Below are positions 1 to 64,000 of a stretch of 64,000 bases of DNA, piece by piece. The notes below the pieces were generated by a model. The model did not search any database, was not told the DNA's origin, and worked only from the letters and a program-made list of their open reading frames with translations. The position numbers and the translations under genes were made by a program. The stretch is from positions 15,120 through 79,119 of the forward strand of contig JBAWWL010000006.1 of assembly GCA_037146775.1 (NCBI GenBank). The letters run 5' to 3'. The stretch comes from Candidatus Omnitrophota bacterium. GTDB lineage: Bacteria; Omnitrophota; Gorgyraeia; Duberdicusellales; 4484-171. How positions within the stretch are numbered: the first letter of the stretch is position 1; each line of letters begins with the position of its first letter.

Positions 1-117
1 AAAGCGTTACCTCGCTAATACCTGATTTTCCGGCAATCAAATTTTTCCAGAATTCGTCTTTGCCGATACCTATCGAAGAAACAATACCTAAACCGGTTAC
101 CACCACTCTTTTACTCA
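1..117 (-). CDS. fabF: 3-oxoacyl-ACP synthase II, N-terminal fragment (the gene continues beyond the window start)
   Basis: The reverse complement of 1-117 translates to MSKRVVVTGLGIVSSIGIGKDEFWKNLIAGKSGISEV, a typical KAS II N-terminus; an ATG is at 115-117. Confidence 0.6.
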
Positions 118-137
118 TACGATCACTACCTTACAAA

Positions 138-581
138 TCACAACTTCACTCCAAACACAATCCTTCCCTCCGCCACGACTTCGTCCTTTACCAAGGCTAC
201 TGCTCGCACAATACCGGCGTTTCCAATAATTTTATCTTCATGCACTTGGAGTATCAGCTGGTCACCAACCATAACCGGCTTCAAAAACTTCACTTCTACT
301 TTACCTAAAAAATACGTAGGTTTCTTTGCGGCAATTTCCGGCTTCAAGGCAGCAAAACCTATAATACTGGCCTGAGCCATAGCTTCAATAATAATCACGC
401 CGGGAAGAATAGGCTTATCGGGAAAATGGCCGACAAAAAAGTAATCGTTAATGGTAACGTTTTTAAGGCAGGTAATCTTTTTCTCTTGCGGATTTATATC
501 CAAAACTTTATCGATGAAAAGGAATGGATATTTTTGCGGTAAAACTTCTTGAATTTTCTGAATATCCCAGATGCCCTCCAT
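138..581 (-). CDS. fabZ: 3-hydroxyacyl-ACP dehydratase FabZ
   Basis: 147 aa with a hot-dog fold and the HFPDKPILPGVIIIEAMAQ active-site region; located between fabG and fabF. Confidence 0.85.
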   Translation of the reverse strand: MEGIWDIQKIQEVLPQKYPFLFIDKVLDINPQEKKITCLKNVTINDYFFVGHFPDKPILPGVIIIEAMAQASIIGFAALKPEIAAKKPTYFLGKVEVKFLKPVMVGDQLILQVHEDKIIGNAGIVRAVALVKDEVVAEGRIVFGVKL

Positions 582-679
582 ATTATTTGTTTAAAAGTTT
601 TTCTGCCATATTGATATTGTTAAAACACCATGCTATTAATGATACTGATAAATTGTTTATTCTTTATCTAAATGCGCAC

Positions 680-1426
680 CTATATCGCCAAACCTCCGTC
701 AATCTTTATAGTTTCTCCGGTAATATAGCTTGCCTGATCCGAAGCAAGAAACACGCACAAGTACGCCACTTCATTCGCTTCGCCCAAACGTTTCTGTGGT
801 ATACTGTTTATAATTTCTTTTTTAAAATCATCCCGCAAACCGCTCACCATATCCGTGTTGATAAAACCCGGACACACCACATTTACCCTCACGCCATACG
901 CAGCCACCTCTTTCGCCAAAGCCTTGGAAAATCCGATAATTCCTGCCTTAGAGGCGCTATAATTAGTCTGGCGCGGTAAACCGGTAATACCACTCACTGA
1001 ACTCATGTTTACGATGCATCCTTTTTTTTGTTTCAAAAAAGTAGTTATAGCCGCTCGGGTCATATTAAAAGTTCCGCCTAAATTGGTATCTACAACTTCT
1101 TTCCAGTCATCCATAGTCATCATCATCAACGCCTTATCTTTAGTTATGCCGGCATTATTCACTAAAATATCCAGATGAGAGAACTGGGCTAAAGCCTTCT
1201 CTACCACCTGGCGGCACTGATTGTAATCTTTAATGTCTGTTTTAATACCGCTACCGCTGGTACCCAACGCCTTAATTTCTTCCTCTAATTTTTTTGCTTC
1301 GGCTTCGCTCTTGTTGTAAGTAAAGACAATCTGCGCTCCGGCCTTAGCAAATTCCAAGCAGCACGCACGCCCGATTCCTCGCGCACCGCCGGTAATGATT
1401 GCGATTTTACCTTTTAAATCAGCCAT
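680..1426 (-). CDS. fabG: 3-oxoacyl-ACP reductase FabG (SDR family)
   Basis: 248 aa; TGGARGIGR Rossmann motif, NNAG and YxxxK SDR motifs; stop codon is TAG. Confidence 0.85.
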   Translation of the reverse strand: MADLKGKIAIITGGARGIGRACCLEFAKAGAQIVFTYNKSEAEAKKLEEEIKALGTSGSGIKTDIKDYNQCRQVVEKALAQFSHLDILVNNAGITKDKALMMMTMDDWKEVVDTNLGGTFNMTRAAITTFLKQKKGCIVNMSSVSGITGLPRQTNYSASKAGIIGFSKALAKEVAAYGVRVNVVCPGFINTDMVSGLRDDFKKEIINSIPQKRLGEANEVAYLCVFLASDQASYITGETIKIDGGLAI

Positions 1427-1494
1427 AGCTTATAATAACATAATTTATCTAGGTTACAATACTACTTCTGGCCAAAACCTGCCAAACCGCTCGC

Positions 1495-2736
1495 TTAGTT
1501 TTTATCAATGTATTTTTCCAATACGCACGCGCTGTTGTAACCACCCGGGCCGAAAGAAACCACCAATGCCAGCTTAACATCTTTCTTTTGTGCCTTATTG
1601 GGCACACAATCGATATCGCACTCCGGATCTTTTTCGCCCTGATGTATGGTCGGCGGAACAATTCCATGCTCGAATGCCCCGATGCAGGAAGCAATCTGCA
1701 GGGCTCCTGACGCTGAGAGAGTTTCTGCGGTCATTGATTTTATAGCACTTACCGGAATAGCCTCTAAGGCTTTGCCGAAAATACGCTTTAAAACCTTCAC
1801 CTCGATTTTGTCTAAATCCAGGGATGAATTCGCGCAGCTGGAAATATAATCGATATCTTTCAATCCTACCCCGGCCTCATCCAGCGCTGCCCGGATTGAC
1901 TTCTCGATACCTTCCCCTTGAGAATGTATTCTTCCAATCTTGACACCGTCGAAGCAACTTGCGACGCTACGCACCCTTGCAAAAATAGAAGCTCCTCTTG
2001 AATATGCGGTTTCCCGGTTTTCCAGACAAAACATACCGGCAGCCTCTCCCAAAATCGGCCCATTTCTGCGTTTATCGAAAGGACAGCTTAAGGCTGCGCC
2101 CTTAATCCCAGCCATATATCCCACTTTATGAAAACCAAAGAATAAGCTAAGATCAAGGGCCTCTACCGCTCCGACAAGCGCTATCTTGGCTTTGCCGGTA
2201 GACAAAACCGTAAGAGCGTACCGTAAGGCTTCCAATCCTGCGGTATATCCGGTAGCAAGAGAAACATTAAATCCCTGAATATTAAAACGGATAGAAACCT
2301 GAGATGACGCAGCGTTAAGAACGGTTGAAGGAAAAAGCGCCGGATTAGAAAACTCAAGGCCATCCTTGATCACTTCCCTGTCAAACTTGATCATCGCCCA
2401 AAGGTGAGGAAAAGTCGTACCAGTACTCACGCCAATATCGTCGGTATTTGCTTCGGTAATCTCTAATTTTGCTTCGTCCAATACCTGCTTGGCAGCGCAC
2501 ATCAAGAAAAGCCCGCTTCTATCTATGTTGCGTAAACCTTTTGGCCCAAGATATATTTTTGGATCAAAATTTTTGAGTTCCGCAGCCACGTTGACCGAGA
2601 ACTTTTCGGTAGGAAAAGATTCGATTTTTGAGACAGAGCTCACACCTTCTTCTATGCTTTTCCAGAAAAGCTCTTTACCTATACCATTAGGGCTCACCAC
2701 CCCGATACCAGTGATAAAGAATTCTTTATTTTGCAT
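1495..2736 (-). CDS. Ketosynthase (FabF/FabB)-like protein lacking the Cys-His-His catalytic triad
   Basis: Thiolase-fold KAS homologue. The active-site region reads SLATGYTAG where TACTSG is expected (no Cys), and the His motifs read SSCANSS and KSMTAETL (no His). Start is probably the MQNKEFFITGIG methionine; the maximal ORF runs to 2799. Confidence 0.7.
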   Translation of the reverse strand: MQNKEFFITGIGVVSPNGIGKELFWKSIEEGVSSVSKIESFPTEKFSVNVAAELKNFDPKIYLGPKGLRNIDRSGLFLMCAAKQVLDEAKLEITEANTDDIGVSTGTTFPHLWAMIKFDREVIKDGLEFSNPALFPSTVLNAASSQVSIRFNIQGFNVSLATGYTAGLEALRYALTVLSTGKAKIALVGAVEALDLSLFFGFHKVGYMAGIKGAALSCPFDKRRNGPILGEAAGMFCLENRETAYSRGASIFARVRSVASCFDGVKIGRIHSQGEGIEKSIRAALDEAGVGLKDIDYISSCANSSLDLDKIEVKVLKRIFGKALEAIPVSAIKSMTAETLSASGALQIASCIGAFEHGIVPPTIHQGEKDPECDIDCVPNKAQKKDVKLALVVSFGPGGYNSACVLEKYIDKN

Positions 2737-2932
2737 CTTTATTATTGTAACTGAAATATTAATTTTGTAAACCCCATCATTGCATCGGGTTGGGCACATA
2801 TAAAGAAGGAACTGTCGCCTTTTAAACTCCGGAAACCGCTACCAGGCAAATAAACATTATGAAAACGCTTTCAGGATACACCCTCTATACCCTTGCAGCA
2901 CTGTAAAGAAAAATGTTATCTTTTCAATGAGG

Positions 2933-2993
2933 GCTCTCTTCGGAGAGCTAAAGCCACGGACCCTCTCCCTATCAAGGGGGAGGGGTTTTTTTT
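2933..2993 (+). terminator. Orphan intrinsic terminator or small-RNA 3' end
   Basis: Hairpin GCUCUC-UUCG-GAGAGC at 2933-2948 with a UUCG tetraloop, then a 9-bp stem CCCTCTCCC / GGGGGAGGG with loop TATCAA at 2961-2984, then T8 at 2986-2993. No plus-strand gene lies upstream. Confidence 0.5.
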
Positions 2994-3202
2994 ATAGAAA
3001 ACTAAGCCTGATAAGGGTTTATGGCAGGCCGAAACTGTACGGCATTGGAACCGCAATTATCGCTTTTCTAAAGGCAAACAGAATCAGGACATATTACCCA
3101 AAGACATAGGATACGGGAGGATTAATAAACCGCTACTAAACCGGTATTTTAAAGGACCGGAATATCGCATATAGCTGCCAGGGAAATAAAACAAAAAATG
3201 CT

Positions 3203-4975
3203 TTAAACTTGAAATAACTTACGCAGATGTTCGGCTTTCAACTCTCTTAAAGCCTGACGAATCAATTTTTTGTTGGAGGGATTTTTGTATTGAATAAGCG
3301 CGCGCTGCATTTGTCTTTCCCGAAACGTTTTTGCCGTATACACTAGCTGCCCGGTAAAAGGATCCTTGCCGGTATAATACATACAGCCGGCAAGAGTCAT
3401 CGGCAAAGGAATAAAATCCTGGATTTGTTCAGGATAAATATGGCGCCGTATAAGATAAAGACCAAGCTTAAGCGCATCCTCTAAGCGCGCGCCCGGATGT
3501 GCGACAATGAAGTATCTTACCAAATAAAGCTCTTTTTTGACTTTAGCGTTCATTTTACCGAAAGCAGCGGCAAACCGTTCGTACGAGCCGCTATCGGATT
3601 TATTCATTACCTTTAGCACACTGTCCACCGCATGTTCCGGGGCAACCTTCATTTGACCACTGATATGAAACCTACACAGCTCTTCGAGATAGTTTTCGGC
3701 AGACTGGTCGGCCAGCAAATCATAACGGAAACCGCTGCCGACAAAAAGATGTTTTACTTTTGGAATTTGACGAATCATTCTGTAAAGAGCTGTGGTTTGC
3801 TGATAGCCAAGATTAAGATCTTTGCATTTTGTGGGCAAGAGACAATTCTTATTTTCGCAAAAACCTCGTTTTCCCCATACATTACAGCTTGCCCGGTACA
3901 GATTGGCGGTAGGACCGCCGATATCGCTGATAGTGCCCTTAAAGTCGCTTTGCTCGGCAAGTATTCTTGCTTCCTTCACAATCGAAGCGGGACTTCTGCT
4001 TTGTACGATCCTGCCCTGATGGAAATAAAGCGAGCAAAAGCTGCATTCGCCGCAACAGCCGCGGTGAGAAATAATCGAAAATTTAACCGTTTCAAACCCC
4101 TTCAAACCGCCGGCCGCAGCATAAACCGGATGACACTTACGGCTGTACGGCAATTCATAAATTTTATCCAGCTGTTCTGCCTCAAGCGGCAGCGCCGGTG
4201 GCTGCTGGATAACAAATCTGTCAGCGTGGCGCTGCGCAACTTTCTTTGCCGCAAAAGGATTCATCTCCCGATAGATCATCTTAAATGCTTGATTGAATTT
4301 TTCTTTGTCGGCCTTGATGTCTTCAAAGGAAGGAATTTCCACACAATCGGATAGTTTTTCAACCTCTTTTCCGATAGTAACCGTTCCCCGGATCGAGGCC
4401 ATAGCAATATCCCGGCCTCCCTCAAGATATCGAGCAATTTCCACCACCTGCGTCTCTGCCATGCCATAAGCAAGAATATCCGCTTTGGCGTCAACCAAAA
4501 GAGAACGCCTGATACAATCATCCCAATAATCATAATGAGCGAGCCGACGCAAACTCGCCTCGATACCGCCCAAAACTATCGTAATGTCACCAAAAGCTTC
4601 TCTGACTCTGTTAGCGTACACAAGTATTGCCCGGTCAGGCCGCAATCCGGCTCTGCCACCGGGAGAATAATCATCGCCATGCCGTAATTTTTTGTTGGCA
4701 GTATAGTTGGCAACCATAGAATCGGTATTACCGGAAGTGATACCGAAGAATAAACGCGGCCGGCCTAAACGCGCAAAATCATCCTTACTGCGCCAGTTAG
4801 GCTGGCTGATAATTCCCACCTTATACCCTTCCCTCTCCAAGACACGGCTGATGACCGCAGTACCGTAAGAAGGGTGATCAACGTACGCGTCGCCGGTGAT
4901 CAGAATGATATCCAGTTCTTTCCATCCTCTTTTCTTTATGTCTTGGGCCGAGATAGGTAAAAAATTATCGCGCAT
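3203..4975 (-). CDS. ygiQ: YgiQ-family radical SAM protein (UPF0313)
   Basis: 590 aa; radical-SAM cysteine cluster HRGCCGECSFCS; conserved YgiQ N-terminal domain (ITGDAYVDHPSYG). Confidence 0.8.
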   Translation of the reverse strand: MRDNFLPISAQDIKKRGWKELDIILITGDAYVDHPSYGTAVISRVLEREGYKVGIISQPNWRSKDDFARLGRPRLFFGITSGNTDSMVANYTANKKLRHGDDYSPGGRAGLRPDRAILVYANRVREAFGDITIVLGGIEASLRRLAHYDYWDDCIRRSLLVDAKADILAYGMAETQVVEIARYLEGGRDIAMASIRGTVTIGKEVEKLSDCVEIPSFEDIKADKEKFNQAFKMIYREMNPFAAKKVAQRHADRFVIQQPPALPLEAEQLDKIYELPYSRKCHPVYAAAGGLKGFETVKFSIISHRGCCGECSFCSLYFHQGRIVQSRSPASIVKEARILAEQSDFKGTISDIGGPTANLYRASCNVWGKRGFCENKNCLLPTKCKDLNLGYQQTTALYRMIRQIPKVKHLFVGSGFRYDLLADQSAENYLEELCRFHISGQMKVAPEHAVDSVLKVMNKSDSGSYERFAAAFGKMNAKVKKELYLVRYFIVAHPGARLEDALKLGLYLIRRHIYPEQIQDFIPLPMTLAGCMYYTGKDPFTGQLVYTAKTFRERQMQRALIQYKNPSNKKLIRQALRELKAEHLRKLFQV

Positions 4976-5001
4976 ATTTAAGAATATTACGGATGAGAAA
5001 C

Positions 5002-5700
5002 TTATTTCTTGAAAGGCGAGTTGACCATATGTATTTTTATAGCCTTAACGGAAAATATCCAACATAGGACAAAAACAAGTAACATCGCACACACCCCAAA
5101 GATTAATCCACTGAAAGCGAAAAAATTGAAAAACCCGTGAGCAAATATCGCTAGCCCCAGGCCAGCATAGATATACCGTCGTTCGTGTTCTTTGCTATCC
5201 GTGAATTTTGCCAAACCCAGGTAATAACCCATAATGACTCCACAAAACGCGTGTAAAGGAACTGATATAAGCGCACGGAAAACTCCGACATTTAACACAC
5301 CAAATAATCCAAAGCGGCCGTAACTGGACAAGAGGTACAGTATATTTTCCAGAGTTGCAAAACCGAGCGAAATCATGACTGCATAGACAATGCCATCGTA
5401 AGGTTCGTTAAATTCATTGCTTCGATATACCAGCGCACGAAAAACCATGAACTTAAGCCCCTCTTCCACTAATGCCGCCACCACAAAAGCCTGCAAGAAA
5501 ATACGTACCACAAATTCATTAATAGCTGCCACAAAGCTCAGCAACGCTACCTCTACCACCATCGCCACAAAAGTTATCATGAATCCGTAAAAAAACGATA
5601 GCGCCAGGAACCGTAGCGGTTCTCTCTCATACTTATCTTTATGGTAGAAATACAACAGTAAGGCAATGACAGGAGCTATGGCCATCAATGCTATGATCAT
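5002..5700 (-). CDS. PrsW-family intramembrane metalloprotease
   Basis: Polytopic membrane protein carrying the EExxK motif (VEEGLKF) and the FxxxH motifs (HAFCG, FAHGFFNF). Confidence 0.65.
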   Translation of the reverse strand: MIIALMAIAPVIALLLYFYHKDKYEREPLRFLALSFFYGFMITFVAMVVEVALLSFVAAINEFVVRIFLQAFVVAALVEEGLKFMVFRALVYRSNEFNEPYDGIVYAVMISLGFATLENILYLLSSYGRFGLFGVLNVGVFRALISVPLHAFCGVIMGYYLGLAKFTDSKEHERRYIYAGLGLAIFAHGFFNFFAFSGLIFGVCAMLLVFVLCWIFSVKAIKIHMVNSPFKK

Positions 5701-5799
5701 ATTACCCTCCGAAAAGCAAATTTTAACATACGCGTATGCTTACGCAATGTTTCTTTTGATTGAATGTTCTCGACCGTCACGAATATGCTATAATAATAA

Positions 5800-7083
5800 T
5801 TGCCTATGCAAGCAACCATTAAAAAAATCGTCTATCCCGGGAAGAGTCTCTGCGTGTCCGGAGGAAAAGTAATTTTTACCGACGAAGGCCTCCCCAACGA
5901 ACTGGTGAAGCTGGATATACGCAGTCAGAAATCAAATTATACAAGAGCCCAAACATGCCAAGTTTTAAAAGCTTCTCCGTGGCGCGCACACACACGCTGC
6001 GACCATTATAAAGTGTGTTCTCCCTACCAATACATCAACTACCCATTCCAGCTGCACATAAAACAAGAACAGCTCGCAGAAATTTTTCTGCGCACACTTA
6101 AAATAAAAAACGAAAACATAGAGATAAAAGCGTCTCCACGAATATGGGGGTATAGAAATAAGGTACATTTGCATGTGCGTTGGCAGAAAAAAACCGCAAG
6201 TCTCGCCTACCATCTGCCGGAAATAAATGACCGGTTCATACACATAACCTGCTGTTTTCTGATATCCGAAGAAATGAACCGGCTGGCACAAGCAATACTC
6301 GCAATAATATCGCGCCACGAAGAAAGCGCGATACAAGAAATTGGGATAAAAGAAAGCTCGTCAAAAAAAGAGTTACTTCTTGTCCTCTATGCGGATTCGT
6401 CTCGTTTAACGCAAAAATTTTTGGATAGCGTAATCGAGCTGCCCAAAACTTTTTCCATAGAGGGCATCATAGGTATTACCGGCGGAAACAAAGCAAGAAA
6501 AGAAAATTTGATTTGGGGAAAAAGTTATATCGAAGAAAAAATTGAAGGATACATGTTCCGTATCGGTGCGCAATCATTTTTCCAGGTCAACACCGCAATG
6601 CTTACCACCATGTGTAACGATATAGCTCAAAGTACACATTTTAACGCGGGAGAAACTATTGCCGATCTTTACTGTGGGGTAGGAACTTTTGGTATTCTTC
6701 TTGCAAAAAAAGTATGCCGGGTAATCGGCATAGAGGCTAGCCGGGAAAATACGCTCCTCTTAGAGCAAAACTTAAAAATAAACCATATCGAAAATTTTAC
6801 CGTTTACAATGAATACAGTGAAACATGGTTCAGAAAACGGGTAAAAGAACCTGCGGATACGCTGATCATAGACCCTCCGCGCAAAGGCATCGGAAAAGAA
6901 ATCTGCGAACACCTGCTTAAATATTCCTGTCAGCGTATTATATATATCTCTTGCGACCCTGCCACACTGCTGCGAGATCTAAAAATATTGCTGGCCGGTT
7001 ATAGCCTCGAACGTATAACCGGTTATGATTTTTTTCCGCATACACCGCACATCGAAACCTGCACTTTGCTCGTTAAAAAATAA
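5800..7083 (+). CDS. rlmD: 23S rRNA (uracil-C5)-methyltransferase, RlmD/RumA/TrmA family
   Basis: N-terminal TRAM-like domain; SAM-binding motif DLYCGVGTFG; IIDPPRKG; catalytic Cys region ISCDPATLLRDL. Confidence 0.8.
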   Translation: MPMQATIKKIVYPGKSLCVSGGKVIFTDEGLPNELVKLDIRSQKSNYTRAQTCQVLKASPWRAHTRCDHYKVCSPYQYINYPFQLHIKQEQLAEIFLRTLKIKNENIEIKASPRIWGYRNKVHLHVRWQKKTASLAYHLPEINDRFIHITCCFLISEEMNRLAQAILAIISRHEESAIQEIGIKESSSKKELLLVLYADSSRLTQKFLDSVIELPKTFSIEGIIGITGGNKARKENLIWGKSYIEEKIEGYMFRIGAQSFFQVNTAMLTTMCNDIAQSTHFNAGETIADLYCGVGTFGILLAKKVCRVIGIEASRENTLLLEQNLKINHIENFTVYNEYSETWFRKRVKEPADTLIIDPPRKGIGKEICEHLLKYSCQRIIYISCDPATLLRDLKILLAGYSLERITGYDFFPHTPHIETCTLLVKK

Positions 7084-7127
7084 AATACCACAGCCCAAAC
7101 AAAAAACCAATAACCCGGCAATCGGGA

Positions 7128-8348
7128 TCAAAGATGTTTTAAAAAGGCAGTAACGGCAGTAATATCGGAAGTTTTAAGAAAAGTGCTGGTAGATAAAGTC
7201 AGATGCCCTTCGGCAATAAAACGGCCATTAGGAGAATCACCGGAAGGAATAAAATCTTTCAGATAATCGTAATCACCAATCGAGAAAGCATAGAGCTGCG
7301 ATACGCCCAACCCGCGATTTTCAAGCGCTGTATACGCCCGGTTTCTTAACTCAGGGTCATCGAACAGAAGCACAAGAAAGGGGTATGTCGCCCTATCACC
7401 CGCTGATTCCTGGATAATTCTAATACCGTTTACACCGACCAACTCATTAAAGTAGCATTGTGCCTTTAGCCTTTGCGCCTCTATCTCTGTCTCTAAGCGT
7501 TCAAAGCAAATATGGGCTATCCGTTTTCTAAAACCGGAAACACGATGGGTGGGAAAATTTACTTCATACTCCTCACGAAGCCCTCGTAAACGATTTCCCC
7601 GTAGATTCCAAAAAAGTTCAGGAAGCCGAAAAACAAACCAGAACAAGAACGGCCGATAAAACATTGCGTAGCCGAGTAATTCAGAAATTTTCAGGCTTTC
7701 GGATAAAAAATCATTTTTTACCAAGCTTCGGCACGTATGCTCAATATTGTCGGCATAAATATTATTATTGGCGACGACAACTCCCCCCTCATAAGTCGTC
7801 AGCCCCTTGCCGCGGCAGAGGCTAAAAAAAGAAAAATCACTGAAGCTGCCGATTTTTTTTCCCCGAAAACTTGCGCCCAGCGACTGAGCGCAATCTTCGA
7901 CGACAAAAAGCTTATAGGTATGCGCGATATTCTCGATTATTTCAAGATTTACCGCGATACCCGCCAGATGAACCGCAATAATAGCCAGGATATCATTGGA
8001 TTGGGCACAAAGATTATCTAAGGCGGTAGGATTAAAATTGAAATCATATTGGTTGATATCACACACCGCAACCTTAAGTCCTGCTCGCTGTATCGCCAAA
8101 GGAACAAGCGGACAGACATAGGAAGGTATAATAACTGTTTTTTTAGATGAGAGCCTTTTCAGGGACTCTAAAATAAAGTATAGGGCAGCAGTTCCCGAAT
8201 AAGTTACCTTCGCATGATTTGCTTTCAGATAATGCTCAAAATCTGCCTCCAAAGAACCTCGATAGCTTCGGGGATCACATAGAGCGAGCACCTCTCTTAG
8301 AGCGATGGGAAAACCGGCAGTAGGAGGAATTTCTCTAAATATGGCCAT
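7128..8348 (-). CDS. DegT/DnrJ/EryC1/StrS (ArnB-like) PLP-dependent sugar aminotransferase
   Basis: 406 aa with DegT-family architecture; the PLP-lysine region reads SLCRGKGLTTYEGG. Confidence 0.8.
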   Translation of the reverse strand: MAIFREIPPTAGFPIALREVLALCDPRSYRGSLEADFEHYLKANHAKVTYSGTAALYFILESLKRLSSKKTVIIPSYVCPLVPLAIQRAGLKVAVCDINQYDFNFNPTALDNLCAQSNDILAIIAVHLAGIAVNLEIIENIAHTYKLFVVEDCAQSLGASFRGKKIGSFSDFSFFSLCRGKGLTTYEGGVVVANNNIYADNIEHTCRSLVKNDFLSESLKISELLGYAMFYRPFLFWFVFRLPELFWNLRGNRLRGLREEYEVNFPTHRVSGFRKRIAHICFERLETEIEAQRLKAQCYFNELVGVNGIRIIQESAGDRATYPFLVLLFDDPELRNRAYTALENRGLGVSQLYAFSIGDYDYLKDFIPSGDSPNGRFIAEGHLTLSTSTFLKTSDITAVTAFLKHL

Positions 8349-8420
8349 AAATATTTATTTGTAATTGCTATTGGCTAATTTTATGCTAAAATCAATTTTC
8401 AAGCAAGATATTTTGCTCAT

Positions 8421-8831
8421 ATGTTTAAAAAAAGAATTACTCTTAAAATTCTTCTGTTTCTAATTGCCTCGGATATATTAGAAACCTGCACTCATTATTG
8501 CTTTAAAAAAAGTACTTTACCGGTCAGTGAGATTACCATTAACGGCTTTTCTTCTGCGGTTTCTTTTTTTCGTATTGTAGTTTTTTCTCCTTTTTTATGG
8601 TTAGGATTTCTTTTTGTCGGCTTGACTTTCGTGGTCTGGTCAACGATTCTTTCTAAAATAGATTTAAGCGTCGCGGTCCCGGCAGCCAGTTTCAGCTATA
8701 TATTGGTTCCTCTTGTCTCGATAGTATTCCTACACGAACAGATAGACACACTCAGATGGTGCGGCATCGCGATGATATTGCTGGGTATTATTTTTGCCTC
8801 CATAAGCAGCAAGGAAAAACGAATAGTCTGA
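8421..8831 (+). CDS. Small 4-TM EamA/SMR-like membrane protein, ArnE-like flippase subunit
   Basis: 136 aa, hydrophobic. The C-terminal HEQIDTLRWCGIAMILLGIIF resembles ArnE. It is paired with a second small membrane protein 1 nt downstream. Confidence 0.5.
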   Translation: MFKKRITLKILLFLIASDILETCTHYCFKKSTLPVSEITINGFSSAVSFFRIVVFSPFLWLGFLFVGLTFVVWSTILSKIDLSVAVPAASFSYILVPLVSIVFLHEQIDTLRWCGIAMILLGIIFASISSKEKRIV

Positions 8832-8832
8832 T

Positions 8833-9219
8833 ATGTATTCCAGTATATTTTTTCTTTTAGGGCTCATAGCGCTGGCGGATGTTTTTGACACCACGAGAGA
8901 GCTCTGCCTTAAATCAGCGATAAATTCCTTAGACGGCTATTCCCCCAATACCATCAAGAAGGTGTTACAGTTTGTCTGGACACTTGTTCGTCTACCGAAG
9001 GTATGGATAAGTTTTCTGTGCAGCGTCCTTTCTCTTTTTCTTTATCTCTTCGTCCTATCCAAAGCTGACTTAAGCGTTGCCTTCGCCCTTGACAGCATGC
9101 ATTATATATTTATTGCTTTTGCCGCTAAATGGGTGCTGAAAGAAAAATTCGGCGTTATGCGCTGGATGGGAACAATTTGTGTAGCGATCGGTATAACGCT
9201 GGTAAGCTTCAGCCACTAA
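8833..9219 (+). CDS. Small 4-TM EamA/SMR-like membrane protein, ArnF-like flippase subunit
   Basis: 128 aa hydrophobic protein forming a tandem pair with the preceding ORF; divergent from the DegT gene. Confidence 0.5.
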   Translation: MYSSIFFLLGLIALADVFDTTRELCLKSAINSLDGYSPNTIKKVLQFVWTLVRLPKVWISFLCSVLSLFLYLFVLSKADLSVAFALDSMHYIFIAFAAKWVLKEKFGVMRWMGTICVAIGITLVSFSH

Positions 9220-10733
9220 TGAAGTTCTGATTTCAGAAATTCTAACGCTAAATCAGCCGCATCAAGGCCGGAAAGAAAACAGGCGTGCACGCCGGCACCG
9301 GGACGCGTCCAGGCTCCTGTCAAAAAAAGCCCTTCCACTTTTGTTTCTTGACTTAAACGATTAATGCCCGACTGTTTAACGGTTTGCGCAAAACCATAAA
9401 TTGTTCCTTGCGGCGATAAGGTAAAACGCTCCATGGTACGCGGAGTAGCTATTTCTTTTATTTCGATAGAGCCGGAAAGACCGGGAAGGTAACGTTCGGC
9501 ACGCCTAATGAGAATATCCGCCAAAACAAGTTTTTTCTTTGCATATTCCTCACCGCCCAAGCTCCTCCATCTTTCATAAGTATCGAAGACAATAATTGAA
9601 AGCGTGCCTTTACCCTCGGGGGCAAGGCTTGCATCGAGCTGCGAATGATCCACCATTTCGAAAGGACAATGTTCAAAGTCCTGTTGTGCATAGTAGCTGA
9701 AGTTCTTGTCGTGATCGTAGGTTTCGTTAACGGAAAACATGAAATGATCCATTCCTAATTTTTTCGCGGAAACCTTCAGCCCCAGATACACCTGGAACGC
9801 GGATGTCGATTTTTCCAGCGAAGACAATTTCTTGCGATATCCATTTTTTACCGTATCATCGTCAAGAAGCTCGGTAAGCGTACTTGTGGCGTTCGCGTTG
9901 GAAATAATTGTTTTCGCCGTAAACGTTTCCCCCTTGTCAGTGAGCACCGCACTCACTCTTTTACCTTGTTGAGTAATTATTCTGGTAACGGTCGTATTGT
10001 AGCGTACTTCCGAGCCCTGCTCTCTGATTTTTGCAACCATCGCCTCGAACAATTTACCAACACCCCCTTTTATATAAGCTGTTTTCTCAAAATAATAGCC
10101 GCGAAAACCTAACAAGAAATAAAGTGCAGATAATCTGCTGGGCGCAAGGCCAAAGAAATACCAAAGATTGGCAATAATGCTTCTGAGCTTTTCATCCTGA
10201 ATATGCCTCGCCAGGAACTGGCCCGTAGTTAACCGGGCAACCCGTATAACCTTCAAAGAACGAATCAAAGCAGCCACACATTGCATCCACGAAGTAAATT
10301 GAGATGCGGTAAACCTGTCAAATTGGGCGAAGAATACATCCAGCTCATGGAAAAGTCTGTCGAGATTCTTTATTTCCCGGGGAAAACTGTTTTTGAGGAA
10401 TTCTACAAGGTGTTCGCGGTTAAAATCAACGACAAAGTCGTGCCCAGGATAAATAATACGCAAGAAATCTTTCAATACGATAAAATCTACTGTTTTATCA
10501 ACCCCTGTCTATTCTAAAAAATTTCTTATTTCGCTGCCCGGACAAAGACCATCAACGCAGTGCACCGAAGCCTCAAAAGTAAAACCTTTGCGTTTGAAAG
10601 TAGTAGCAAAACCGCCGGCGAGCGGCTGATGTTCCAAAACCAGAACCCGCTTCCCTTGATCCGAAAGTTCAAGCGCTGCGCTCAAACCGCCAACCCCTGC
10701 GCCGATTACGATAGCATCATATTGCTGCATCAT
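9216..10733 (-). pseudogene. Phytoene-desaturase (CrtI)-family FAD/NAD(P) oxidoreductase interrupted by a single in-frame TAG at 10509-10511
   Basis: N-terminal Rossmann motif YDAIVIGAGVGGLSAA is in the 74-aa ORF (10509-10733). The rest of the protein (9216-10475) is in the same frame. Read-through gives ...EIRNFLE*TGVDKTVDFIVLKDFLRIIYPG... Confidence 0.6.
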
Positions 10734-10735
10734 CG

Positions 10736-11575
10736 CTACGATGAGAGGCGGTTCAGGAAGCTGATCATCGCTTCGACAACCTTATCTCTCTCTTTATCAA
10801 TAGTGATCATGTGGTAACTGTCTTGAAGCAAAACCAGAGATTTATCGGCTGAACCGATATGATCCAGAATGTAGCGGGAATTTTTCGAACTGGTCATGTC
10901 ATCCTCATGCGCATGAAGAAGAAGAATAGGAGTTCTCACCGAAGAAAGTTCTTTTTTTACGACGCGAGCAAAAAGAGTGTGCTGGTAGAGACAGGCAATA
11001 GGAAAAAATGGGCTGCCAAAAAGGACCGAATCATTAGCAGAATGCCCAGCTTGAGGCTTGGTGTATGCACGATGAATATGTTCACGCAGCACCTCATCCT
11101 TTAAACCATAAGGCCAATCCTCCTTAATATTGATCGCGTTACGCAAAAAAGGTATATGCCAAACCAAAGGAAGCAGTGCCTGCCCTTTATGGATCGCCCA
11201 ACCGTCATAAGATATGGTAGGAGCGAGACCGATAAGTCCGCAGATCTGACCCGGCAAAAGATACGAAAGGTGAATTCCCACAAGCGCGCCCATAGAAAGG
11301 CCGGCCACAAATACTTGCGCATGGTCCTTCTGCAGCGCTTTAAAGTCTTCCAGGCATAGCGCAACAATTTCCTGCCAAGTAACTTTTTTGAGCTCACTCA
11401 ATGTGTGACAATGTCGAGGTAATGTATCGCAAAGCACACTATAGCCGGCCTTATTAAGACGCTTGCCGACATAGCGCATCTCAGAAGGAGTGCCGGTAAT
11501 GCCATGAACAAGCAGCACTGCCGTCTTGCTGCCTTTGAGAAAAAAGCTATATTTTTTCGAACCGTTATTCTCCAT
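10736..11575 (-). CDS. Alpha/beta-hydrolase (esterase/lipase fold)
   Basis: GxSxG nucleophile elbow (GLSMG); the HG oxyanion region reads VLLVHGITG. The maximal ORF extends to 11722; the start was chosen at MENNGSKK. Confidence 0.65.
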   Translation of the reverse strand: MENNGSKKYSFFLKGSKTAVLLVHGITGTPSEMRYVGKRLNKAGYSVLCDTLPRHCHTLSELKKVTWQEIVALCLEDFKALQKDHAQVFVAGLSMGALVGIHLSYLLPGQICGLIGLAPTISYDGWAIHKGQALLPLVWHIPFLRNAINIKEDWPYGLKDEVLREHIHRAYTKPQAGHSANDSVLFGSPFFPIACLYQHTLFARVVKKELSSVRTPILLLHAHEDDMTSSKNSRYILDHIGSADKSLVLLQDSYHMITIDKERDKVVEAMISFLNRLSS

Positions 11576-11654
11576 GAATTTTTTATTATACCATAAAAAT
11601 TTTCGGTATAAAGTTTTATTGTAATTACCGAAACCCTCTGTTATAGTATTTTCC

Positions 11655-12827
11655 ATGCTCAAAGATGATGCCATGCTCAACTTTACCGTCACAGACACCC
11701 TCGATAATATACCCCAAAACACCTGGGATCGTCTGTTTGGCTATGACCTTATCGAAAGCTACGGCTATCATAAAACGTTACATGAGGCGAAATTAAACGA
11801 GTTCGCTACCTACTATCTGATAGGAAAAAGGAATGACGCAACAGTAGCGATTATTCCTTTTTTCACGATGGAATTTTCTTTCACTACGCTGATACGCGGC
11901 CCACTGCAACGCATCGTTTTTGGCATACGCAAATTCTACAAAAACTTCCTTACCATGAAAATTGTTTTTATCGGCTCGCCTACTACCGAGTCCTTTCATA
12001 TAGGAGTAGCGGAAACGGAAAATAAAAATTGCATCATCGACCACGCATACAAAAAAATCGAAACATTTTCTCGTACGCACCACATTAACACAATTTTATT
12101 TTATAATCTTACCAACGCGGACCAGTCGCTCATGAAACATCTTTTAAACAACGGTTTCGCAGGGATGGAAGACTTTCCGGGAGCGCGGCTTGAAATACAA
12201 GCAAAATCGTTGGATGAGTATATCGCACATCTTGGTTCTAGCACGCGAAAAGATATACGCCGAAAACTACGTAAATCAACTCAAGCCGCAGTGCTTGAAA
12301 CCGAAATACGAGAAACGGTCGATGGAATAATCGACGATCTCTACAAGCTCTATCTCAATAATTTTAACGAATCAGATATTCATTTCGAAATACTGACTCC
12401 CGAGTTCTTTACCAAGTTATGCCACAACATGCCCGGCATAGTTAAATGTTTTGTTACTCGCCATAACGGAAAAATCGTCGCCTTCAATATGTGTTTCGTG
12501 AAAGGAAACTTCTGTATTGATAAATTTATCGGCCTCGACTACACGGTCGCCCTCCAATACAACCTCTACTACACCACCATTTGCTATAACATTGACTGGT
12601 GTATTAAAAACGGTATACGCTATTATCAGCCGGGCCAGGGCGACTATGACGCAAAAATCAGGCTCGGCGCTAAGCTTATCCCGCTTTATATTTTTATCAA
12701 AAGCTTCAATCCCCTATTGAACTTTTTCATGAAGCCGATCATTCAGCTGACACAGCCGAAAAACTTTGACCCTGCCCTGAAAAACCTCGCTAAATACCGA
12801 AAAGAAGTATTCCTTCGGGAAGGATAG
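11655..12827 (+). CDS. FemAB-like / BioF2-like GNAT-fold acyltransferase (PF04339-like)
   Basis: 390 aa; the N-terminal TWDRLFG...ESYGYHKTLHEA...IPFF pattern matches the FemAB_like family; a basic RKDIRRKLRK segment is present. Confidence 0.55.
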   Translation: MLKDDAMLNFTVTDTLDNIPQNTWDRLFGYDLIESYGYHKTLHEAKLNEFATYYLIGKRNDATVAIIPFFTMEFSFTTLIRGPLQRIVFGIRKFYKNFLTMKIVFIGSPTTESFHIGVAETENKNCIIDHAYKKIETFSRTHHINTILFYNLTNADQSLMKHLLNNGFAGMEDFPGARLEIQAKSLDEYIAHLGSSTRKDIRRKLRKSTQAAVLETEIRETVDGIIDDLYKLYLNNFNESDIHFEILTPEFFTKLCHNMPGIVKCFVTRHNGKIVAFNMCFVKGNFCIDKFIGLDYTVALQYNLYYTTICYNIDWCIKNGIRYYQPGQGDYDAKIRLGAKLIPLYIFIKSFNPLLNFFMKPIIQLTQPKNFDPALKNLAKYRKEVFLREG

Positions 12828-12828
12828 G

Positions 12829-13788
12829 TTAACTCGCTAAAACAGATTGAAGGATTTTTAGGTTGGTAATTTCGTTAAGTGCATTAATACGCTCAAGATC
12901 TTGCGCTAAAAAAGTATTTTTTGGATGATCAAAGAAAGAAATAACGCGTTTAACCAAACTTCTCAGGTAAATCGATGAATATTCTCCGGTAATATCCATT
13001 CCCGCTACATTTTTTTTGCTTTTTAAAATACCGATGGCCGCCAGCAACCAGTCAAGCGGTATAGATCCTTCTTCCCAATTAGTTACCGCGTGAGCTCTCG
13101 TGAGGCAATCTTTGTCGATACTGATATAAATATCATCCGTAGGAATACGGGCCGCCAATTCTTCGAGGAAAGATTCGATACTTTTTTCCGCGAGGTTTTG
13201 CCACTGTATTGTGGAACAAAAATATCCTTTTTTTGTATTGAGACAGCTGACACCATCCAGGGGCCGCAAAAAAACTTTTGCTGGCGGCCGGCTATAGGGG
13301 AAAATCTCGACTTTTCGATTTCTCAAGCCGCAAAAAGACGCGGTCAAAAGACCACGGGTCGACAGATCTTCGCATGACGGTCCAAGCAAAATAACTTTTT
13401 TTACGTTTTCACGGGCAGCTACGGTATTTACCCATGAACCACAGCTTAACTGCGGCGGAAGACCGTCCCAGTCCGGATGATGGTCGAAAACGACAAGGCT
13501 GATCGGCTGAGCAAACTGCGCAAGCAACGCAATAGAAATATGATGAAAATCTCCGGAGCCATACAGAGTAGTGATATTTCTTTCCTGGGGAGATAATTTA
13601 TGTTGCAGACGTTCCAGGCCTTTCCTGTCGGCCCAATAACGCAGGTAAGGAGCTTCAGAGGTACAGTCAACAATCTTTGTGAGAAATGGCGGTACCGAAA
13701 AATCTCTAAGCAGGTTTCGCTGCTTAAGGATGCTGTCGTCAAAATTGAGAATACGGATCTTATTGCGACAAAGTGCTAATGGTGCCAT
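12829..13788 (-). CDS. Arginase/agmatinase/formiminoglutamase-fold metallohydrolase
   Basis: Metal-binding motifs of the ureohydrolase fold: SGDFHHIS, FDHHPDWDG, SIDKDCL. Confidence 0.6.
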   Translation of the reverse strand: MAPLALCRNKIRILNFDDSILKQRNLLRDFSVPPFLTKIVDCTSEAPYLRYWADRKGLERLQHKLSPQERNITTLYGSGDFHHISIALLAQFAQPISLVVFDHHPDWDGLPPQLSCGSWVNTVAARENVKKVILLGPSCEDLSTRGLLTASFCGLRNRKVEIFPYSRPPAKVFLRPLDGVSCLNTKKGYFCSTIQWQNLAEKSIESFLEELAARIPTDDIYISIDKDCLTRAHAVTNWEEGSIPLDWLLAAIGILKSKKNVAGMDITGEYSSIYLRSLVKRVISFFDHPKNTFLAQDLERINALNEITNLKILQSVLAS

Positions 13789-15191
13789 TAAGGCTGTTTT
13801 TTAAGCGCAAGCGTAAGCGCCTCCTCAAAAAGCTCAACTGCCAAGTCCATTTCGCGTTCTGTTATATAAAGAGAGGGCGCGAGAGTAAAAGTATTCTTAT
13901 AGTATCCTCCGACATCCAAAATTAATCCGCGGCGGCTGCCTCCGGCGGATAATTTACCGCTTAAACCAATCTCGCAAATCTTGTCAGTAAGTGCCTTGCT
14001 GGGAGTAAAACCGTCTTTCTCGCACATCTCAATCCGGATTGCCAGCCCTAATCCATTTACGTCACCAATCTGAGGATATTTTTTTTGCAAAGCTTTCAGG
14101 CGCCTAAGAAGATACTTTCCCTTTTCGTTCACTGATGTCTCAAAGTCAGACTCCTCTATGATATTCAAGGTTTCTAGGCCAACGGCAGTACCTAAGGTGT
14201 TCGAGGAGAATGTCGAGTGAGTCGATCCGGGAGGAAATACGTCAGGCGAAATCAATTCTTCCTTAGCCCAGACGCCGCTTAGAGGATTCAGTCCGTTAGT
14301 AAGAGCTTTGCCAAAAACAATAATATCGGGAACGACATCAAAGTTCTCAATAGCCCAGAATTTTCCTGTCCGGTAAAAACCCATCTGTATCTCATCGTCT
14401 ACCAGAAATATATGGTAACGATCGAAAATTTTTTTCATTTCCTTAAAATACTCTTGGGGCGGAATAATATACCCGCCGGTACCCTGCACCGCTTCCACGT
14501 AAAATGCCACAAATTCGCTTTCGTCAACCTTGGAATCATATACCGAATAATATTCGGTTTCAAAAAGTTTTTCGAATTGCTTTACGCAATACAAATCGCA
14601 TTCATCGCGCTCTTTACCATAGAAACACCGGAAACAGTAAGGATACGGAACGAAGAAAGCCCGGTTGGCAAAATGCCCAAAACGGCGGCGGTAGCGATAG
14701 CTGGAAGTAATGGAACTGGCTTCAAGGGTCCTGCCGTGATAACTGCCAAAGAAAGAAAACACCAAGTTCTTGCCTGTAACATTACGGATCAATTTTTGTG
14801 AATCTTCCAACGCCGAGGCTCCGCCGACATTAAAATGGACTCTGCCTTTTGTTTTAAACTTTTTTTCATTGAGCCGGCATAGCTTGGTAGCCAATTCCAC
14901 TTTTTCACGGTGCAAATACTGACAAGCAAGCTGCGGCAATTTATCGATCTGACTCTTTAAAACGTTGTTCAGCCGTTTGTTACCGTAACCGAAATTAGCC
15001 GCGGAATACCACATCTGCAAATCCAGATATTCAACACCTTCTTCGTCGTAAAGATAGATATCTTTTGCCCGTTCGAAGATTTTTGGTTGTTTGGAATAAT
15101 GAACGGTATCGCCCCAGGAACAATACTTCTCTTCCAGCTTCAATAACTCCTGCTGTGATCTCGTCGCAGCTATTTGTTCTTTTACATTCAT
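13788..15191 (-). CDS. Class III PLP-dependent aminotransferase
   Basis: 467 aa; DDEIQMGFYRTGKFWA motif; catalytic Lys region FGKALTNG; glycine-rich GGASALE. Confidence 0.8.
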   Translation of the reverse strand: MNVKEQIAATRSQQELLKLEEKYCSWGDTVHYSKQPKIFERAKDIYLYDEEGVEYLDLQMWYSAANFGYGNKRLNNVLKSQIDKLPQLACQYLHREKVELATKLCRLNEKKFKTKGRVHFNVGGASALEDSQKLIRNVTGKNLVFSFFGSYHGRTLEASSITSSYRYRRRFGHFANRAFFVPYPYCFRCFYGKERDECDLYCVKQFEKLFETEYYSVYDSKVDESEFVAFYVEAVQGTGGYIIPPQEYFKEMKKIFDRYHIFLVDDEIQMGFYRTGKFWAIENFDVVPDIIVFGKALTNGLNPLSGVWAKEELISPDVFPPGSTHSTFSSNTLGTAVGLETLNIIEESDFETSVNEKGKYLLRRLKALQKKYPQIGDVNGLGLAIRIEMCEKDGFTPSKALTDKICEIGLSGKLSAGGSRRGLILDVGGYYKNTFTLAPSLYITEREMDLAVELFEEALTLALKKQP

Positions 15192-15232
15192 CTTCTTGCC
15201 TCCTTATCTAACATAAGGCCCTACCGCCTGCA

Positions 15233-15976
15233 TTAGCTATCCATACTTTTGAGATAGTTGTAAACCGTACCCAAATGCTCGAACGGAACATGCACTCTGT
15301 CGATACGCTTAAAATGATCGAGTAGATTACCCTTAGCGAATACAAGATCGGCGTGCGTAGCGGGACAAATATCCGAGAATCCATCGCCAATATATATCGT
15401 GAACTTTTCGCTTCGGCCATGATTAAAAATATGCGCGCGCTTACAGTTCGCGCACTTAAAACACTGCTTATTGGCGTGAGGAAACATAACACGAAACTTA
15501 TCGCGATCAAAGGTCAGCCGGTTTGAATAAACATCGATACCGTCGATGCCGTTTTTGTCGAGGATATAATTAATAATAAAAGAAAAACTGTCGCTTACAA
15601 TGGCGATTGGGACTTGCCTGCGCTTCAAAAGCTTGAGAAGTTTAGGAAAATAGGCGTCGACTTCTATCTTGGAAAGATAGGTAAGTAAATTTGGCTTGGT
15701 TATTCTTACTAAATTCATCTGTCCTTTAAGGCATTCCCGGGAACCAATTTTACCCTCCCGCCACTTCTCTTCAATTACCACCCATTCTTCGTTCATAGAA
15801 AAACGCTTGATGATATCGTCCAGCACGTCGAACGAAGTAATGGTATTGTCAAAATCGAAGAAAACCTTAGATCGAGAAAGGCAAATATGCTTACCTGCAG
15901 CCGCAGTTTCGCAAAAAACACTTTTTGGTTTCTCTCTGTGGCTTTTCCTTTTTGGCATTAATACGCTGCTTTTCAT
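15233..15976 (-). CDS. HAD-superfamily phosphatase (HAD-IB, PSP/MtnX-like)
   Basis: Motif I FFDFDNTIT; motif IV YIGDGFSD. The true start may lie downstream of the annotated Met. Confidence 0.7.
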   Translation of the reverse strand: MKSSVLMPKRKSHREKPKSVFCETAAAGKHICLSRSKVFFDFDNTITSFDVLDDIIKRFSMNEEWVVIEEKWREGKIGSRECLKGQMNLVRITKPNLLTYLSKIEVDAYFPKLLKLLKRRQVPIAIVSDSFSFIINYILDKNGIDGIDVYSNRLTFDRDKFRVMFPHANKQCFKCANCKRAHIFNHGRSEKFTIYIGDGFSDICPATHADLVFAKGNLLDHFKRIDRVHVPFEHLGTVYNYLKSMDS

Positions 15977-16185
15977 TTTCTAAAAAATCCGTTCGCGTAA
16001 CGATATACAAGAAGCAAAATAATTATATACCTTAACCGCGATTATACATACTGGTCATATAGATAGCCGTTTTTTTAAAATCTAAATTTATATTTTAGCA
16101 CTAAAAACCACTTTTTGTAATATTTTTTTAGAAGGCCTGCGCAGGATAAAAAACCGTGCAGATAGACGGCAAACGGATGCGCACA

Positions 16186-16581
16186 TTAGTCGGCAGAAAC
16201 AATCTTCCATGAAGTAAGCCTGTTGGCCCGGTCAAAATAAAGATATATTCTTTCTGAGTTAAAATAATGTGTTGGATGGCGATAAAGCAATACTTGCCGC
16301 AGTGTACCTTCAAAATTCTCTTCTTTCGATAAAATCGGCTCGTAATACATTTCAATGATATACCTTTTTAAAATACCTGGCTGTAATTTATTAGATTTCA
16401 CGTCCTGCTGTAATTGATTAAACCCTCGTTCCTGTTTTTTTAAATAACATTCCATATCGTTTTGGCTATCCGCCGCGTTTTGCAAAGTGAGTAATTCGTC
16501 CATATGACTCATCGTAGCGCAGCCGCTGGCAAAGAATATACCGACTATGCTCATTGTTTTCGTATAAAAATTATACGCCAT
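16186..16581 (-). CDS. Hypothetical lipoprotein
   Basis: Signal peptide with lipobox FFASGC; no recognisable domain. Confidence 0.4.
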   Translation of the reverse strand: MAYNFYTKTMSIVGIFFASGCATMSHMDELLTLQNAADSQNDMECYLKKQERGFNQLQQDVKSNKLQPGILKRYIIEMYYEPILSKEENFEGTLRQVLLYRHPTHYFNSERIYLYFDRANRLTSWKIVSAD

Positions 16582-16602
16582 AACAGTCTTTATAATTATC
16601 GG

Positions 16603-17163
16603 TTATTTTTTCTGCCAACTATAGCTGTTACCACTATACACTTCAAACCAAGAACCGCCGGGTGCACGTTTGTAGTCATCATCAAAAAACATCTTTCTCA
16701 CCTCTTGAATACCCACACCGTTTTTCGTGGCAGTTGCCTGATAAATAGTATCCCGGTCTTGATTTTCTGCCCTCAACGCCTCCTGAACCTTTGATTGCTC
16801 GTCGGCAGGCATATTTTTAGAAACTATTTCTAAATCAGCATTTTTATTTTCACCGATATATTCCTTTTTAAAATATTCGGTTATCGTGTCTTTGCGCACT
16901 CTGCGGCGTTCAATCGCGGACGAAAGCCCCGAAGAAGATTCCTGGGCATACACGGCTTCAATAAACAGAATCGCATTCATCTGTTTTTCTTTGGCGGTAC
17001 CGTAAATCTGATCCTGGATAGACTCGACATCCTTTGCCACATGCTGATAGACGTCAACCCGCATATTAATATCTACCTGTAGCGGCTTTGCGGTTTGCAG
17101 ATTAACCTTGGCACAGCCTATCATCACGATAGACACGATAAACAAGGAAATAATTATCTTCAT
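16603..17163 (-). CDS. Lipoprotein, possible YnbE-like/YdbL-like (DUF1318) fusion
   Basis: Lipobox VMIGC; the N-terminal ...INMRVDVYQHVAKDVE resembles the YnbE lipoprotein motif; located downstream of a YdbH-like gene. Confidence 0.4.
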   Translation of the reverse strand: MKIIISLFIVSIVMIGCAKVNLQTAKPLQVDINMRVDVYQHVAKDVESIQDQIYGTAKEKQMNAILFIEAVYAQESSSGLSSAIERRRVRKDTITEYFKKEYIGENKNADLEIVSKNMPADEQSKVQEALRAENQDRDTIYQATATKNGVGIQEVRKMFFDDDYKRAPGGSWFEVYSGNSYSWQKK

Positions 17164-18308
17164 TGCAAACCTCCTGCGCTATTATGAAAATTAATTGTAA
17201 CGCTTCTTTTACCCATACTTTCCGAAAAGAAATTCATCTCGAGGCTAACTGCGTCTTTGCCCTGACCTATATGCACAACTCCTTTATTATACTCATAATT
17301 TTTAAGATTATCAACTAAGGCATCATATGAAGTTTGATCAAGATAACCGCGTAAAAATTCAAGTGATGCCTCTTTTTTAATATGTATCAATCCGCCGGCC
17401 TGATTAGAAAAATTTCCTTCAAGCTTTTTTAGATTATCGCCCTCGAAACAAAGCGCGAGTGTTCCGTCAAAGCCTCCGGTAATACTAACGTTTTCTTCGC
17501 CGGCGACAAGCGCGACAACATTCTCTAACGACGCCTGCCTGAAACCGACTTGCAAACAGAAATTATTAGCGTTGCGCAGATCAATCTCACCGCTTGCATA
17601 GGCAGAACGGCCAAAAATAATATTCTTTGTTATCGGGAACAATACGCGGTATTTTTCCATCTTGAGAGGAAATACAAGATCATTAAACTCCTTCTGCTTC
17701 AAACGCAGCATAGGTATACGAAATACATAAAGGCCACCTTTTATTTTACGTAAAGTAATATGGTTCGCCTCAACATCGGAAGAATGAATATTGCAATCGG
17801 TGATTTCAAAATGCTCCAAGGTTATACGTTCACGGCCAATATGTGTTCTTAATGAAAATTGTATATCGGCGGCACCAAGACGTTTATCGTTCATACTTAA
17901 TCTTACGTTGCGCAAATCAATGGTTATTGGAACAAGCTGTACACTTATGTTCTGTTTTCCTGTCTTTTTGGCAACATCAACGGAACGTAAGGCCGGAAAA
18001 TTTTTTATTGTGCACGCTGCATCCTGCAAATATAACTTTGATACGCTAAGCCGGGAAATACCGTACAGACGAAACGAAACATAGCCGCTATTAAACGTCA
18101 CTTCAACGATATCGTTGGTGAATGTAAAATCCGTTATCGTAATACCGCTAAAAGAAAGATGTATTTTTTTTATGTTACAGGTAGCCTGAAAGTTTTTAGC
18201 AAGATAACGCGCAAGGTACATACGTAGCAGGTGGTCTTTTAAGAAGAAAAATGCCAGCGTCAGGACAATAACGCAGCACACAAATCCCTTGAGCACTTTT
18301 TTCGCCAT
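17160..18308 (-). CDS. YdbH/AsmA-like membrane-anchored protein (putative intermembrane lipid transport)
   Basis: N-terminal TM anchor and a beta-rich repetitive body; overlaps the downstream lipoprotein gene by 4 nt. Family assignment is tentative. Confidence 0.35.
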   Translation of the reverse strand: MAKKVLKGFVCCVIVLTLAFFFLKDHLLRMYLARYLAKNFQATCNIKKIHLSFSGITITDFTFTNDIVEVTFNSGYVSFRLYGISRLSVSKLYLQDAACTIKNFPALRSVDVAKKTGKQNISVQLVPITIDLRNVRLSMNDKRLGAADIQFSLRTHIGRERITLEHFEITDCNIHSSDVEANHITLRKIKGGLYVFRIPMLRLKQKEFNDLVFPLKMEKYRVLFPITKNIIFGRSAYASGEIDLRNANNFCLQVGFRQASLENVVALVAGEENVSITGGFDGTLALCFEGDNLKKLEGNFSNQAGGLIHIKKEASLEFLRGYLDQTSYDALVDNLKNYEYNKGVVHIGQGKDAVSLEMNFFSESMGKRSVTINFHNSAGGLQ

Positions 18309-18320
18309 AATAGCTCGTCT

Positions 18321-19133
18321 TTACTTCTTTGGTAACTGGAGACTTTCAATAAAAATACGCAGCGAAGCAGTATAAAGCGTCTGTGAATCCAAAAATGCGC
18401 TATTGTGGCCGCCCTTAAGTTCGACAAAATGCTTCGGCCCAGGCGCAGCATCATACAATTTTTTTGCTAACACGTACGGAACTATCTCATCATCCCTGCT
18501 ATGAAGCAATAAAACCGGCGCATACATTTTTTTAATCTTTCGTAAGGAATCAAAGCGTAACGACAGAAACCAGGAAGGTAAATATGGATACAGAGTCCGG
18601 GCCATATCTTTTGCGTTACTGAACGCCCCTTCCAAGATCAGCGCCTTCACCGGATGTCGCACGGCAAGGTCTACCGCCGCTACCGCGCCTAAAGACTCGC
18701 CGTACAAAATAATTTGTTCTGGGGATAACGCCCGGCTCCGAATAAGATAGGTATAGGCAGCCTGCGCATCCTTATACAATCCAGCCTCGGAAGGCTTCCC
18801 TGCGCTTCGGCCATAACCCCGATAATCAATGATATAAACATTCAGCCCCGCTTCATGAAGTAATTTTAACTTATCCAGGCGATAACTAATATTACCAGCA
18901 TTGCCAGTAAAAAATAAGACCGTATATGCGGCATCCGGTGCCGGAATAAACCAGCCATACAGCATGAGGCCGTCTTCAGTCCTGCAAGGTGCCTCCTCGA
19001 AGATCATTCCTAGCGCATCCGGCGCACACTCCATGACTTTAGAAGGAAAAAATATACCTCTATTCTCAAGATATTTGGTATAACTAAGAAGCACCATCAC
19101 GCCTACAATGACGACTAAAATAACTTTGAACAT
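18321..19133 (-). CDS. Alpha/beta-hydrolase
   Basis: N-terminal TM segment; GESLG nucleophile elbow; HSRDDEIVP region carrying the catalytic Asp/His. Confidence 0.7.
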   Translation of the reverse strand: MFKVILVVIVGVMVLLSYTKYLENRGIFFPSKVMECAPDALGMIFEEAPCRTEDGLMLYGWFIPAPDAAYTVLFFTGNAGNISYRLDKLKLLHEAGLNVYIIDYRGYGRSAGKPSEAGLYKDAQAAYTYLIRSRALSPEQIILYGESLGAVAAVDLAVRHPVKALILEGAFSNAKDMARTLYPYLPSWFLSLRFDSLRKIKKMYAPVLLLHSRDDEIVPYVLAKKLYDAAPGPKHFVELKGGHNSAFLDSQTLYTASLRIFIESLQLPKK

Positions 19134-19177
19134 ACTTTATCTTTGTCTGCCGGTCTTAACGCGCGTAGCGCTTTAAA

Positions 19178-19852
19178 CTATGGTTCCAAAGTTTCTCCAC
19201 GCAAAATAGCCGGTATATTTGCCGCTTCTATACGCATACCGCCGTCATGCTCGATAACAATAGTATATACGAAGCCGGGAATAAACCTTGTACCCGGAGC
19301 TTCTATCTGGGCATTTTTTATTCCGATACGTTTTGCTGCGTTTGATGGCATGGCATATTCCCAAAATTTCCCCCAAAGAGCAGCCTCAAATGCATTCTTT
19401 GCTTTGCCCACGCGGTAACCTGCCGGTACTTCATTAAGTTTACTTATTTCATAGCTTTCGGTATTTTTCCCGTCCAGCATAAAAACTTTCCAAAACAAAT
19501 ACACGCTCTTACCGCGCAAGCGGTCCGCACGTTCAATATATAAATCGTCAAAACGTATCACAAGCGATTGAAACTGAATAATATTTCCGGAAAAGGTAAA
19601 ATATTTCGGCTCTAGAGGGTTGCCTTGCACATCGTATTCCAAAAACTTGATAGTTGTAGAATCTCGGTTAGCCTGCGTATCGTGCCTCACGCTTGTTACC
19701 ATCACTTGGGCAATACGCGAATCTGTTTCCAGACGAGCGATAATTTGTTTAAGTATCTTATTTTCGTGCAAAAACTTAAGCGAAAATTGGTACACAATAA
19801 AAATAAGAATAATGACAACGATAATCCGCATAAGGTATAATATGGCACGCAT
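19178..19852 (-). CDS. Hypothetical membrane-anchored protein
   Basis: N-terminal TM helix (IIVVIILIFIVY); no recognisable domain. Confidence 0.35.
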   Translation of the reverse strand: MRAILYLMRIIVVIILIFIVYQFSLKFLHENKILKQIIARLETDSRIAQVMVTSVRHDTQANRDSTTIKFLEYDVQGNPLEPKYFTFSGNIIQFQSLVIRFDDLYIERADRLRGKSVYLFWKVFMLDGKNTESYEISKLNEVPAGYRVGKAKNAFEAALWGKFWEYAMPSNAAKRIGIKNAQIEAPGTRFIPGFVYTIVIEHDGGMRIEAANIPAILRGETLEP

Positions 19853-20041
19853 ATGGCTTAAGGCAGAAAGTGCTAAAGTTTACTCATTACACAAAAAAAC
19901 CGCATCTCAGGCAGCGAAGCATCACGCAGATAGGATAGATAACCCCTATTTTGCGGTCTCAATCTTCCGATGCGCATCAGGAGACTTCATTCGTTCTTAC
20001 TTAAGCTGCAACGTTTGAACTGGTTACGCGGCGACAAATTT

Positions 20042-20419
20042 TTACAATTCGCCAGGAATAACGTTTTGGTTCTGACGTATTAACACAAGGACGGAAGACT
20101 GAGACGCCACAATATAGCGTTTTTTATCAAAAGTGATCTCAATGCCCTGATCGCGTAAAAAAATGCAATAGTCGCCTTCCTTGGCCTGTAAAGGAAAATA
20201 TTTATCCGTAGAATTCTTAGCCCAAGGTTCACGATCTGAAAGTGAAGGATCAGGGATTGGATAACCGGGGCCTGCCTTGACAATGCGGCCGGTTTGTACG
20301 CGCTCCTTCTCCCTCACGTTCTGAGGAAGATAAAGACCTGCGTCGGTTTTCCCCTCGCCATCATCCGGTTCAATAAGAACCTTATCGCCAACTAAAATAA
20401 GCTCATTCATCATAATCAT
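20042..20419 (-). CDS. GroES-fold (Cpn10-like) protein
   Basis: ILVGDKVLIEP...GEGKTDAGLYLP...RIVKAGPG resembles GroES, with an insertion in the roof-hairpin region. No groEL is adjacent. Confidence 0.45.
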   Translation of the reverse strand: MIMMNELILVGDKVLIEPDDGEGKTDAGLYLPQNVREKERVQTGRIVKAGPGYPIPDPSLSDREPWAKNSTDKYFPLQAKEGDYCIFLRDQGIEITFDKKRYIVASQSSVLVLIRQNQNVIPGEL

Positions 20420-20486
20420 ACCCTCGAATTACAATTTCTGTAAAAAAATCTCTTAAAACCACCGGGATTTTAATCTGAACAATTTA

Positions 20487-21032
20487 TTACTCGGGTTGCG
20501 ACCGCACATTATCCTTAAGAATACGCCTGAGATCATATTCGAGATGCCGATTCTCGGTAGTAGTAAAAACAAGCAAATATAGCCCGACGCTTTTAACAAA
20601 CCCGTAAAAATTAGGTAGCGTTGTGGTCCCAAAAGCTTTAGCGGTATCACTAAAGCAAATATAAAATTCATCCCTGTCACCGCGAAAACTACGATCAGAA
20701 AAAAACCCTCTTTTAACTTCGGAGGTACGTGAGCTTTCAAGCCTAATACTCTTTATTTTTTGATAGTCGACAGGCATCTGAGGCGTATCGCTATAGTTTT
20801 GTGGACCAAAATCTTCTAATTCCTTATATTTACTTTTTAGCCTCCATAGTTCGGTATAAATATTTTTCATAATAGCATTTGCCTTCTCTACCACCTCCCG
20901 GGAAGCCGCTTCCTGAGACGTTGTTGCCGGAGAATCGGTATTTTCTTCCTGTGCATGCAAATTATGTACGGTCAAAAAAGAAAGGATACAGAATACTATC
21001 GCGCCATTAGATATCTTTTTCATACACACCAC
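20487..21032 (-). CDS. Hypothetical secreted protein
   Basis: Cleavable signal peptide (AQEEN); no recognisable domain. Confidence 0.4.
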   Translation of the reverse strand: MVCMKKISNGAIVFCILSFLTVHNLHAQEENTDSPATTSQEAASREVVEKANAIMKNIYTELWRLKSKYKELEDFGPQNYSDTPQMPVDYQKIKSIRLESSRTSEVKRGFFSDRSFRGDRDEFYICFSDTAKAFGTTTLPNFYGFVKSVGLYLLVFTTTENRHLEYDLRRILKDNVRSQPE

Positions 21033-21074
21033 TGCGTCTTTTAAGCCGCCAGCGACACATAACGCATTTTTATA

Positions 21075-22490
21075 TTAAATCAAACCTTCTTCTATCATTG
21101 CAACAAACGTATCAACAACTGCGGGATTAAATTGTGAATGCTTGTTATTTTTAAGCTGCGCGAGCGCCTCTGTCTTGCTTAACGCCGAACGATAGGCACG
21201 ATCGGAAACCATCGCATCATAAGCGTCCGCCACCGATAAAATCGCAGCAAAAATATTAATACTATCTCCTCTTAACCGATCGGGATAGCCTGCTCCGTCA
21301 TAACGCTCATGATGCCCCCTCACTATCGTCAACATTTCTTCGGTAATAAGCACCGGCCTCAACATCTCCTCGCCGATAAGGGGATGTTGCTTAATAATCT
21401 CCCATTCTTTCTCGGTTAAACTTTCTTTTTTATTCAATACACTTTCCTGGATTCCCAACTTACCGATATCGTGGAGAAGAGCAATCTCTCTCAAAAGCTT
21501 GGCCTTTTCGGGAGGAAATCCCATACGCAATGCTATTTTTTCTGCATATACCGCAACCGATTCGGAATGGCCCTTGATATAAGGATCTCGCGCTTCTAAG
21601 ATCCGTACCAGAGACTGCACCACATCGTAAAAGTAGCTCATCAGCTTTTTCTGAGAATCATTGAGAGCTTTTGCCATCCGGTTAAACGACGCCGCCAAAA
21701 GCGCTATTTCGTCGTCGCTCTTTATGTGCACCTGATAATTCAATTCTCCTTTCGCTATACGACGGGTTCCCTCGACCAACTCCTTGATAGGCCGAACAAT
21801 CCGTTTTGACGCAAACATACCCAACAGAAGCGATACCAATATCCCCAATAACAAAACGAGCAACGCGCGAATATGTACTGTTCTCTGAAGCGTGTAAATA
21901 TCACGGGCTTCGATATCGACCCCCACCATCGCAACCGCACGGTTAGCTTTATCGAAGATAGGTGCATAACCCGACAGGGTTACGCCCCACTCATCGATTT
22001 CAAGCTTAATATCTGCCGACGGGCCTTCGAAAGCCTTGGACATCTGAGGAAAACGCGCTACCGCATATCGATCACCGGGATAAGAATGTGTTTGCGCGCC
22101 TTTCTTTTTCCCCATAACCGGGTCGGGATCGGCAATAAACTGCCACACGCCTTCCTGATCTGTCTTGGCCATCGTATAGATATATTTGATAAGCGGATTC
22201 GCCCGCTTAATATCTTTTAATTTTGCAACAACGGTTTTATATGCCGAAGAATCCACCCCTTCTTCGGAGAGCGGTATCGCCATAAGCGTTTGCGCATCTA
22301 TGGCAAACGAAGCCATTTGCGCAATAATCATTAGTTTTTCCCTTAGCTGCTGGAACTGGGAATTAAGGGCAAACCGATAGATCAATAAATTACTTATTGT
22401 CCCCATAAAAAGCATCGAGGCGACTAAAAGTAATGTGACCTTTGCCTGAAAACTGCTCAGAATTCTACGCCATCTACTCATATACACCAT
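21075..22490 (-). CDS. Sensor HD-GYP c-di-GMP phosphodiesterase (periplasmic sensor, TM, HAMP, HD-GYP)
   Basis: HAMP segment; HD motif HDIGKLGIQESV; GYP motif HHERYDGAGYPD; two TM segments flank an extracytoplasmic domain. Confidence 0.8.
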   Translation of the reverse strand: MVYMSRWRRILSSFQAKVTLLLVASMLFMGTISNLLIYRFALNSQFQQLREKLMIIAQMASFAIDAQTLMAIPLSEEGVDSSAYKTVVAKLKDIKRANPLIKYIYTMAKTDQEGVWQFIADPDPVMGKKKGAQTHSYPGDRYAVARFPQMSKAFEGPSADIKLEIDEWGVTLSGYAPIFDKANRAVAMVGVDIEARDIYTLQRTVHIRALLVLLLGILVSLLLGMFASKRIVRPIKELVEGTRRIAKGELNYQVHIKSDDEIALLAASFNRMAKALNDSQKKLMSYFYDVVQSLVRILEARDPYIKGHSESVAVYAEKIALRMGFPPEKAKLLREIALLHDIGKLGIQESVLNKKESLTEKEWEIIKQHPLIGEEMLRPVLITEEMLTIVRGHHERYDGAGYPDRLRGDSINIFAAILSVADAYDAMVSDRAYRSALSKTEALAQLKNNKHSQFNPAVVDTFVAMIEEGLI

Positions 22491-22531
22491 GCCTCATCAT
22501 CATACCGTAAATATAATAGACGAATAGTATT

Positions 22532-22559
22532 ATTATAAAAGAATTATTGACTATTGCAA
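22532..22559 (-). promoter_or_regulatory. Sigma70-like promoter for the HD-GYP gene
   Basis: On the minus strand: TTGCAA (22554-22559), 16-nt spacer, TATAAT (22532-22537); about 40 nt upstream of the start. Confidence 0.4.
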
Positions 22560-22601
22560 GAAGGGTAAAGAAACGGCAGGAAAAAGCTTAAACCTCTGGC
22601 A

Positions 22602-22931
22602 TTAATTAACTTTTGCCAAAAACTGTGAGATACTTTGCTGGCTTTCGTTACTCGCTTCAACAAATTCCAAGCCGGCATTATACTTTTCGGAAGCTCTCAG
22701 TTTGTTACACCAAGCGACTTTTGCCTTTAAATTAATTACCGTATCAACAAGGTTAACATACACTTTCATCAAATAATCTTTAGGAAGAAACGTGTCACTG
22801 ATAATTTTTATACCGCCGGAGCTGAGGTCTTTACTGACGGTGTAAAAATAGTTTCCTTGCGGAAGGCTCTTGCATTCCACCGGAAACGAAATGTTAACCC
22901 GTGGATATCTTCTTCTTTCCTCCACTATCAC
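22602..22931 (-). CDS. PilZ-domain c-di-GMP receptor
   Basis: RRRYPR (RxxxR) and DLSSGG (DxSxGG) motifs. Confidence 0.7.
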   Translation of the reverse strand: MIVEERRRYPRVNISFPVECKSLPQGNYFYTVSKDLSSGGIKIISDTFLPKDYLMKVYVNLVDTVINLKAKVAWCNKLRASEKYNAGLEFVEASNESQQSISQFLAKVN

Positions 22932-22936
22932 TCCCT

Positions 22937-23347
22937 TTACAATACCGAAACGTACTCGCGATATCGTAATCCTGGCCCCAATAATTTCTTTAATTCAAAG
23001 GGCAACGCTCTGTCAAACTTAACGCCCACGTGCCAGCCATCACGCACTTTCTTGCACCAACAGACACACCCATTTAGAACAAAGGACACTTTTTCCTTTG
23101 TGGAAAATTTAAGGGTAACATGGCTACGGGAAGGAAGATGGACAGGAGAAAAAATACTAGCACCTTGTACGCTAATATCCCTGCATTGCACCGGGTAGCT
23201 TTGAGTTTCGGAAAGAACTAAATTGCCCTGAAGTGAACATAAAAACCGCTCTGCGCGGCGCCAGCACTGGAATGTTTCGCTGATAGCCGATTGCGACGGC
23301 CCTACCACTTTCGTGTTTTGTGCGCTTTCTGTTTTTTTTAGGCTCAT
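22937..23347 (-). CDS. PilZ-domain protein
   Basis: WRRAER (RxxxR) and DISVQG motifs; in tandem with the preceding PilZ gene. Confidence 0.55.
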   Translation of the reverse strand: MSLKKTESAQNTKVVGPSQSAISETFQCWRRAERFLCSLQGNLVLSETQSYPVQCRDISVQGASIFSPVHLPSRSHVTLKFSTKEKVSFVLNGCVCWCKKVRDGWHVGVKFDRALPFELKKLLGPGLRYREYVSVL

Positions 23348-23682
23348 AAAAAATAATACTGGATCCGTGGCTTTGAGCTAAGAATCCAGTTTTTCATAAG
23401 ACAAAGAAACTTATTCTTTTAGTATAAATCCAATCTCATTTATAAAATACCATATTTTTCAATGATTTTCAAGTCAGCAGACAGATAATTCTTGTTCAAT
23501 ACTGCGCACAAACTGACCTTTGAGATGAACCTTGTCACGATCCCCTCCCATGATTTACGTTTTCCTGAAAAACATCATATATCGCAAACAAAAAATATCC
23601 AATACAGACATGATATAAGTGGTGACGCTTAACGTAGAAAATCTTCTCTCTCAGACCCCGGTTATTACAGCGGAAAAAGCAT

Positions 23683-23715
23683 AAAAAAACGCTACGCGCT
23701 TGTCAGCGAGTAGCG
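23683..23715 (-). terminator. Rho-independent terminator after exbD
   Basis: 9-bp interrupted stem at 23690-23715 (CGCTACGCGC / GCGAGTAGCG, 6-nt loop), followed on the minus strand by U7. Confidence 0.55.
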
Positions 23716-23778
23716 GAAATTCGCTCCAATTTATTCCAAAATAGCTTATTTTGCGCTCTGATCTCGTTTACACCCCGC

Positions 23779-24207
23779 CTATCGCCTGTCCAAGGCAGTT
23801 ACGGCAATGTTGATATTCTTGATATGTAAGCCGCTCAAAACATCCAGCACTTTCGCTATATATTTAAACTGAGCACTCTTGTCGGCGTGAAGAACCACAC
23901 CCACCTCTGGATTTTTAGCACAAACCGCCTCAACATTATCGACCAACTCCTCGAGGGTTACTGCTTCTTTCTCCACATAAATTACGCCCTTGTTATTAAC
24001 CGAAATATTTAACTGCCGCTTAGCGGTAATATCCTCCCCTTTCTTTGCGTCCGGAAGATTAATGCCTAATTTTTTCATGCGGCCAGAGCTGAACGTATAG
24101 AGCAGGCTAAAGGAAATAAAAAAGAAAATGAACATATTTAAAACAATATCCGTCATTGCTACGGACTCAAGAGAAACTAAATAATCTCTTTTTCCGGAAA
24201 TTTTCAT
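23779..24207 (-). CDS. exbD: ExbD/TolR biopolymer-transport protein
   Basis: 142 aa; single TM followed by the periplasmic ExbD fold; immediately downstream of exbB. Confidence 0.8.
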   Translation of the reverse strand: MKISGKRDYLVSLESVAMTDIVLNMFIFFFISFSLLYTFSSGRMKKLGINLPDAKKGEDITAKRQLNISVNNKGVIYVEKEAVTLEELVDNVEAVCAKNPEVGVVLHADKSAQFKYIAKVLDVLSGLHIKNINIAVTALDRR

Positions 24208-24828
24208 TTATTTTTTCCCCTCGTTTACCTCGGTAATTAATTCGAGCAGTTGGATCGAATGATTCGTAAGCTCGTTTGCAATCACTTTTATCCTGCTGAT
24301 AAAATAATTATAACAAAGAGAAAGCGGTATGGCGACTATCAAACCGGCAGCGGTAGTAATCATTGCTTCGTACATGCCGCCCGCCAAAGCGCTGACTGTA
24401 ACATTGGCTCCGGCGTGTTCCCAGGACATAAACGCTCTGATCAATCCGGTGATGGTTCCAAGAAATCCAAGCAACGGCTCAAGACCAATAATTGACACAA
24501 GTATTCCAAAACGTTTTTCAAGCCGCTGGACCTGATTATTTCCCGCTTGCTCCATTATTTTTTCAAGCCTCTCTCTGGGAAGGCTGCGGCGCTCTATTCC
24601 GATTTTAAAAACTGCCGCCAAGGGGTGATGCGTATGTTCACATAATTCCAAAGCTGCCTGTATATTGCGCGCCTTGATCTCTTTAAAAACTGTTTGTATA
24701 AATTTAAAAGTATCCAGCCGGACCCCTCTAAATACCAGCAGCCTTTCGATCACCACGGCCAATCCTATTATTGAACCAAGTATTATCGGAACCATTACCG
24801 GTCCGCCCTTGATGATAAAATTAAGCAT
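24208..24828 (-). CDS. exbB: MotA/TolQ/ExbB proton-channel protein
   Basis: 206 aa, 3 TM; conserved ExbB C-terminal region; start overlaps the stop of the hydrogenase protease gene by 8 nt. Confidence 0.8.
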   Translation of the reverse strand: MLNFIIKGGPVMVPIILGSIIGLAVVIERLLVFRGVRLDTFKFIQTVFKEIKARNIQAALELCEHTHHPLAAVFKIGIERRSLPRERLEKIMEQAGNNQVQRLEKRFGILVSIIGLEPLLGFLGTITGLIRAFMSWEHAGANVTVSALAGGMYEAMITTAAGLIVAIPLSLCYNYFISRIKVIANELTNHSIQLLELITEVNEGKK

Positions 24829-25327
24829 AGATCTCCTTTTTGCGCTTATCGCAAATATTCAAAGCTTCTATTATGATATCAGAAACGCGTGTAACTCTTT
24901 TTTTCATTTCCGGCGAAATAGGTTTATTGAATACGATCGAACGAGGCTGTACCCCGATACACACCACCTCACAGGGAAACGATTGCTTTAAATATGCCGC
25001 CATCACCGACAACGGCAAACGGTGTGTGCAGAATGAAATCGCGTCTATCTCCTCCGGAGTGAATAATAGCGCCTGCGTGCGCGGCTTCTTTATCTGCGCA
25101 GCGTCGACCATCACAATGTGCGTTGGTCTAAATTTTTTTATCTCGCCGGTAAGATTCTCCGGGGCGGTCGAGCCAAGAAAAACTTTTATGCGTACCTGAC
25201 GCAAGGCAAGATGTTTTTGGATTTCCTGCGCAACCAACATACCGCATGCGTCATCTCCGCGAATTTCAGATCCGATACCTACGATCGCGACTCTTCTGGC
25301 CCCGCGCAGCCTATTTTGTAGTTGCAT
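24821..25327 (-). CDS. hycI: Hydrogenase maturation endopeptidase (HycI/HyaD family)
   Basis: VAIVGIGSEIRGDDACG motif; start probably MQLQNRLRG; the maximal ORF extends to 25381. Confidence 0.75.
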   Translation of the reverse strand: MQLQNRLRGARRVAIVGIGSEIRGDDACGMLVAQEIQKHLALRQVRIKVFLGSTAPENLTGEIKKFRPTHIVMVDAAQIKKPRTQALLFTPEEIDAISFCTHRLPLSVMAAYLKQSFPCEVVCIGVQPRSIVFNKPISPEMKKRVTRVSDIIIEALNICDKRKKEIYA

Positions 25328-25685
25328 TTTGAGCGTTTGCACGGAATACCACCTTAAGTTTACCAGCGTCAAGCTGCGCAAGTTCTACATCCGGTGTAGC
25401 TTCTAAAGCTTTCTTGGGGCAAGAATCAACGCACTGAGCACAGTAAATACACCGCCCTAAATCAATAACCGCTTCAAACTGCTTATCTCCGACCTTGTTA
25501 ATCGTGATTGCGCCGGTAGGACAATCCTTAATACACAATTTGCAACCGATACACTTCTGGGGATCATAGCTAAGTTTACCTCTGAATTTTTTAGGCATAT
25601 CAAACTTTTCATAAGGATAAAGTATAGTGCTTGGTTTTTTGAAAATAGACTCAAGAAGCTGACGTATCATTTTTCCCGGTCTCAT
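25311..25685 (-). CDS. 2x[4Fe-4S] ferredoxin subunit (NuoI/MbhN/HycF-like)
   Basis: Two motifs, CIGCKLCIKDCP and CIYCAQCVDSCP. Confidence 0.8.
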   Translation of the reverse strand: MRPGKMIRQLLESIFKKPSTILYPYEKFDMPKKFRGKLSYDPQKCIGCKLCIKDCPTGAITINKVGDKQFEAVIDLGRCIYCAQCVDSCPKKALEATPDVELAQLDAGKLKVVFRANAQNATTK

Positions 25686-26644
25686 TGTAAAACCATCCCT
25701 TTAATGAAAAGATTGATCAATAACTGCACAAACGCCAGCGGTACCATATATTTCCAGCAAAAAATGATCATCTGGTCTATACGCAAACGTGCAAAAAGCG
25801 CCCGGGAAAGCGACAGTATGGCCACAATACAGAAAATCTTCCCCATAAATATACCGAAACGCAGAAAGGGGCCACACGTATAGCCAAAAGGCAGGAATAC
25901 CGCTGCCAAGAAAGCCGCTCCTACCACCATTTCAATGTTCAATGTCAAACGCAACATCGCAAAAAACCTTCCGCTATACTCGGTGAAGATTCCCGCCACC
26001 ACCTCGGTTTCTGCTTCCGGAATATCAAAAGGCGCTTTTTCTAATTTTGCTAAAAGTGCTAAAACCGCGACGCCAAAACCAATAACGTTATATAGCCAGT
26101 ACCAGGGATGCGTATCATAAAATACGGCAATACGCGAAAGCGACCAGCTGTCGGCCAATAACGCCGAAGATAATACCGCGATAAATAAAGGGACTTCGTA
26201 AGAAAAAAGTTGTGTGAGCGAACGTACCGAACCGATTCTGGCAAAAAGCGAAGTTGAATACCAGCCGCCGATAAAAAATGCGAGCGTAGGAATGGTCAAA
26301 AGATAAAGCACTACTATGACATCTCCATCAAAAGAGTATAACGCACGCATATTCCATAATGGAATATAAAAAATAGTCGTGACGGTGGCACTTAAGGCAA
26401 CCAGCGGCATTAACTTAAACATACTCTGATTAGCTGCCCGCGGTATGATAGCCTCTTTACCTAATAGTTTAATAAAATCAGCGACCGGCTGAAACCATGG
26501 CGGGCCAATTCTATTTTGCAGCCGTGCATATAATTTCCGGTCGATAAATTCCGCAAAAAAGCTAATGACAGTTAAAAAAAGAAATCCCGGGAATATTAAA
26601 ATACAAAAAAGATCTTTAAGGTATCTGAACATTTCAGCCATCAA
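25682..26644 (-). CDS. Membrane subunit, NuoH/MbhM/HycD-like
   Basis: 320 aa polytopic NuoH-family protein. Confidence 0.8.
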   Translation of the reverse strand: MMAEMFRYLKDLFCILIFPGFLFLTVISFFAEFIDRKLYARLQNRIGPPWFQPVADFIKLLGKEAIIPRAANQSMFKLMPLVALSATVTTIFYIPLWNMRALYSFDGDVIVVLYLLTIPTLAFFIGGWYSTSLFARIGSVRSLTQLFSYEVPLFIAVLSSALLADSWSLSRIAVFYDTHPWYWLYNVIGFGVAVLALLAKLEKAPFDIPEAETEVVAGIFTEYSGRFFAMLRLTLNIEMVVGAAFLAAVFLPFGYTCGPFLRFGIFMGKIFCIVAILSLSRALFARLRIDQMIIFCWKYMVPLAFVQLLINLFIKGMVLQ

Positions 26645-27876
26645 AGCCTGACTTTGTCGGAAAAACTTTTATTAAGATCTGAAAAATCTACCCCTTGCTT
26701 CTTATACCACTCAATACTGTAGTTACGTAACTTCCCCCATTCGATAATTTCGTTATCCTTTTTGCCGCCATATTCAAGAGAAATTAGTCTGTCCGTACAG
26801 GAAAAACAGGGGTCAATCGCCGCGATCACGATCGGCATATCGGCGAGGTAGCGATCTTTAAGCATTTGTTTTACCGCTTTCATATTAGCTAAGGTCGGCG
26901 CCCGTACTTTTACCCGTTCGGGCTTGTCAGTTCCGTTAGATTTTACATAATGCATATCTTCTCCGCGTGGAGCTTCATAACGGCTAATCGCTTCTCCTGC
27001 CTTAACCGTACGCGGTGCCCTGACGACGATAGGGCTATCCGGCAAATTCGTTAATATTTGCCGTATTATTTTATACGCCTGCATCAATTCTTTAAGCCGC
27101 ACAAGGGTTCTGCCGTACACATCACCATGAGTATCAGTAATCACCTCAAAAGAAACTTGGTCATAAGCAGCATAAGGGTCATCCCGGCGCACGTCGCGAT
27201 CTACGGCCGAAGCTCGGCCAGTGGGGCCAACCGCACCCAGACGCACTGCTTCTTCGTGAGATAGAACACCGACGCCGGAAAGCCTCTTGATAAGCGTGGT
27301 TTCTTCGGTACCTATCTCAATATAATACTTTGTGCGTTCCTCAAGCGTATCTATCGCTTTAAGAACATCTGTAATTTGAGTTTTATCGATATCACGCCGC
27401 ACTCCGCCTATGGTATTAATACCATAGTTTACGCGATTCCCTGTAAGTAAGGCTAAAATATCCATCACCACTTCCCGGTCACGCCAGGTATACATCAATA
27501 ATGTGTCAAAACCTATTTCGTGGCCGGCCACTCCCAGCCAAAGATAGTGGCTATGGATACGCTCTAACTCAGCGACAAGAGTACGAATATACAACGCTCT
27601 CTGAGGAACGGTTAAACCGATTAACTCCTCAACCGCCTGCACAAAACATGTTGAATGAGCGTGCGAACAGATACCACAAATACGCTCAATAAGATAGAGG
27701 TCTTGGATATAAGTTCTCTCTTCGCAGGCTTTCTCTATTCCACGATGGTTATAACCAAGCCGTATATCCACACCTTTGATTTTCTCACCCTTGAGCGCAA
27801 TGCTAAAACTTGCCGGCTCCTTAAGCGCGGGGTGTTGTGGCCCTATGGGAATTTTAAATTTATGCGCATGCGTCAT
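26641..27876 (-). CDS. Group 4 [NiFe]-hydrogenase large subunit (NuoD/MbhL/EchE-like)
   Basis: N-terminal nickel-binding RICGICSHAH (RxCGxCxxxH); C-terminal DPCFSCTDR followed by a 48-aa extension of the kind removed by HycI-type proteases; strong Shine-Dalgarno AAAGAGGAGA. Confidence 0.85.
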   Translation of the reverse strand: MTHAHKFKIPIGPQHPALKEPASFSIALKGEKIKGVDIRLGYNHRGIEKACEERTYIQDLYLIERICGICSHAHSTCFVQAVEELIGLTVPQRALYIRTLVAELERIHSHYLWLGVAGHEIGFDTLLMYTWRDREVVMDILALLTGNRVNYGINTIGGVRRDIDKTQITDVLKAIDTLEERTKYYIEIGTEETTLIKRLSGVGVLSHEEAVRLGAVGPTGRASAVDRDVRRDDPYAAYDQVSFEVITDTHGDVYGRTLVRLKELMQAYKIIRQILTNLPDSPIVVRAPRTVKAGEAISRYEAPRGEDMHYVKSNGTDKPERVKVRAPTLANMKAVKQMLKDRYLADMPIVIAAIDPCFSCTDRLISLEYGGKKDNEIIEWGKLRNYSIEWYKKQGVDFSDLNKSFSDKVRL

Positions 27877-27897
27877 AATATTCTCCTCTTTACTGCT

Positions 27898-27988
27898 CAG
27901 GAATCAGAGGCCAGAAACCAGATGCCAGACACCAGAATTCAGGGAACAGAGGTCGGAAGTCAGAGAACAAAAATCAGAAGACAGAAAA
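27898..27988. repeat. Tandem array of 13 degenerate 7-bp units (CAGANNN), upstream of the large-subunit start
   Basis: caggaat cagaggc cagaaac cagatgc cagacac cagaatt cagggaa cagaggt cggaagt cagagaa caaaaat cagaaga cagaaaa, followed by the hairpin GGAGAAA-aacc-TTTCTCC at 27990-28007. Confidence 0.75.
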
Positions 27989-28082
27989 AAGGGAGAAAAA
28001 CCTTTCTCCTTCTTGTCTTTTACTGTCCGCCCCACATTCTCTTCTTGCTTTCTTTTATTCTTTTTCATCTGCTCTCTACCAT

Positions 28083-28643
28083 CTAGGTTTTATCCTTTAT
28101 ATCACGACTTCCATCTTCTATCCTCTGTCTTCTGTCATCTGTCATCTGACCTCTGTCTTCTGTCCTCTGACTTCTGTCATCTGTCATCTGAATTCTGTCT
28201 TTCGGTTTCCAGTCTTTACGCAAAGGAAACTCATCCATCGGCCAGTCATCAGGCAGTGGATAACGATGTGAAGGCGACAAAGTATCAATTTTTATACCCA
28301 ATAAATCCATCATTTCCCTTTCATAAATCTCCGCATAAGGAAAATACGGGGTTACGGTTTTAAAAACAGGATTGTCTCTGGAAGCTCCTGTTTTAATATT
28401 CAAAAGAACCCCTTTGTTGTCAGCAAGATGGTACAGCGCCGCCATCTGGACACCCTCGTCAAGGCCGGTGATAGCACAAAGATTCCCAAATCCCAGGTTT
28501 TTTACTGCATAGTCAAATACCTCAAGGAATTGACTGCCTTCTATCTCCAAAAAAATACGGCGCTGGCGCATTATTCTGATTTTACCTTCTAAGTAATGAA
28601 AACGCGTAGTTAGTGCTTGTTGAATATTTTCTTCTGCCGACAT
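28083..28643 (-). CDS. NuoC/MbhK/HycE-N-like hydrogenase subunit with a repeat-encoded low-complexity C-terminal tail
   Basis: 30-kDa-subunit fold. The last ~35 residues come from the 7-bp repeat array; the true stop may lie earlier. Confidence 0.7.
   Translation of the reverse strand: MSAEENIQQALTTRFHYLEGKIRIMRQRRIFLEIEGSQFLEVFDYAVKNLGFGNLCAITGLDEGVQMAALYHLADNKGVLLNIKTGASRDNPVFKTVTPYFPYAEIYEREMMDLLGIKIDTLSPSHRYPLPDDWPMDEFPLRKDWKPKDRIQMTDDRSQRTEDRGQMTDDRRQRIEDGSRDIKDKT
28110..28200. repeat. Tandem array of 13 degenerate 7-bp units (TCTGNNN), inverted with respect to 27898-27988; it encodes the C-terminal tail of the NuoC-like protein
   Basis: tccatct tctatcc tctgtct tctgtca tctgtca tctgacc tctgtct tctgtcc tctgact tctgtca tctgtca tctgaat tctgtct. 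Translated on the minus strand this gives RIQMTDDRSQRTEDRGQMTDDRRQRIEDGS. Confidence 0.75.
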
Positions 28644-28667
28644 GATATAACCTTATACCTTAATTGA

Positions 28668-29114
28668 CTATTTTTCTTTTACCGGCGTTTTAAGGCTTTC
28701 TAATAATTTCACTACTCCATCGATGATCGCCTTCGGACTTGCCGGACAACCAGGAACATACGCAGAAACCGGTAATACCGAGTCAATACCCGATCCAACA
28801 TTATAACAGCCTTTAAATACACCCCCGGAGCACGCACAGGTGCCTACGGCGATGACAAATTTTGGCGCACACATTTGTTCATAGATCCGCCTCAACCTGT
28901 CTTCTACCTGTTTCGTTACCGGGCCCGAACAGACAAGGATATCCGCCTGCCGAGGACCGCTTTTAAGCTGAACACCAAAACGCTCCAGATCGTAACGCGG
29001 AGTAAGGGTAGCAATAAGTTCGATATCACACGCGTTGCACGCGCCGGTATTAAAATGCAGGATCCACGGTGATTTGATTCGTGCCCAATTTACAATTTCT
29101 TTTATGCTAGCCAT
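28668..29114 (-). CDS. [NiFe]-hydrogenase small subunit (NuoB/MbhJ/HycG-like)
   Basis: Cysteine motifs CNACDIE, GTCACSGG and VPGCP. Confidence 0.85.
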   Translation of the reverse strand: MASIKEIVNWARIKSPWILHFNTGACNACDIELIATLTPRYDLERFGVQLKSGPRQADILVCSGPVTKQVEDRLRRIYEQMCAPKFVIAVGTCACSGGVFKGCYNVGSGIDSVLPVSAYVPGCPASPKAIIDGVVKLLESLKTPVKEK

Positions 29115-29116
29115 TG

Positions 29117-29452
29117 CTATTGTTTTCTCAAAAGAATAGACAACCCGACAACCGTACCGATAACATAAAGAATCCCCATTTCGAATGTCTTAATAGTACC
29201 TACGGGGACGGTGGTGATAATCAATGTCGCTACGTGCGCCAAGGTAAAGAAAAATGCAAAAGGAAAAAAATTACTGTAATCTACCTGCGCCATATTATCG
29301 TACGTATCTTCACCGCATGCGTAAGAATCGCGACCTTCGTCAGGCTTTTTTCCAGAACGATAGGAAAGCTTGGAAAATAAATACATCAATAGCAGCGCTG
29401 CTGCCAGAATAATTAGCATAGTGATTGGCGGAATAAGTAATAAGGTTTTCAT
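29117..29452 (-). CDS. Small integral membrane subunit of the hydrogenase/Mrp module
   Basis: 111 aa with 3 TM segments; no specific family could be assigned. Confidence 0.4.
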   Translation of the reverse strand: MKTLLLIPPITMLIILAAALLLMYLFSKLSYRSGKKPDEGRDSYACGEDTYDNMAQVDYSNFFPFAFFFTLAHVATLIITTVPVGTIKTFEMGILYVIGTVVGLSILLRKQ

Positions 29453-29480
29453 GCTCTCTCAATCCCTGTTTATTAATTCT

Positions 29481-29801
29481 TTAATCTTTTAATTCCCTAT
29501 TTTTTCTTACATCCAATGAATGGGTGTGACGATACATACCTAATACCACCCCCACCGCCACGGCAATCACCACTACCTCCACCACTATCATGGTAATCAC
29601 CAGGCTCTGAGCTAAAGCAGCGTGGTTAGTAATATAACCCACCGCGATAATTGAAAGCGTAACTGCCTTCATTAATATCTCAAGGCCAATTAAAGCCCTG
29701 ATAAAGTTATATGTCACCAGTGTACAATACAACCCGACGATGAAAATCATGATAGTAAAAAGACTGAACGGCCAAAATAATTGCAATGAATTAACGATCA
29801 T
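29481..29801 (-). CDS. MrpC/MnhC/NuoK-like subunit
   Basis: 106 aa, 3 TM; GLEILMKAVTLSIIA resembles NuoK/MnhC. Confidence 0.65.
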   Translation of the reverse strand: MIVNSLQLFWPFSLFTIMIFIVGLYCTLVTYNFIRALIGLEILMKAVTLSIIAVGYITNHAALAQSLVITMIVVEVVVIAVAVGVVLGMYRHTHSLDVRKNRELKD

Positions 29802-30285
29802 CCTTTCCGGACTCCTTAAATAATATCACTACGCTGAATACACCGGCCAATAAAATCATTATTTGCCCTAAAAGTTCTATTGGCCTATCATTCCACAAAA
29901 CTGTACGTGCATCTTTTTCTATTTCCGGTAACGGCAAGGCCAGGCGCGGCACGACGGAAATCATATTCAAAGCCACACCTACCACTACTACAATAAACGG
30001 CAAATACCAGAACCTGCGAATCCTATCTTTCATATGTTGCAGAACCTCTTCACGCGTAAGTGGGTGAGTTAAGCTGATGGTACTGATGAATAAAACCGGG
30101 ATTAAACCAGCGCACACCGAAAGTTCAAACACCGCTGCCAAAGGCGAACGCAACATAAACATAATCATAGTAAGCAATGAGCTCATCATAGCAAGACAGA
30201 TGGCTGAACGCAACAAACTCCTGGTCATAGCTGCCCAGAGGGCAACGGCTGTTAACGATATAAGAATAAGGATGAACGCAAGCAT
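29791..30285 (-). CDS. MnhB/MrpB-domain membrane subunit
   Basis: 164 aa polytopic protein of MnhB type. Confidence 0.5.
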   Translation of the reverse strand: MLAFILILISLTAVALWAAMTRSLLRSAICLAMMSSLLTMIMFMLRSPLAAVFELSVCAGLIPVLFISTISLTHPLTREEVLQHMKDRIRRFWYLPFIVVVVGVALNMISVVPRLALPLPEIEKDARTVLWNDRPIELLGQIMILLAGVFSVVILFKESGKDDR

Positions 30286-31719
30286 TTAACCTCCGACGAA
30301 AAAACGTACCGGTAATATAAAAACATCCAATATAAAAGGAAAAAATAAACCTGCCGCTACTACAATAAACGCGAGCACTATCGACGCTAACACCAAGCCA
30401 AAACCAGCTTCGTGCGTATGAGCTAAATCTTGCCGCAATTTTCCGAAAAATACCATCCGTTGCATTGCTAAAAGATAACTCAAAGTTAAAACGCTTGCTA
30501 AAATCGCCGCAAAAGCAATAGCAAAATGCCCGGTCTGCCATAAAGCTATTACGATAAGAAGCTTGCTCCAAAAACCTGCCAACGGCGGGACACCGGCGGC
30601 AGACAGACTGGCAAGAACTGAAGTAAAACCGGTAACCGGCATGGTTTTAGAAAGCCCTCCCATCCGATGCATATCCGTTGTGCCGGTTTCCAGTTCCAAA
30701 GCAGCCGCGTTGACGAATAACAGTGACTTAAAAATCGTATGATTGAAAAAATGAAAGGCTGCTGCTGCCATGCCTAAGGGCGTTGCGCAACCAAGACCCA
30801 GCATAATATAGCCTACCTGGCTGATACTGGAATAGGCGAGCATTCTTTTCAAATCACTTTGAGCCAACGCAGCTAAAGCTGCAATAAATATGGAAAGTAA
30901 GCCGATACTTAAGATAACCATGTCCACCGAAGCATCCGGCATAAAAACAAAACTCACTACTCTTATCAGAGCATACACGCCTAAAATCTTGGATACTATA
31001 CCAGCGAGAAATAAAGAAACGGCTGCGGAAGAATGAGAATACACATCAGGAAGCCAGGCATGAAACGGAACAAGTCCTGCTTTTACGGAAAGTCCGCTGA
31101 TAAAAAGCCCCACAGCAAGCATAGCCAGAAACGTATGCTCCGAACGGGGAAGTGCCTGATGTATTGCCATAAAATGAGTGCTGCCGGTAATAAGGAGTAA
31201 AATGGCTATTGATAACAGCATAAAAACCGAAGCAACGATGGAAAGAACGATATATTTAAATGTCGCACTCATCGCCCGCAAGTCTTTTTCGAAAGAAATA
31301 AGAACATAGGAAGCCACCGCGGTGATTTCAATAAAGACATACAGAGAAAAAATATCAGCCACCAAGACCACCGCGTTCATCCCGCTTACCGCGAACAACA
31401 ACAGATTAATAAAGTTAAATTTGCGCCGCTGATCTTTATGCACAGAGGCGGCCACCACTAACGTCAAGGACGCTACAATACCGATACAAAGCAGCATTAG
31501 AATACTTAAACCGTCCAGCATAAGCCCGAATTTAAACATAGAGCCGGGCAATTGGAAACTTGTAGCATAGGATGGTATAGTCAGAAAAAACGACAGAACT
31601 GCCTGGGCGCCAAACAAAAGTAAGCTCCACCAAAATATAAATCCGCGTCCTCTATTGAAAAAAGGAAGATTAAAAATGATGACGCTTAAAAATGGGACTA
31701 CTATCAATAGGGATAACAT
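30286..31719 (-). CDS. Mrp antiporter-like subunit (MrpD/NuoM-like)
   Basis: 477 aa proton-pumping-subunit family (WLPDVYSHSSAAVS). Confidence 0.8.
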   Translation of the reverse strand: MLSLLIVVPFLSVIIFNLPFFNRGRGFIFWWSLLLFGAQAVLSFFLTIPSYATSFQLPGSMFKFGLMLDGLSILMLLCIGIVASLTLVVAASVHKDQRRKFNFINLLLFAVSGMNAVVLVADIFSLYVFIEITAVASYVLISFEKDLRAMSATFKYIVLSIVASVFMLLSIAILLLITGSTHFMAIHQALPRSEHTFLAMLAVGLFISGLSVKAGLVPFHAWLPDVYSHSSAAVSLFLAGIVSKILGVYALIRVVSFVFMPDASVDMVILSIGLLSIFIAALAALAQSDLKRMLAYSSISQVGYIMLGLGCATPLGMAAAAFHFFNHTIFKSLLFVNAAALELETGTTDMHRMGGLSKTMPVTGFTSVLASLSAAGVPPLAGFWSKLLIVIALWQTGHFAIAFAAILASVLTLSYLLAMQRMVFFGKLRQDLAHTHEAGFGLVLASIVLAFIVVAAGLFFPFILDVFILPVRFFVGG

Positions 31720-31723
31720 ATTT

Positions 31724-33568
31724 TTATCTACCTTTAATTGAATAAAAGAGAAATACCACCACGAGAGATAACCCCGCCAACGCCCACCCTAAATATACGG
31801 AATAATTTTCTGTATGCCTCCTCTTAATAACACCGGCGAGCCATACAATAAACTTTGCCACTACACCTTCGTATAACCAGTCTATTTTTCTGTCTACCCA
31901 AAAAGCAATCGCGCACATCCTTTTTAAAAAAATACGGCCGACATCGTACGGGTCGAAGAATCTACGTTCGGCTCGATCGTATACCCCGCGAAGCAAAGGT
32001 GCGCGGCGTATATGATCGGCGGCATGCAGGCCGCTGCCGGACATCTTTACTCCAAAAATATGATTCAAAAATGCCAGCACCAAGACTATCACAGTCGCAA
32101 TCGTAAGTTTCAGATTTAAAGGAAAAACAGTAAAACTATGACCGTGTAACCTCTCCTGGCCCAATACAGGGGCAATCAGCTTAGCCAGAGGTACACTATT
32201 GAACAAACCGAATAATATACAGAAGAGACTTAAAACGATCATAGGAACTAACATACCCCAGGATGCTTCTTGTGCGCTTTTGTTTTTTTCCGAGACACCG
32301 CCAAAGAATACGGCATGGCCGAGCTTTAAAAAAGAGGCGGCCGTGAAGAAAGATCCTATAATTGCCGCAAGATAAAAAATAAGCCCCCTACTCAGGGCTG
32401 CTTCATAAATTAATTCTTTAGAGAAAAATCCGTTAAAGGGTGGAACTCCCGATATCGAAACAGCGGTAACAGCAAAACATACGAAGGTTACCGGCATTTT
32501 CTTCATCAAGCCGCCCAAAACTTCTAAATCAGCCGTTCCTGTTTGTTTTTCTACCGAGCCGGCAGTAAGAAAAAGAGCGCTTTTGTAAATTGCGTTATTA
32601 ATCATATGAAACAATCCACCCACAATACCTATGGGCAACGCCGTACCGATACCTAAGATCATGTAACCCACCTGGCTGATAGCATGATATGAAAGAAGCC
32701 GTTTATAGTTTTTCTGGATCAAGGCCATCATGACCGCCAGAAGTATAGTGCCTGAGCCAATAATCATAAGTAAAACACTCAACCAGGAAGCCGGGTTAAG
32801 CTGAAACAAATCCAAGGAAATTCGGGTGAGAAAATAGATACCTAAAAGTTTTTCTAAAACTGCAGGCACCAGGGCCATGAAAGGCACGTCGCTTGCAATG
32901 GCGGCGTCGGGTATCCAGCTGTGAAACGGCATAGAGCCGGCCTTAGAGATAGCACCAATCATCAAAAGAATAAATGCAACCACAGACATCCCCTGCAAAG
33001 GAAGATTAATCTTTGACATAGTCAATGTTCCGGCGAGATAGCCACAGAGAGCTATACCGATCATCATACACAAATCCGCGATACCGGTTATTATAAAAGC
33101 TTTTGTTGCCGCTTTAAACGCGTGGTTTGAGCCGATAGCTATCATCCCGAAAAGAACCAAAAGCAATCCCTCCCAGAAAAATAGCATCAGGAACAAGTTA
33201 TCAGAAAGCACTGCGCCGCAGGCAAAAGCAATGGTTATCAAAAAATAGGAGTAAAACTGCCGCAAGTGCGCCTTAGCGCTCATGAAAAAAACTGAGTACA
33301 GAGAGATCAAAAACCCGAATCCATTGACTGCCAGCATAATAAACGCGCTGAAGCGGTATAATCGTAAAGAAAATTCAAAAGACGGCCCCAGCCAAGGCAA
33401 AATATACACGCAATCATTTTTAAATAGAAATAAAGTCAATAAAAAATTGGCTGCCGTAGCAGAGAGCGTAATACATTCTCTTACCTTACGTAACCTATGC
33501 GGAACAAAAAATGTTCCTAAGGCAGCGGCTAAGGGTATAAGTATTGGCAGAAATAGCAGCTTATTCAT
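31724..33568 (-). CDS. Mrp antiporter-like subunit (MrpA/NuoL-like)
   Basis: 614 aa (WIPDAAIASDVPFMA); C-terminal extension typical of NuoL/MrpA. Confidence 0.8.
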   Translation of the reverse strand: MNKLLFLPILIPLAAALGTFFVPHRLRKVRECITLSATAANFLLTLFLFKNDCVYILPWLGPSFEFSLRLYRFSAFIMLAVNGFGFLISLYSVFFMSAKAHLRQFYSYFLITIAFACGAVLSDNLFLMLFFWEGLLLVLFGMIAIGSNHAFKAATKAFIITGIADLCMMIGIALCGYLAGTLTMSKINLPLQGMSVVAFILLMIGAISKAGSMPFHSWIPDAAIASDVPFMALVPAVLEKLLGIYFLTRISLDLFQLNPASWLSVLLMIIGSGTILLAVMMALIQKNYKRLLSYHAISQVGYMILGIGTALPIGIVGGLFHMINNAIYKSALFLTAGSVEKQTGTADLEVLGGLMKKMPVTFVCFAVTAVSISGVPPFNGFFSKELIYEAALSRGLIFYLAAIIGSFFTAASFLKLGHAVFFGGVSEKNKSAQEASWGMLVPMIVLSLFCILFGLFNSVPLAKLIAPVLGQERLHGHSFTVFPLNLKLTIATVIVLVLAFLNHIFGVKMSGSGLHAADHIRRAPLLRGVYDRAERRFFDPYDVGRIFLKRMCAIAFWVDRKIDWLYEGVVAKFIVWLAGVIKRRHTENYSVYLGWALAGLSLVVVFLFYSIKGR

Positions 33569-33575
33569 CTTATTA

Positions 33576-35018
33576 TTAGTGGCTCATTATTTGCCAAGTG
33601 GCAACCTTGGCAAAAATAAAAGGAAAATTAATCAAGATCCCGCTCGCCAAAGAAAGGATTGCCAGCGTTACCACACAGGCGAGCATCCCTGGCGAACCCT
33701 CTATAGCTTCTGGCCCGTGCGTTTCTCCCATAAAAACCATGTTGAATACCCTGAAAAGATACGCAATAGTTAAACAAGCTCCCGCTAAAAAAAGAAATAT
33801 AATATAGAAATTCCCGGACTCTGCCGCAGCGCTAAAAACCATATACTTGCTAAAAAACCCTCCAAAAGGCGGTATCCCCATTACGGAAAAAGCGCAAAAC
33901 AAAAAAGATACAGCGGTAAGAGGCATGGTCTTGATAAGCCCTCCGAGAGAGGTAATATCTCTTGTTTTCGTGTTCTGTTCGACAATACCGGCGCAAAGAA
34001 AAAGTCCGGCCTTGGAAATACCGTGCATAAGAATATATAACAGCGCGCCGATAATACCGATTTCCTTGCCGAGAGCAAATCCAAGAAAAATAAAACCTAT
34101 CTGGCTAATAGTGGAATACGCGATGATCCGTTTTAAGTCCGTTTCTATCAAAGCTGCTCCTCCGGCCACCAGAGCGCTCACACCCGCACTACAAGGTATG
34201 ATGGTATGCCAAATAAACGAAACATCAAAAGTTGCCACAAAAATCCTGGCAAAAACATACACCCCTATTTTAACCAGCACGGCCGCATGCAGAAGTGCTG
34301 TCACCGGAGAAGGCGCAATACCGGCATCAGGAAGCCAAGTCTGAAAAGGCAGCGTGGCTGATTTGGCGAATATGCCGCACAAAAGCAGCAACACCACCAT
34401 ATTATCCAACGGCCGGGACTTAAAAACTTCTCGTATAACCGCAAGGTCAAACGAGCCAGCCTGCTGATAGATAGAAATAAAACCGATCAGCATCAAAAGC
34501 GATCCGAAGATCGTTATGAGAAAAGCTTTATCAGCGCGCAGAATATAGTGTTTCTCCCTGAAAAAACCGATCAAACGCCAGCTACATACGGCGGTTATTT
34601 CCCAAAAAACATATATAAATATCAAGTTGGCGGAAAAAACCAGCCCCATCATCGCCCCCAGGAATAAGGTAACCATAGAATAATATTCGTTCTGATTTTC
34701 ATAATGGCTGATATAGCTAAAAGAATAAAGTAGAATAACCGTGCTCAAAAATGCCGACACGCAAGCCATAAAAACAGCTAATGAGTCGGCAGTAAACACA
34801 AGATTGAAACCCTGCGGGAATTGTCGCGCAAAGATCAAGGTTTTCCCGGATATTACCAACGGTATCAGCGACAAAGAAAGCACAAACGAAGAAAAAATCA
34901 AAATAAAGGAAAAAATATTTCGTAACCGGGCATTATATCGACCTAATAACGGCAGGAAAAATGCTCCAGCAAGAGGGATAAAAATAGTGCTCAAAAGTAT
35001 CATTTTGTATTTAATCAT
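33576..35018 (-). CDS. Mrp antiporter-like subunit (MrpD/NuoN-like)
   Basis: 480 aa (WLPDAGIAPSPVTA); its start overlaps or abuts the mgtA stop. Confidence 0.8.
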   Translation of the reverse strand: MIKYKMILLSTIFIPLAGAFFLPLLGRYNARLRNIFSFILIFSSFVLSLSLIPLVISGKTLIFARQFPQGFNLVFTADSLAVFMACVSAFLSTVILLYSFSYISHYENQNEYYSMVTLFLGAMMGLVFSANLIFIYVFWEITAVCSWRLIGFFREKHYILRADKAFLITIFGSLLMLIGFISIYQQAGSFDLAVIREVFKSRPLDNMVVLLLLCGIFAKSATLPFQTWLPDAGIAPSPVTALLHAAVLVKIGVYVFARIFVATFDVSFIWHTIIPCSAGVSALVAGGAALIETDLKRIIAYSTISQIGFIFLGFALGKEIGIIGALLYILMHGISKAGLFLCAGIVEQNTKTRDITSLGGLIKTMPLTAVSFLFCAFSVMGIPPFGGFFSKYMVFSAAAESGNFYIIFLFLAGACLTIAYLFRVFNMVFMGETHGPEAIEGSPGMLACVVTLAILSLASGILINFPFIFAKVATWQIMSH

Positions 35019-37617
35019 AACCGAATTTCCTGATAAACCACCCTTTCACTATCTGGACTAAGATGAGATACGTGAGGACCATAAAAAATAGAAACACAAA
35101 ATAAAGCGGCGGCGGAGCCACGAAACTAAAAGCGCTCGCCAAAGGCGAAAATGGGATCGCGATACCGATAGTAACTATTAAAATCGAAGTCAAAATCAAA
35201 AAACGGCTGGGACGGCTTTCAATAAAAGGAATTTTTCCGGTACGTATTATATGGATAACCAGCGTCTGGGTGCACAGGGACTCGATGAACCATCCAGTAT
35301 GGAAAAGCGCCGGGTTATTCCAAGTGTTAAAAACAAAAAGCATTATACCATAGGTAAGAAAATCGTAAATCGAACTTAAAGGCCCTATGATAACCATAAA
35401 ATTCCTGATCGCCTTCACATTCCAGGGCCTGGGCTTACTTAAATAATCCCTATCCACCTCATCAGTAGGTATCGCCACTTGGGAGAGGTCATAAAGAAAA
35501 TTATTGAGCAATATCTGGATAGGTAACATCGGCAAAAACGGCAAGAACAGACTGCCGCCGGTCATACTAAGCATATTGCCAAAATTGGAGCTGGAGCCCA
35601 TCTTGATATATTTAACGATATTACCGAAGGTTTTTCTGCCCTCCATAACGCCGTCTTCAAGCACCATAAGGCTTTTCTTCAAAAGTATAATATCCGCTGA
35701 TTCCTTGGCAATATCCACCGCATTATTTACGGAAATGCCTACATCCGAAGCTTTAAGGGCGGGTGCATCATTGATACCGTCACCGAGGTAACCGACGATG
35801 TGCTGGTTATTATGCAAGGCGTGGATAACCCGTTCTTTTTGCAACGGTGCAAGCCGAGCAAAGACAGTGGTGGTTTTCACTACTTCCCGGAGTTCCTGAT
35901 CACTCATTGTTTCGATCTGGATACCAGTAACCAGACCTTTCACGTCCAACCCCACTTCTTTGCATATTTTCTTGGTTACCAACTCGTTATCACCGGTTAA
36001 AACCTTAACTTCCACTCCTAAATTTTTAAGAGCTCTGATGGCTTTCTTGGCCGTAGGCTTTGGCGGATCAAGAAACGCTAAATAACCTTTAAGCACCAAA
36101 TCTTTTTCATCTTCTTTCGAATACACGTCTTTTGCGGTATCGATATCCTTATAAGCAACAGCCAAAACCCTGAAACCTTCGGAACTTAGCTTATCATATT
36201 CCTCTTTAAGATCGGCAAGTATCAAATACTCCATATCCAGGAATTCTCCGTCTATTTCGTACTTCGAACATCGTTTAAAAATTTCCTCCGGTGCACCCTT
36301 GGAAATAATACGTCGTTTACCGTCCATATCAACCACTACCGACATTATTTTTCTGGAAAAATCAAAGGGTATTTCGTCTATCTTTCTAAATTTTTCCGTC
36401 AACACTTCCTGGTGCTTTAAAATAGCGCGGTCAAGAAGATTTTTTAAACCAGTCTGAAAAAAACTATTAAGGTAAGAAACCCGCAGAACATCCTCGTCTT
36501 CCCTGCCTACCACATCGCAGTGCCTTTCCAAAACTATATGGTCCAGGGTTAAGGTGCCGGTCTTATCGGTGCAGAGCACATCCATTGCTCCAAAATTCTG
36601 TATGGAGTTTAAGCGCTTAACAATAACCTGTTTCTTCGACATCTTGATCGCACCCTTGGAAAGATTGATCGCCACCAGCATCGGCAACATTTCCGGAGTC
36701 AAACCAACCGCCACACCAAGAGAAAACAACAAGGACTCAATGAGGTTTCCGCGCCGCAGCGCGTTGATAGCGAAAATAAAGCATACCATAAAAAGCATAG
36801 CGCGGATCATCAGCCAGGTAAATCTTTGTATCCCTTTGTCGAAACTCGTTTCCACCCTAATGGTAGCCAGCCGGCGCGATAGCTCTCCAAACCGGGTATT
36901 AATGCCGGTTTTTATCGCAACGCCTAAAGCCGTTCCGCTCACCACGCTTGAGCCCATAAAGACAATATTAGACAGCTCTGAAATGGAATTATTTTTCGGC
37001 TGGATAACATCCGAGTTCTTTTCGATGGGGAATGATTCTCCGGTTAAAGAAGCCTGGTTAATAAAAAGATCTTTGGAAGAAATAATCCTTAAGTCAGCCG
37101 GGATCATATCGCCGGCGAACAAATCAACGATATCTCCGGGGACTATCTCCCTGATGTTGATTTCTTGTGCCTGGCCATCACGGTACACGGTAGCGGTAGT
37201 ACGCACCATTTCTCTTAATTTTTCGGCTTCTTTGCTGGAACGGTATTCTTGAACAAAGGAAAGAAAAACGCTCATTAGAACCATCGCAAAAACCAGTATG
37301 GCGCTGATTTTGCCTCCAAAAAATAACGAAAAGGTTCCAATAATAATCAGCACGATAACGAGTGGGTTGAGAAACTTGGAAAGAATTTGTGCGAAAATAG
37401 TACGCTTTTTCTTCTTGGCAGGCTCATTGGGACCGTACACAGAAAGGCGCTCGCGGGCATCTTTCGTCGAAAGCCCCTTTTCGGAAGTTTTCAGTCTCTC
37501 AAAAATCGCTTTAAGAGAGGCGCTCACAAAACCAACCTCAAAACCTGCAAACTGACCCCGGTCACCTGGAGAAAGAGGTGTAACGTGAGTAGTGTTTGGC
37601 TTCCAAGATATTCTCAT
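35011..37617 (-). CDS. mgtA: Mg2+-importing P-type ATPase MgtA
   Basis: 868 aa; phosphorylation site CTDKTGTLT; MgtA-specific AGDMIPADLRI, QASLTGESFPIEK and LTGDNELVTKKICKEVGL. Confidence 0.85.
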   Translation of the reverse strand: MRISWKPNTTHVTPLSPGDRGQFAGFEVGFVSASLKAIFERLKTSEKGLSTKDARERLSVYGPNEPAKKKKRTIFAQILSKFLNPLVIVLIIIGTFSLFFGGKISAILVFAMVLMSVFLSFVQEYRSSKEAEKLREMVRTTATVYRDGQAQEINIREIVPGDIVDLFAGDMIPADLRIISSKDLFINQASLTGESFPIEKNSDVIQPKNNSISELSNIVFMGSSVVSGTALGVAIKTGINTRFGELSRRLATIRVETSFDKGIQRFTWLMIRAMLFMVCFIFAINALRRGNLIESLLFSLGVAVGLTPEMLPMLVAINLSKGAIKMSKKQVIVKRLNSIQNFGAMDVLCTDKTGTLTLDHIVLERHCDVVGREDEDVLRVSYLNSFFQTGLKNLLDRAILKHQEVLTEKFRKIDEIPFDFSRKIMSVVVDMDGKRRIISKGAPEEIFKRCSKYEIDGEFLDMEYLILADLKEEYDKLSSEGFRVLAVAYKDIDTAKDVYSKEDEKDLVLKGYLAFLDPPKPTAKKAIRALKNLGVEVKVLTGDNELVTKKICKEVGLDVKGLVTGIQIETMSDQELREVVKTTTVFARLAPLQKERVIHALHNNQHIVGYLGDGINDAPALKASDVGISVNNAVDIAKESADIILLKKSLMVLEDGVMEGRKTFGNIVKYIKMGSSSNFGNMLSMTGGSLFLPFLPMLPIQILLNNFLYDLSQVAIPTDEVDRDYLSKPRPWNVKAIRNFMVIIGPLSSIYDFLTYGIMLFVFNTWNNPALFHTGWFIESLCTQTLVIHIIRTGKIPFIESRPSRFLILTSILIVTIGIAIPFSPLASAFSFVAPPPLYFVFLFFMVLTYLILVQIVKGWFIRKFGYD

Positions 37618-37722
37618 ACGTATTATATTGTTTTCATGTTATACGGTTAATCAAAAAATAAATAAGTCTTCCAGTATATCTACCGAAAGACTTTATATTC
37701 TTTACCTTAACTCGAATGGACG

Positions 37723-37750
37723 ATTTTACTCTTCTTCATTCATTTGTCAA
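37723..37750 (-). promoter_or_regulatory. Sigma70-like promoter upstream of mgtA
   Basis: On the minus strand: TTGACA (37745-37750), 16-nt spacer, TAAAAT (37723-37728); an AT-rich leader of ~100 nt runs to the mgtA start. Confidence 0.45.
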
Positions 37751-37824
37751 TATTTTTAGGTGATAGGTAGCGCTTCCGGCGTTTCTAAATTGTTATCAAA
37801 GAATTTTCAAGCGTAAATTATATC

Positions 37825-38679
37825 CTAGCAGAATTCGCGAGGCAGCTCTTGGCGGGCTCTTGCATGCTGAATCACAAGACGGGCGTCTTCTTCGCGGATT
37901 TTAACCGTTTCTACGCCTATGTCAAATGCGTGCTCCGATAGCTGCGTAACTCTTACAATTTTGACCACAGCCGAGATGGGGGAAACAGAAACTTCCTTTG
38001 GAAGGTCGATTTGCAATACTACATAAGAGCCTACCGGCAGAACTTTTTCCGACTGAAACAAAAACCCATGAAAACTTATATTTTTTGTTTGAGATCGTCT
38101 ATACTGTTCTTGCAAAGGAAAATGTATGTCGATTTTGGCGTTTAACCGGACCGACCTCCGACGTTCACTGCCATCATACCGATCATCATCCAGAGATATC
38201 GCAACCCCATGATCACTTTTACCTGCGCCAGGGGTAATAGTAATATGATAATAGTTTTCAATGGCTTTTATGATATCTGAAATGAGGCCTACAAAAGGTT
38301 GTATTCTGTAGCCGGTTTTCTCTTCAACCTCTCTGATAGCGTCAGTATCAGCCGGATCAGCCATAACTACCGTGATAACGTTATCTATCTTATCTATCGG
38401 AATAAGCCAGTATTTCTGGACTAGATCTTGAGGTATAAGCCGGATAATATCTTGAGGAATTGCATACGCTTCCAGAGGAAGATAAGGAAAACCAAACTGG
38501 GCACAGATGCATTTGGCCAAATCCTCTTCCTTTATATACTTCGCAGTAAGTAAATATTGCGTTACGCCTATGCCGGACTTACTCTGATAGTGAAGCGCTT
38601 CTTTTAAAATATCTTCGGTAATAAGTTTATGCTCTAATAAAATTTGGCCTATTTTTTTCTTCTTCAAAACTGAAAACAT
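37825..38679 (-). CDS. MshEN (T2SSE_N)-PilZ fusion c-di-GMP receptor
   Basis: Tandem 24-residue MshEN motifs KIGQILLEHKLITEDILKEALHYQ and GVTQYLLTAKYIKEEDLAKCICAQ; C-terminal PilZ (ERRRSVR, NISFHG). Confidence 0.7.
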   Translation of the reverse strand: MFSVLKKKKIGQILLEHKLITEDILKEALHYQSKSGIGVTQYLLTAKYIKEEDLAKCICAQFGFPYLPLEAYAIPQDIIRLIPQDLVQKYWLIPIDKIDNVITVVMADPADTDAIREVEEKTGYRIQPFVGLISDIIKAIENYYHITITPGAGKSDHGVAISLDDDRYDGSERRRSVRLNAKIDIHFPLQEQYRRSQTKNISFHGFLFQSEKVLPVGSYVVLQIDLPKEVSVSPISAVVKIVRVTQLSEHAFDIGVETVKIREEDARLVIQHARARQELPREFC

Positions 38680-38831
38680 TTTTGTTTAAGGATGTCTTCT
38701 TATATGTCCATCTCAAATATCCGACACAACTGCAGGGAATGTTATCAAGCCGAAGTATTGTTCTGTTTCGAAAAAATTTTATTTGGATTTATACTTACCT
38801 TAAAAGTTTTCAGATGCCGCCATGCAAATAT

Positions 38832-39527
38832 TTACTTTATCTCGTAAGAAAGTATGATGGCTTCGGCGATTTCCTTCATATGTAAACGCCGGTTCATGCT
38901 CGCCTTACGAATGAGGTCGTAAGCTTCTTCTTCCGTAAGATGTTTTTCTTTCATTAGAATACCTTTCGCGCGTTCGACTTTTTTCCGCGCCTCCAACTCT
39001 TCCTGCGCGATACGAGCCTTCACCAACAACTCGGTATTCTCAATCGCAACCGCTGCCTGGTTCGCTACGGTGCTTAAAAGATCGATGTCTCTCTGGGCAA
39101 ACTTGTATACCTGAGTAGTGTAACAATTGATAACTCCAAACGCTTTATTTTTTACCATCATGGGAACGCTAAGCATCGATACCAAACCTTCTTTTTTAGC
39201 GAGCGTTTTTTCCTTATAACGCGCATCCAGGAGTACGTCAGCGATAAAAATCGGTTTTTTCTCTTTAGCGACAAGCCCGACTATCCCCTCCCCGACCTTC
39301 AAAGAACGTTCTTTCAGATAATCCTGACTCATTGCCTGGGTTGCCCGTATCTTTAACTCCTGCGTGCGCTCGTCTAAAAGCCATAAGGAGCAGATTTTTG
39401 CGCCCACCACGTTTGCGGTAAGTGTAACGATAAGCTTAAGCACATCTTCCAGATAAAGATCAGAAGTCATGGCTTTGCTTATTTTACTGAGAGTTTCAAG
39501 ATAATCTTTATATGGTGACTTCTTCAT
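38832..39527 (-). CDS. GAF and ANTAR domain RNA-binding regulator
   Basis: N-terminal GAF domain; the C-terminal ANTAR helix pair reads EARKKVERAKGILMKEKHLTEEEAYDLIRKASMNRRL. Confidence 0.75.
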   Translation of the reverse strand: MKKSPYKDYLETLSKISKAMTSDLYLEDVLKLIVTLTANVVGAKICSLWLLDERTQELKIRATQAMSQDYLKERSLKVGEGIVGLVAKEKKPIFIADVLLDARYKEKTLAKKEGLVSMLSVPMMVKNKAFGVINCYTTQVYKFAQRDIDLLSTVANQAAVAIENTELLVKARIAQEELEARKKVERAKGILMKEKHLTEEEAYDLIRKASMNRRLHMKEIAEAIILSYEIK

Positions 39528-39591
39528 AACACACGCGGCAAAGTTACGCTGTAGATTAAAATTTTTTTCGGATCGTATACCGGATTAGCCT

Positions 39592-40926
39592 CTATAAAAT
39601 AGGAAGATATGTCTTAGTTTCGTATTCGTGAACCTGTTTACGATACTCATCCCATTCAATCTTTTTGCTCATAATCAGGTTAGTAAATACATGTTCTCCT
39701 ACTGTTTCTTTCAGCAGCTCGCTTTTTTCTGTAATTTCAATAGCCTCAACTAAGCTGCCCGGAAGACACTTGACGCCCAGACTTTCCATCTCCTCGTAAC
39801 TTAGATTGTACACATCGCGTTCAAGCGGTTCAGCCAGCGGATATTTGTTTTCAATTCCTTTTAAACCTGCTGCCAGCATACAGGAAAATGCCAGATAAGG
39901 ATTACAGGCCGGATCCGGAGAACGAAACTCAATACGCGTGGCTTTTTCTTTACCGGGCTTATACATAGGAACCCGCACGAGGGTGCTGCGATTGCGGCGC
40001 GCCCAGCAGATATAAACCGGCGCCTCATAACCGGGAACAAGCCGCTTATAGGAATTAACCCACTGATTACACACTAAGGTTATTTCCGGAGCATGTTTTA
40101 ATAATCCGGCGATATAACTCTTCGCTTCCCCGGATAAATAATACTTATCATTAGGGTCAAAAAAAGCGTTCGCATTGCCCCTGAACAACGACTGATGGGT
40201 GTGCATACCGCTGCCATTGACTCCGAATATCGGCTTTGGCATAAATGTTACATAGAGACCGTATTTTTGCGCGATCTCTTTAGCCACCATTCGATAGACC
40301 ATGACAATATCCGCCATCGCCAAGGCATCGGTATAACGCAAATCAATTTCGTGCTGGGAAGGAGCAACTTCATGGTGTGAATATTCAACCTGGATCCCCA
40401 TCTCTTCTAACGTAAGAATAATTTCTCTGCGCACTTCATTTCCCGCATCAAGCGTGGTCAAATCAAAATATCCGCCCTCATCAATGACTTGAGTTGATTT
40501 TTCATCCTTAAATATAAAGAACTCAAGTTCCGGGCCGGTATAAAAAGTAAACCCCTTGGCCTTTGCTTTTTCCAAGTTTTTTCTCAAAATATAGCGTGAA
40601 TCGCCCTGGTAAGACGTGCCATCAGGATTAAGAATATCGCACAGCATTCCAGCAACAGCTTTCTCTTTTGGCCGATAAGGAAGCAAGGTAAAAGTGGTCG
40701 GATCAGGCATAGCCATCATATCCGACTCATCAATCCTGGCAAAGCCCTTAATCGACGAACCATCAAACCCCATACCTTCATTCAAGGCACCTTCAAGCTC
40801 GTCGCGCGTAATGGAAAAACCCTTCATCTGTCCGGTAATATCCGCAAACCAGAGCTTGATAAATCTGACATCTTTTTCTTTTACCATGTTTAAAATATCT
40901 TTTTTGCTGAAATTATTTTTACCCAT
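39592..40926 (-). CDS. glnA: Glutamine synthetase type I
   Basis: 444 aa with full GSI architecture; Shine-Dalgarno AGGAGGGG upstream. Confidence 0.9.
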   Translation of the reverse strand: MGKNNFSKKDILNMVKEKDVRFIKLWFADITGQMKGFSITRDELEGALNEGMGFDGSSIKGFARIDESDMMAMPDPTTFTLLPYRPKEKAVAGMLCDILNPDGTSYQGDSRYILRKNLEKAKAKGFTFYTGPELEFFIFKDEKSTQVIDEGGYFDLTTLDAGNEVRREIILTLEEMGIQVEYSHHEVAPSQHEIDLRYTDALAMADIVMVYRMVAKEIAQKYGLYVTFMPKPIFGVNGSGMHTHQSLFRGNANAFFDPNDKYYLSGEAKSYIAGLLKHAPEITLVCNQWVNSYKRLVPGYEAPVYICWARRNRSTLVRVPMYKPGKEKATRIEFRSPDPACNPYLAFSCMLAAGLKGIENKYPLAEPLERDVYNLSYEEMESLGVKCLPGSLVEAIEITEKSELLKETVGEHVFTNLIMSKKIEWDEYRKQVHEYETKTYLPIL

Positions 40927-40985
40927 ATCCCCTCCTTATTTTAGGGCATGTACGCAGTTAAAAAATCAGTAAAGCTCTTGATTAT

Positions 40986-41003
40986 CCGCAAACCGCTTGC
41001 CGG
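40986..41003 (-). promoter_or_regulatory. Candidate sigma54 (-24/-12) promoter or hairpin upstream of glnA
   Basis: The minus strand reads CGGCAAGCGGTTTGCG, with GG and GC at the correct spacing. The same sequence can also fold as AAACCG/CGGTTT. Confidence 0.3.
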
Positions 41004-41194
41004 TTTCACACAGAAAATATCCGGCAAAACTTGCTATTATTGTAGCAGGCTTTTTGAGTAAATCAATAATTAAGTACGGGTTTATGTTGACTTTTACGGG
41101 TGGATAAAAATAGAAAGATTTGAGGTTCGCAACATATACATTAAATAAAATACATCCGGAGCGCTTAGCTAACTATTCCACACAAATCCACTGC

Positions 41195-41740
41195 TCAATG
41201 TTCTTTGATGAACTTTTCACCGCTCCATGCCCACAATTCCCAAGTATCTAATTGTTCTGTCGAACAATCCGCGGTACCACTTTTATTCTTGCCGATCTTA
41301 ACCCGGCTTAAACCCGAATCAAAGTCTCCGTCTACACCGCAACTGCTTTCCGCAGTAAACAGCCTAGAGAGGCGATTGTCTTTTATATCATAGATAACCA
41401 AAGCAAGCATACCTTTTGCTTCATAATATACGACTATTTGCTTGTAGTCGTTATTATTTAGATCAATAAATTGTATTTTGGTAAACCGGCCGGGGACGGT
41501 AAATGTGTTCACCTTATTTTTGGACGGTTCCTTGTCCTTCTTGGTGATGGTGACCAACGCATCGGCTTGTGCATCAAACCTATCCGTGACTTCAACAACC
41601 TCCGCAATCATATCGTTATCCAAGTCAACTTTAAACTGCTCAACACCTTTGGGCAATTTCTCTTTTTTGCCATTCAGAGTAAGGCATGAGCTAAACGAAA
41701 CAGCCAGTAATACCAGAACCACTAAGCGCATTATTCCCAT
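41195..41740 (-). CDS. Hypothetical lipoprotein
   Basis: Signal peptide with lipobox FSSC; no recognisable domain. Confidence 0.4.
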   Translation of the reverse strand: MGIMRLVVLVLLAVSFSSCLTLNGKKEKLPKGVEQFKVDLDNDMIAEVVEVTDRFDAQADALVTITKKDKEPSKNKVNTFTVPGRFTKIQFIDLNNNDYKQIVVYYEAKGMLALVIYDIKDNRLSRLFTAESSCGVDGDFDSGLSRVKIGKNKSGTADCSTEQLDTWELWAWSGEKFIKEH

Positions 41741-41794
41741 GACGATACCCCCATAAAAAGTATTATAACCGTTTTTAATAATTGAACAATAGTT

Positions 41795-41838
41795 TATGTT
41801 AGGATGAAAACGAAAGAGGCATCCTCCCGTATCGGGAA
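41795..41838 (-). terminator. Rho-independent terminator after gdhA
   Basis: Stem AGAGGCATC...GATGCCTCT with an inner TCCCG/CGGGA stem at 41806-41838, followed on the minus strand by UUCGUUUUC. Confidence 0.5.
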
Positions 41839-41869
41839 GATGCCTCTGGATAGTTAACAGTTACGCTAA

Positions 41870-43246
<1,377 letters not shown>

Positions 43247-43260
43247 TTATTTTTATGTGG

Positions 43261-44679
43261 TTATTGGCTGACAGTATCAAGCATTGCTTGTGCAGCTTTT
43301 TTCGCCATCCCCATGGCCTCAATAACCGTTCCTTCTCCTCCGACGATATCACCGCCGGCAAAAACACCCTTTACCGAAGTCTCCATGGTATCCTGGTTTA
43401 CTATCACATCCGCGTAAGAATCTGTTTTTAGCTGCGGCGTAACACTGGTAAGTATCTGATTTGCCTTCAATCCTATGGCGATAATTGCTTCATCGCATTC
43501 CAATTCGAAATCACTGCCTTTGATCTCGATTGGCCGTCTGCGACCAGACGCATCCGGTTCGCCCAACTCACATTGTAAACATTTTATATTGTGTACCAAA
43601 CCCTGTTCATCGCCAAGAAACGCCTCTGGTTTCACCAAAAGCCTAAACTTCACGCCTTCTTCTTTAGCATGCTCAATCTCAAGGCGGCGGGCCGGCATCT
43701 CTATTTCGGTACGCCGATACAAAATAGTAGTATCGGGCGCTATATCATTCATTTTTTGCAACCTCAACGCTACGCGCGCTGAATCCATGGCGGTATTACC
43801 TCCGCCGACGACAACAATATGTCTGCCGATGGTAACAGGAGTATGGGTTTTAGGAAACGCATACGCTGACATGAGGTTCACTCGGGTCAAAAACTCATTC
43901 GCGGAATACACATTACAAAAATTTTCGCCCGGGATACCCAGAAATGATGGTATACCCGCTCCCAAACCAAGAAAAATTCCGGTATAACCCTGAGTGAAAA
44001 GTTCCTCCAAGGTGATATTTTTACCGACAATAAAATTCGGGATAAAAGTCACCCCCATGGCTTTTAACGAATTGATTTCGGAATCCAAAATATCTCGCGG
44101 AAGACGGAACGGAGGTATACCGTAGCGTAATACCCCTCCTAATTTATGCAAGCTTTCGAACATGTCGACTTTTATGCCGGCCCTGGCCAGTTCTCCGGCA
44201 CAGCATAACCCTGCCGGCCCGGAACCCACCACCGCCACCTTCTTAACGTTGGACGTTGGACGTTGAACGTTGAACGTTGAATTTTGATTATGCATCCCAT
44301 AGTCGCCGACAAACCGCTCAAGAAAATGTATGTTGATCGCCTGGTCGGACGCGTAAGGAGAACCTTTTTTCGTGAGCACGCAGGCATTACGGCACTGATA
44401 TTCCGCCGGGCACACTCTTCCGCAGATAGAAGGAAAATTATTTTTCTCTCTGATGGTAAGATACGCCCCTTGATAATCTTTTTGCGTAATCTGATAAATG
44501 AACTTTTTGATATCGATTCCCACAGGACAACCGGAACTACAGGCCGGATTTTTGCACTGCAGACAACGCGATGCTTCGTGAAGCGTCTCTTCTTCGCTAT
44601 AGCCGGCAACAACCTCCTGGAAATTATTAACCCTGACAGCGGCAGCCACTTCTTTAATCTTAACCGGATCTTTTCTCAT
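43261..44679 (-). CDS. nfnB: GltD-like FAD/NAD(P) oxidoreductase (NfnB/SudA-type, glutamate synthase small-subunit family)
   Basis: N-terminal Fe-S cysteine cluster, VAVVGSGPAGLCCA and a second NAD(P)-binding fold; paired with a PyrK-like subunit. Confidence 0.8.
   Translation of the reverse strand: MRKDPVKIKEVAAAVRVNNFQEVVAGYSEEETLHEASRCLQCKNPACSSGCPVGIDIKKFIYQITQKDYQGAYLTIREKNNFPSICGRVCPAEYQCRNACVLTKKGSPYASDQAINIHFLERFVGDYGMHNQNSTFNVQRPTSNVKKVAVVGSGPAGLCCAGELARAGIKVDMFESLHKLGGVLRYGIPPFRLPRDILDSEINSLKAMGVTFIPNFIVGKNITLEELFTQGYTGIFLGLGAGIPSFLGIPGENFCNVYSANEFLTRVNLMSAYAFPKTHTPVTIGRHIVVVGGGNTAMDSARVALRLQKMNDIAPDTTILYRRTEIEMPARRLEIEHAKEEGVKFRLLVKPEAFLGDEQGLVHNIKCLQCELGEPDASGRRRPIEIKGSDFELECDEAIIAIGLKANQILTSVTPQLKTDSYADVIVNQDTMETSVKGVFAGGDIVGGEGTVIEAMGMAKKAAQAMLDTVSQ
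44245..44279. repeat. 7-bp tandem repeat (RACGTTG, 5 units) inside the nfnB linker region
   Basis: aacgttg gacgttg gacgttg aacgttg aacgttg; translated on the minus strand it gives STFNVQRPTSNV, between the Fe-S domain and the FAD-binding domain. Confidence 0.7.
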
Positions 44680-45506
44680 TGCACCTTATGTAAATTGCAC
44701 ATATGTTTTTCCTGCGCCGCGTATACTCTGTTGCGCTTGGTAAGTTCATCCCAATCAACAGTCCACGCGTCAAATTCCGGGCCATCCACACAGCTAAAAC
44801 GCGTTTGGTTGTCAACCGTCACCCGGCAACACCCGCACATTCCTGTTCCATCAACCATAAGCGCATTAAGCGACACCATGGTTTTAGTCTGAAAATCCTT
44901 AGTAACCCCCGCAACGTTTTTCATCATTGGAATAGGGCCAACCGCATATACCAAACCGTAAGAACCCCGCGGCAACAACTCTTTTAAGACATCCGTCACA
45001 AAACCTTTCTTGCCATAAGAACCATCGTCAGTAGTAACATGAAACTCGTCAGAGATACTTCTTAGCTGCTGCTCCAGGATAAGCAACGTTTTGGTGCGCG
45101 CGCCCAAAATAGTCGTCAGGTGATTACCGGCGTCTTTTAAAGCTTTTGCTACCGGATAAATTTCCGCGATCCCCACTCCACCACCGACCAAAATCACTTT
45201 GCCATATTGTTTAATTGCGGTAGCATGCCCCAGTGGTCCGGCAAGCGCATACAAAGAATCGCCTTCTTGTAGCTGGGCCAATAATTTTGTGGTAAATCCC
45301 AACTCTTGAAAGATTAAAGTAATGGTGCCTTTAAGCGTATCGTTCGATACAACCGTAAGCGGTATACGTTCACCTTCTTCACGTACCATCAATACCACAA
45401 ACTGGCCCGGTTTTGCCTTACGAGCAATGTGTGGAACATGAACAGTTATGCGGATAACTCTCACTCCTCCCACATCGGAAAGTACTTCTTTTTCGGTTAT
45501 ATTCAT
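44676..45506 (-). CDS. nfnA: PyrK-like FAD/NAD-binding iron-sulfur subunit (NfnA/SudB-type)
   Basis: 276 aa; ferredoxin-NADP-reductase fold with a C-terminal [2Fe-2S] motif (CGCCRV); overlaps nfnB by 4 nt. Confidence 0.75.
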   Translation of the reverse strand: MNITEKEVLSDVGGVRVIRITVHVPHIARKAKPGQFVVLMVREEGERIPLTVVSNDTLKGTITLIFQELGFTTKLLAQLQEGDSLYALAGPLGHATAIKQYGKVILVGGGVGIAEIYPVAKALKDAGNHLTTILGARTKTLLILEQQLRSISDEFHVTTDDGSYGKKGFVTDVLKELLPRGSYGLVYAVGPIPMMKNVAGVTKDFQTKTMVSLNALMVDGTGMCGCCRVTVDNQTRFSCVDGPEFDAWTVDWDELTKRNRVYAAQEKHMCNLHKVQ

Positions 45507-45576
45507 TGGCTCACCTCTTGACTACAGAAACAACTGCGGATATATCCGTGGAATCTGCCATCTATCCGCCGGAAGC

Positions 45577-45624
45577 ATATAAAAAGATAAAGGCGTCCTC
45601 CTCATGGTGCGGAAAAGGACGCCT
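45577..45624 (-). terminator. Terminator-like hairpin downstream of cobO
   Basis: Stem AGGCGTCCT / AGGACGCCT with a 16-nt loop, followed on the minus strand by UUAUCUUUUUAUAU. Confidence 0.4.
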
Positions 45625-45760
45625 CTGTCCTAAAGCGCATTTATTGTACAACTGAAAAAATAACTGTCAAGAAAAAATTACTTTTTTACCTATTATATAC
45701 ACATCACTCATCTAAGCCCATTAAAACGTATCGAGATTACAAACGAAAAGCTCTCTATGC

Positions 45761-46285
45761 CTAATATTCGACGCCCTGCCTTGCGACACATTTCTTATCA
45801 AAAGGATGTTTTACCTTTTCAACATACGAAACATAATCAGCCAAGCGCAAAATCTCTGACGGCGCCCTTCGGCCAGTAACAACGACCTCTATGGCATGCG
45901 CTCTTTTGAGGATATCCGTCACTTTTTTACTTGCGACAAAACCTTCGGCAATGGCATCCAAAATTTCGTCGAAAACAATCATATCAAACTTTTTAGTTCT
46001 TATAAAACTTTCTATTTTTGTTAAACTTCTTTCAATGGATTTCTTGATCTGGCCTGTGTTGACTTTTTGATTCTTCAGAAACATGGGGTGAATTTGATTT
46101 TTAAAACGTTCAATGACAATGCCGGCCTTGTGCACACGCACTGCCCGTATTTCTCCGCAAGGATACTTGATGTCTTTCAAGAATTGCGCCACATATACAC
46201 GCCTGCCCCAACCCGACGCCCTCAACGCAAGCCCTAAGGCCGCAGTAGTCTTTCCCTTACCATTTCCTATATAACAATGGATCAT
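45761..46285 (-). CDS. cobO: Cob(I)yrinic acid a,c-diamide adenosyltransferase (CobO/BtuR)
   Basis: The P-loop reads GNGKGKTTAALG, as expected for this adenosyltransferase family; length is 174 aa. Confidence 0.8.
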   Translation of the reverse strand: MIHCYIGNGKGKTTAALGLALRASGWGRRVYVAQFLKDIKYPCGEIRAVRVHKAGIVIERFKNQIHPMFLKNQKVNTGQIKKSIERSLTKIESFIRTKKFDMIVFDEILDAIAEGFVASKKVTDILKRAHAIEVVVTGRRAPSEILRLADYVSYVEKVKHPFDKKCVARQGVEY

Positions 46286-46293
46286 TTACGCAC

Positions 46294-46941
46294 CTATTTC
46301 CAGACATATTTCAATGCCAGCCATCCCCCTAATACAAGCAATACGAAAACGACTGAAAGAATATCAAAATATTTTTCAATGGAATCAGCGATTTTTTTGC
46401 CGAAAATACGTAACGCCCCCGCAACAAGAAAAAACCTGCCTGCGCGGCCAATAATTGAAGCAACCACCAGGATGGTGAGCGAAATCTTAAACAAACCGGC
46501 GGCTATGGTAATCACCTTGTATGGTATTGGCGTAAAGGCAGCGGTGAATACCGTAAAAAACGCATTGTTGGCGTACATACGGCCGACTTGTTCGATCGTC
46601 GCCTGCATATGGTACATATCAACGATTCGCTTACCGACTAATTCATAGAATTCCCACCCAATCCAATATCCGAGTAACGCTCCACACACCGAGCCAACGG
46701 TACAAATGGTTGCGTAGCGAAACCATTTCTTAGGCTGGCCCAAAACCATAGCAATAAGCAAGACGTCGGGAGGAATAGGGAAAAAAGAACTTTCAATAAA
46801 TGCCACGCCAAAAAGCGCATAGGGTGCCCGTTTTGTTTGCGCCCAATGAATAGTCCAATCATACATTCTTTTAAGCCAGCGTATCGGTGCTTTTATGACA
46901 GATTTTATACCCATACACACTCCTTTTTTACGTAAACACAA
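46294..46941 (-). CDS. DedA-family membrane protein
   Basis: The GVAFIESSFFPIPPDVLLI segment matches the DedA family. Confidence 0.75.
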   Translation of the reverse strand: MCLRKKGVCMGIKSVIKAPIRWLKRMYDWTIHWAQTKRAPYALFGVAFIESSFFPIPPDVLLIAMVLGQPKKWFRYATICTVGSVCGALLGYWIGWEFYELVGKRIVDMYHMQATIEQVGRMYANNAFFTVFTAAFTPIPYKVITIAAGLFKISLTILVVASIIGRAGRFFLVAGALRIFGKKIADSIEKYFDILSVVFVLLVLGGWLALKYVWK

Positions 46942-47589
46942 TTAACAAAATCCGTATTTTCCCACCAATGGTACAAACATACAACCGCAGATTATTTCTT
47001 TGTCTATTCGCTCTTCATCTATCTTGGTAACCACCATCAAATCTTGACTGGCCAGCCCGCCAACCGGAAGTACAATTTTACCGCCTACTTTGAGCTGCGT
47101 AAGCCACTCTGGCGAGATAGCGGGCGCTGCCGCAGTAATAATGATTTTATCGTAAGGCGCGTGTTCTGACCAACCCAATGTTCCATCACCGATTGTAATT
47201 TCAACGACATAGCCCAAGGCGGTAAGCTGCACTTTCGCGCTTTGAGCCAAAAGCGGGATTCGTTCAACACTAAAAACCCGTGCCCCCAAAGAAGCTAAAA
47301 TTGCAGCCTGATAACCGCTGCCAGTACCTATCTCTAAAACCCGCTGTCCGGCACACAGCGCAAGTCTCTCTGTCATAAGAGCAACAATGTAGGGCTGAGA
47401 AATCGTCTGCCCCTCAGAGATAGCAAGAGGATAATCTTCGTAAGCCAGGTGCCGTTGATTTTCGGGAACAAAAAAATGGCGAGGAACGGCCCGTAAAGAC
47501 GCTAAAACGTTTTCGTTGCAAATCCCGCGTTTGATTATCTGGTCCGCTACCATTTTATCTCTGAGAGCCGTAAAATCAGCTTCTGTCAT
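46942..47589 (-). CDS. pcm: Protein-L-isoaspartate O-methyltransferase
   Basis: VLEIGTGSGYQAAILA SAM-binding motif; the PCMT signature reads SQPYIVALM. The maximal ORF extends to 47745. Confidence 0.8.
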   Translation of the reverse strand: MTEADFTALRDKMVADQIIKRGICNENVLASLRAVPRHFFVPENQRHLAYEDYPLAISEGQTISQPYIVALMTERLALCAGQRVLEIGTGSGYQAAILASLGARVFSVERIPLLAQSAKVQLTALGYVVEITIGDGTLGWSEHAPYDKIIITAAAPAISPEWLTQLKVGGKIVLPVGGLASQDLMVVTKIDEERIDKEIICGCMFVPLVGKYGFC

Positions 47590-48253
47590 GGTTGAGACGG
47601 AATAAAAGATTGATAAACCGCGCCGCATCGGCAAAGGGGCGAATATTACTTTTTTTATGTTTAAAATAAATGCTTTGAATGGGGATACTTTTAATTGCAA
47701 AGCCTGCCCGCGACGCATTAAACAATATTTCCGATTCGATTTCAAACTTATCGGTATGCACCTGTATTTTTTCCAGGACTTCTTTCTTGATCAAACGGAA
47801 CCCGCACTGAGAATCGGGAATAACTTGACGAGTAAGGCGCGAAATGAGCCAAGACATTAGTTTGTTCGTGATAATCCTGACTCTCGGCATAGAAAAAGGA
47901 TTATGCATGCGGTTGCCTAACACAAAATGCGTACCCCGGTTCGCCTCGTCTAAAAAAAGCGGTAAATCTGAAGGGGCATGCTGGCCGTCTGCATCCATAG
48001 TAATAAGATAATCGAATACCTCTCGCTCCAGGAGATACGCGATAGCTTCCCGTAACGATCTGCCCTTACCTAAATTTCTTTTGTGCCGGATAACATGGTG
48101 AGCGTGCTGCGCGGCAATACCATAAGTACAGTCCCCTGAACCATCGTCAACCACTATAGTAGCTAACCCGCGTTTTTTAAGCTCTTGCAGCAACACGCCC
48201 AAAGCCTCTCCTTCATTGTATGCCGGAATAACCACCCAAACCTTCATTTTCAC
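47576..48253 (-). CDS. Family 2 glycosyltransferase (polyprenol-phosphate sugar synthase-like)
   Basis: VVIPAYNE...VVDDGSGD...DADGQH motifs. Confidence 0.75.
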   Translation of the reverse strand: MKMKVWVVIPAYNEGEALGVLLQELKKRGLATIVVDDGSGDCTYGIAAQHAHHVIRHKRNLGKGRSLREAIAYLLEREVFDYLITMDADGQHAPSDLPLFLDEANRGTHFVLGNRMHNPFSMPRVRIITNKLMSWLISRLTRQVIPDSQCGFRLIKKEVLEKIQVHTDKFEIESEILFNASRAGFAIKSIPIQSIYFKHKKSNIRPFADAARFINLLFRLNHDRS

Positions 48254-48281
48254 CTACGTATACCTCACAACGAATCCGCTA

Positions 48282-49121
48282 TTATTCAAGCCAGTATTTT
48301 GTAAAAAGATACCATTGCTGAGGATATTTTTTCAGATATTTTTCCAAAACTTTCGCGTACGCTTCAAGTACCATTTCTTCGCTGGTTAGTTTTTGTCCCT
48401 GGATATCGATAGGTGCTTCAAATATTAAGCGGTAAAATATTCTTTTTTCCCGCACAAGAAATGCCGGAACGATACAAGCACCCGTTTTAAGCGCAAAAAA
48501 AGCCGGCCCCTTAGGAAGCCTCACTCGATGGCCCATCATGGTTATTTCGAGCCCTCCGCCAAAGAAATCTCTATCGCCCAAAAACGCCACAACGGTAGGC
48601 TCGCGCAACAAAGAAACGCATTTCCTTACCGTCACGCCTGCGGGAATAATATGTATACCGACCATTTTGCGCTGACGATTAAAAAGTTCATTGATACGCT
48701 GATCTTTATGAGGAAGAGCAACCGCGTGTACCGTGTAACCCAAAAGGGACGTAATCGCACCGGCAAGCTCATAATTACCCAGATGTGCGGTCACCGTTAA
48801 TACACCCTTGTTTCCATCGAGCGGCTGGGGCAGATACTCCAGCCCGCTAACGGTTACATATTTTTCAATAAAACGTTTATCCAGCTTTTCATATCGGAAA
48901 AAATCAACTAGGTAATACGCGAAATTGATAAAAACCTCTCGAGCCACACGCTTCGCTTCTTTGGCATCAGGAATAATAGCCGACAGGTTATACATAAGAG
49001 CTTCCCGCTCTTTTCTGGAAAAATAAAATTTAAGCACCGCTATGCACTTTGCGATGCGGTAGCAGAACACACGCGGAAAAATGAGCGTGAGTCTTTTCGC
49101 TAAAACATAAAAATAATACAT
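48282..49121 (-). CDS. LpxL/HtrB-like lysophospholipid acyltransferase
   Basis: 279 aa of the LPLAT superfamily (TAHLGNYE). Confidence 0.6.
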   Translation of the reverse strand: MYYFYVLAKRLTLIFPRVFCYRIAKCIAVLKFYFSRKEREALMYNLSAIIPDAKEAKRVAREVFINFAYYLVDFFRYEKLDKRFIEKYVTVSGLEYLPQPLDGNKGVLTVTAHLGNYELAGAITSLLGYTVHAVALPHKDQRINELFNRQRKMVGIHIIPAGVTVRKCVSLLREPTVVAFLGDRDFFGGGLEITMMGHRVRLPKGPAFFALKTGACIVPAFLVREKRIFYRLIFEAPIDIQGQKLTSEEMVLEAYAKVLEKYLKKYPQQWYLFTKYWLE

Positions 49122-50236
49122 TATAACGCCAATCTGATGATAAGTTCAGCTATACGTAACGAAGAATTCGCAAGCGATATTCTTTTTGCCCGCTCTTTTA
49201 GGCCGAACATATTCTGCGCATCCTCCAAAAGCTTTTTCGCTTCTTCCCCCACTAAAGCGGGCTCGTCCGCTCTGATCACCGCCTGCTTGCTTAAAAGATA
49301 GTTTACATTCCTTTCCTCTTGGCCGGGTATAGGCTTGGTAATAATAATCGCTAGGCCCTTGGCAAGTGCTTCCGAAATAGTAATACCACCGCTTTTAGTG
49401 ACAATAACGTCGGCGACATCCATCAAACGATGTATAAAGTCAACATATTCGAAACAAAATATGGGTTTTTTGAAACGAGATTTATTATCAATGAACCATT
49501 CATATAACTTTTTGTTCTTGCCGCATACCACAATAGTTTGAAAATCACAACTTGAGTCGTCAAGAGTTTGCGCTATCTTCGCTATCGGGCCTATCCCCAA
49601 CCCTCCGCCCATGATCAGAACCGTACGCAATTGTTCGTTGAATCCGAATTCCCTGACTACCTGTTCTCTCGGTTGAGAGGTAAGAAACTTCACAGAAATA
49701 GGAATACCCAATATTTCTATTTTGTCTTCGTTCACCCCTTCACGTATTAATGCCTCTTTCGCCTCGCTACACGCAACAACGTATTTATCAACGGCAGGAT
49801 GCAACCAGAATCCGTGCGGATGGTAATCGGTAACTACGGCAACCAGCGGTATTTTGATACCAAAATGCTTTTTAAAATCAGCGACTAAGCCGCAGGGAAA
49901 TGCCTGAGTAGCCACAAAACAATCAGCGGGAAATTCTTGCAGTAAACGGGACAATGGTTCAAAAGTGCGTTCGTTAACAAACTTACGTAAGGGGTTCAAA
50001 TTTTTTATGATTGGTTTTCGATCATATATACTACCCCACAAATACGGTACATGTTTTATAACGGCGGTATACATGCCGTCCACGAACTTTTCGGTCCGTG
50101 GATAAAAATATCCAAACCCGTTTACGTTACGCAGCAAGAGGCTGGGATCACGCTCCAGGAGCGCTTCTTTGATATTACTCGCTGCCTTGCTGTGGCCGCC
50201 AAATTCAGAAATATAAAACAGTATAATCCTTTTCAC
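49121..50236 (-). CDS. MGDG-synthase/UgtP-like diacylglycerol glycosyltransferase (GT28)
   Basis: The N-terminal MGDG_synth-type domain reads ISEFGGHSKAAS; the C-terminus has a GT-B fold. Confidence 0.7.
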   Translation of the reverse strand: MKRIILFYISEFGGHSKAASNIKEALLERDPSLLLRNVNGFGYFYPRTEKFVDGMYTAVIKHVPYLWGSIYDRKPIIKNLNPLRKFVNERTFEPLSRLLQEFPADCFVATQAFPCGLVADFKKHFGIKIPLVAVVTDYHPHGFWLHPAVDKYVVACSEAKEALIREGVNEDKIEILGIPISVKFLTSQPREQVVREFGFNEQLRTVLIMGGGLGIGPIAKIAQTLDDSSCDFQTIVVCGKNKKLYEWFIDNKSRFKKPIFCFEYVDFIHRLMDVADVIVTKSGGITISEALAKGLAIIITKPIPGQEERNVNYLLSKQAVIRADEPALVGEEAKKLLEDAQNMFGLKERAKRISLANSSLRIAELIIRLAL

Positions 50237-50286
50237 GTGTGTGTATACCTCTGGCGCAATATGTTTTTCATTTTATAGTGTGATAC

Positions 50287-51450
50287 TTACGTGCGAAACG
50301 GATAGGCTTTCAGAAATGCATCAACAGCGCAGGGCGCAAACTGCTTTCCTCTATTACGCACTATCTCGGCACGAGCTTGCTCTCGAGAAATACCCTTATG
50401 ATACGGCCTGTCGGTCACCATCGCGTCAAACGTATCGGCAAGGGCAATGATCGAAGCTATCAAGGGAATTTGACGCCCCTTAAGACGGAACGGATAGCCA
50501 TTACCATCATATTTTTCGTGATGATACTTGACCCCCAGTAATACCTCCTGAAACGCCTCGATATGCTCTAAAATAGCCGCACCCACAAGAGGGTGAGTTT
50601 TAACCAATTTCTTTTCTTTTTTGTTTAGCCGCACGTTTTTATGAAGAATGTGTTCCGGAATCCCGATCTTTCCTATATCATGCAAAAGCGCGGCTATGTT
50701 AAGATTCTCCACAAAACGTTCCCAGTTTTTGATAGGTTTGCTCTTGCGCAAAACATGCGCAATATGAAGCGCATATTTTGCCACTCGCTCGGTATGGCCA
50801 ATTGTATATTTATCTTTTGCCTCAATGCTTGAGGCAAGTGACGCGATCGTCTGCAGCAGAAGCCGTTTATTGGCGTCAATTTGGCGGTTAAGATCTTCAA
50901 TGAGCCAGGCATTTTTGAGCGCCATAACTATATCCGAAGCGAGCGTTGAAAGAAAGCTCAGCTCGGCGTCGTGAAATTTTTTTTTATTTGCCTTCTCTCC
51001 CAAAAACAAAACCCCAACCAAGTCATTGCGGAAAAAACCGGGAATACACGCGTGAGCCTGATACGAAAAAAGTGCGTCTTTGACTTCCTCTAAAAATTTC
51101 TTCATTGGGGCATTTTCCCCGATCCCAAAAGACTCACATGCGCCGCTGACCCCATCGGCAGTAATTATTTCTCCGGGGAAATAAATACTTTTATCGGTAA
51201 AACACCTGATAAGAGGATTGTCTTTTCGTATTTTCGCAAAACCAGCCGGTATTTTAAACCCTCGGCTGCCGCGGGAAACCTGCAGCACATATTCATCCCT
51301 TTTTTTATCATAAATAAACATGCCTGCATGGCTCAATCCGACAGCACGGACAATCGTGCGTAAAATCATTTTTATCAACGTATTCGCCCGATGAATCATA
51401 ATAGTCTGACGGGCAGCTTTTTCCAATGCTTTACGATAATCGAGCTTCAT
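50287..51450 (-). CDS. GAF-HD-GYP c-di-GMP phosphodiesterase
   Basis: N-terminal GAF domain; HDIGKIGIPEHILHK and HHEKYDGNGYP motifs. Confidence 0.8.
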   Translation of the reverse strand: MKLDYRKALEKAARQTIMIHRANTLIKMILRTIVRAVGLSHAGMFIYDKKRDEYVLQVSRGSRGFKIPAGFAKIRKDNPLIRCFTDKSIYFPGEIITADGVSGACESFGIGENAPMKKFLEEVKDALFSYQAHACIPGFFRNDLVGVLFLGEKANKKKFHDAELSFLSTLASDIVMALKNAWLIEDLNRQIDANKRLLLQTIASLASSIEAKDKYTIGHTERVAKYALHIAHVLRKSKPIKNWERFVENLNIAALLHDIGKIGIPEHILHKNVRLNKKEKKLVKTHPLVGAAILEHIEAFQEVLLGVKYHHEKYDGNGYPFRLKGRQIPLIASIIALADTFDAMVTDRPYHKGISREQARAEIVRNRGKQFAPCAVDAFLKAYPFRT

Positions 51451-51495
51451 AGTATGTTCTTACGGGTATGTTCTATACATGAAAACTGGCAGGAG

Positions 51496-51870
51496 TTAAG
51501 GGTTACCGATATACATTTCAACCTTCTGTCGTAGTTCATGCAAATCTAACGGTTTTGTAATATAATCCAACGCGCCGCATTTCTTCGCTTTCTGTTGACA
51601 TTTCTTGTCATCTTTACCGGTAATCATGATGACCTTCAGGGAGGCGTCTGCCGCCCTAAGTTCTTCAAGCACGGCAATACCATCTTTGTCGGGCATTTGG
51701 ATATCCAAAAAAACATAATCCGGTTTATGCTCGCGATATGCAGCAAGAGCCTCTTGGCCTTTATTTATCTTAATGACGTCGAAATTAAAACGCCTTAAGA
51801 AATGTTCTAAGAAATCAACAATTTCCTGTTCGTCGTCTACCACTAATGCTTTTTTTCTGGCATCATTCAT
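51496..51870 (-). CDS. Stand-alone response-regulator receiver (CheY-like)
   Basis: DD...D acidic pocket (VVDDEQE, FLDIQMPDKDG), T (MITGK) and K (ITKPLD). Confidence 0.8.
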   Translation of the reverse strand: MNDARKKALVVDDEQEIVDFLEHFLRRFNFDVIKINKGQEALAAYREHKPDYVFLDIQMPDKDGIAVLEELRAADASLKVIMITGKDDKKCQQKAKKCGALDYITKPLDLHELRQKVEMYIGNP

Positions 51871-51983
51871 TTTTTAATACCATAGAAACTATTTTCATCA
51901 ATACTATCATATTTATTGCGCAGGGTAAATATCTTTTTGGTAGGAAAAAACAGACCATTATCGCAAAACAGTTGCCAAGGAAG

Positions 51984-53321
51984 CTAAATTAAAGAAAGAT
52001 ATTCCTTCCCTTCCAGGAAAGGGTTTAAGGAGCGCTCGATTTTATAGCCGGGCTTTTTCTCGCTTAAATTAAGTATTCCTTTTTTCTCTGAAGGGACTAG
52101 CACTTCTACGGTAGGAAAAAATATATCTTCCGCATTCTCTTCTCTGACTACGGCAATATAACCGTCCTCAAGAACCACGATAGTACCTCTCGGCCACACC
52201 CCCATTATCTTGAAAAATTTTTCCAAAAGAAAAGGATCAAACGCCCCGGCACTTTCCCGCATCATTAAATCATAAATCATCCGTGGCGGATAATCTCTCT
52301 TGTACGTTCTACGTTGCATCAGCGCATCATACACGTCACAGATCGAAACCAGCAAAGAAATAATATGAGGCTTTTGCTTAAAAGAAAGCTTCGGATACCC
52401 TTTCATATCGTAGCGTAAGTGATGTTCAAACGCCACGACCGCCGGCAACATTCCCAGCGTATCCACATATTGCAAGAGCATCTCGGCCCCCTGGATCGTG
52501 TGACTTTGTATAGTCAAAAATTCTTCGCTCGACAGTTTATCCGGCTTGGTAATAATACGCTTCGATATGTAAATCTTACCGATATCGTGGAATAATGCGG
52601 CAATGCCGACATCCAACATATCATCCTTTGAAAGCCCAAGCATCGCAGCAAAATTCATAGACAGAATCGAAACATTTAAAAGATGCGTAAACGTCGAAAC
52701 ATCATATTTTTTAATCCCTGCAAGTTTAGCAAACTCTTCATAATTACCCACGAGATTATCTACCACCATCATCATGGTAAACTTAAGCCCTACTCCATCC
52801 ACCTCTTTGTTGTCAAGCAGCACATCGACAAACTGAGAAGTCCGCTCTAACGAATTATCATAATAGTCTTGATAACCCGTCGGCTGCACCGCAACGGCTT
52901 CGGACGAAGAAAGCCCGAGTTTACTCACCAGAACATTTCGAATGCCCTGCACAGAAAAATATTCCTGCACATCTTTAGGAGCTTTATCGCGGGTTAACGC
53001 AAGATATTCCACAAATTTTGCTAATTCATCTCTGGACAGGCCACGGTGAAAAATAATTTTTTCTATTCCCCGCTCTTTGAATAAAGAAATAATTAATTTT
53101 GCTTTTTTGCTCAACTCAAAGAAAATTTCTTTTTCAAAAATAAGCTCATCCCCGACCACCCCTATCACCAGTTCTTCTTTTTCGTCTAAGAGTGCGACAA
53201 GACTGGCGTAATTTTTATCAAGAAATTCCATGAATTTAGGATGCGCGGTAGTATAAATCTTAGCTATCTGGAACAAAGACAACAAATCCTTTAAAAAACA
53301 CTCAATCCTTTCGCGCATCAA
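51984..53321 (-). CDS. HD-GYP phosphodiesterase with an N-terminal DUF3391-like domain
   Basis: HDIGKIYISKRIIT and HHLRYDMKGYP motifs; the N-terminal ~120 aa are paralogous to the N-terminus of the upstream 643-aa protein. Confidence 0.75.
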   Translation of the reverse strand: MMRERIECFLKDLLSLFQIAKIYTTAHPKFMEFLDKNYASLVALLDEKEELVIGVVGDELIFEKEIFFELSKKAKLIISLFKERGIEKIIFHRGLSRDELAKFVEYLALTRDKAPKDVQEYFSVQGIRNVLVSKLGLSSSEAVAVQPTGYQDYYDNSLERTSQFVDVLLDNKEVDGVGLKFTMMMVVDNLVGNYEEFAKLAGIKKYDVSTFTHLLNVSILSMNFAAMLGLSKDDMLDVGIAALFHDIGKIYISKRIITKPDKLSSEEFLTIQSHTIQGAEMLLQYVDTLGMLPAVVAFEHHLRYDMKGYPKLSFKQKPHIISLLVSICDVYDALMQRRTYKRDYPPRMIYDLMMRESAGAFDPFLLEKFFKIMGVWPRGTIVVLEDGYIAVVREENAEDIFFPTVEVLVPSEKKGILNLSEKKPGYKIERSLNPFLEGKEYLSLI

Positions 53322-55233
53322 GCTCCTCTATTGTCCGCTTAGCCAAAAAACGTAAGCGACGATTCCAAAAGAATCTTCGCTGAGCCAAACGTCTTAAGTA
53401 CTCCTTCGCCTCTCTTAACCCAACATCGCGGACAATCTTAACATTTTCCTCCAAAAACTTATTCCTAAACCACAACTGATCCGAAAAACTAAGCAGCAAC
53501 TCCGCCGCCTTTTGGCGTTGTCCCTGGTCTTTCATAAGAGCAATCACAGCCTGCTTTTTAATTATTACACCGGACTCCTCCAAAAGCGCATATAAGAAAT
53601 CTGCCTCCAGATAAGAAGCCTGCTCGAGTGCCCGTAATATTTCTAACTTCAGAAAACTGTCACACACATAAAAAATATCCTTTAAAAACTTAAAAGAATA
53701 TATATTATCCACTTTGCATACACTCTCGATAAGCTTTTTCATAAAAGCTATATCATCGACTTTTCTTTTGATACGCTGAAAAAGGGCATCAATTTCGTCA
53801 GGAAAAAATTTTAAAAATAACTCGATAATATAAGAGGTATGGGCACTGCCGCTAAATATCTTATCAATATACGTATCGACGCCAATAGTGCTTTTTTGCA
53901 TATAGCCGACAAAAAAGCCGGGATCAAAACCGATATCATCGCTCAACATCGTCTCTTCCGCAAAAGCGCTAATACGTGTTCCTAATTCCTCAAACCCCTG
54001 GAATTGGGCAACATTTTTCTTTTTTATGTCCTCTAAGGCCGTAGCCAATGTGGTAAGATAAGCAAAATCCTTGTCTTTAACGATAGCATCAAACTCTTTT
54101 ATAATACTATTCGCAACGCGCTGCAGTTGCTCTCCTCTTTTTTCTTGTGTAAGTACATTCAACTGCAGAAGCCGGTAATTTTTCGTAACCAGTTGGCGGT
54201 TGAATGAAATGGCGCCATCCTTAAATGACTCTTCCATAAGAGTGGAGAGGTAACGATGGTATAGCTCGGAAAAAAATGGATCGTCCACCTGAGAGAATAC
54301 TTCGACGACCCTTTTGATCATTGCCGGATTAGCGCGTAACTCGGCTTTTACCTTGTCGGTAAACGCAACAGTAAACGCTTGCCGATATTTCTGACCTAAC
54401 AATTTCGAAAAAAGCACTAAGTTAAGAGGGTCGAATCGTTCATTCGCTGCCATCTCACCCCACAATGTGTCAACAAATTCTTTTTCGGTGGCATATTGCA
54501 AAAATGATTTCAATTGCTCAGTCTTACCTGCATCGAGAGATGCGCGGTCTTGCAACACCGTTCGCAGTAACTTTTTGGTACACCGGTACAACCGCTCCCG
54601 ATCGTTTTCCTTAAGATAAGCAAATAGCTGCTCAACATTTTCTCGAACAGTAGCATCGTCAAAAATCTTTGTGCCAGAAGTGGTTATAAACTTCTCAAAA
54701 TGATCGGCGATATCGGTTATCGCGGGTGCGTTTTTCTTTCCAAGCGCTTCCCTCAAGAGATACCCCCACACATCTGTGCATTCCTCGATTCCTCCGGCCT
54801 GCAGCAACTCTGAATAATCGAGCTCCGTCAATCGGATATGCGTAATATTTTCTTTTCCCAGAATAAAAGACAGTCCTCCCCGTTTAAGAATTTCACTCGG
54901 CATAAGAGCAATACTATTTAAAAAAACTATCAGCTCCTCGACGGTAATGCCCTGGCGTATTTCGATAGTCTTTATTTTTCGGCGATGGAACGCATGTGCG
55001 AGATCTTTATAAAGCTGCTCTCCTTCCCAATATTTTTCAGCACAAAAAAGCGAAACGGGGGTGACGCCGACAGTTAAAGGGTCCGATATAGCCAGAAGAA
55101 CGTATATGCTCTCTTCCAGGCTTTCGACAGATTTGATAAAAGCGGGGTGCTCCTTAAAATAAATAGAAGTAGTATTGAAGGCTACGCGTAGCTTTTTGAA
55201 AAAATCTTCGTATAACGTTTCTCTTTCCATCAA
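53302..55233 (-). CDS. Large alpha-helical hypothetical protein occupying the ftsZ position of the dcw cluster
   Basis: 643 aa with no tubulin GGGTGSG signature. Its N-terminus is homologous to the HD-GYP N-domain. The start overlaps the ftsA stop (ATGA) and the end overlaps the HD-GYP gene. Confidence 0.5.
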   Translation of the reverse strand: MMERETLYEDFFKKLRVAFNTTSIYFKEHPAFIKSVESLEESIYVLLAISDPLTVGVTPVSLFCAEKYWEGEQLYKDLAHAFHRRKIKTIEIRQGITVEELIVFLNSIALMPSEILKRGGLSFILGKENITHIRLTELDYSELLQAGGIEECTDVWGYLLREALGKKNAPAITDIADHFEKFITTSGTKIFDDATVRENVEQLFAYLKENDRERLYRCTKKLLRTVLQDRASLDAGKTEQLKSFLQYATEKEFVDTLWGEMAANERFDPLNLVLFSKLLGQKYRQAFTVAFTDKVKAELRANPAMIKRVVEVFSQVDDPFFSELYHRYLSTLMEESFKDGAISFNRQLVTKNYRLLQLNVLTQEKRGEQLQRVANSIIKEFDAIVKDKDFAYLTTLATALEDIKKKNVAQFQGFEELGTRISAFAEETMLSDDIGFDPGFFVGYMQKSTIGVDTYIDKIFSGSAHTSYIIELFLKFFPDEIDALFQRIKRKVDDIAFMKKLIESVCKVDNIYSFKFLKDIFYVCDSFLKLEILRALEQASYLEADFLYALLEESGVIIKKQAVIALMKDQGQRQKAAELLLSFSDQLWFRNKFLEENVKIVRDVGLREAKEYLRRLAQRRFFWNRRLRFLAKRTIEELDARKD

Positions 55234-56378
55234 AAATATTCTTTATATATCCTGAGAAAACGATGGAAAAACGAATCTTGGCCGCCACGGATTCGCTCAA
55301 GATACCGGCATGCCGCGTAACAGGCGCAACCGTACGACAAAGACTCCCCCACGCCAGCGGCAGCAACAACTACGGATTGCGGTATAAAACTTTTCAAGAA
55401 ATCAGCAAAACCATCCTTTGCATTTAAACGCCCCGTAACAGTGAGGTTAAACTCCTGAGGTACATCTTTACGGATAGCTTCTATGATAACGTTTATTTCA
55501 TTCTTTATGTATTCCTTAACAAATGAATTGACGGTATTCGTACTCACGTTAAGATACGTATCTGCGTTTTTGATACTTACCTCTTTAAAATACGGCAACT
55601 CCCGGAATGATATATAGCGATCAAATACCTCTTGGGATAAAGACACAGGAATGAAATGTTTCTTTGCCAGCTCCTGCAAGATACTTTTTAAACCGAAAGC
55701 AAATTCCTGCACGCACAAAAGATTTCCTTCTACAAATATCGCGACATTACTTTTTTCGTAACCAATGTCAATAATACCGGCGGCGTTTGCCGAAATCAAT
55801 TGTGTGCCGTTTGCGGAAACCGAACTTGCGGCTGCAAAAATCATACCACCCAGCTTTTTCTCTAGATGCGAGAATACCCCCTCTATATCCTTACGAAATG
55901 CATCTTTTACCCACACAAGAAGCGATTTCAACTTTATTTTTTTCGCAACCACGCCCACAGGCGGCCGCACATAGCTTTTCCCTTCAACTTCATAACGCAG
56001 CACAAAATGATGCATACAAAAATCATCCCAGTCTAGATACGCGTCTTCGACATATTTTTTCGTAAATAAAATATCGCCGGAGGTGATTTTTTTACGTTTC
56101 CCTAAAGGAACTATGGATTCAACCACGCGCCGCTGTTCCAGCCCCCATGGGACATTGAGATACACCGTATCGACAGAAATAGAGAGCGCTCGAGCCTCTT
56201 CCTCTATAGCCTTGACAATAGCCGCCGCGTTCGCTTGCAGAAAATGAGAAAAGTTGTTACCATCAAAAGGTATAGCCAATTGCGTTTCGCGCAGACAATA
56301 CGCTTCGGACTTCGCCAGCCTCACCAGCGAAAAAAAAGTTTTATCCGGCCTGACATCTATGCCGCAAACCATTTTCAT
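55230..56378 (-). CDS. ftsA: FtsA-like actin-fold cell-division ATPase
   Basis: Actin/Hsp70-fold motifs (VCGIDV..., GIIDIGYEKSNVAIF, NLTVTGRLNA). The C-terminal amphipathic segment reads FFHRFLRIYKEYF. Overlaps ftsQ by 4 nt. Confidence 0.6.
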   Translation of the reverse strand: MKMVCGIDVRPDKTFFSLVRLAKSEAYCLRETQLAIPFDGNNFSHFLQANAAAIVKAIEEEARALSISVDTVYLNVPWGLEQRRVVESIVPLGKRKKITSGDILFTKKYVEDAYLDWDDFCMHHFVLRYEVEGKSYVRPPVGVVAKKIKLKSLLVWVKDAFRKDIEGVFSHLEKKLGGMIFAAASSVSANGTQLISANAAGIIDIGYEKSNVAIFVEGNLLCVQEFAFGLKSILQELAKKHFIPVSLSQEVFDRYISFRELPYFKEVSIKNADTYLNVSTNTVNSFVKEYIKNEINVIIEAIRKDVPQEFNLTVTGRLNAKDGFADFLKSFIPQSVVVAAAGVGESLSYGCACYAACRYLERIRGGQDSFFHRFLRIYKEYF

Positions 56379-57127
56379 CGTCTGTATCCCACGTATGCTT
56401 TCCTATAACGCAAATCAATATACTCAACCAAAGAAAGATCGCCCCTAAGCTGCTCTTTCAAAAGGTTTTCCAGAATGTAGAGTTTACGGGAAAATTCCTC
56501 TTTGCCAATAATCACTTTTGTATCTCCCATCATAAAATAAAAACTCTGCGGCTGCGTCGTATTAATCGCCGTAACAGGAAACTTTCTAAACACTTTATGC
56601 TTATTCAATTCGTCACTTAAGATAACCGCCGCAGTTAACCGTGGGTCTTTGAGACGCATTCCTCTGCGCAGACGAAAATGATAATCAGCCACCTCCAAGA
56701 GAATGATATTTTGAAATGCGCGAGAAGAAGGATCGCTCGTGATCACCCCTTCTCTGTCAATCAAACAAAAACCTTGGCTGGTGAGCTGTGCAAACGGCTT
56801 TCTTGTTTTAATATCTATGCGCACCGCCGAAGGAAATTCCTTGGTAATATGTATTTCTTTATATTCGGGATGAATAGTACGTATATATGTATAAATGTTT
56901 TTCGCAGGTAAATGGAAAAGGGATACGCCTAATAACCGCGTCTTAATGCTTTCCTCTATCGTAATATTCGCGCGCACCTGCCGTACGATAAAGAAGTTGC
57001 TCGCAAGAATTCGTATCGCACAAAACAACGCCAGCACGATAAGAACCAGCGACGCCCCTATCCACGCAAAAAAAGGGTTAAACTGAGAACTAACTTTTCC
57101 TGACTTCTTGAAATTGTTTTTTTTCAT
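56375..57127 (-). CDS. ftsQ: Cell-division protein FtsQ/DivIB
   Basis: N-terminal TM anchor; POTRA-like region; located between ddl and ftsA. Confidence 0.65.
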   Translation of the reverse strand: MKKNNFKKSGKVSSQFNPFFAWIGASLVLIVLALFCAIRILASNFFIVRQVRANITIEESIKTRLLGVSLFHLPAKNIYTYIRTIHPEYKEIHITKEFPSAVRIDIKTRKPFAQLTSQGFCLIDREGVITSDPSSRAFQNIILLEVADYHFRLRRGMRLKDPRLTAAVILSDELNKHKVFRKFPVTAINTTQPQSFYFMMGDTKVIIGKEEFSRKLYILENLLKEQLRGDLSLVEYIDLRYRKAYVGYRR

Positions 57128-58043
57128 TGAGGGCTAACCAAACCATTCTTGCGACAAGTTCATCAAAGCTAATCCCACAGCACCGAGCCGAAAGCGGCAG
57201 GAGACTGTGAGTGGTCAACCCGGGTATAGAATTTACCTCTAAAACATATACGGCGTTGTCGGTCCGCAGACGTATATCCACCCGAGAAAAATGTTTACAC
57301 CCTAAAGCCTGATGTGCGCGTAAAGCTTCTTCCTGTATGCATTGATAAAGTACGTCGTCTAATTGTGCAGGGACAACAAATTCGGCTAAACCATCACTAT
57401 ATTTCGTTGTAAAATCAAAATATCCTTTTTTTGGAATAATTTCAACAACCGCCAAGGGTTTTTCTTCTAAAATACCGACCGTAAATTCCCGGCCTTCAAT
57501 ATATTCTTCTATGACTACCTTGTTTTGAAACGCACAGGCTTTGCCCAGGGCTGCAGGAAGAGATCCCGCGTCGGTTACAACGGAAACACCCAGGCTGGAG
57601 CCGGCAAAATACGGTTTCACCACCACCGGATAGGTGATACCATACGGTATACCCTTCCCTTCCTCGTAAACTAAAAAGCCGGGGGTGGGTACTTTGCATT
57701 TTATAAACATCTTTTTTGAAAATATTTTATTCATAGCCAAATAGCTCGCTGCCTGCCCCGAACCGGTGTAAGTAATCGAAACCTCGTCAAGAATTTTCTG
57801 AATGCGACCATCTTCCCCAAACTCACCATGAAGAGCGATAAAAGCTACGTCGATATTGCTTGCAGATAAAAGCTCTTTCACTTTTTCCGGTTCGCAGGTT
57901 ACGATATCGATAAAGACAGAGCGAACATTGTTTCTTCGTAACGCGTTATAAGCTTCCTGACCTGAAATAAGAGATATTTCTCGCTCTCCCGACACCCCTC
58001 CGGCTAAAACACCCACCGTAAGACTATCTGGAATTAATCCCAT
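57090..58043 (-). CDS. ddl: D-alanine--D-alanine ligase
   Basis: 317 aa with ATP-grasp architecture; VGVLAGGVSGEREISLISG N-terminus. Confidence 0.85.
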   Translation of the reverse strand: MGLIPDSLTVGVLAGGVSGEREISLISGQEAYNALRRNNVRSVFIDIVTCEPEKVKELLSASNIDVAFIALHGEFGEDGRIQKILDEVSITYTGSGQAASYLAMNKIFSKKMFIKCKVPTPGFLVYEEGKGIPYGITYPVVVKPYFAGSSLGVSVVTDAGSLPAALGKACAFQNKVVIEEYIEGREFTVGILEEKPLAVVEIIPKKGYFDFTTKYSDGLAEFVVPAQLDDVLYQCIQEEALRAHQALGCKHFSRVDIRLRTDNAVYVLEVNSIPGLTTHSLLPLSARCCGISFDELVARMVWLALNEKKQFQEVRKS

Positions 58044-58921
58044 CGTTGAATTTCCTCCTCTAACATAACGCCAAATTTATGATATACCGCATCCTTGATA
58101 TGGCCTATAAGATAATTTACATCGTCGCATGAAGCATTTTTAAGATTGATAATAAAATTTGCATGCCTCATCGAAATCTGAGCGTCGTTTTTCTTCAAAC
58201 CCTTCAAGCCGCAGGCATCAATAAGAAAACCGGCTGCCGCGCTGGCTGTGTTTTTAAAAATACAGCCACAACTAGGATATTGATAATCCTGAGTCTTCAT
58301 GCGCTCTCTAATGTAATACCCCACAGACGCTTTTATATTTGCGGTACGCGGTAAAACAAACCATGCGCGTAATACTATTGATTCTTGCAACGAAGACTGC
58401 CGATACCCAAGTGTGATTTCTTCTTTTGGTATTTTTTTCACTGTACCATTTACATCCATAACCTCAATTTCTTTTAAGAAATGTGTTACGCCTCTGCCGA
58501 AAGCCGACGCATTCATCGCGATGAGGCCACCGACAGTCGCCGGGATAGCCGCCAAGTTATCAAAACCGGCAAGTTTATGTTGTATCGTATAGCGTATAAC
58601 TTTTGAAAGCATAGTACATGCGCCAACTTCCAAGGTAGTATCAACGGAAGTTATATAGTCGAAGCCTCCGCCCAGCTTTATCACTGCTTTCTTAATCGGC
58701 CCATCGCTGGCCAAAAGGTTTGAACCACCGCCCAATAAATAATACGCGCCTTGCAGCCGCTTAACTACTTTTTGTAACCCTTCCATATTATGCGCGATAA
58801 AGAAAAAAGGCACCTGACCGCCTATTTTTATGGTGGTAAGATGTTTTAAAACGCAATTATGCCTTAACTCTAGAGCGCTCGAACTCATTAACAATACCAT
58901 CCATAATAGTGTTGATATCAC
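58034..58921 (-). CDS. murB: UDP-N-acetylenolpyruvoylglucosamine reductase
   Basis: FAD-binding motifs (TIKIGG, LLGGGSNLL); start may be at 58888. Confidence 0.85.
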   Translation of the reverse strand: MISTLLWMVLLMSSSALELRHNCVLKHLTTIKIGGQVPFFFIAHNMEGLQKVVKRLQGAYYLLGGGSNLLASDGPIKKAVIKLGGGFDYITSVDTTLEVGACTMLSKVIRYTIQHKLAGFDNLAAIPATVGGLIAMNASAFGRGVTHFLKEIEVMDVNGTVKKIPKEEITLGYRQSSLQESIVLRAWFVLPRTANIKASVGYYIRERMKTQDYQYPSCGCIFKNTASAAAGFLIDACGLKGLKKNDAQISMRHANFIINLKNASCDDVNYLIGHIKDAVYHKFGVMLEEEIQRWD

Positions 58922-60236
58922 CCGCCCCTAAACCCATCACCAGATCCCCTGGTTCTAGCCGGGGAGGAATGATATCGACAAGTTCCTCTTTGGCCACATG
59001 CTGTATGTTACCTCTAAAATATTTTTTAATCTCCTCCAGGAGAAAATGCGCGTCTACGCCCGCGATTGGTTTCTCTGACGCCGCATAAATATCCGTCACG
59101 ATCAACTCATCAACAGCGCCAAAGCAACGCGCAAATTCTTTATAAAGCGCTTCAACACGAGAAAAACGATGCGGTTGAAAGATAACAAAAAGACGCTTCG
59201 GCCGCAAATACCGCGCTGCGTTAAGCACTGCGGCTATTTCGGTAGGATGGTGTGCATAATCATCAACAAAAATAACATCGTTTAGTTTCTTCTTAACCTG
59301 AAAACGCCTTTTCGTCCCCTTGAAACCCTTCAAAAGGTTTACTACTTTAGCTACGTCCTCGCCCATATACAAGAAAAAGGAAATAACCGCAAGTGTATTT
59401 AAAACATTGTGCGTACCTAAAAGCGGTATACTCACAGGGCATATATATATATGGTCCACAAAAAGATCAAAACAAGTAAAATTCCCGTCAAACGTAACAT
59501 TAGCGGCGCTTACTTTATTATGCGCCCCAAAACCATAAAGAGTTCCTCCTGCTTTCTGCACAATATCCATAACTGTCGGTTCGTCTCCGCAGCCGATAAC
59601 CATACCTTTTGTTTGGTACGCAAACTGCAAAAAGCTTTTCTGTAAATCCTCTATCGTACGATAATAATCAAGATGTTCATGGTCTATATTGGTAATGATC
59701 GACACCCACGGATTATAATATAAAAAACTTCCGTCGCTTTCGTCGGTTTCAATAACGAAATAATCCTGTCCCCACCACGCATGGCGTGCATAATTCAAAG
59801 GCAATCCTCCCACAAAAACAGTGGGCTCATACCCCAAAGAAGTCATTAAATAGCCGATTAAGGAAGTAGTGGTGGTCTTGCCGTGGCTGCCGCTTACAGC
59901 GATAGCTTTCTTATCCCAGGAAAGCAATCCTAAAAGTTTACCGCGGGGTAAAATCGTCACCCCTCTTCTTTGCGCTTCTTGAATTTCCGGGTTATCCTGT
60001 TTGATGGCCGAAGAATAACACACCAGGTCAACATCAGCGCTCATATGCTCGCTGCAATGTCCGATAAAAACCTCAATACCGTTTTCCCGAAGCAACTTAA
60101 TCGTATAGTTTTCGTGCACATCTGAACCGCTGACATTAAACCCCTTATCTTTTAAAAGAAGCGCCAGGCCGCCCACCCCGATACCGCCGATACCTACAAG
60201 ATAGATATGTTTTACTCCTGATAGAACTGCTTCCAT
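58857..60236 (-). CDS. murC: UDP-N-acetylmuramate--L-alanine ligase
   Basis: 459 aa; IYLVGIGGIGVGGLA; Mur ligase P-loop GSHGKTTTT. Confidence 0.9.
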   Translation of the reverse strand: MEAVLSGVKHIYLVGIGGIGVGGLALLLKDKGFNVSGSDVHENYTIKLLRENGIEVFIGHCSEHMSADVDLVCYSSAIKQDNPEIQEAQRRGVTILPRGKLLGLLSWDKKAIAVSGSHGKTTTTSLIGYLMTSLGYEPTVFVGGLPLNYARHAWWGQDYFVIETDESDGSFLYYNPWVSIITNIDHEHLDYYRTIEDLQKSFLQFAYQTKGMVIGCGDEPTVMDIVQKAGGTLYGFGAHNKVSAANVTFDGNFTCFDLFVDHIYICPVSIPLLGTHNVLNTLAVISFFLYMGEDVAKVVNLLKGFKGTKRRFQVKKKLNDVIFVDDYAHHPTEIAAVLNAARYLRPKRLFVIFQPHRFSRVEALYKEFARCFGAVDELIVTDIYAASEKPIAGVDAHFLLEEIKKYFRGNIQHVAKEELVDIIPPRLEPGDLVMGLGAGDINTIMDGIVNEFERSRVKA

Positions 60237-60997
60237 TGCGTCTCTAGCTCCTCCCTGCCGTTGATGGAACTGTAACTTTTTGATAAAGCCTCGTCAAAGC
60301 CACAGCCTTGACGTAAAAAATACAATACATTATAAAAGTTATCACCCGAACCTTTCTTGATAAGAAAATGTATAATGGAATATGACTGGAGATAAAAAAC
60401 ATCAACATATTCTTTAGGCTTACCGTCAAGTGTTGCGGGCCCCATCTGATACAATTCTGAAAACGGTATGTATTGATTGTGTTCAATGGTTGTTTTTAGG
60501 GTTGAAAGTTCTGCCTCATAGGAACTACCCCCGTGTTTAGCATCAACATACATCGCAACGCCTTCATCAAACCACAGCGGTAATTTTCCCTCACCAACAT
60601 ATTCGCGAAAAATGATGTGCACCAACTCATGGCGCAGCAGCGAAGAAAAGTTATCTTGATGGGGATACGTATAAATTGTTTTTTGCCGGTAGTCCACGCA
60701 GGCGCCCGACCATTCGGAACAAGGAAAGCTGGCAAGATAATCGTTTTTGTCTTTCGCTATAATAATTTTTGCCCGGTTATCCCACAACCACAAGGTATCC
60801 CGCACGAGGCGAAATTCCTGAGTGACGCTTTTATAAAAATCCTCAGCCATGTCTTTGACGGTATACACATAGCTTTCGTCTAATTCTCGAGGCGAAATGA
60901 TCACGAAATGGTCTGAACGTAATTCCTTTTGATCGCTAGCTTCTACCGGCATACTCACCACACACATACCCACGAGCATGAACACAAAATTCTTCAA
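60212..60997 (-). CDS. Secreted HExxH zinc-metallopeptidase-like protein (Peptidase_MA-like)
   Basis: Signal peptide; HELVHIIF...LWFDEGVAMY (HExxH plus a downstream Glu); paralogue of 62021-62815; overlaps the murG 3' end. Confidence 0.5.
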   Translation of the reverse strand: MKNFVFMLVGMCVVSMPVEASDQKELRSDHFVIISPRELDESYVYTVKDMAEDFYKSVTQEFRLVRDTLWLWDNRAKIIIAKDKNDYLASFPCSEWSGACVDYRQKTIYTYPHQDNFSSLLRHELVHIIFREYVGEGKLPLWFDEGVAMYVDAKHGGSSYEAELSTLKTTIEHNQYIPFSELYQMGPATLDGKPKEYVDVFYLQSYSIIHFLIKKGSGDNFYNVLYFLRQGCGFDEALSKSYSSINGREELETQWKQFYQE

Positions 60998-61997
60998 ATG
61001 GCACCCCCAGCCGTACGGTTCTTAACTTTGCCGCTATCTCACGTTGCAGATCGCCGTTAAAAAGAAGTTTCTTTACAGTATCACGAAATATATGAAACGA
61101 AAAATCATGCTGCATCATTACAAACGCTGCTCCCTGCCGTGTAAGATACTCAGCGTTCTGCCGCTGATGCCCTCCGGCTGCCGGATGCGGAATAAGCACC
61201 GACGGCAATGCATAATAACAAATTTCTGCTATGGTGGAAGCGCCCGATCTGGCAATCACCACGCTCGCGGCGCTATAGAGCAATTCCATCTCATAGTAAA
61301 AACTACGCACTAATGCCTTTTGTTCTATTGTATTATACATTTTCGAAATTTCAAAGTATTCTCTTTCGCCGGTCAAATGAATGATTTGATAGGAACCGTG
61401 AAGGTCTGAAACGAGTCGCATGAAAATGCTGTTCAAAAAAGAAGAACCCTGGCTTCCGCCAAAACAAAGAATTACCGGTATATCATCAAAACCCAACGCA
61501 CACAAAGCTTCCTTCCTGGAAATTTTCCTTATATTAGAACGCAAGGGTATACCGATGGTTTTTTCCTTAGGTTTTTGCCCTCCCTCCTCAAACCCTCGCC
61601 AGATGTTACGAACGAATAGCGACAAAATCCGGTTTGCCTTGCCAAAAGTAACGTTAGGCTCATATATCACTGTATTAAGTAAAAATAAGGAGCCGAACAA
61701 TATTAAGAAAAAACTGTCCCTACCTCCAAAACCAATGACCACCTGCGGCCTTAACCGCGCTATCAGATAAAGAGCCTCAACGGCACGATAAGGCAACTCC
61801 AGAAAAATATTTCTTGAACGAAAACTCTTGCCATACACCGCAAACGCCTCTTTGACTACATAGGCCTTAAGAGAATCTGAGGTTACAAAAAATGAGATAT
61901 GCATTGCTTGGGCGGGCGGCTGGCTAAGGCACTTCCCTAATGTCAGTGCAGGAAATATGTGCCCGCCGCTCCTATCACATGCCAGTAAAACTCTCAT
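60936..61997 (-). CDS. murG: Undecaprenyldiphospho-muramoylpentapeptide beta-N-acetylglucosaminyltransferase
   Basis: 353 aa with a GT28 fold; the N-terminus reads MRVLLACDRSGGHIFPAL. Confidence 0.85.
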   Translation of the reverse strand: MRVLLACDRSGGHIFPALTLGKCLSQPPAQAMHISFFVTSDSLKAYVVKEAFAVYGKSFRSRNIFLELPYRAVEALYLIARLRPQVVIGFGGRDSFFLILFGSLFLLNTVIYEPNVTFGKANRILSLFVRNIWRGFEEGGQKPKEKTIGIPLRSNIRKISRKEALCALGFDDIPVILCFGGSQGSSFLNSIFMRLVSDLHGSYQIIHLTGEREYFEISKMYNTIEQKALVRSFYYEMELLYSAASVVIARSGASTIAEICYYALPSVLIPHPAAGGHQRQNAEYLTRQGAAFVMMQHDFSFHIFRDTVKKLLFNGDLQREIAAKLRTVRLGVPFEEFCVHARGYVCGEYAGRS

Positions 61998-62020
61998 ATT
62001 TTATATACACCTCTGGAATG

Positions 62021-62815
62021 CTACAAAAGATAAAACCTTCGCCATGACTCTTCAAATTGAGCCATACCGTCTATCCCGTTAAAAGACTTTCTCAACGCAT
62101 CATCAAGGCTATTACCATCTTTAAGATAACTCAAAAATTCACTGAAATCTTCACGGCTGAAACGTTTTATCAAAAAATAGACCATGCAAAATGCCTGCGC
62201 ATAGAAAAGCCCAACATCGGTATTGTTACCAAGGGTATAAATGCCGTTGATATCGGAAAATTTCAGGTATCGGTTGCCCGGTATCAACTGCTTCATCAGC
62301 GAAACAGCGGATTGCTCATTGAGTGAATCACGATATTCGATGTACTGGGCCATTCCTTCGTCCAGCCATAACGGTAAACGGTTATAACCGACGTATTCAC
62401 GAAAAATAATATGGGTCAGCTCATGGGAGAGTATACGGGAGAAGTTTTCTTGCCCCGGAAACGTATACATTATCCTGTTATAGTAATCTACGCAAGCACC
62501 TGACCATTCTGGGCAGCCAAAAGCCCGCACGTAAGTCTCTTTGTCTTTCGCTATAACTATCTGCGCCCTATTGCTCCACGCCCACAATGCCGCCCTGGTA
62601 AGCCCAAACTCCTGAACAATTTTACGATAAAAATATTCTGCGTCGTCCTTGATTTTATAAACTATAGTTTCTGCTTGTGGCGCATAAAGTATTACAAAAT
62701 GATCGGAACGTAATTCTTTATACTCTTTTGTCTGCGCGTCTACCCTTAAAGATGCGGTAGCGCTCCAGAGAATCGCCACCGCCATAACTATCGCTTTCTT
62801 CATGCGCACCCCCAT
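62021..62815 (-). CDS. Secreted HExxH zinc-metallopeptidase-like protein (Peptidase_MA-like), paralogue
   Basis: Signal peptide; HELTHIIF...LWLDEGMAQYI; about 50% identical to 60212-60997. Confidence 0.5.
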   Translation of the reverse strand: MGVRMKKAIVMAVAILWSATASLRVDAQTKEYKELRSDHFVILYAPQAETIVYKIKDDAEYFYRKIVQEFGLTRAALWAWSNRAQIVIAKDKETYVRAFGCPEWSGACVDYYNRIMYTFPGQENFSRILSHELTHIIFREYVGYNRLPLWLDEGMAQYIEYRDSLNEQSAVSLMKQLIPGNRYLKFSDINGIYTLGNNTDVGLFYAQAFCMVYFLIKRFSREDFSEFLSYLKDGNSLDDALRKSFNGIDGMAQFEESWRRFYLL

Positions 62816-62824
62816 TATCCGACA

Positions 62825-63949
62825 CTATGTCAAATCTTCTTCACTTCGAGAGGCATTAAAAAACAGTCCAAGCAAAACATAGTGCACAATAAGATTACTG
62901 CCGCCATAGCTCACAAAAGGAAGCGGCAACCCTTTCGTAGGAAAAAGACCGCAGCTTACGCCCATATTAACAGCTATCTCTAAAAAGAAAATAAGTATCA
63001 CCCCTAAAAGAATACTCTGACGAAAATCATCCCGGCAGTTTTTAGCGATATCTATCATTCTGTGAAAAAGAACTAAAAAGACGGCTACGAGCCCAAGCGA
63101 ACCAAGCAAACCGAATTCCTCTGCGATAATGGAAAAAATAAAATCGGTGTGGGCGGCCGGAAGAAAAAACAGTTTCTGCCTCCCTTCTCCCAATCCTACA
63201 CCCCACAGCCCTCCCTGGCCATACGCAATTTGGGATTGGATTAACTGGAAACCCGCATCACGCGGGTCCGCAAAAGGATTAAGATAGCCGGTAATTCTTC
63301 GAAAACGATAGGGATAAAATGTGATAAGGAAAAAAGAAAGAATAGCTCCGAGAGCAATAACAAAAAGCAGGTGCCGGCCGCGCGCATGATGCATAAAAAG
63401 AAAAAGAAGCGTCCAGACGATCCAAAACATTGCAGTTCCCAGATCGGGCTGTAATACCACCGATACGCATATCAATCCCATAACGATACCTAGGGGGATC
63501 AAAGTTCTGGCTTTTCTGATCAGCATTTTCCTCTTTATGACATAATCAACGCAATACATTAAAAAGAAAATTTTTAGCAACTCGGAAGGTTGGAAATTGA
63601 ACCCGCCAAGAGTAAACCATCGCCGCGCACCGCCGGCTTTTTTACCGATTATCAAAAGTACGAGTAAAATAAAAATTGTCGCAAACAAAAATTCTTTCGC
63701 ATGCGCACGCAAAAAATCAAGATCACACAAAAGTGTCAGGAAGAATAGTACCAATCCCGCTATAAAGAAAATAAACTGCTTCTTAAAGAAAGAGGCAGGA
63801 TCGGATGTAGTTTTGTACGCATAAAGGCTGGAAGATTCGTACACCATAAGCGTACCGAAAAGCGTCAGGAACAATACCAGTAGAAAAATGAACCTGCGCT
63901 CCTTGCGCAAATCTTTCGGATGAGCAACGCTTACATATGAATCGTACAT
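62825..63949 (-). CDS. ftsW: SEDS-family peptidoglycan polymerase FtsW
   Basis: 374 aa, 10 TM, FtsW/RodA family; position upstream of murG. Confidence 0.85.
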   Translation of the reverse strand: MYDSYVSVAHPKDLRKERRFIFLLVLFLTLFGTLMVYESSSLYAYKTTSDPASFFKKQFIFFIAGLVLFFLTLLCDLDFLRAHAKEFLFATIFILLVLLIIGKKAGGARRWFTLGGFNFQPSELLKIFFLMYCVDYVIKRKMLIRKARTLIPLGIVMGLICVSVVLQPDLGTAMFWIVWTLLFLFMHHARGRHLLFVIALGAILSFFLITFYPYRFRRITGYLNPFADPRDAGFQLIQSQIAYGQGGLWGVGLGEGRQKLFFLPAAHTDFIFSIIAEEFGLLGSLGLVAVFLVLFHRMIDIAKNCRDDFRQSILLGVILIFFLEIAVNMGVSCGLFPTKGLPLPFVSYGGSNLIVHYVLLGLFFNASRSEEDLT

Positions 63950-64000
63950 ATTTGCAGTTTGACGGCCACTAGGCCCATAAACTATTCACTGTCTCTATAA

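Follow-up and report, generated by a model that had tools for sequence, protein, structure and literature searches.

The window, by which we mean the whole stretch of 64,000 nucleotides analysed here from a Candidatus Omnitrophota genome, carries at one edge an operon whose first gene encodes a ketosynthase-like (KS-like) protein. Judged from its sequence, this protein is a catalytically dead FabF paralogue in which the Cys-His-His triad is wholly replaced, and it is probably (at roughly 70%) a structural, chain-length-factor-like partner of the active ketosynthase (KS) encoded three genes downstream, the expected heterodimer being modelled by homology on a pair from anammox bacteria. The cluster as a whole most likely serves a specialised lipid or polyene-type pathway beside ordinary fatty-acid synthesis. 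Partnerships between a KS and a chain-length factor (CLF) are well known, and no principle is overturned by the present pair.

The operon lies on the minus strand and reads from right to left in the order KS-like, fabG, fabZ and KS (Table 1), all four genes being present as listed in a preliminary description of this DNA. That description sought the upstream genes beyond the window; the upstream flank in fact lies inside it and contains, instead of an ACP gene or fabH/fabD, a radical SAM gene of the YgiQ type, and it is the downstream end that the edge truncates. The start of the KS-like gene was placed at the ATG at 2736, which fits the lengths found in the family (407-414 aa). A sigma70-like promoter falls inside a longer ORF starting at 2799, which argues for the start at 2736. 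An Rfam scan of positions 1-3400 returned no match, nor did an exact-sequence look-up of a 643-aa ORF elsewhere in the window (53302-55233) return any record.

Table 1. Features annotated in the window
Feature	Position (as read)	Strand	Description
KS-like gene	1495..2736 (2736..1495)	minus	413 aa, FabF-fold; Pfam ketoacyl-synt N and C domains
sigma70-like promoter	2744..2771	minus	TTTACA-16-TACAAT, 10/12; just upstream of ATG 2736; consensus match only
Putative active partner KS, first 39 codons	1..118 (118..1)	minus	cut by window edge; complete gene 404 aa on source contig (L001, 12619-13833)
fabG	680..1426 (1426..680)	minus	248 aa, 3-oxoacyl-ACP reductase; TIGR01830 308.8 bits, cut-off 297.75; Pfam adh_short_C2
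fabZ	138..581 (581..138)	minus	147 aa, 3-hydroxyacyl-ACP dehydratase; NF000582 144.5 bits, cut-off 113
ACP gene remnant	583..609	minus	mini-ORF MAEKLLNK* in the 98-bp fabG-fabZ spacer
CrtI/phytoene-desaturase-like amine oxidase	9216..10733	minus	in-frame TAG at 10511-10509

The triad columns were read from an alignment of the KS-like protein with amxFabF2 (PDB 9s5h_B), S. aureus FabF (2gqd) and the downstream KS. The Cys column is occupied by Tyr163 (LATG-Y-TAG), the first His column by Cys301 (ISS-C-ANSS) and the second by Glu338 (MTA-E-TLS); the motifs quoted in the preliminary description therefore sit in the right columns, and its claim that the Cys and both His are gone is borne out. The active-site Lys333 is retained, and the gate Phe is replaced by Pro. 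Among the 120 closest homologues the Cys column holds Tyr in 102, Phe in 15, Cys in two and Ser in one (Tyr or Phe in 117/120), the first His column holds Cys in 112, Ser in seven and Gly in one, and both the Glu of the second His column and the Lys are found in 120/120. The protein is 53-73% identical to more than 120 homologues, in which the replacement residues are fixed. Replacement of the same columns across the 120 homologues indicates that the gene is under selection and not decaying; taken with the recovery of an identical protein from two assemblies, it also indicates that the loss of the triad is neither chance nor a sequencing artefact. Mean pairwise divergence is similar for the KS-like protein and the active KS (0.46 versus 0.42).

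Canonical FabF shares with the KS-like protein its fold, its length and its Pfam domains. The AlphaFold model (pLDDT 89.5) superposes on B. subtilis FabF with a TM score of 0.95 and an rmsd of 2.0 Å, and a fold search with it places FabFs on top (library up to April 2026, without 9s5h). Confidence in the model falls only at residues 111-140; in the crystallised amxFabFmut homodimer from anammox bacteria this motif is disordered (Granatino et al., bioRxiv 10.64898/2026.05.19.726425). The KS-like protein differs from canonical FabF in lacking the triad and the gate Phe and in lying outside a fabH-fabD-fabG-acpP-fabF operon, and its score against the NCBIfam FabF equivalog (TIGR03150) is 298.6, below the cut-off of 493.75.

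The case for a partnership comes from the solved structures closest to the two ketosynthases. The best PDB match of the KS-like protein is 9s5h_C, the triad-less chain of the anammox amxFabF heterodimer (306 bits, E 2e-90), as against 230 bits or less for any active KS, and its identity is 39% to amxFabFmut versus 33% to ordinary FabFs. The edge KS, which is complete on the source contig and has an intact Cys-His-His triad, finds its best match in the active chain of the same structure, 9s5h_B (amxFabF2; 433 bits, E 1e-128, 51% identity), followed among solved proteins by Iga11 (339 bits). In a neighbour-joining tree, which sampled only sequences found with the KS-like query and contains no classical CLF or ApeC, the triad-less proteins including amxFabFmut form a clade with 88/100 bootstraps, and the partner KS groups with amxFabF2 in 100/100. 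The proposals that the KS-like protein is a non-catalytic, chain-length-factor-like subunit and that the fabF at the edge could be its active partner are both strengthened by these matches.

The anammox pair has been characterised as a KS/chain-length-factor-like heterodimer of ladderane-making bacteria, in which amxFabFmut and amxFabF2 co-purify and are active only together, and in which mutations of F135 and V139 in the dead subunit alter chain preference; the reactions obtained so far in vitro are only decarboxylation and acetoacetyl-ACP formation (bioRxiv 10.64898/2026.05.19.726425). The tunnel-lining residues F135, T138 and V139 are identical in the KS-like protein and are kept in 21/21, 18/21 and 21/21 members of its family, while the same positions vary in the partner KS. 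Pairwise distances of the KS-like protein and the KS are correlated at r = 0.90, the highest value among all gene pairs, and 41 proteins of about 800 aa have two domains, an active KS being fused with a triad-less one in 40 of them. In one complete genome (L052) no partner KS lies within 10 kb of the KS-like gene; the two genes in the operon are set apart by fabG and fabZ, being neither adjacent nor translationally coupled; and a crude charge test of interface asymmetry, which did not separate the anammox control either, was uninformative. By homology with amxFabF2/amxFabFmut, the KS-like protein and the downstream KS would pair as a heterodimer in which only the KS contributes an active site. 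The KS-like subunit would shape the acyl tunnel, and the pair may also prime chains through decarboxylation of malonyl-ACP.

A search for the PDB code 9s5h in papers gave no match, and we infer that 9s5h and 9s5i are the amxFabFhet of Cluster I (KustE3603-3608). This rests on the design of the two entries (the heterodimer, then the heterodimer plus ACP), on the presence of Val, Asn, Tyr, Gly, Glu and Arg at the positions that Rattray et al. (2009, PMC2649909) give for Kuste3606, and on the agreement of all partner chains.

Alternatively, the KS-like protein could be a new enzyme that uses its Tyr, Cys, Glu and Lys residues, for instance as a decarboxylase, transacylase or thioesterase, and acts alone and not as a passive partner. 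A different catalytic role was the first proposal made for Kuste3606 (Rattray et al. 2009, PMC2649909), the replacement residues are conserved in the closest family (Tyr/Phe, Cys and Glu, with Lys kept), and the anammox structure has a second tunnel leading to the mutated site. This second tunnel, however, has no access to a catalytic triad, and amxFabFmut alone has no detectable activity (bioRxiv 10.64898/2026.05.19.726425). Furthermore, in the wider triad-less clade the first two triad positions drift, through Tyr, Phe, Met, Val, Gln and Glu at one and Cys, Ser, Asn, Ala, Gly and Thr at the other; only Glu and Lys are constant, as would be expected of a structural salt bridge more than of a catalytic centre. 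We therefore regard an independent activity as unlikely.

Several other systems combine an active KS with an inactive homologue. In the KS-alpha/CLF pair of type II polyketide synthases (actinorhodin, PDB 1tqy), as proposed here, the inactive subunit shapes the tunnel and supports decarboxylative priming. There, however, Gln replaces the Cys, whereas the KS-like protein has Tyr, and the full ketoreductase (KR) and dehydratase (DH) processing available here would yield reduced chains and not poly-beta-ketones. The score of the KS-like protein against the actinorhodin CLF (1tqy_B) is 134 bits, below that against all FabFs (190-223 bits), and with no Gln at the Cys position the identification as a classical type II CLF was rejected. 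FabG and FabZ are encoded beside it, with no cyclase or aromatase gene found. The Iga11/Iga12 pair of ishigamide synthesis (PDB 6kxd) and the ApeO/ApeC pair of aryl polyene (APE) synthesis are closer in design, with a KS/CLF pair, discrete KR and DH and no enoyl reductase, but the KS-like protein does not have Iga12 among its highest-scoring matches. None of the APE hallmark genes (second ACP, acyltransferases, LolA/MMPL export, aryl starter enzymes) was found in the window or in related clusters.

The KS-like and KS genes occur in one cluster at 58 loci, from Omnitrophota and Thermodesulfovibrionia. The recurrent order is KS-like, FabG, ACP, FabZ and KS, after which comes either a thioester reductase or a third KS, the latter having Cys-His-His in the alignment; a CrtI-like oxidase is often present, and a 7TM histidine kinase also recurs. 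FabG is found in 54/58 of these loci, and the ACP lies between fabG and fabZ in 55/58. In the operon, FabG and FabZ would reduce and then dehydrate each extension, and no enoyl reductase is encoded in it. A 398-aa protein just beyond the downstream edge of the window matches terminal reductase MxaA and thioester-reductase domains, and relatives without a thioester reductase carry an acyl-ACP-reductase-like protein at the same place; an enzyme of the thioester-reductase type would free the ACP-bound product as an aldehyde or alcohol. A search of the literature on Omnitrophota for fatty-acid synthesis found nothing.

Of the cluster ACP gene, the studied genome retains only a 3' remnant of roughly the last eight codons, the rest having been deleted. 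DNA alignment matches the mini-ORF in the fabG-fabZ spacer to the final codons, the stop codon and the fabZ junction of the ACP gene of relatives, and by tblastn its product is 75% identical over 8 aa to the C-terminus of one such ACP (L019, ...IEKLLNK*; E 0.1). No ACP was found in the 64-kb window with E. coli and B. subtilis ACP queries or with a profile of 61 cluster ACPs. The pathway would then have to borrow an ACP encoded elsewhere. The CrtI-like oxidase gene has an in-frame TAG at a codon where relatives (L007, L009, L010) have Glu or Asp, and may be inactivated. Whether this oxidase belongs to the KS-like system in the studied genome is uncertain; it is possibly cluster-associated because the same subtype sits inside the cluster at two loci (L061 and L063). 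Given the ACP deletion and the oxidase stop codon, the pathway could be impaired in this genome.

These losses, together with the absence of the oxidase and nitroreductase genes that follow the KS in many relatives, are what would be expected if the cluster were a decaying remnant in the studied genome, yielding no product although the family functions elsewhere. Against this, the KS-like protein, FabG, FabZ, KS and reductase are intact ORFs with the invariant residues of the family, and branch lengths are ordinary. ACP-less versions also persist in two further species (L015 and L020), which keep the other cluster genes, and a housekeeping ACP could substitute. Decay of the whole cluster is accordingly quite improbable.

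The operon could also be the housekeeping fatty-acid synthase itself, the KS and its partner replacing FabF and FabH. The cluster has KS, KR and DH, joined in relatives by ACP, and is found widely across the phylum; a KS/CLF-type pair can also prime without FabH. The related Omnitrophota, however, also carry a complete yceD-rpmF-plsX-fabH-fabD-fabG-acpP-fabF operon, which in one case (L084) lies about 5 kb from the KS-like cluster, and FabD of the type found in the canonical operon occurs in more than 120 clusters, every named one of them from Omnitrophota. A search with the canonical-type FabF of L006 retrieved generic FabFs from other phyla at about 50% identity. The KS-like cluster has no FabD, FabH, enoyl reductase or PlsX, and its variable tailoring and release genes, including the thioester reductase, are atypical of a housekeeping synthase. 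In the window no fabH, fabD or acpP was found, and the synteny is not that of housekeeping genes. A housekeeping role is thus very improbable, and the earlier suggestion of a specialised pathway agrees with the separate plsX-fabH-fabD-fabG-acpP-fabF operon of related Omnitrophota.

Comparison with anammox Cluster I places the specialised pathway in a broader context. Among solved structures, amxFabFmut, amxFabF2, amxFabZ and amxACP are nearest to, respectively, the KS-like protein, the downstream KS, FabZ and the cluster ACP of relatives; FabZ finds its best PDB matches in 7qv0 and 8ayb (135-136 bits), and 7qv0 also contains an ACP, which ranks with the best hits to the ACP of relatives. The KS-like protein follows the pattern given for Kuste3606 in Table 2 of Rattray et al., with the Cys-His-His lost, Lys kept and Glu at the second His. 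It shares with amxFabFhet, besides the tunnel-lining residues, B. subtilis FabF as nearest structure. The genetic context is also alike, with a homologous ACP, FabZ and CrtI-like oxidase (ACP and oxidase as seen in relatives). The two systems differ in that the Cys position is Val or Thr in amxFabFmut but Tyr or Phe in the KS-like family, and in that the KS genes here are split by fabG and fabZ in another gene order. The Omnitrophota-type cluster adds its own FabG and a reductive-release enzyme, has no B12 radical-SAM gene and is hosted by Omnitrophota and Thermodesulfovibrionia, with the ACP deleted in the studied genome. It thus does not comprise the full set that defines Cluster I (ACP, FabZ, two FabF paralogues, phytoene-desaturase-like oxidase and B12 radical-SAM). 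Ladderane lipids as the product of the cluster, which the antiSMASH "ladderane" calls reported in Omnitrophota and the homology to five Cluster I gene families would suggest, are barely credible, since no recurrent radical-SAM gene was found in 35 complete clusters, these lipids are known only from anammox Planctomycetota, and even for Cluster I a part in ladderane synthesis has yet to be proved.

It is conceivable, though we advance it only tentatively, that the Omnitrophota/Thermodesulfovibrionia cluster is a non-ladderane sister of Cluster I, sharing its ACP, FabZ, active and dead KS and CrtI-like oxidase, with no B12 radical-SAM enzyme and with reductive release as its last step. According to the anammox study, amxFabFmut is the first chain-length factor found in fatty-acid synthesis, and only ladderane producers have its cluster (bioRxiv 10.64898/2026.05.19.726425). 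If the sister relationship is true, the core of Cluster I is not specific to ladderanes but is an older module for an acyl chain of defined length, possibly unsaturated and released as an aldehyde or alcohol, and the ladderane-specific chemistry would rest on the radical-SAM step. Both phyla would then produce reduced lipids of a class not yet described, and the conserved 7TM histidine kinase would control their synthesis.

The core of KS, dead KS, FabZ and ACP, together with the CrtI-like oxidase, is conserved in two phyla outside the anammox bacteria, where the clusters are laid out differently, and this shared core accounts for the puzzling "ladderane" labels that antiSMASH gives in Omnitrophota and in other non-anammox phyla. 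Clusters of the Omnitrophota type are a natural comparison set with which the ladderane field can separate generic from ladderane-specific genes, and the locus itself suggests that uncultured lineages make a lipid or polyene yet to be characterised.

Bases 1-2736 of the window hold four co-directional genes, all on the minus strand, in the order given in the preliminary description: the ketosynthase (KS)-like gene, fabG, fabZ and a KS. The intergenic gaps along the operon, from KS-like to KS, are 68, 98 and 19 bp, and an Rfam scan around it found no element. The strand corrects the direction assumed in that description, so the upstream side lies inside the window, not beyond it. It does not carry a housekeeping fabH-fabD-acpP arrangement: the KS-like gene is preceded by a YgiQ-type radical SAM gene, and other upstream genes encode a PrsW protease, a tRNA methyltransferase, a DegT aminotransferase, two EamA transporters and a CrtI-like amine oxidase. 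No other KS, ACP, FabD or FabH is encoded elsewhere in the 64-kb window. As only the closest relatives (loci L007-L010, L047 and L078) have ygiQ next to the KS-like gene, the radical SAM gene probably does not belong to the cluster. A strong GC-rich hairpin with a 10 bp stem separates the two genes; its T-run is on the plus strand, whereas both neighbours are on the minus strand. Past the window edge, the source contig continues with the full 404-aa KS, a 398-aa NAD-binding reductase and, directly after the reductase, a 7TM sensor histidine kinase that runs off the end of the contig. Many relatives carry an oxidase and a nitroreductase gene downstream of the KS; here both are absent. An identical KS-like protein occurs in the NCBI MAG GCA_964613555.1 (Candidatus Omnitrophota) and in one Logan assembly.

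Features of the KS-like operon and its surroundings, in window coordinates
Feature	Position	Strand	Remarks
Partner KS, first 39 codons	118..1	-	Cut at window edge
fabZ	581..138	-	
Mini-ORF	609..583	-	Within the 98-bp fabG-fabZ spacer (582-679)
fabG	1426..680	-	
KS-like gene	2736..1495	-	413 aa
Sigma70-like promoter match (10/12)	2771->2744	-	Immediately 5' of ATG at 2736
Hairpin	2961-2984		Between ygiQ and the KS-like gene
YgiQ-type radical SAM gene	3203-4975	-	Radical_SAM_N + DUF3362; directly upstream of the KS-like gene
CrtI/phytoene-desaturase-like amine oxidase	10733..9216	-	In-frame TAG at 10511-10509, codon 75

The KS-like protein was aligned with amxFabF2 (PDB chain 9s5h_B), the active member of the anammox "Cluster I" KS pair, with S. 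aureus FabF and with the downstream KS. The alignment upholds the earlier claim that the whole Cys-His-His triad is replaced and corrects the residues: the catalytic Cys is Tyr, the first His is Cys and the second His is Glu. The active-site Lys is retained and the gate Phe is Pro. In the 120 nearest homologues, most of them named Omnitrophota and all at 53-100% identity, the Cys column has 102 Tyr, 15 Phe, two Cys and one Ser, and the first-His column 112 Cys, seven Ser and one Gly; Glu at the second His and the Lys are each found in 120 of 120. The misalignment that the first reading had allowed for is excluded by the alignment and these columns. The predicted fold is that of FabF (pLDDT 89.5; TM 0.95 to B. 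subtilis FabF), and mean pairwise divergence over 44 loci is 0.46, near the 0.42 of the active KS. These findings identify the protein as a triad-less FabF paralogue that is conserved and under selection, neither a pseudogene nor a misalignment.

Among solved structures the KS-like protein matches 9s5h_C best (E 2e-90, 306 bits), with active KSs at 230 bits or less; the act CLF scores only 134 bits, and a classical type II PKS chain-length factor (CLF) was rejected. Ordinary FabF was also rejected, with the triad gone and a score of 298.6 against the NCBI FabF cut-off of 493.75. The downstream KS matches 9s5h_B best (E 1e-128, 433 bits), followed by Iga11 (339 bits); the best solved matches are 7qv0/8ayb for FabZ and 9s5i_E, 7qv0_D and 7auf_A for the relatives' cluster ACP. 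We infer that these chains are the anammox amxFabFmut (the dead KS), amxFabF2, amxFabZ and amxACP, because 9s5h_C carries at its active site precisely the residues (Val, Asn, Tyr, Gly, Lys, Glu, Arg) that are given for the anammox protein Kuste3606 (Rattray et al. 2009, PMC2649909), and because the 9s5h/9s5i entry pair agrees with the two structures, a heterodimer and a heterodimer plus ACP, described in a preprint (bioRxiv 10.64898/2026.05.19.726425). The KS-like protein is best placed in this amxFabFmut-type family of dead KS partners. According to that preprint, amxFabFmut and amxFabF2 co-purify, decarboxylate malonyl-ACP and form acetoacetyl-ACP only together, and make a heterodimer with a single active site. 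Its tunnel is lined by Phe135 and Val139 of the dead subunit, mutants of which change chain-length preference, and the tunnel motif is disordered in the homodimer crystal and ordered in the heterodimer. F135, T138 and V139 are all identical in the KS-like protein and are kept in 21, 18 and 21 of 21 family members, respectively, while the same positions vary in the partner KS. F135 and V139 are also invariant in alignments A1 and A3, and the stretch that holds them ranks among the family's two most conserved motifs. The sole low-confidence segment of the predicted model, residues 111-140, is the motif disordered in the amxFabFmut homodimer crystal.

When 1.84 billion representatives were searched, the immediate family fell into one cluster; beyond it were relatives at 42-44% identity, numerous FabF-like proteins without the triad, and ~800-aa proteins with two KSs. 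In a neighbour-joining tree (85 taxa, 100 bootstraps), one split united every triad-less sequence, including amxFabFmut and the KS-like family (88/100), in a sample gathered with the KS-like query and without classical CLFs and ApeC. The partner KSs grouped with amxFabF2 (100/100), and a third kind of KS, whose triad is intact, formed its own clade (100/100). KS-like and partner-KS sub-clades mirror one another, and their pairwise distances correlate with r = 0.90, against 0.74-0.86 for other gene pairs. These distances, the matches to 9s5h_C and 9s5h_B and the tunnel residues support, at the sequence level, the proposal of a CLF-like non-catalytic partner of the edge KS. Generic, Rosetta-stone style support for such pairing comes from 41 two-KS-domain proteins of ~740-900 aa (including P0123, P0126-P0128 and P0136), of which 40 fuse an N-terminal Cys-His-His KS to a C-terminal triad-less KS.

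A specialised rather than housekeeping pathway, as first suggested, is supported by the separate canonical operon in two loci. Run against the loci, the E. coli FabD, FabH and FabI proteins located fabH-fabD close to the KS-like cluster in two from Omnitrophota. L084 has a complete yceD-rpmF-plsX-fabH-fabD-fabG-acpP-fabF operon, with FabG, ACP and FabF of its own, on the same contig as the KS-like cluster, and the operon was found again in L086. More than 120 clusters (>=65% identity) consist of FabD of this type, the named ones all Omnitrophota. By analogy, the cluster is probably distinct from housekeeping fatty acid synthesis in the window's own genome too.

The scan of species-representative genomes yielded 76 loci, mostly Omnitrophota, with many Nitrospirota/Thermodesulfovibrionia (44-49% identity), one Endomicrobiales and one Desantisbacteria. 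Some Omnitrophota loci come from MAGs labelled "uncultured Planctomycetia"; eight such binchicken co-assemblies (L015, L023-L025, L028, L061, L062, L068) carry an Omnitrophota-type cluster at 40-65% identity, and their labels may be coarse or wrong. The loci were annotated with our own ORF and phmmer script, and the KS-like gene and its partner KS occur together in 58. Contig ends make the gene counts over these 58 lower bounds: at least 54 have FabG, 55 an ACP between FabG and FabZ, 55 FabZ, 35 the CrtI-like amine oxidase, 19 the third KS, 18 a thioester-reductase-like enzyme, 17 a nitroreductase and 41 a HisKA_7TM kinase immediately downstream. The kinase (15087-16748 on the source contig, L001; also L004 16751, L005 17033, L037 15945) follows the cluster in both Omnitrophota and Thermodesulfovibrionia, which points to a conserved connection, functional or regulatory, of a membrane sensor with the lipid cluster. 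The third KS (~434 aa, Cys-His-His intact, e.g. L004 14012-15316; 19 related loci) tends to alternate with the thioester reductase, and some relatives have neither. In the two of these that were examined, L007 (15546-18242) and L027 (13859-16574), the slot of the MxaA-like reductase holds a ~540-aa protein with similarity to acyl-ACP reductase and to the N-terminus of PigE, together with a WbuX-like PP-loop protein of ~360 aa. This looks as if the release step had been taken over by a non-homologous enzyme, and with two non-homologous thioester reductases in one slot, reductive release seems to be a recurring feature. In L007, the closest relative, small selfish genes have entered the operon: a ParE toxin gene and a 23S-rRNA-IVP-family gene lie among the ACP, FabZ and KS genes (12853-13134, 13735-14064). 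On the complete chromosome CP070780.1 (L052, 9962-13348), the KS-like gene, a 377-aa ORF, FabG and ACP give way to genes on the opposite strand; neither FabZ nor partner KS lies within 10 kb, and fabH-fabD is ~6 kb away. The cluster is either split or reduced.

In the window's lineage the dedicated ACP gene was deleted, and the spacer mini-ORF (MAEKLLNK and a stop) is its 3' remnant: it corresponds to the way the relatives' ACP gene ends, in its C-terminus, its stop codon and its junction with fabZ. The fabG-fabZ spacing is identical in the Logan assembly, and the ACP is also missing in two other species (L015, L020). The TAG in the oxidase gene is one base away from GAG, and codon 75 is Glu or Asp in the close relatives L007, L009 and L010; it could be a pseudogene mutation or an assembly error.

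The KS-like gene is thus co-inherited with an active amxFabF2-clade KS, FabG and FabZ, and ancestrally also with an ACP; their cluster is distinct from that of housekeeping synthesis. The KS-like protein and its partner would form a heterodimer with one active site, with chain length set by the helix-loop-helix of the dead subunit. The pair may prime itself by malonyl-ACP decarboxylation, and each elongation round would then be processed by FabG and FabZ. As the operon has no enoyl reductase, the chain would stay unsaturated or be reduced in trans, and the MxaA-like reductase would release it as an aldehyde or alcohol. Five gene families are shared with anammox Cluster I, to which this cluster adds FabG and the release enzymes. 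The Cluster I radical SAM enzyme, a B12 type and not the YgiQ type of the window, is absent from the Omnitrophota/Thermodesulfovibrionia cluster, since no radical SAM family recurs in 35 complete clusters. Published surveys report antiSMASH "ladderane" calls in Omnitrophota and other non-anammox phyla without explanation, and such clusters are a plausible source. The principle of a KS with a dead partner was already known, and the closest homologue of the KS-like protein has just been characterised; a widespread and conserved cluster of this "ladderane-core" kind, found beyond the anammox bacteria and equipped with enzymes for reductive release and a linked sensor kinase, had not been described.

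Follow-up and report, generated by a model that had tools for sequence, protein, structure and literature searches.

Which pathway would unite an aminotransferase and two small membrane proteins reminiscent of ArnB, ArnE and ArnF with an arginase-fold hydrolase, a class III PLP enzyme, a HAD phosphatase and a FemAB-like transferase? A preliminary description had read this combination, found in a 64,000-nucleotide stretch (the window) of a Candidatus Omnitrophota MAG, as a pathway for an aminated or aminoacylated lipid headgroup, an interpretation that our analysis supports in part. All nine open reading frames are present, and their Pfam and NCBIfam profile matches agree with the families first named (Table 1). 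The nine genes constitute a real, conserved and uncharacterised cluster of the Omnitrophota, an uncultured phylum. With moderate confidence, we regard it as a regulated system for envelope-lipid amination or aminoacylation and flipping. In full, this reading is of a phylum-wide envelope-lipid modification adding a primary amine, a cationic group; we consider it the likeliest explanation, though short of probable.

Table 1. Genes of the cluster and their positions in the window
Gene product	Position	Strand	Size	Profile match or feature
DegT/DnrJ/EryC1-family PLP aminotransferase	7128..8348	-	406 aa	Pfam DegT_DnrJ_EryC1, 145.8 bits
Half-size EamA/DMT membrane protein, pair member 1	8421..8831	+	136 aa	EamA, 32.7 bits
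Half-size EamA/DMT membrane protein, pair member 2	8833..9219	+	128 aa	EamA, 34.6 bits
CrtI-family FAD oxidoreductase	9216..10733	-	505 codons	In-frame TAG at 10511-10509 (codon 75)
Alpha/beta hydrolase, cytoplasmic	10736..11575	-	279 aa	Hydrolase_4, 76 bits
FemAB_like/Acetyltransf_6 tandem-GNAT transferase	11655..12827	+	390 aa	Pfam
Ureohydrolase (arginase fold), divergent	12829..13788	-	319 aa	Arginase, 28.8 bits
Class III (fold type I) PLP enzyme	13788..15191	-	467 aa	Aminotran_3, 257.5 bits
HAD-IB phosphatase, MtnX/PHOSPHO-like subfamily	15233..15976	-	247 aa	TIGR01489, 105.8 bits (cut-off 81.55)

A conserved cluster of two modules

The ureohydrolase, which served as the anchor gene, has 785 homologues, and a relative was confirmed in 578 or more species-representative genomes, most of them carrying the label Omnitrophota. 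Neighbourhoods were counted in 40 ureohydrolase-anchored loci with at least 7 kb of flank on each side. The HAD phosphatase lay beside the anchor in 32 of these (80%), the EamA pair in 29 (72%) and the esterase in 26; the DegT, esterase, FemAB-like and class III genes were each found in 60–65%, and the ureohydrolase stood without partners in six. At least 17 gene orders or orientations were observed, with varying flanking genes. The grouping is far above chance, and the check on relatives that the preliminary description called for comes out in favour of an uncharacterised cluster, the same genes recurring across dozens of species in many arrangements.

The HAD, class III and ureohydrolase genes run in the same direction with tight spacing or overlap, as in an operon (the class III stop overlaps the ureohydrolase start), and so do the FemAB-like gene and the EamA pair. 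The HAD gene is usually the immediate upstream neighbour of the class III or the ureohydrolase gene, and keeps with the ureohydrolase even in loci that have no class III gene. The arrangement seen most often has the esterase gene pointing the same way as DegT, and the FemAB-like gene the same way as the EamA pair. The core module comprises the HAD phosphatase, the ureohydrolase, DegT, the two 4-TM EamA proteins and, in part of the loci, the class III enzyme. A second, separable module consists of the FemAB-like, esterase and CrtI-like genes, and can map elsewhere in the genome. In at least one MAG, this module stands alone (L092) and the rest of the cluster lies on another contig (L024); the FemAB-like gene also occurs by itself (L091), and minimal clusters (L088 and others) have neither the FemAB-like gene nor the esterase. 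Since the second module can be unlinked or missing, the two modules need not share one product.

The CrtI-like gene is confined to the window's sub-clade of clusters. The in-frame TAG reported for it is present, but is not a feature of the pathway. An independent assembly (L002) has AAG (Lys) at this codon and is otherwise 100% identical over 12,329 bp. The TAG is a single-base difference rather than recoding, and this nonsense SNP reflects either true variation or an error in the present assembly. With the TAG read as Lys, the protein scores 211.8 bits against crtI_fam (cut-off 238.1), its best solved relative being CrtI (4dgk, 1.7e-30). Intact orthologues of 497–501 aa are encoded in L003, L005, L008, L009, L055, L057, L070 and L092.

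Soluble enzymes of the core module

The ureohydrolase keeps all six ligands of the binuclear metal site (H, DxHxD, DxD), with an acidic residue nearby, and 17 homologues all carry the motifs GSGDFHH, FDxHPD and DKDC unchanged. The top matches of its structural model (pLDDT 85.9) are all ureohydrolases, including agmatinase (7lox, 1e-8), guanidinase, arginase and formimidoylglutamase; the weak Arginase sequence match (Table 1) agrees with this predicted fold and with the metal ligands. The enzyme thus shares its predicted fold and six ligands with agmatinase SpeB, guanidinase, arginase, formimidoylglutamase and proclavaminate amidinohydrolase. Unlike these, it has invariant motifs of its own (CGSW, TNW and DHP), exceeds the cut-off of no NCBIfam model, is paired with a HAD-IB phosphatase, and is 12–16% identical to characterised enzymes (TM-score ~0.5–0.6).

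The class III enzyme belongs to the Aminotran_3 family, as first proposed. Its best sequence matches are archaeal-type class III enzymes, namely Pyrococcus ornithine/GABA-type aminotransferases and Ala/Ser racemases (1e-61 to 1e-52), with which it shares the PLP lysine, the cofactor-site Asp and Gln (equivalents of K268, D239 and Q242) and the equivalent of R141. By contrast, the Glu (E211, in QGEGG) and Arg (R398) of the Pyrococcus-type aminotransferases are both Thr in the cluster enzyme; the racemases keep the Arg and have Asp at the Glu position. The cluster enzyme therefore lacks the Glu/Arg switch of 2-oxoglutarate-dependent aminotransferases, the residues that bind 2-oxoglutarate or glutamate, and may not be a conventional aminotransferase or even catalyse that type of reaction. 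The Omnitrophota proteins form a tight clade, 64–82% identical across the phylum and at most 44% identical to anything else.

The HAD phosphatase carries the motifs DFDNT and GDGFSD and matches Put_Phosphatase (54.5 bits). Its best solved relatives are MtnX (2fea, 1.7e-16) and phosphoserine phosphatases.

From Arn-like genes to a proposed pathway

The resemblance to ArnB, ArnE and ArnF, to judge by profile scores, holds only at the superfamily or family level, and every Arn equivalog test failed. The DegT protein scores 69 bits against the ArnB model (cut-off 631) and shares 29% of its residues with E. coli ArnB across 165 aa. PseC, LegC and WecE-type models score higher than ArnB, the best NCBIfam match being PseC (113.7 bits, far under its cut-off). 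EamA protein 1 reaches 45.6 bits against ArnE (cut-off 92), with 31% identity to the E. coli protein across 55 aa (E = 5e-11); EamA protein 2 reaches 33.8 bits against ArnF (cut-off 99), with 31% identity to its E. coli counterpart across 62 aa (E = 2e-4). ArnE and ArnF are the closest named families of the pair. The second protein, whose gene starts 1 nt downstream of the first, also weakly matches the spermidine exporter MdtI. A simple hydropathy scan found three to four hydrophobic segments in the two proteins, with four in protein 2.

DegT keeps its catalytic Lys181, which lines up with that of QdtB and of 9bgp. An aromatic insertion of ~45 aa, specific to the family and not present in ArnB, follows the pattern ELFGYWIFYRPxLFWFVFRLPQ[IL]FW, which is kept in all 15 orthologues displayed, of 38, and appears to be of a type typical of interfacial segments.

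In the second module, the AlphaFold model of the FemAB-like protein (pLDDT 87.5) gave as best Foldseek matches Sbb17/Sba18, FemX and the synthase domains of A-PGS, L-PGS and MprF (E = 3e-13 to 1e-9). Its predicted tandem-GNAT fold is closest to aminoacyl-tRNA-dependent transferases. As in aminoacyl-phosphatidylglycerol synthases (aaPGS), a basic helix lies between the GNAT halves (residues 195–211, with R198 and K199 invariant); according to a review, this helix is common to aminoacyl-tRNA-dependent transferases, and hydrolases are encoded in operons with aaPGS. The esterase beside the FemAB-like gene recalls such operon hydrolases (AhyD, VirJ, PesT), and the EamA pair recalls the membrane translocator of MprF systems. 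Unlike MprF, the transferase belongs to FemAB_like/Acetyltransf_6 rather than to the MprF synthase domain and is free and soluble, the translocator is a small DMT heterodimer rather than an MprF flippase domain, and the module, unlike aaPGS systems, can be missing or unlinked. The esterase, with the nucleophile motif GLSMG, resembles bacterial monoacylglycerol lipases and Est30 esterases, and among solved structures it is nearest to thermostable monoacylglycerol lipases (5xks, 3.3e-28). Its start is most likely at 11575, as called in the public record and consistent with homologues of 276–287 aa, rather than at the GTG of the longest open reading frame (11722).

A PagL lipid A deacylase (71 bits) is the direct neighbour in 11 loci as well as in L003, and an OmpR-type regulator with a HAMP/HisKA kinase adjoins the cluster in six. 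These neighbours are limited to some lineages. Together with the lipase-like esterase, the DegT insertion and the MprF-like tandem GNAT, the PagL and two-component neighbours make a link to envelope lipids plausible. The gene maps of related loci contain no conserved glycosyltransferase, lipid-carrier transferase or ArnT-like enzyme near the cluster. The lipid linkage of the product proposed in the preliminary description is therefore an inference, as are the lipid or lipid-linked nature of the substrate, the order of steps, the donor and the choice of lipid A or a phospholipid as final acceptor.

We propose that two modules cooperate, the core building or unmasking and flipping an amine head group and the second adding an acyl or aminoacyl group. 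The cytoplasmic core enzymes would build or unmask the amine: the HAD phosphatase and class III enzyme may act on a phosphorylated precursor without an alpha-carboxylate, and the ureohydrolase would take off an amidino or urea-type cap, exposing the amine. DegT could transaminate a keto group at the membrane surface, aided by its aromatic insertion, and the EamA heterodimer, like ArnE/ArnF, would carry the amphipathic product over the inner membrane. The FemAB-like protein and esterase, with the CrtI-like protein in the window's sub-clade, would attach the acyl or aminoacyl group, for which aminoacyl-tRNA is the most likely donor, and trim or recycle it, in parallel with aminoacyl-phosphatidylglycerol synthases and their operon-encoded hydrolases. 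A small GNAT gene lies upstream of the HAD gene in four loci, three of which have no FemAB-like gene, which suggests that N-acylation is a needed step.

Alternative explanations

The product might instead be a soluble cationic metabolite (an aminated sugar or polyol, aminocyclitol-like or polyamine-like), a reading that we consider rather unlikely. The tandem GNAT would then aminoacylate the amine of an amino sugar, a reaction that Sbb17 performs on streptothrisamine, and the EamA pair would export the product as SMR/DMT proteins do spermidine or guanidinium. In fold, the FemAB-like protein in fact comes closest to streptothricin-type amide synthases (Sbb17/Sba18, Orf11) and FemX (E ~3e-13; TM-score normalised by target length 0.72–0.73). 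Sbb17/Sba18 act on a soluble amino-sugar antibiotic intermediate, and the cluster DegT could supply such an acceptor amine. DegT is about equally near scyllo-inosose and nucleotide-sugar aminotransferases (~1e-17). Kanosamine synthesis combines a DegT-family enzyme with a HAD phosphatase acting on sugar phosphates; the cluster has a similar pair, and NtdA is among the DegT matches. In L005, L024 and L086 the cluster is extended by genes for an RmlD-like reductase and a PMI-like cupin, no lipid-carrier transferase was found nearby, and the MdtI match recalls small DMT/SMR-like pairs that export soluble cations. However, identity to the streptothricin-type synthases and FemX is 12–14%, and the cluster has no other streptothricin or peptidoglycan-bridge genes. 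The EamA proteins score higher on ArnE/ArnF than on any SMR exporter, and neither a guanidine nor any other riboswitch was found within the cluster. The DegT insertion, the lipase-like esterase and the PagL and two-component genes nearby speak for a membrane setting, and a phylum-wide, single-copy core cluster would be unusual for a secondary metabolite and differs from sporadic antibiotic clusters.

It is also unlikely that the genes form no single pathway, being two or three unrelated operons merely syntenic in the Omnitrophota: one for the metabolism of guanidino or amino compounds (HAD, class III, ureohydrolase), one for LPS sugar amination and flipping (DegT, EamA pair) and one for a lipid esterase and acyltransferase (FemAB-like, esterase, CrtI-like). 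Such independence would fit the modules found apart and the lone ureohydrolases, and also the ~70% conservation of the class III enzyme compared with 35–55% for its cluster neighbours, as if it were differently constrained. A ureohydrolase classically works with an omega-aminotransferase in the breakdown of arginine, agmatine and guanidinobutyrate. Yet ornithine, GABA or 2-oxoglutarate chemistry needs an Arg and a Glu that the class III enzyme does not have, the ureohydrolase is remote from every characterised enzyme, and the HAD phosphatase is tied to it where no class III gene is present. The units have also stayed adjacent and interleaved through the many rearrangements, while their flanks change.

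A degenerate or partial classical Arn (L-Ara4N) system, with ArnA, ArnC, ArnD and ArnT encoded elsewhere, is very improbable. As in E. coli and Salmonella Arn, a DegT-family aminotransferase lies beside a tandem 4-TM DMT pair (~110–135 aa) whose best named matches are ArnE/ArnF. N-acyl transfer and a hydrolytic unmasking enzyme provide formal analogues of the ArnA formyltransferase and ArnD deformylase, and the PagL-type and two-component genes that adjoin the cluster in some lineages recall PhoPQ/PmrAB-regulated lipid A remodelling. By contrast, the three proteins fall far under the equivalog cut-offs, with ~30% identity to the E. coli proteins over partial lengths, and DegT is nearer to other models than to ArnB, which lacks its insertion. 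ArnA, ArnC, ArnD and ArnT are absent from the annotated open reading frames of the window, as first stated, and from 55 related gene maps. The conserved HAD-IB phosphatase, class III PLP enzyme and ureohydrolase play no part in Arn, to which the tandem GNAT and lipase-like esterase are also foreign. The cluster is distinct from the known Arn pathway.

Least probable of all is a cluster for a RiPP or lipopeptide, with Arg turned into Orn by an arginase-type enzyme before GNAT acylation, as in the selidamides (PMC8784127, PMC10028609): an arginase-fold enzyme and GNAT-type acyltransferases do occur together, but no cluster has a conserved small precursor-like open reading frame (inserted small ones are all singletons), lanthionine synthetase, C39 peptidase and ABC exporter are absent, peptide arginases belong to PF12640 whereas the cluster ureohydrolase matches PF00491 alone, and the FAS-type genes near some loci resemble FabZ, FabF and FabG.

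Gene content and conservation of the cluster

The preliminary description had placed nine ORFs at 7128-15976; all nine are present there, and each family call was upheld by both Pfam and NCBIfam. The tandem pair of small EamA proteins is divergent from the DegT gene, as had been described, and this pairing is conserved in relatives. By exact match the window falls in contig CAZTHQ010000006.1 of the assembly GCA_964613555.1, and NCBI labels its proteins Candidatus Omnitrophota.

Genes of the cluster, with their positions in the window and the source of each family assignment.
Gene product	Position	Strand	Assigned by
DegT_DnrJ_EryC1 family protein	7128-8348	-	Pfam/NCBIfam
Half-size EamA protein, first of pair	8421-8831	+	Pfam/NCBIfam
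Half-size EamA protein, second of pair	8833-9219	+	Pfam/NCBIfam
CrtI-family FAD oxidoreductase	9216-10733	-	Pfam/NCBIfam
Hydrolase_4 alpha/beta hydrolase	10736-11575	-	Pfam/NCBIfam
FemAB_like/Acetyltransf_6 protein	11655-12827	+	Pfam/NCBIfam
Arginase-family protein (ureohydrolase)	12829-13788	-	Pfam/NCBIfam
Class III PLP enzyme	13788-15191	-	Pfam/NCBIfam
HAD-IB phosphatase, MtnX-like subfamily	15233-15976	-	Pfam/NCBIfam

We used the ureohydrolase as the anchor for comparison with other genomes. The protein collection holds 785 homologues of it, and those with a named organism all come from Omnitrophota; a scan of one genome per species returned at least 600 pattern matches, with at least 578 confirmed. 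We kept 80 loci, of which 58 are labelled Omnitrophota or Omnitrophica; submitters had named the remaining 22 otherwise, for example as uncultured Planctomycetales or delta proteobacterium. Comparison of the loci by tBLASTn with the window's proteins and by all-against-all clustering of ORFs gave concordant results: the same genes recur together, so that the conservation of gene neighbourhood in relatives, which had been set as a test of the cluster, was borne out. Among 40 loci with at least 7 kb of flank on both sides of the anchor, the HAD phosphatase was found in 80%, the two EamA proteins in 72% and 62%, the hydrolase and DegT each in 65%, the FemAB-like protein in 62% and the class III enzyme in 60%. 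The loci show at least 17 distinct gene orders or orientations, most commonly HAD, class III and ureohydrolase, then hydrolase and DegT on the opposite strand, then FemAB-like, EamA and EamA. Because the flanking genes vary between these arrangements, the cluster does not reflect passive synteny.

The core consists of the HAD phosphatase, the ureohydrolase, DegT and the EamA pair, with or without the class III enzyme, and several loci carry this core only (L088, L053, L037, L031, L030, L068 and L015). The FemAB-like protein and the hydrolase occur in most loci; together with the CrtI-like protein, which is confined to the window's sub-clade, they make up a module that can be separated from the rest. 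In the metagenome-assembled genome (MAG) JACQXK01, the triad of CrtI-like, hydrolase and FemAB-like genes lies on one contig (L092), and the remainder lies on another (L024), arranged as small GNAT, HAD, class III, ureohydrolase, RmlD-like, PMI-like, DegT, EamA, EamA and PagL. A separate MAG, JBAZOE01, holds HAD, class III, ureohydrolase, hydrolase and DegT in two copies on two contigs (L059 and L071), which could reflect duplication or strain mixing.

Active sites and divergence of the encoded enzymes

The arginase-like protein scores 28.8 bits against PF00491 (gathering threshold 22). Its predicted structure (pLDDT 85.9) has only ureohydrolases among its top structural matches, comprising agmatinase, guanidinase, arginases, formimidoylglutamase, proclavaminate amidinohydrolase and guanidinobutyrase, at 12-16% identity and TM-scores of ~0.5-0.6. 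The six metal ligands of the family (H; DxHxD; DxD) are kept, with H82/H83, D102, H104, D106, D225 and D227 invariant in 17 homologues, and the protein has invariant motifs of its own, CGSW, TNW and DHP. Catalytic motifs are likewise intact in DegT (Lys181), the hydrolase (GLSMG), the HAD phosphatase (DFDNT and GDGFSD) and the class III enzyme (PLP lysine).

The class III enzyme scores 257.5 bits against Aminotran_3 and reaches no NCBIfam equivalog cut-off. It is 64-82% identical within the phylum, where neighbouring genes share 35-60%, and at most 44% identical to anything else. An alignment with Escherichia coli GabT and archaeal enzymes shows K268, D239 and Q242 to be invariant, and the counterpart of R141 is also conserved in the cluster enzyme. 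Omega-aminotransferases such as GabT, OAT and ArgD bind the alpha-carboxylate of glutamate or 2-oxoglutarate through a Glu211/Arg398 switch. Glu and Arg occupy these positions in GabT and the archaeal aminotransferases, and the racemases among the best matches retain the Arg; the cluster enzyme has Thr at both (QGTGG and NTFTLAP). A conventional amino or keto acid substrate is therefore unlikely. Translational coupling to the phosphatase suggests that the substrate may be phosphorylated. Catabolism of arginine and ornithine by an arginase and an ornithine aminotransferase is also unlikely, since the carboxylate-binding Arg and Glu are lacking. A published remark describes PLP biosynthesis as missing or incomplete across Omnitrophota (PMC10407285); the cluster carries two PLP enzymes despite this reported gap.

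The likeness to ArnB, ArnE and ArnF proposed in the preliminary description held in arrangement, with a DegT gene beside a small four-TM pair, and failed at the level of equivalogs, where all three cut-offs were missed. DegT reaches 69 bits against the ArnB model NF008658 (cut-off 631) and more against the PseC, LegC and WecE-type models; over 165 aa it shares 29% identity with E. coli ArnB. Among solved structures, nucleotide-sugar and scyllo-inosose aminotransferases are about equally good matches (~1e-17 to 1e-18), and Lys181 aligns with the catalytic Lys of solved relatives. Relative to ArnB it has an insertion of ~45 residues with an aromatic segment, ELFGYWIFYRPxLFWFVFRLPQ[IL]FW, strongly conserved in the 15 of 38 orthologues displayed; this may be a membrane-interface element. 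The EamA proteins belong to the small four-TM DMT size class (about 110-135 aa), with hydrophobic segments found. ArnE and ArnF are their best named matches, with scores of 45.6 and 33.8 bits where the cut-offs are 92 and 99; identity to the E. coli counterparts is 31%, over stretches of 55 and 62 aa.

The FemAB-like protein has no sequence match among solved structures. Its AlphaFold model (pLDDT 87.5) adopts a tandem GNAT fold, with 9wqx, 7z6a, 1ne9, 4v34 and 5vrv as top Foldseek matches; the best are the aminoacyl-tRNA-dependent Sbb17/Sba18, FemX and the synthase domains of A-PGS, L-PGS and MprF, followed by CoA-dependent tandem GNATs. A basic helix at 195-211 (STRKDIRRKLRKSTQAA), in which R198 and K199 are invariant, sits between the two GNAT halves. 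It may correspond to the positively charged helix that contacts the acceptor stem of tRNA in aminoacyl-tRNA transferases, although CoA-dependent tandem GNATs are also among the fold matches. A review describes such a helix as shared by these transferases and notes that operons for aminoacyl-phosphatidylglycerol synthases also encode hydrolases (PMC6103681). A literature search on PF04339 and on a link to bacterial ceramide synthase returned nothing. For the hydrolase of the cluster, the nearest relatives are thermostable monoacylglycerol lipases of bacteria and esterases of the Est30 type (5xks, 3.3e-28). The HAD phosphatase, with motifs I and IV visible in translation, belongs to the TIGR01489 subfamily (105.8 bits, cut-off 81.55) and misses the MtnX equivalog (79.8 against 303.2).

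The CrtI-like frame of 505 codons is open but for a single in-frame TAG at 10511-10509, which had been noted previously. An independent assembly (contig L002, run SRR12676968) matches the window over 12,329 bp with a single difference, at position 10511, where its codon is AAG (Lys). Of 54 ordinary ORFs in the window, 15 stop at TAG, and intact orthologues of 497-501 aa exist, so that the TAG is either a nonsense variant that arose very recently or an error in assembly. For the same reasons we rejected recoding by pyrrolysine or read-through, and the TAG is no feature of the pathway. The site lies 13 nt from the L002 contig end, which suggests an assembly-graph branch at a polymorphic position. 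With the stop read as Lys, the protein scores 211.8 bits, short of the crtI_fam cut-off (TIGR02734, 238.1); it passes the Pfam Amino_oxidase threshold, carries the FAD motif GAGVGG and has CrtI as its best solved match. A link to hopanoids or carotenoids was discarded: it rested on SQS_PSY, polyprenyl synthase and LytB genes beside one locus, L088, and is further weakened by the restriction of the CrtI-like gene to one sub-clade.

Proposed pathway and alternative readings

Several loci add genes to the cluster. A PagL lipid A 3-O-deacylase (71 bits) directly adjoins it in 11 loci and in L003, and an OmpR-type response regulator with a HAMP/HisKA kinase adjoins the hydrolase in six, so that in some lineages the pathway sits beside genes for lipid A remodelling and two-component signalling. 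A small GNAT precedes the HAD gene in four loci, three of which are without the FemAB-like gene. RmlD-like reductase and PMI-like cupin genes join three loci.

Taking together the observed family and fold assignments, intact active sites, conservation and neighbouring genes, we tentatively favour a membrane-directed pathway that would create or unmask a primary amine on an amphipathic molecule and then translocate it, accompanied by an optional transfer of an acyl or aminoacyl group and by an esterase step. That the substrate is a lipid, the order of steps, the donor used by the tandem-GNAT protein and the final acceptor are proposals. The cluster shares with Arn an aminotransferase, a small DMT flippase-like pair and a logic of acylation and unmasking, and with MprF-type systems a tandem-GNAT synthase, a hydrolase and a translocator. 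It belongs to neither system, given that the Arn equivalogs all failed and the GNAT protein is not of the MprF synthase family, and by analogy it may be regarded as hybrid-like.

Alternatively, the small DMT pair might export a soluble aminated metabolite. The Sbb17-type fold matches of the FemAB-like protein and the sugar-phosphate or nucleotide-sugar flavour of the accessory genes speak for this, as does the finding that no glycosyltransferase or lipid-carrier transferase is conserved near the cluster in the gene maps of related loci; we nevertheless consider it rather unlikely. It is similarly unlikely, and slightly more so, that two or three unrelated operons are merely juxtaposed. The modules do occur apart, and the ureohydrolase stands alone in 6 of the 40 well-flanked loci, but the units are interleaved and have been rearranged repeatedly without separating.

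A more specific version of the membrane-directed pathway, which we regard as improbable, involves Arg-tRNA-dependent arginylation of a lipid, a route unknown elsewhere. DegT, the class III enzyme and the HAD phosphatase would prepare the lipid head group, and the free tandem GNAT would move arginine from Arg-tRNA to a head-group amine or hydroxyl. To our knowledge there is no Orn-tRNA, which would rule out direct addition of ornithine; a dedicated arginase-fold enzyme would turn the arginyl into an ornithyl group. The ArnE/ArnF-like heterodimer would then flip the product, a cationic envelope lipid or lipid A decoration. If true, the logic of MprF, Arn and peptide arginases would be united in one pathway as a signature of the phylum.

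A partial classical Arn system is essentially excluded, as the equivalog scores are too low and ArnA, ArnC, ArnD and ArnT, correctly reported as missing from the window, are absent both from its annotated ORFs and from the conserved neighbours in 55 gene maps. A RiPP lipopeptide cluster is more remote still and in essence excluded: clustering the ORFs of related loci gave no conserved small ORF within the cluster that could serve as precursor, and the arginase sub-family is wrong, peptide arginases of the OspR type belonging to PF12640 (PMC8784127), to which the protein has no match, PF00491 alone being reported at E up to 0.01.

Our literature searches, which included a survey paper on Omnitrophota, gave no description of the cluster. 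All of the enzyme families are known, as is the idea of modifying envelope lipids with amines and flipping them; the novelty lies in how the genes are combined, in their conservation throughout the phylum and in three divergent sub-families of enzymes.

Omnitrophota are abundant, mostly uncultured nanobacteria, many of which are thought to be host-dependent, and almost nothing is known to us of their envelope chemistry. The cluster, present in hundreds of species, offers a concrete and testable handle on it, bringing together a flippase-like pair, two PLP enzymes, a ureohydrolase and an aminoacyl-tRNA-transferase-like enzyme. In pathogens, surface charge is controlled by Arn, EptA, MprF and Alm; should the cluster place a cationic group on lipid A or phospholipids, it would represent a new solution to this task. 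The proposed pathway would also give functions to a class III enzyme without the Glu/Arg switch, a DegT protein with a membrane-type insertion and a new clade of ureohydrolases.

Regulatory elements and genomic surroundings

No Rfam element, including guanidine riboswitches, matched at up to E=1 in 5000-17500, and control by a guanidine or other riboswitch was therefore rejected; in six related loci just an unrelated TPP riboswitch was found. In L024 it lies at 5687-5796 (68.1 bits), upstream of a Thi4-like gene and ~2 kb before the cluster, to which it is probably unrelated. Sigma-70 promoter-like sites fall in the four expected intergenic gaps, with an overall count near the shuffled expectation (within ~1.3 standard deviations). 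Terminator-like sites were about twice as frequent as expected, and none was used in the analysis.

Fatty-acid-synthase-type genes accompany the cluster in ~9 loci. KAS-KR-ACP-DH-KAS sets in L003, L057 and L070 were considered as a dedicated polyketide-type synthase and rejected, since they score as FabF, FabG and FabZ with a KS partner that is inactive; their role may be housekeeping fatty acid synthesis and not a pathway-specific one. In L003 (11085-14984) and L057 (11127-15098), the inactive KS lies mid-cluster with KR, ACP, FabZ and an intact FabF. The window itself encodes a FabZ-like dehydratase (138-581), a FabG-like reductase (680-1426) and a FabF-like ketosynthase (1495-2799) at 138-2799(-), the last having lost its entire Cys-His-His triad (ATGYTAG, SCANSS, KSMTAET) and being the same inactive KS as in L003 and L057. 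The inactive KS and FabF may resemble a KS/chain-length-factor-like pair inside a possible housekeeping synthase.

Directly downstream of the cluster, at 16186-18308(-), are three genes that are syntenic with it in L005. The first encodes a 131-aa protein without a Pfam family, a lipoprotein by eye; the second encodes a protein of DUF1318, the family to which YdbL belongs, and the third one of 382 aa whose similarity to YdbH is weak (22.7 bits, short of the cut-off). The trio resembles the E. coli ydbH-ynbE-ydbL operon for intermembrane phospholipid transport, although the YdbH counterpart is much shorter here. At 48282-50236(-), a lipid A late acyltransferase gene (Lip_A_acyltrans, 141.7 bits) adjoins an MGDG-synthase-like glycosyltransferase gene, and the organism thus appears to make lipid A.

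Just upstream of a ddl-murB-murC-murG-ftsW cell-wall block, at 53302-57127(-), three consecutive ORFs (643, 382 and 250 aa) gave no hit to Pfam at E up to 1e-5. Three HD_5 (HD-GYP-type) proteins and an MshEN-PilZ protein within 64 kb (21075-22490, 50287-51450, 51984-53321 and 37825-38679) suggest dense cyclic-di-GMP signalling. Nearly all genes of the window are on the minus strand, GC skew is negative in all 2-kb bins and cumulative skew falls steadily to -3.99, consistent with a single replichore and strong co-orientation of genes with replication.

Follow-up and report, generated by a model that had tools for sequence, protein, structure and literature searches.

A conserved CrtI-like FAD oxidoreductase gene in a Candidatus Omnitrophota MAG is split by a single in-frame TAG at codon 75, and an independent assembly of a public sequencing run carries a lysine codon, AAG, at that position on a background that is otherwise identical over 41.9 kb. 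The gene has no other lesion, and TAG is an ordinary terminator in the surrounding DNA. What looks like recoding is either an ordinary nonsense variant of one base or an error in the MAG consensus, and not the mark of an unusual genetic code. We favor, with a probability of roughly two in three, a scenario in which the TAG is a real AAG-to-TAG loss-of-function allele segregating in the population. In such a scenario, a normal and otherwise intact oxidoreductase gene would have been hit by one A-to-T transversion that turned Lys75 into a stop, and the resulting allele would be very recent, residing in a nearly clonal natural population of Omnitrophota that also holds the intact AAG allele. If the allele is real, it offers a snapshot of gene loss under way in such a population. 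The affected gene encodes a conserved, uncharacterized enzyme linked to lipid and envelope genes, and the biological weight of the case is small; its wider lesson is that a one-base nonsense difference in a MAG consensus can mimic stop-codon recoding.

The gene lies on the minus strand at 9216-10733 of the window, by which we mean the whole 64,000-nt stretch of DNA that was analyzed. It translates as 505 codons that share a frame and are interrupted once (...GSEIRNFLE*TGVDKTVDF...), by the TAG at 10509-10511 on the minus strand, which separates 74 codons from 430 without any change of frame. The upstream portion (10512-10733, minus strand) encodes the Rossmann beta-alpha-beta FAD-binding segment, matched by NAD_binding_8 over residues 9 to 74, and the downstream portion (9219-10508, minus strand) encodes the substrate-binding and C-terminal FAD-binding parts, in which every family-invariant residue is intact. 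The ORF list divides the gene into 10509-10733 (74 aa) and 9216-10475 (419 aa, with a TTG start), and GenBank annotates the two separately as proteins MEI8349650.1 and MEI8349649.1. The TTG taken as a start by the ORF callers for the longer product (10473-10475, minus strand) aligns with Leu87 inside the homologs. The gene's own terminator at 9216-9218 (minus strand) is also a TAG and is located where the homologs end; read-through at this point would extend the protein by 37 residues and overlap the convergent EamA gene.

When the stop is written as X, the PF01593 (Amino_oxidase) profile matches residues 15 to 495 over profile positions 2 to 441 of 443, unbroken across the stop, at 1.9e-30 and with a score of 107 bits against a gathering cutoff of 19.8, which places the protein in the superfamily. 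Homologs of about 500 aa align with the gene over its full length at 51 to 74% identity. Because the Pfam match continues across the stop and the homologs align end to end, the two pieces are, on the evidence of the sequence, parts of a single gene with a single lesion and have not arisen as ORFs by chance. The first-pass annotation, which described a CrtI-family gene in one frame interrupted by a single in-frame TAG, was thus correct on this point, and the two GenBank entries are better merged into a single gene that contains an internal stop. The GxGxxG dinucleotide-binding motif (G11-A-G-V-G-G16; 10686-10703, minus strand) is 5' of the stop and so is missing from the 419-aa ORF. In the alignment of homologs, G16 is invariant and conservation reaches at least 90% at G11 and G13; this motif and E34, the acidic residue at the end of beta2, are present, conserved, and upstream of the TAG, which is the signature of the N-terminal beta-alpha-beta unit.

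The oxidoreductase resembles the CrtI/CrtISO/CrtD family (TIGR02734, TIGR02730) in its length of about 500 aa and its N-terminal GxGxxG Rossmann FAD-binding fold, and it aligns end to end with the crtI_fam and carot_isom profiles. Its best relative of solved structure is the CrtI of Pantoea ananatis (PDB 4DGK; E = 1.7e-30, residues 8 to 500 against 5 to 491). It scores under the curated cutoff of every NCBIfam CrtI-type model, however, including the top matches crtI_fam (TIGR02734; 211.8 bits against a cutoff of 238.1), carot_isom (TIGR02730; 201.4 against 586.9), and CrtD (154.6 against 549.7). No carotenoid biosynthesis gene (crtB, crtE, or crtY) occurs among the Pfam-annotated ORFs of the 64-kb window. 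Judged by these profile scores, the protein is a member of the superfamily and not a demonstrated phytoene desaturase or carotenoid isomerase.

A protein search returned 875 homologs. The best 120 of these are mostly 493 to 507 aa long, with two at 484 and 488 aa, and those that carry a source name come from Omnitrophota/Omnitrophica; among these 120, none is split and none is markedly truncated, save for the window's own 419-aa fragment. Comparison with orthologs at the position of the stop, one of the checks proposed in the first-pass annotation, was informative. The nearest ortholog (L002/P0002; 74% amino acid identity, JGI metagenome 3300013138) has the same synteny as the window (hydrolase, oxidoreductase, EamA, EamA, DegT) and reads FLEKTGVDK at the site, where its codons are GAA AAG ACC against GAA TAG ACA in the window. 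One A-to-T transversion on the coding strand, AAG to TAG, accounts for the stop. Across 39 aligned homologs the column is variable (E in 27, D in 5, K, Q, and A in 2 each, and G in 1), and all 39 have a sense codon there; the TAG is conserved in none of them. The rest of the gene shows no decay. It contains no frameshift, the single TAG being its sole lesion, and it retains 60 of the 60 residues that are invariant among the 39 homologs and 81 of the 84 that are conserved at 90% or more. Since all 60 invariant residues are intact, any inactivation would have to be very recent, if the lesion is real.

The decisive comparison is between assemblies. In the GenBank MAG (Candidatus Omnitrophota bacterium), the gene appears on a 158,727-nt contig as adjacent 74-aa and 419-aa proteins. 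A second Candidatus Omnitrophota MAG, GCA_964613555.1, is identical to the window at every position from 6216 to 13475, the TAG included, on contig CAZTHQ010000006.1 (147,708 nt); over 47.6 kb, this contig and the window differ only in a heptanucleotide tandem repeat at 28114-28201, by a 42-nt change in copy number and two mismatches. A different base is found in the Logan contigs, each assembled from one public run; those from run SRR12676968 were located through neighboring proteins. Logan contig 13328 covers window positions 1-10499 with no mismatch, contig 49981 covers 10499-27293 with one mismatch, and contig 46271 covers 28162-42724 with none; the protein lookup returned no Logan contig past 42.7 kb of the window. 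The one mismatch in these 41.9 kb is base 10511, the first base of codon 75, which on the plus strand is A in both the window and GCA_964613555.1 but T in contig SRR12676968_49981. At the site, the latter contig reads ...TTAGAAAAGACAGGGGTTG, and its translation is MMQQ...EIRNFLEKTGV. Because the Logan contigs are identical to the window except at this base, an intact Lys75 allele, as read from these contigs, shares this essentially clonal background. The tally at codon 75 is two different assemblies with TAG and one with AAG.

Other collections had no further copy of this locus. An exact 32-mer that spans the site, with N at the variable base, had no match in genome contigs or metagenome contigs (GTDB representatives and JGI metagenomes), and a protein-guided scan of genome contigs found distant relatives only, at 27 to 46% identity, and no genome of the same species.

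Both the AAG-to-TAG change relative to the ortholog and the one-base difference from the same-strain Logan contig are what a nonsense allele would produce, and the case resembles the nonsense pseudogenes and loss-of-function polymorphisms of other bacteria in its one-base premature stop, its intact allele in the same population, and its lack of further decay, with nothing distinctive to set it apart from them. An assembly, consensus, or sequencing artifact would leave much the same traces. The organism's DNA would then read AAG, the T of the TAG would stem from systematic errors in the reads, from faulty polishing, or from a misresolved graph bubble, and the gene would be intact and functional. 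Such an artifact would explain why an independent assembly of SRR12676968 has AAG on an identical background, why base 10511 is the sole mismatch, and why the rest of the gene is undegraded; a local error would likewise be compatible with a nonsense change as the only difference in 41.9 kb, which counts to that extent against a real allele. Short-read assemblers, however, seldom call a base that none of the reads contain, a point that weighs against an artifact within the limits set by the unstated platform and read sets of the MAGs. The T is moreover common to two assemblies that differ in contig size and in the repeat at 28114-28201, which argues against a one-off assembler glitch, although the two TAG-bearing MAGs may share one read set and hence may not be independent evidence. 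We consider an artifact unlikely, though by no means negligible, and we infer that the TAG is present in the DNA.

The structure of the Logan assembly near the site bears on the same choice. The ends of contigs 49981 and 13328 meet at 10499, where they overlap by 1 nt; this break lies 12 nt from the variable base, suggests a troubled graph region, and is a further counterpoint to a real allele. With about one break per 14 to 17 kb, we estimate the chance of a break so near to 10511 at about 0.2%, and the proximity shows that the read graph is irregular at this spot. At the junction, 10499|10498, 29 31-mers are missing, a pattern that fits a branch or an insertion haplotype between 10499 and 10498. 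A plain SNP bubble does not account for this pattern.

Some of the provenance of the run can be gathered from entries of the Bin Chicken supplement, an excerpt of which places SRR12676968 among ten runs of study SRP284006 and names the third-party coassemblies SRR12676969+70 (metaSPAdes) and SRR12676968+SRR7053514 (MEGAHIT). With ten runs and sibling coassemblies, majority alleles could differ between samples. To judge from a similar ENA accession prefix, GCA_964613555.1 may be one of the Bin Chicken MAGs. The first-pass annotation had offered three explanations for the stop, namely, a recent nonsense mutation, a sequencing or assembly error, and site-specific read-through or recoding, and had held that a sense codon in the reads would expose an assembly error. 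AAG is now found in an assembly of reads (SRR12676968), rather than in the reads themselves, and that expectation is borne out in part. The first two explanations both survive and are not fully separable, as SRR12676968 has AAG and two MAGs have TAG; the third has lost its support.

If the TAG is a real nonsense allele and is read as an ordinary stop, translation would end after 74 residues. The resulting peptide would contain no more of the FAD-binding fold than its first beta-alpha-beta and would presumably be useless alone, and the downstream 430 codons, which encode no GxGxxG, would probably give no active flavoenzyme even with some low-level restart at a TTG. Both fragments are therefore likely to be inactive. 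A functional split gene would require cells to make both the 74-aa and the 419-aa product, the latter from a restart at TTG 10475, and the two to form an active two-piece flavoenzyme. Both pieces are annotated as proteins in GenBank, but the break falls inside an FAD-binding domain region that Pfam matches continuously, no homolog among the best 120 of 875 is split, and one base separates the split from the unsplit allele in the same population. Within 65 codons past the stop, the only in-frame start candidates are two TTG codons (10475 and 10463), with no ATG or GTG, and neither TTG has an upstream Shine-Dalgarno-like motif. This last argument is weak: only 17 of 50 starts in this genome have a motif of this kind, and its absence does not exclude initiation. 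More telling is the lack, in the downstream piece, of G11xGxxG16, E34, and the GGxATT segment, all of them conserved in the family. We find a functional split gene very hard to credit.

Programmed recoding, whether by pyrrolysine, by a suppressor tRNA(CUA), or by stimulated read-through, would yield a full-length enzyme, and we regard it as highly improbable. What speaks for it is that the frame is open after the stop, that the remainder of the gene is intact, and that the genome was inspected only within the 64-kb window, so that pyl genes could lie elsewhere. The likeness to the pyrrolysine UAG of the methylamine methyltransferases mtmB, mtbB, and mttB extends to a single in-frame TAG, in the same frame, in a gene that is otherwise intact. 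In those genes, by contrast, the TAG is conserved in orthologs at an active-site position and pylTSBCD is present, whereas here the position is variable, the orthologs and the sister allele have sense codons, and the window contains no pyl component. An AAG on the same strain background, a variable column with AAG in the nearest ortholog, and the full length of the best 120 of the 875 homologs (the window's own protein aside) all count against recoding. The sister allele by itself answers the question of recoding, and the case shows that independent assemblies of public runs can settle matters of this sort without recourse to the reads.

The use of TAG in the window is equally unfavorable to recoding. 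The stops of 64 long ORFs are TAG in 17, TAA in 35, and TGA in 12, so that TAG, far from being rare or avoided as a terminator, ends 27% of them, this gene included. The first-pass annotation had named fabG as an example of TAG as an ordinary stop, and fabG (680-1426) does end in TAG at the expected C terminus, ...KIDGGLAI*. Bacteria that use pyrrolysine still use TAG as a stop, and avoidance of TAG as a terminator is a softer feature of pyrrolysine recoding than the others. The codon-75 TAG is the only in-frame stop in the window that has long open flanks on both sides and lies inside a single family match; the other such stops on coding strands coincide with listed ORF ends. Genome-wide reassignment of TAG, as a candidate explanation, was rejected on the frequency of TAG as a terminator and on the lack of any other in-frame TAG within one family match.

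The 64-kb window contains no tRNA, no match to an Rfam family, and, among its Pfam-annotated ORFs, no PylS/B/C/D-like family. The 122 nt from the TAG onward fold no better than shuffled sequences (z = +0.77), revealing no stable RNA structure 3' of the stop, and a structure that stimulates read-through was rejected on this result; no Rfam family points to one either. A search for literature linking pyrrolysine, or a stop-codon or code change, to Omnitrophota/Omnitrophica found none, and the literature yielded nothing of relevance on the run or the assembly accession. One could also envision that the TAG allele is real and partly decoded, by near-cognate read-through or by a suppressor or pyrrolysine-type tRNA encoded elsewhere, a combination that we think most doubtful. 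TAG cells would then keep a low and possibly conditional level of full-length enzyme, and the AAG/TAG pair would act as a population-level dimmer switch. Adenine mutagenesis of the DGR type, considered because the change is at an A, was dropped, as the site is a single one in the N-terminal Rossmann region and no reverse transcriptase family occurs among the Pfam-annotated ORFs.

Whatever the status of the TAG allele, the genomic neighborhood offers clues to the role of the oxidoreductase. Immediately upstream, on the same strand, lies an alpha/beta hydrolase gene (Hydrolase_4; 10736-11575, minus strand), whose TAG stop is only 2 nt before the ATG of the oxidoreductase, a spacing that suggests an operon with translational coupling. 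The pair is kept in two relatives, the nearest ortholog's locus (L002) and a 46% identical relative (L012). Taken from GTG 11722, as in the mechanical ORF list, the hydrolase has 328 aa and runs into the start of the divergent FemAB-like gene (11655); the start chosen by gene callers, ATG 11575 (279 aa), removes this overlap. The oxidoreductase is the last gene of its transcription unit, the genes that follow being convergent, and we would therefore expect no polar effect from the TAG. Beyond the hydrolase, the neighbors are two ArnE/ArnF-like EamA genes, a DegT-family aminotransferase, a FemAB-like GNAT, a class-III aminotransferase, and an HAD phosphatase, and KAS, FabG, FabA (ApeI-like), and KAS genes sit at the start of the window and past it.

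In L012, the gene order is KAS-FabG-FabA-KAS-hydrolase-oxidoreductase-PagL. Comparing window positions 138-2799 and 9216-11575 with positions 622-8216 of L012, we observe that the hydrolase/CrtI-like pair is linked in both to a dedicated KAS-FabG-FabA/ApeI-like-KAS set, which in L012 is contiguous and is followed by PagL (lipid A 3-O-deacylase). The hydrolase, the oxidoreductase, and this set look like a conserved, uncharacterized lipid or envelope pathway. Carotenoid CrtI systems differ in this respect, as here the gene adjoins hydrolase, EamA, DegT, and FAS-II-like genes and, in a relative, PagL. An acyl or envelope lipid is a more likely substrate than a carotenoid, and the putative role of the enzyme would be to desaturate, isomerize, or saturate a specialized acyl (fatty-acyl) or envelope lipid. 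A DegT-family aminotransferase gene lies beside two small EamA genes at 7128-9219, the best NCBIfam matches of which are ArnE and ArnF, both below cutoff. ArnE and ArnF are subunits of the undecaprenyl-phosphate aminoarabinose flippase, and the DegT gene with the EamA pair looks like an Arn-like aminosugar-lipid module that is conserved in L002.

Several other features of the window merit mention. A group-4 (Mbh/Hyf-like) membrane-bound NiFe hydrogenase / Mrp-type antiporter cluster spans 24821-35018 and comprises three Proton_antipo_M genes, Oxidored_q3, q2, and q6, the 30-kDa and 49-kDa/NiFeSe subunits, NADHdh, a 4Fe-4S protein, and an HycI protease. Immediately upstream of the cluster, on the same strand, is a gene for a P-type cation ATPase (35011-37617). 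Within the cluster, two heptanucleotide tandem-repeat arrays (GACAGAN / TCTGNCN) in inverted orientation, at 27905-27985 and 28106-28201, lie on either side of the 3' end of the hydrogenase-subunit gene Complex1_30kDa (28083-28643, minus strand); their arms are 74 nt long, 74% complementary, and 138 nt apart. One of the arrays encodes a repetitive charged C-terminal tail (..DRIQMTDDRSQRTEDRGQMTDDRRQRIEDGS..). The 42-nt difference between the two MAG assemblies at these arrays corresponds to a protein of 186 aa in one and 200 aa in the other, and the Logan contigs break there too. Farther along, the stretch immediately upstream of ddl in the dcw cluster is taken up by three consecutive ORFs of 643, 382, and 250 aa (53302-57127), none of which matches a Pfam family at E <= 1e-5, and two Peptidase_MA_2 genes (60212-60997 and 62021-62815) flank murG.

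Follow-up and report, generated by a model that had tools for sequence, protein, structure and literature searches.

A conserved Mbh-like [NiFe]-hydrogenase operon of Omnitrophota, probably extended by accretion of mgtA and exbBD

Clusters combining a [NiFe] hydrogenase with Mrp antiporter-like subunits have already been described in MAG papers, as group 4g or Mbh-Mrp hydrogenases of Omnitrophota and Elusimicrobia (PMC8542988; 10.1101/765248; PMC9324843), and the Mrp-linked hydrogenases of Omnitrophota were placed in group 4g (PMC8542988). Such clusters are predicted to make H2 from ferredoxin together with an ion gradient (PMC8542988; PMC9324843; 10.1101/765248). The type of hydrogenase analysed here is itself already known from MAG papers as 'Mbh-Mrp type / group 4g'. 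A term search of PMC8542988 revealed no mention of ExbB, TonB or MgtA, and a literature search found no relevant paper pairing Omnitrophota with ExbB, TonB or TolQ.

We analysed a window of 64 kb, the whole stretch of DNA under study, from a Candidatus Omnitrophota MAG; the operon genes are all located on its minus strand (Table 1). Sequence and domain searches of the window bore out the gene content, order and coordinates claimed in an earlier note: mgtA is followed by three antiporter-like genes, three small membrane-subunit genes, the NuoB/C/D/H/I homologues, hycI, exbB, exbD and a weak terminator. As had also been claimed, the window is without hyp genes and formate dehydrogenase: Pfam scans of its remaining sizeable ORFs were negative, and they likewise detected no TonB, TonB-dependent receptor or nik genes in the 64 kb. 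The reading that we favour, and consider fairly probable as a whole, is a known hydrogenase operon onto which genes of a Mg2+ pump and of a Ton motor have been accreted in one Omnitrophota sub-lineage.

Table 1. Features of the hydrogenase operon and its flanks, with positions in the window
Feature	Position	Strand	Evidence or remark
Sigma-70-like promoter TTGACA-16-TAAAAT, candidate transcription-unit start	37750-37723	-	11/12 consensus positions
Leader hairpin, 13 bp, then U run	37693-37655	-	Between promoter and mgtA start
mgtA, type IIIB Mg2+-importing P-type ATPase	37617-35011	-	Pfam and TIGR01524
Antiporter-like subunit 1, NuoL/MrpA/HyfD-like, 480 aa	35018-33576	-	Proton_antipo_M E = 2.3e-73; NCBIfam matches
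Antiporter-like subunit 2, NuoL/MbsH'-like, full-length, 614 aa, C-terminal extension	33568-31724	-	Proton_antipo_M
Antiporter-like subunit 3, NuoM/N/MrpD-like, 477 aa	31719-30286	-	Proton_antipo_M E = 7.2e-71; NCBIfam matches
Small membrane subunit, NuoJ/MbhD-like	30285-29791	-	Oxidored_q3 and MbhD matches
Small membrane subunit, NuoK/MrpC/MbhG-like	29801-29481	-	Oxidored_q2 E = 2.1e-16
Small membrane subunit, tentatively NuoA-like	29452-29117	-	Weak Oxidored_q4, under curated cut-off
Hydrogenase small subunit, NuoB-like, [4Fe-4S] cysteines	29114-28668	-	Oxidored_q6 E = 2.7e-30; cysteines read
NuoC/MbhK-like subunit, repetitive C-terminal tail	28643-28083	-	Complex1_30kDa match
Purine-rich tandem repeats and pyrimidine-rich complement, long imperfect hairpin	28190-27890	-	nuoC 3' end and 206-nt spacer
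[NiFe] large subunit, NuoD/MbhL-like, C-terminal extension	27876-26641	-	NiFe motifs
NuoH/MbhM-like membrane subunit	26644-25682	-	NADHdh E = 1.1e-74
NuoI/MbhN-like 2x[4Fe-4S] subunit	25685-25311	-	Fer4 family matches
HycI-type maturation endopeptidase	25327-24821	-	PF01750 match
exbB, MotA/TolQ/ExbB family	24828-24208	-	PF01618 match
exbD	24207-23779	-	PF02472 match
Terminator-like hairpins and T run after exbD	~23725-23680	-	6-bp stem, 3 G-C pairs

The large subunit carries both reported NiFe motifs intact, RICGICSHAH and DPCFSCTDR, and the 47 residues after the latter form a C-terminal extension. Among solved chains, it matches P. furiosus MbhL (319 bits) better than HycE (269) or complex I Nqo4 (220). 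This nearest match and the invariance of the metal-binding cysteines across 10 relatives uphold the assignment to a group-4, Mbh-like energy-converting [NiFe] hydrogenase, as do the ligand motifs RxCGxCxxxH and DPCxxCxxR/H and the co-encoded NuoB-, NuoC-, NuoH- and NuoI-like partners that characterize group 4. The endopeptidase reaches 109.4 bits with TIGR00142, just under the cut-off of 119.1, and 83.2 bits with TIGR00072, over that of 47.45; this HycI-family match is accompanied by a large-subunit substrate with a C-terminal extension. The most likely start of hycI is the ATG at 25327. Since all four NiFe-binding cysteines are present along with a cleavable extension and hycI, the enzyme is a hydrogenase and not a quinone reductase, and respiratory complex I was rejected on the retained cysteines and the presence of hycI. 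Formate hydrogenlyase (group 4a/4b) was rejected as well, formate dehydrogenase and a HycB/HyfA-type subunit being absent from both operon and window. Nor is this a strict Mbh (group 4d, 14 subunits): there are 11 structural genes, of which three encode antiporter-like subunits and none is left for MbhA-C.

For the membrane part, antiporter-like subunit 1 keeps its N-terminus from residue 1-2 among orthologues, while residues 2-609 of the 614 of subunit 2 match the NuoL model NF005141 and residues 9-605 match the solved chain 6u8y_X. The nearest solved chains are 6cfw_D and 6u8y_D for the NuoJ/MbhD-like subunit, and 6u8y_G, NdhE and 6cfw_G for the NuoK/MrpC/MbhG-like one. The tentative NuoA-like subunit has no match among solved structures; in most of the related loci its gene is found in the same place, immediately ahead of nuoB. 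The small membrane genes previously labelled 'MrpB/C-like' are equally NuoJ/K/A-like.

Comparison with 80 related genome loci (labelled L001 and so forth), 53 of them with enough flank, shows how far this arrangement extends. All 12 core hydrogenase genes lie in the same order in 37 of these 53 loci, and the order is kept under the record labels Omnitrophota, Phycisphaerae/Planctomycetes, Kiritimatiellae, Elusimicrobia, Margulisiibacteriota, Aminicenantes, Acidobacteriota, Bacillota and others. The 12-gene membrane-bound [NiFe] hydrogenase operon is ordinary and widely conserved, and mgtA and exbBD are outside this core: among the 80 loci, mgtA is found upstream in one and exbBD directly downstream in four.

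The ATPase is matched over its full length by TIGR01524 (1069.1 bits; cut-off 610.75) and also exceeds the cut-off of NF011702 (1045 against 975), its nearest solved structures being MgtA (8uy7, 857 bits). Among the genomes sampled, only three have mgtA ahead of the hydrogenase operon (the window, L082 and L002); in just two of them it overlaps the first operon gene, and in the third it lies about 220 nt upstream. The 8-nt overlap reported between mgtA and the first antiporter gene is real, ATGATTAA being read at 35018-35011. In L082, as in the window, the promoter-like element ATTGACAAAT...GAGTAAAAT is kept ahead of mgtA; in L093, a relative without mgtA, it stands immediately before the first hydrogenase gene. 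In one Omnitrophota sub-lineage, mgtA was probably inserted behind this ancestral hydrogenase promoter and ahead of the first hydrogenase gene. The leader hairpin is also kept in L082, where base changes preserve the pairing; it matches no Rfam family, and searches for known Mg2+ leader RNAs were negative. The hairpin may act as an attenuator, or it may terminate the upstream gene.

At the other end, the 8-nt overlap between hycI and exbB is equally real (ATGCTTAA at 24828-24821, read in the sequence), and the exbB-exbD pair, probably the motor of Ton outer-membrane uptake, lies directly after hycI. Both proteins score under all NCBIfam equivalog cut-offs, with TolQ as the top-scoring model. 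Tol-Pal was rejected: TolQ reaches 101 bits against a cut-off of 221 and TolR 43 against 127, and tolA, tolB and pal are not adjacent. In an ExbD orthologue 83 % identical to that of the window (L087), the predicted membrane helix contains an aspartate. In another Omnitrophota genome (L098), an ExbB 68 % identical to that of the window sits in a receptor-exbB-exbD-tonB cluster; therefore, the presumed stator is, judging from sequence, most likely an ordinary Ton motor that has been relocated. The absence of TonB, noted earlier, is thus probably a property of the locus and not of the system, the orthologous pair in L098 being flanked by receptor and tonB genes. The pair follows the operon in a single Omnitrophota sub-clade, comprising the window, L082, L087/88, L090, L093, L096 and L097; a PBP gene comes after exbD in L090, L093 and L096, and L084 has no exbBD between hycI and the PBP gene. 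The window-type ExbB also occurs in three unrelated contexts (L099, L100 and L089/91).

A different ExbB/ExbD type, of about 30 % identity, occupies the same post-hydrogenase position in a sister clade (L086, L011, L001, L004 and L026), and a membrane pyrophosphatase gene comes after its exbD in four of these five loci. This second type at the same position is an oddity that simple chance adjacency does not predict, and it suggests that retention of a stator pair next to the hydrogenase has been selected for.

A single transcription unit of about 14 kb, as proposed in the earlier note, is plausible in view of the tight spacing and of the promoter-like element conserved upstream of mgtA or of the first hydrogenase gene, co-transcription of mgtA, the hydrogenase genes and exbBD being predicted. 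Judging from the sequence, the 15 genes are probably carried on one transcript from ~37716 to ~23680. The terminator proposed after exbD is present as a hairpin with a T run, albeit a weak one. The otherwise tight packing is broken by the 206-nt spacer between nuoC and nuoD, which contains a long hairpin. The structure formed by the repeats there has a minimum free energy of -99.6 kcal/mol (z = -4.8), and their motif occurs nowhere else in the window. The structure is absent from a 93 %-identical relative (L088), and a public copy of the contig contains one additional 42-nt repeat unit in the region of the nuoC C-terminal tail.

Several of these features could also be read as three abutting, independent transcription units, in which the hydrogenase genes and exbBD have internal promoters separate from that of mgtA and the overlaps result from nothing but genome compaction. 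Promoter-like sites do exist inside the operon, at 35369-35342 (in mgtA; 10/12 matches and an extended -10 TG), 24581-24554 and 24335-24307 (in exbB), as do terminator-like hairpins near 35149-35106 and at 28009-27992 (the hairpin tip in the nuoC-nuoD spacer), and unrelated genes of the window often overlap. However, such matches are in modest excess over shuffled sequence (48 versus 34.7 +/- 5.5 for promoters, 29 versus 20.1 +/- 4.5 for terminators), the conserved promoter sits upstream of mgtA and both overlapping junctions are without non-coding space, which makes this arrangement rather unlikely. Outside the operon, 13 of the 47 same-strand neighbour pairs of the window overlap; with overlaps so frequent in this genome, they are by themselves hardly informative on function. 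The unusual coupling of pump, hydrogenase and stator inferred earlier is not supported, the add-ons being rare among the 80 loci, an ExbB orthologue lying in a Ton cluster and overlaps being common. Selection of the linkage for energy coupling, with the hydrogenase as a main ion-gradient generator of these fermentative bacteria and with gradient users (ExbBD or TolQR-like stators) and other ion pumps (membrane pyrophosphatase, MgtA) retained in its operon and made along with it, also appears unlikely. Of the loci sampled, about half of those from Omnitrophota and all those from other phyla are without the linkage, the window-type ExbB is found apart from the hydrogenase genes in L098, L099, L100 and L089/91, and most occurrences are explained by one ancestral fusion and vertical inheritance. 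In favour of such selection are the tight junctions (overlaps of 8, 19, 8 and 4 nt and a 13-nt gap), the pyrophosphatase gene after exbD in L001, L004, L026 and L086, and the two divergent ExbB/ExbD types sharing the 3' position in sister clades while other neighbours vary between loci.

The add-ons could alternatively supply nickel. Salmonella MgtA/MgtB transport Ni2+ too, nickel import in Helicobacter pylori proceeds by a TonB/ExbB/ExbD-dependent receptor, and some hydrogenase clusters contain metal transporter genes. With these precedents, and with hycI, which acts in a nickel-dependent maturation step, adjoining exbB, metal supply would be bundled with the NiFe enzyme and its protease, the MgtA-type pump importing Ni2+ and ExbBD energising a TonB-dependent nickel receptor. 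We consider this highly improbable: the ATPase is far over the Mg2+ equivalog cut-off, receptor, tonB, hyp and nik genes are absent from the window, mgtA is linked in three genomes only, and most hydrogenase operons of the family have neither add-on. As part of the reading favoured above, and with the same fair probability, the joining is operon accretion in a compact genome and not a new physical or mechanistic complex; it gives at most shared regulation of membrane-energy genes.

By homology with Mbh, electrons of reduced ferredoxin would enter at the NuoI-like 2x[4Fe-4S] subunit and travel through the NuoB-like [4Fe-4S] small subunit to the NuoD-like large subunit with its NiFe site. Protons would be converted to H2 at this site, and the energy would be transmitted via the NuoH-like and small membrane subunits to the three antiporter-like subunits, exporting H+ and/or Na+. 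Once the metal is in place, HycI would cleave the C-terminal extension off the large subunit. From this homology we infer in which direction the enzyme works, which ion it translocates and what donates the electrons.

Compared with P. furiosus Mbh (group 4d; PDB 6CFW), the operon has in common the NuoB/C/D/H/I-like module, the MbhD- and MbhG-like subunits and the antiporter-like family, and its order of small subunits, B, C, D, H and I parallels mbhD-N. Like Mbh, it has no additional electron-input module, thus implying ferredoxin as donor. Unlike Mbh, it is bacterial, includes hycI, has three subunits of the antiporter-like family where Mbh has one, with a NuoL-like C-terminal extension on one of them, and is without MbhA/B/C (MrpE/F/G) homologues, giving 11 structural genes versus 14. 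With the group 4g / Mbh-Mrp clusters of Omnitrophota, Cloacimonadota, Auribacterota and Elusimicrobia MAGs it shares the NiFe hydrogenase with Mrp antiporter-like subunits, and in part the phylum. E. coli hydrogenase 4 / formate hydrogenlyase (Hyf, Hyc; PDB 7Z0S) resembles it in the three antiporter-like subunits of Hyf, in the HycI-type protease, in the score of antiporter-like subunit 1 on the HyfD model (294 bits) and in HycE as second-nearest solved large subunit; in contrast, the window operon is without formate dehydrogenase and a HyfA/HycB-type electron-input module, its NuoC and NuoD are separate and not fused, and NuoJ- and NuoA-like subunits are extra. An eleven-subunit complex I (NuoA-D and H-N without NuoEFG) has the same subunit families and number and a long-extension NuoL-like subunit, whereas the NuoD homologue of the window keeps all four NiFe cysteines and a cleavable C-terminal extension, next to hycI. 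As in TonB-ExbB-ExbD, ExbB and ExbD domains are present, with the close ExbB relative in a Ton cluster, though tonB and receptor genes are missing from the locus and the 64-kb window. Finally, the ATPase resembles type IIIB MgtA at equivalog level, over its full length and in its nearest solved structures; the difference lies in the genomic position of its gene, which overlaps the start of a hydrogenase operon.

The gene calls, named by Pfam and NCBIfam scans, bear out the gene content and order that the earlier note had claimed for this operon, which is encoded entirely on the minus strand. None of the catalytic and cluster-binding motifs is missing, and the maturation protease is there as well. 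Both RICGICSHAH and DPCFSCTDR are found in the large subunit; 47 further residues follow the latter, a C-terminal extension that fits a putative precursor cleaved by HycI. When the remaining ORFs of the window were scanned with Pfam, neither hyp genes nor a formate dehydrogenase turned up, in line with what had been said, and there was no TonB and no TonB-dependent receptor. Both 8-nt overlaps described earlier are real and can be read in the sequence, ATGATTAA between mgtA and the first antiporter-like gene and ATGCTTAA between hycI and exbB. The exbB start is preceded by an AAGGAG ribosome-binding site, and the terminator placed 3' of exbD is present, though weak.

Coordinates of the operon genes and of associated features in the window and in related genome loci (L numbers)
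Feature	Locus	Coordinates	Strand	Basis or remark
MgtA-type P-type ATPase	window	37617-35011	minus	TIGR01524 1069 bits, cut-off 610.75
Three Proton_antipo_M proteins	window	35018-33576, 33568-31724, 31719-30286	minus	Pfam/NCBIfam
NuoJ/MbhD-like protein	window	30285-29791	minus	Pfam/NCBIfam
NuoK/MrpC/MbhG-like protein	window	29801-29481	minus	Pfam/NCBIfam
NuoA-like protein	window	29452-29117	minus	Pfam/NCBIfam, weak match
NuoB	window	29114-28668	minus	Pfam/NCBIfam
NuoC	window	28643-28083	minus	Pfam/NCBIfam
Large subunit	window	27876-26641	minus	Pfam/NCBIfam
NuoH	window	26644-25682	minus	Pfam/NCBIfam
NuoI-like 2x[4Fe-4S] protein	window	25685-25311	minus	Pfam/NCBIfam
HycI	window	25327-24821	minus	Pfam/NCBIfam
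ExbB	window	24828-24208	minus	Pfam/NCBIfam
ExbD	window	24207-23779	minus	Pfam/NCBIfam
Promoter-like element + leader	window; L082; L093	37655-37750; ~100-190; ~1985-2130	minus (window)	element conserved in all three
GAF-ANTAR regulator / glutamine synthetase region	window; L093; L095	38832-39527 and 39592-40926; 1-1826; 2152-2877		
Membrane-bound H+/Na+ pyrophosphatase gene	L001; L004; L026; L086	12554-14806; 7897-10179; 6174-6905; 14051-16334		

Outside the operon, 13 of 47 pairs of adjacent genes on the same strand overlap; since overlaps are so frequent across the window, those in the operon speak for co-transcription but not for a common mechanism. Among all the loci fetched for comparison, mgtA lies 5' of the operon only in the window, L082 and L002, with the same 8-nt overlap in L082 and a gap of about 220 nt in L002. 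A promoter-like element, ATTGACAAAT-N-GAGTAAAAT, is shared by the window and L082 upstream of mgtA; in L093, which is without mgtA, it lies upstream of the first hydrogenase gene. This arrangement suggests that mgtA was inserted behind an ancestral hydrogenase promoter, which in turn supports co-transcription. The single operon proposed earlier is a reasonable idea. Promoter- and terminator-like matches are also found inside the unit, at only a modest excess over shuffled expectation. The base composition of mgtA and exbBD gave no sign of foreign origin.

Between the promoter-like element and mgtA there is a 13-bp hairpin with a U run after it, which is kept in L082; the leader of L093 is longer and has its own terminator-like hairpin. 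The leader hairpin may be an attenuator controlling the operon. A search for known RNA elements at Rfam gathering thresholds returned nothing anywhere in the window, and the leader upstream of mgtA gave only chance-level Rfam matches, with no family fitting the hairpin. Three Omnitrophota genomes (window, L093 and L095) encode a GAF-ANTAR regulator 5' of the operon; in the window and L093 a glutamine synthetase gene adjoins it. ANTAR targets are expected to carry tandem hexaloop hairpins; four leaders were scanned for them and no convincing pair was found.

The 206-nt spacer between nuoC and nuoD contains a long hairpin with a terminator-like tip. Since this spacer has no promoter-like site on the coding strand, the hairpin would more likely serve in processing or stabilisation than in termination. 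The 3' end of nuoC (region 27890-28190, minus strand) consists of purine-rich, 7-mer-based tandem repeats encoding a repetitive protein tail, and the spacer carries their pyrimidine-rich complement, the two forming a joint long hairpin of -99.6 kcal/mol (z = -4.8). In the public version of this contig, the repeat is longer by one 42-nt unit. The hairpin is not conserved: it is wholly missing in the 93 %-identical relative L088 and is thus strain-specific.

At the 3' end of the operon, ExbB/ExbD of the window type (ExbB 70-88 % identical) follow the hydrogenase in L082/83, L087/88, L090, L093, L096 and L097, the junctions varying between an overlap of 19 nt and a gap of 201 nt. In L084, no exbBD lies between hycI and the PBP gene, the same gene that follows exbD in L090, L093 and L096. 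No exbBD was found 3' of the operon in the Omnitrophota loci L002, L094, L095, L012, L014, L018, L019 and L047, nor in the sampled loci from other phyla. A metagenome scan with the window-type ExbB gave six loci only; sampling ExbB genomic contexts through the protein database was more informative. Window-type ExbB also exists away from the hydrogenase (66-73 % identity): exbBD comes after an aldolase-like gene in L089/91, whereas in L099 a DUF502 gene and in L100 glutamate synthase genes precede it. In L098, a 647-kb Omnitrophota contig, an ExbB 68 % identical to that of the window belongs to a canonical Ton cluster (3085-6647; TonB-dependent receptor, exbB, exbD, tonB). Judged by sequence, the window ExbBD is a predicted orthologue of this canonical Ton motor. 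Since the type occurs in such varied contexts, most tellingly in the L098 cluster, the pair would most simply be the Ton motor of these bacteria, relocated beside the hydrogenase in one sub-clade. Homologues of the L098 TonB or receptor were found neither in the window nor in any fetched locus. Elsewhere in the window (41870-45506), a glutamate dehydrogenase gene adjoins an NfnAB/SudAB-like pair (GltD-like protein and DHODB-type Fe-S flavoprotein); in L097 these three genes lie directly 3' of exbD, indicating that the neighbourhood has been rearranged among related genomes.

In a neighbour-joining tree built from four concatenated hydrogenase subunits, L001, L004, L086 and L011 are sister to the clade with window-type ExbBD. 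These loci and L026 carry a second ExbB/ExbD type directly 3' of the hydrogenase, about 30 % identical to that of the window and 60-76 % within itself. Four of these five loci have a membrane pyrophosphatase gene directly after it, apparently split or frameshifted in L086 and L026. Both ExbB types score below all NCBIfam cut-offs. Pairwise, the window type (A) and the second type (B) are 30 % identical, and the unlinked ExbB of L092, an outgroup, is 39 % identical to A and 33 % to B, values compatible both with divergence in place and with separate recruitment or replacement. If the two types were recruited separately, the linkage would be under selection. Because such divergent types share one position in sister lineages, often beside a pyrophosphatase or MgtA gene, a MotA/ExbB-family stator pair could be imagined as kept at the operon 3' end by selection, forming a dedicated "membrane-energy" operon; an ion-pumping hydrogenase and gradient-consuming (or nickel-importing) motors would then be expressed as one unit. 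We regard this as rather unlikely. The best reading of what had been taken for an unusual coupling is that a known and widespread hydrogenase module has gained genes by clade-specific operon accretion, with exbBD as the putative Ton-motor orthologue. The mgtA and exbBD attachments chiefly illustrate operon growth in compact genomes; their importance would rise if Ton or Tol-like motors were co-regulated with the cell's gradient generator.

Genes for c-di-GMP-type signalling are densely packed in the window (21075-23347, 37825-38679, 50287-53321). Two PilZ genes and one HAMP-HD-GYP-like gene lie immediately 3' of exbD, an MshEN-PilZ gene immediately 5' of mgtA and, further along, genes for two more HD_5 proteins and a response regulator. 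A cell-wall and division cluster (56375-63949) comprises ddl, murB, murC, murG and ftsW, with two Peptidase_MA_2 genes interleaved. The presence of a gene for a lipid A acyltransferase (48282-49121) shows that the envelope should include an outer membrane.

An identical large subunit is encoded by the Candidatus Omnitrophota MAG GCA_964613555.1 (contig CAZTHQ010000006.1). Its homologues number thousands, with more than 100 clusters at 73-79 % identity, and the named ones are mostly from Omnitrophota. A genome scan gave 80 related loci, labelled Omnitrophota, Phycisphaerae/Planctomycetes, Kiritimatiellae, Elusimicrobia, Margulisiibacteriota, Spirochaetota, Aminicenantes, Acidobacteriota, Bacillota and others. 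When gene order was compared by tblastn, nine robust marker genes were collinear in 53 of the 80, and all 12 genes in 37 of the 53 loci having enough flanking DNA; in loci failing the 12-gene order, mostly small, weakly detectable subunits were missed. Judged by similarity search or gene calling, L001, L004 and L097 appear to have no hycI ahead of exbB; non-coding gaps of ~80-600 nt follow the NuoI-like gene at the expected place. In L093, a GIY-YIG domain ORF (8066-8356) has been inserted between the genes for the NuoK-like and the NuoA-like subunit and, downstream (16083-18667), a reverse-transcriptase-TIR fusion gene adjoins a DUF4917 gene, resembling a defence system. The family is widespread in uncultured anaerobic phyla and probably a major route of ion-pumping-coupled H2 production; to our knowledge, no member has been purified or solved. 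Clusters of this kind are already known from MAG studies, under the label "group 4g, Mrp-linked" for Omnitrophota and "Mbh-Mrp type" for Elusimicrobia (PMC8542988; 10.1101/765248; PMC9324843).

Among solved large subunits, the best match is MbhL of the P. furiosus membrane-bound hydrogenase, Mbh (319 bits), ahead of HycE (269) and complex I Nqo4 (220). The nearest solved chains of the small membrane subunits are those of Mbh and MBS, and the antiporter-like subunit of 614 residues can be matched to NuoL and MbsH' along its entire length, C-terminal extension included. These similarities point to an Mbh-like enzyme, as had reasonably been proposed. We infer its catalytic direction, electron donor and ion by homology with Mbh. 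Since no extra electron-input module is encoded, reduced ferredoxin would probably give electrons to the NuoI-like subunit; these would pass via the small-subunit cluster to the NiFe site, where H2 would be made, and the antiporter-like subunits would export H+ and/or Na+. The subunit set, intermediate between Mbh and the 11-subunit complex I, is of evolutionary interest. Unlike Mbh, the window enzyme has three antiporter-like subunits and no MrpE/F/G-like subunits; its composition is similar to that of Hyf and 11-subunit complex I, but it keeps an intact NiFe site.
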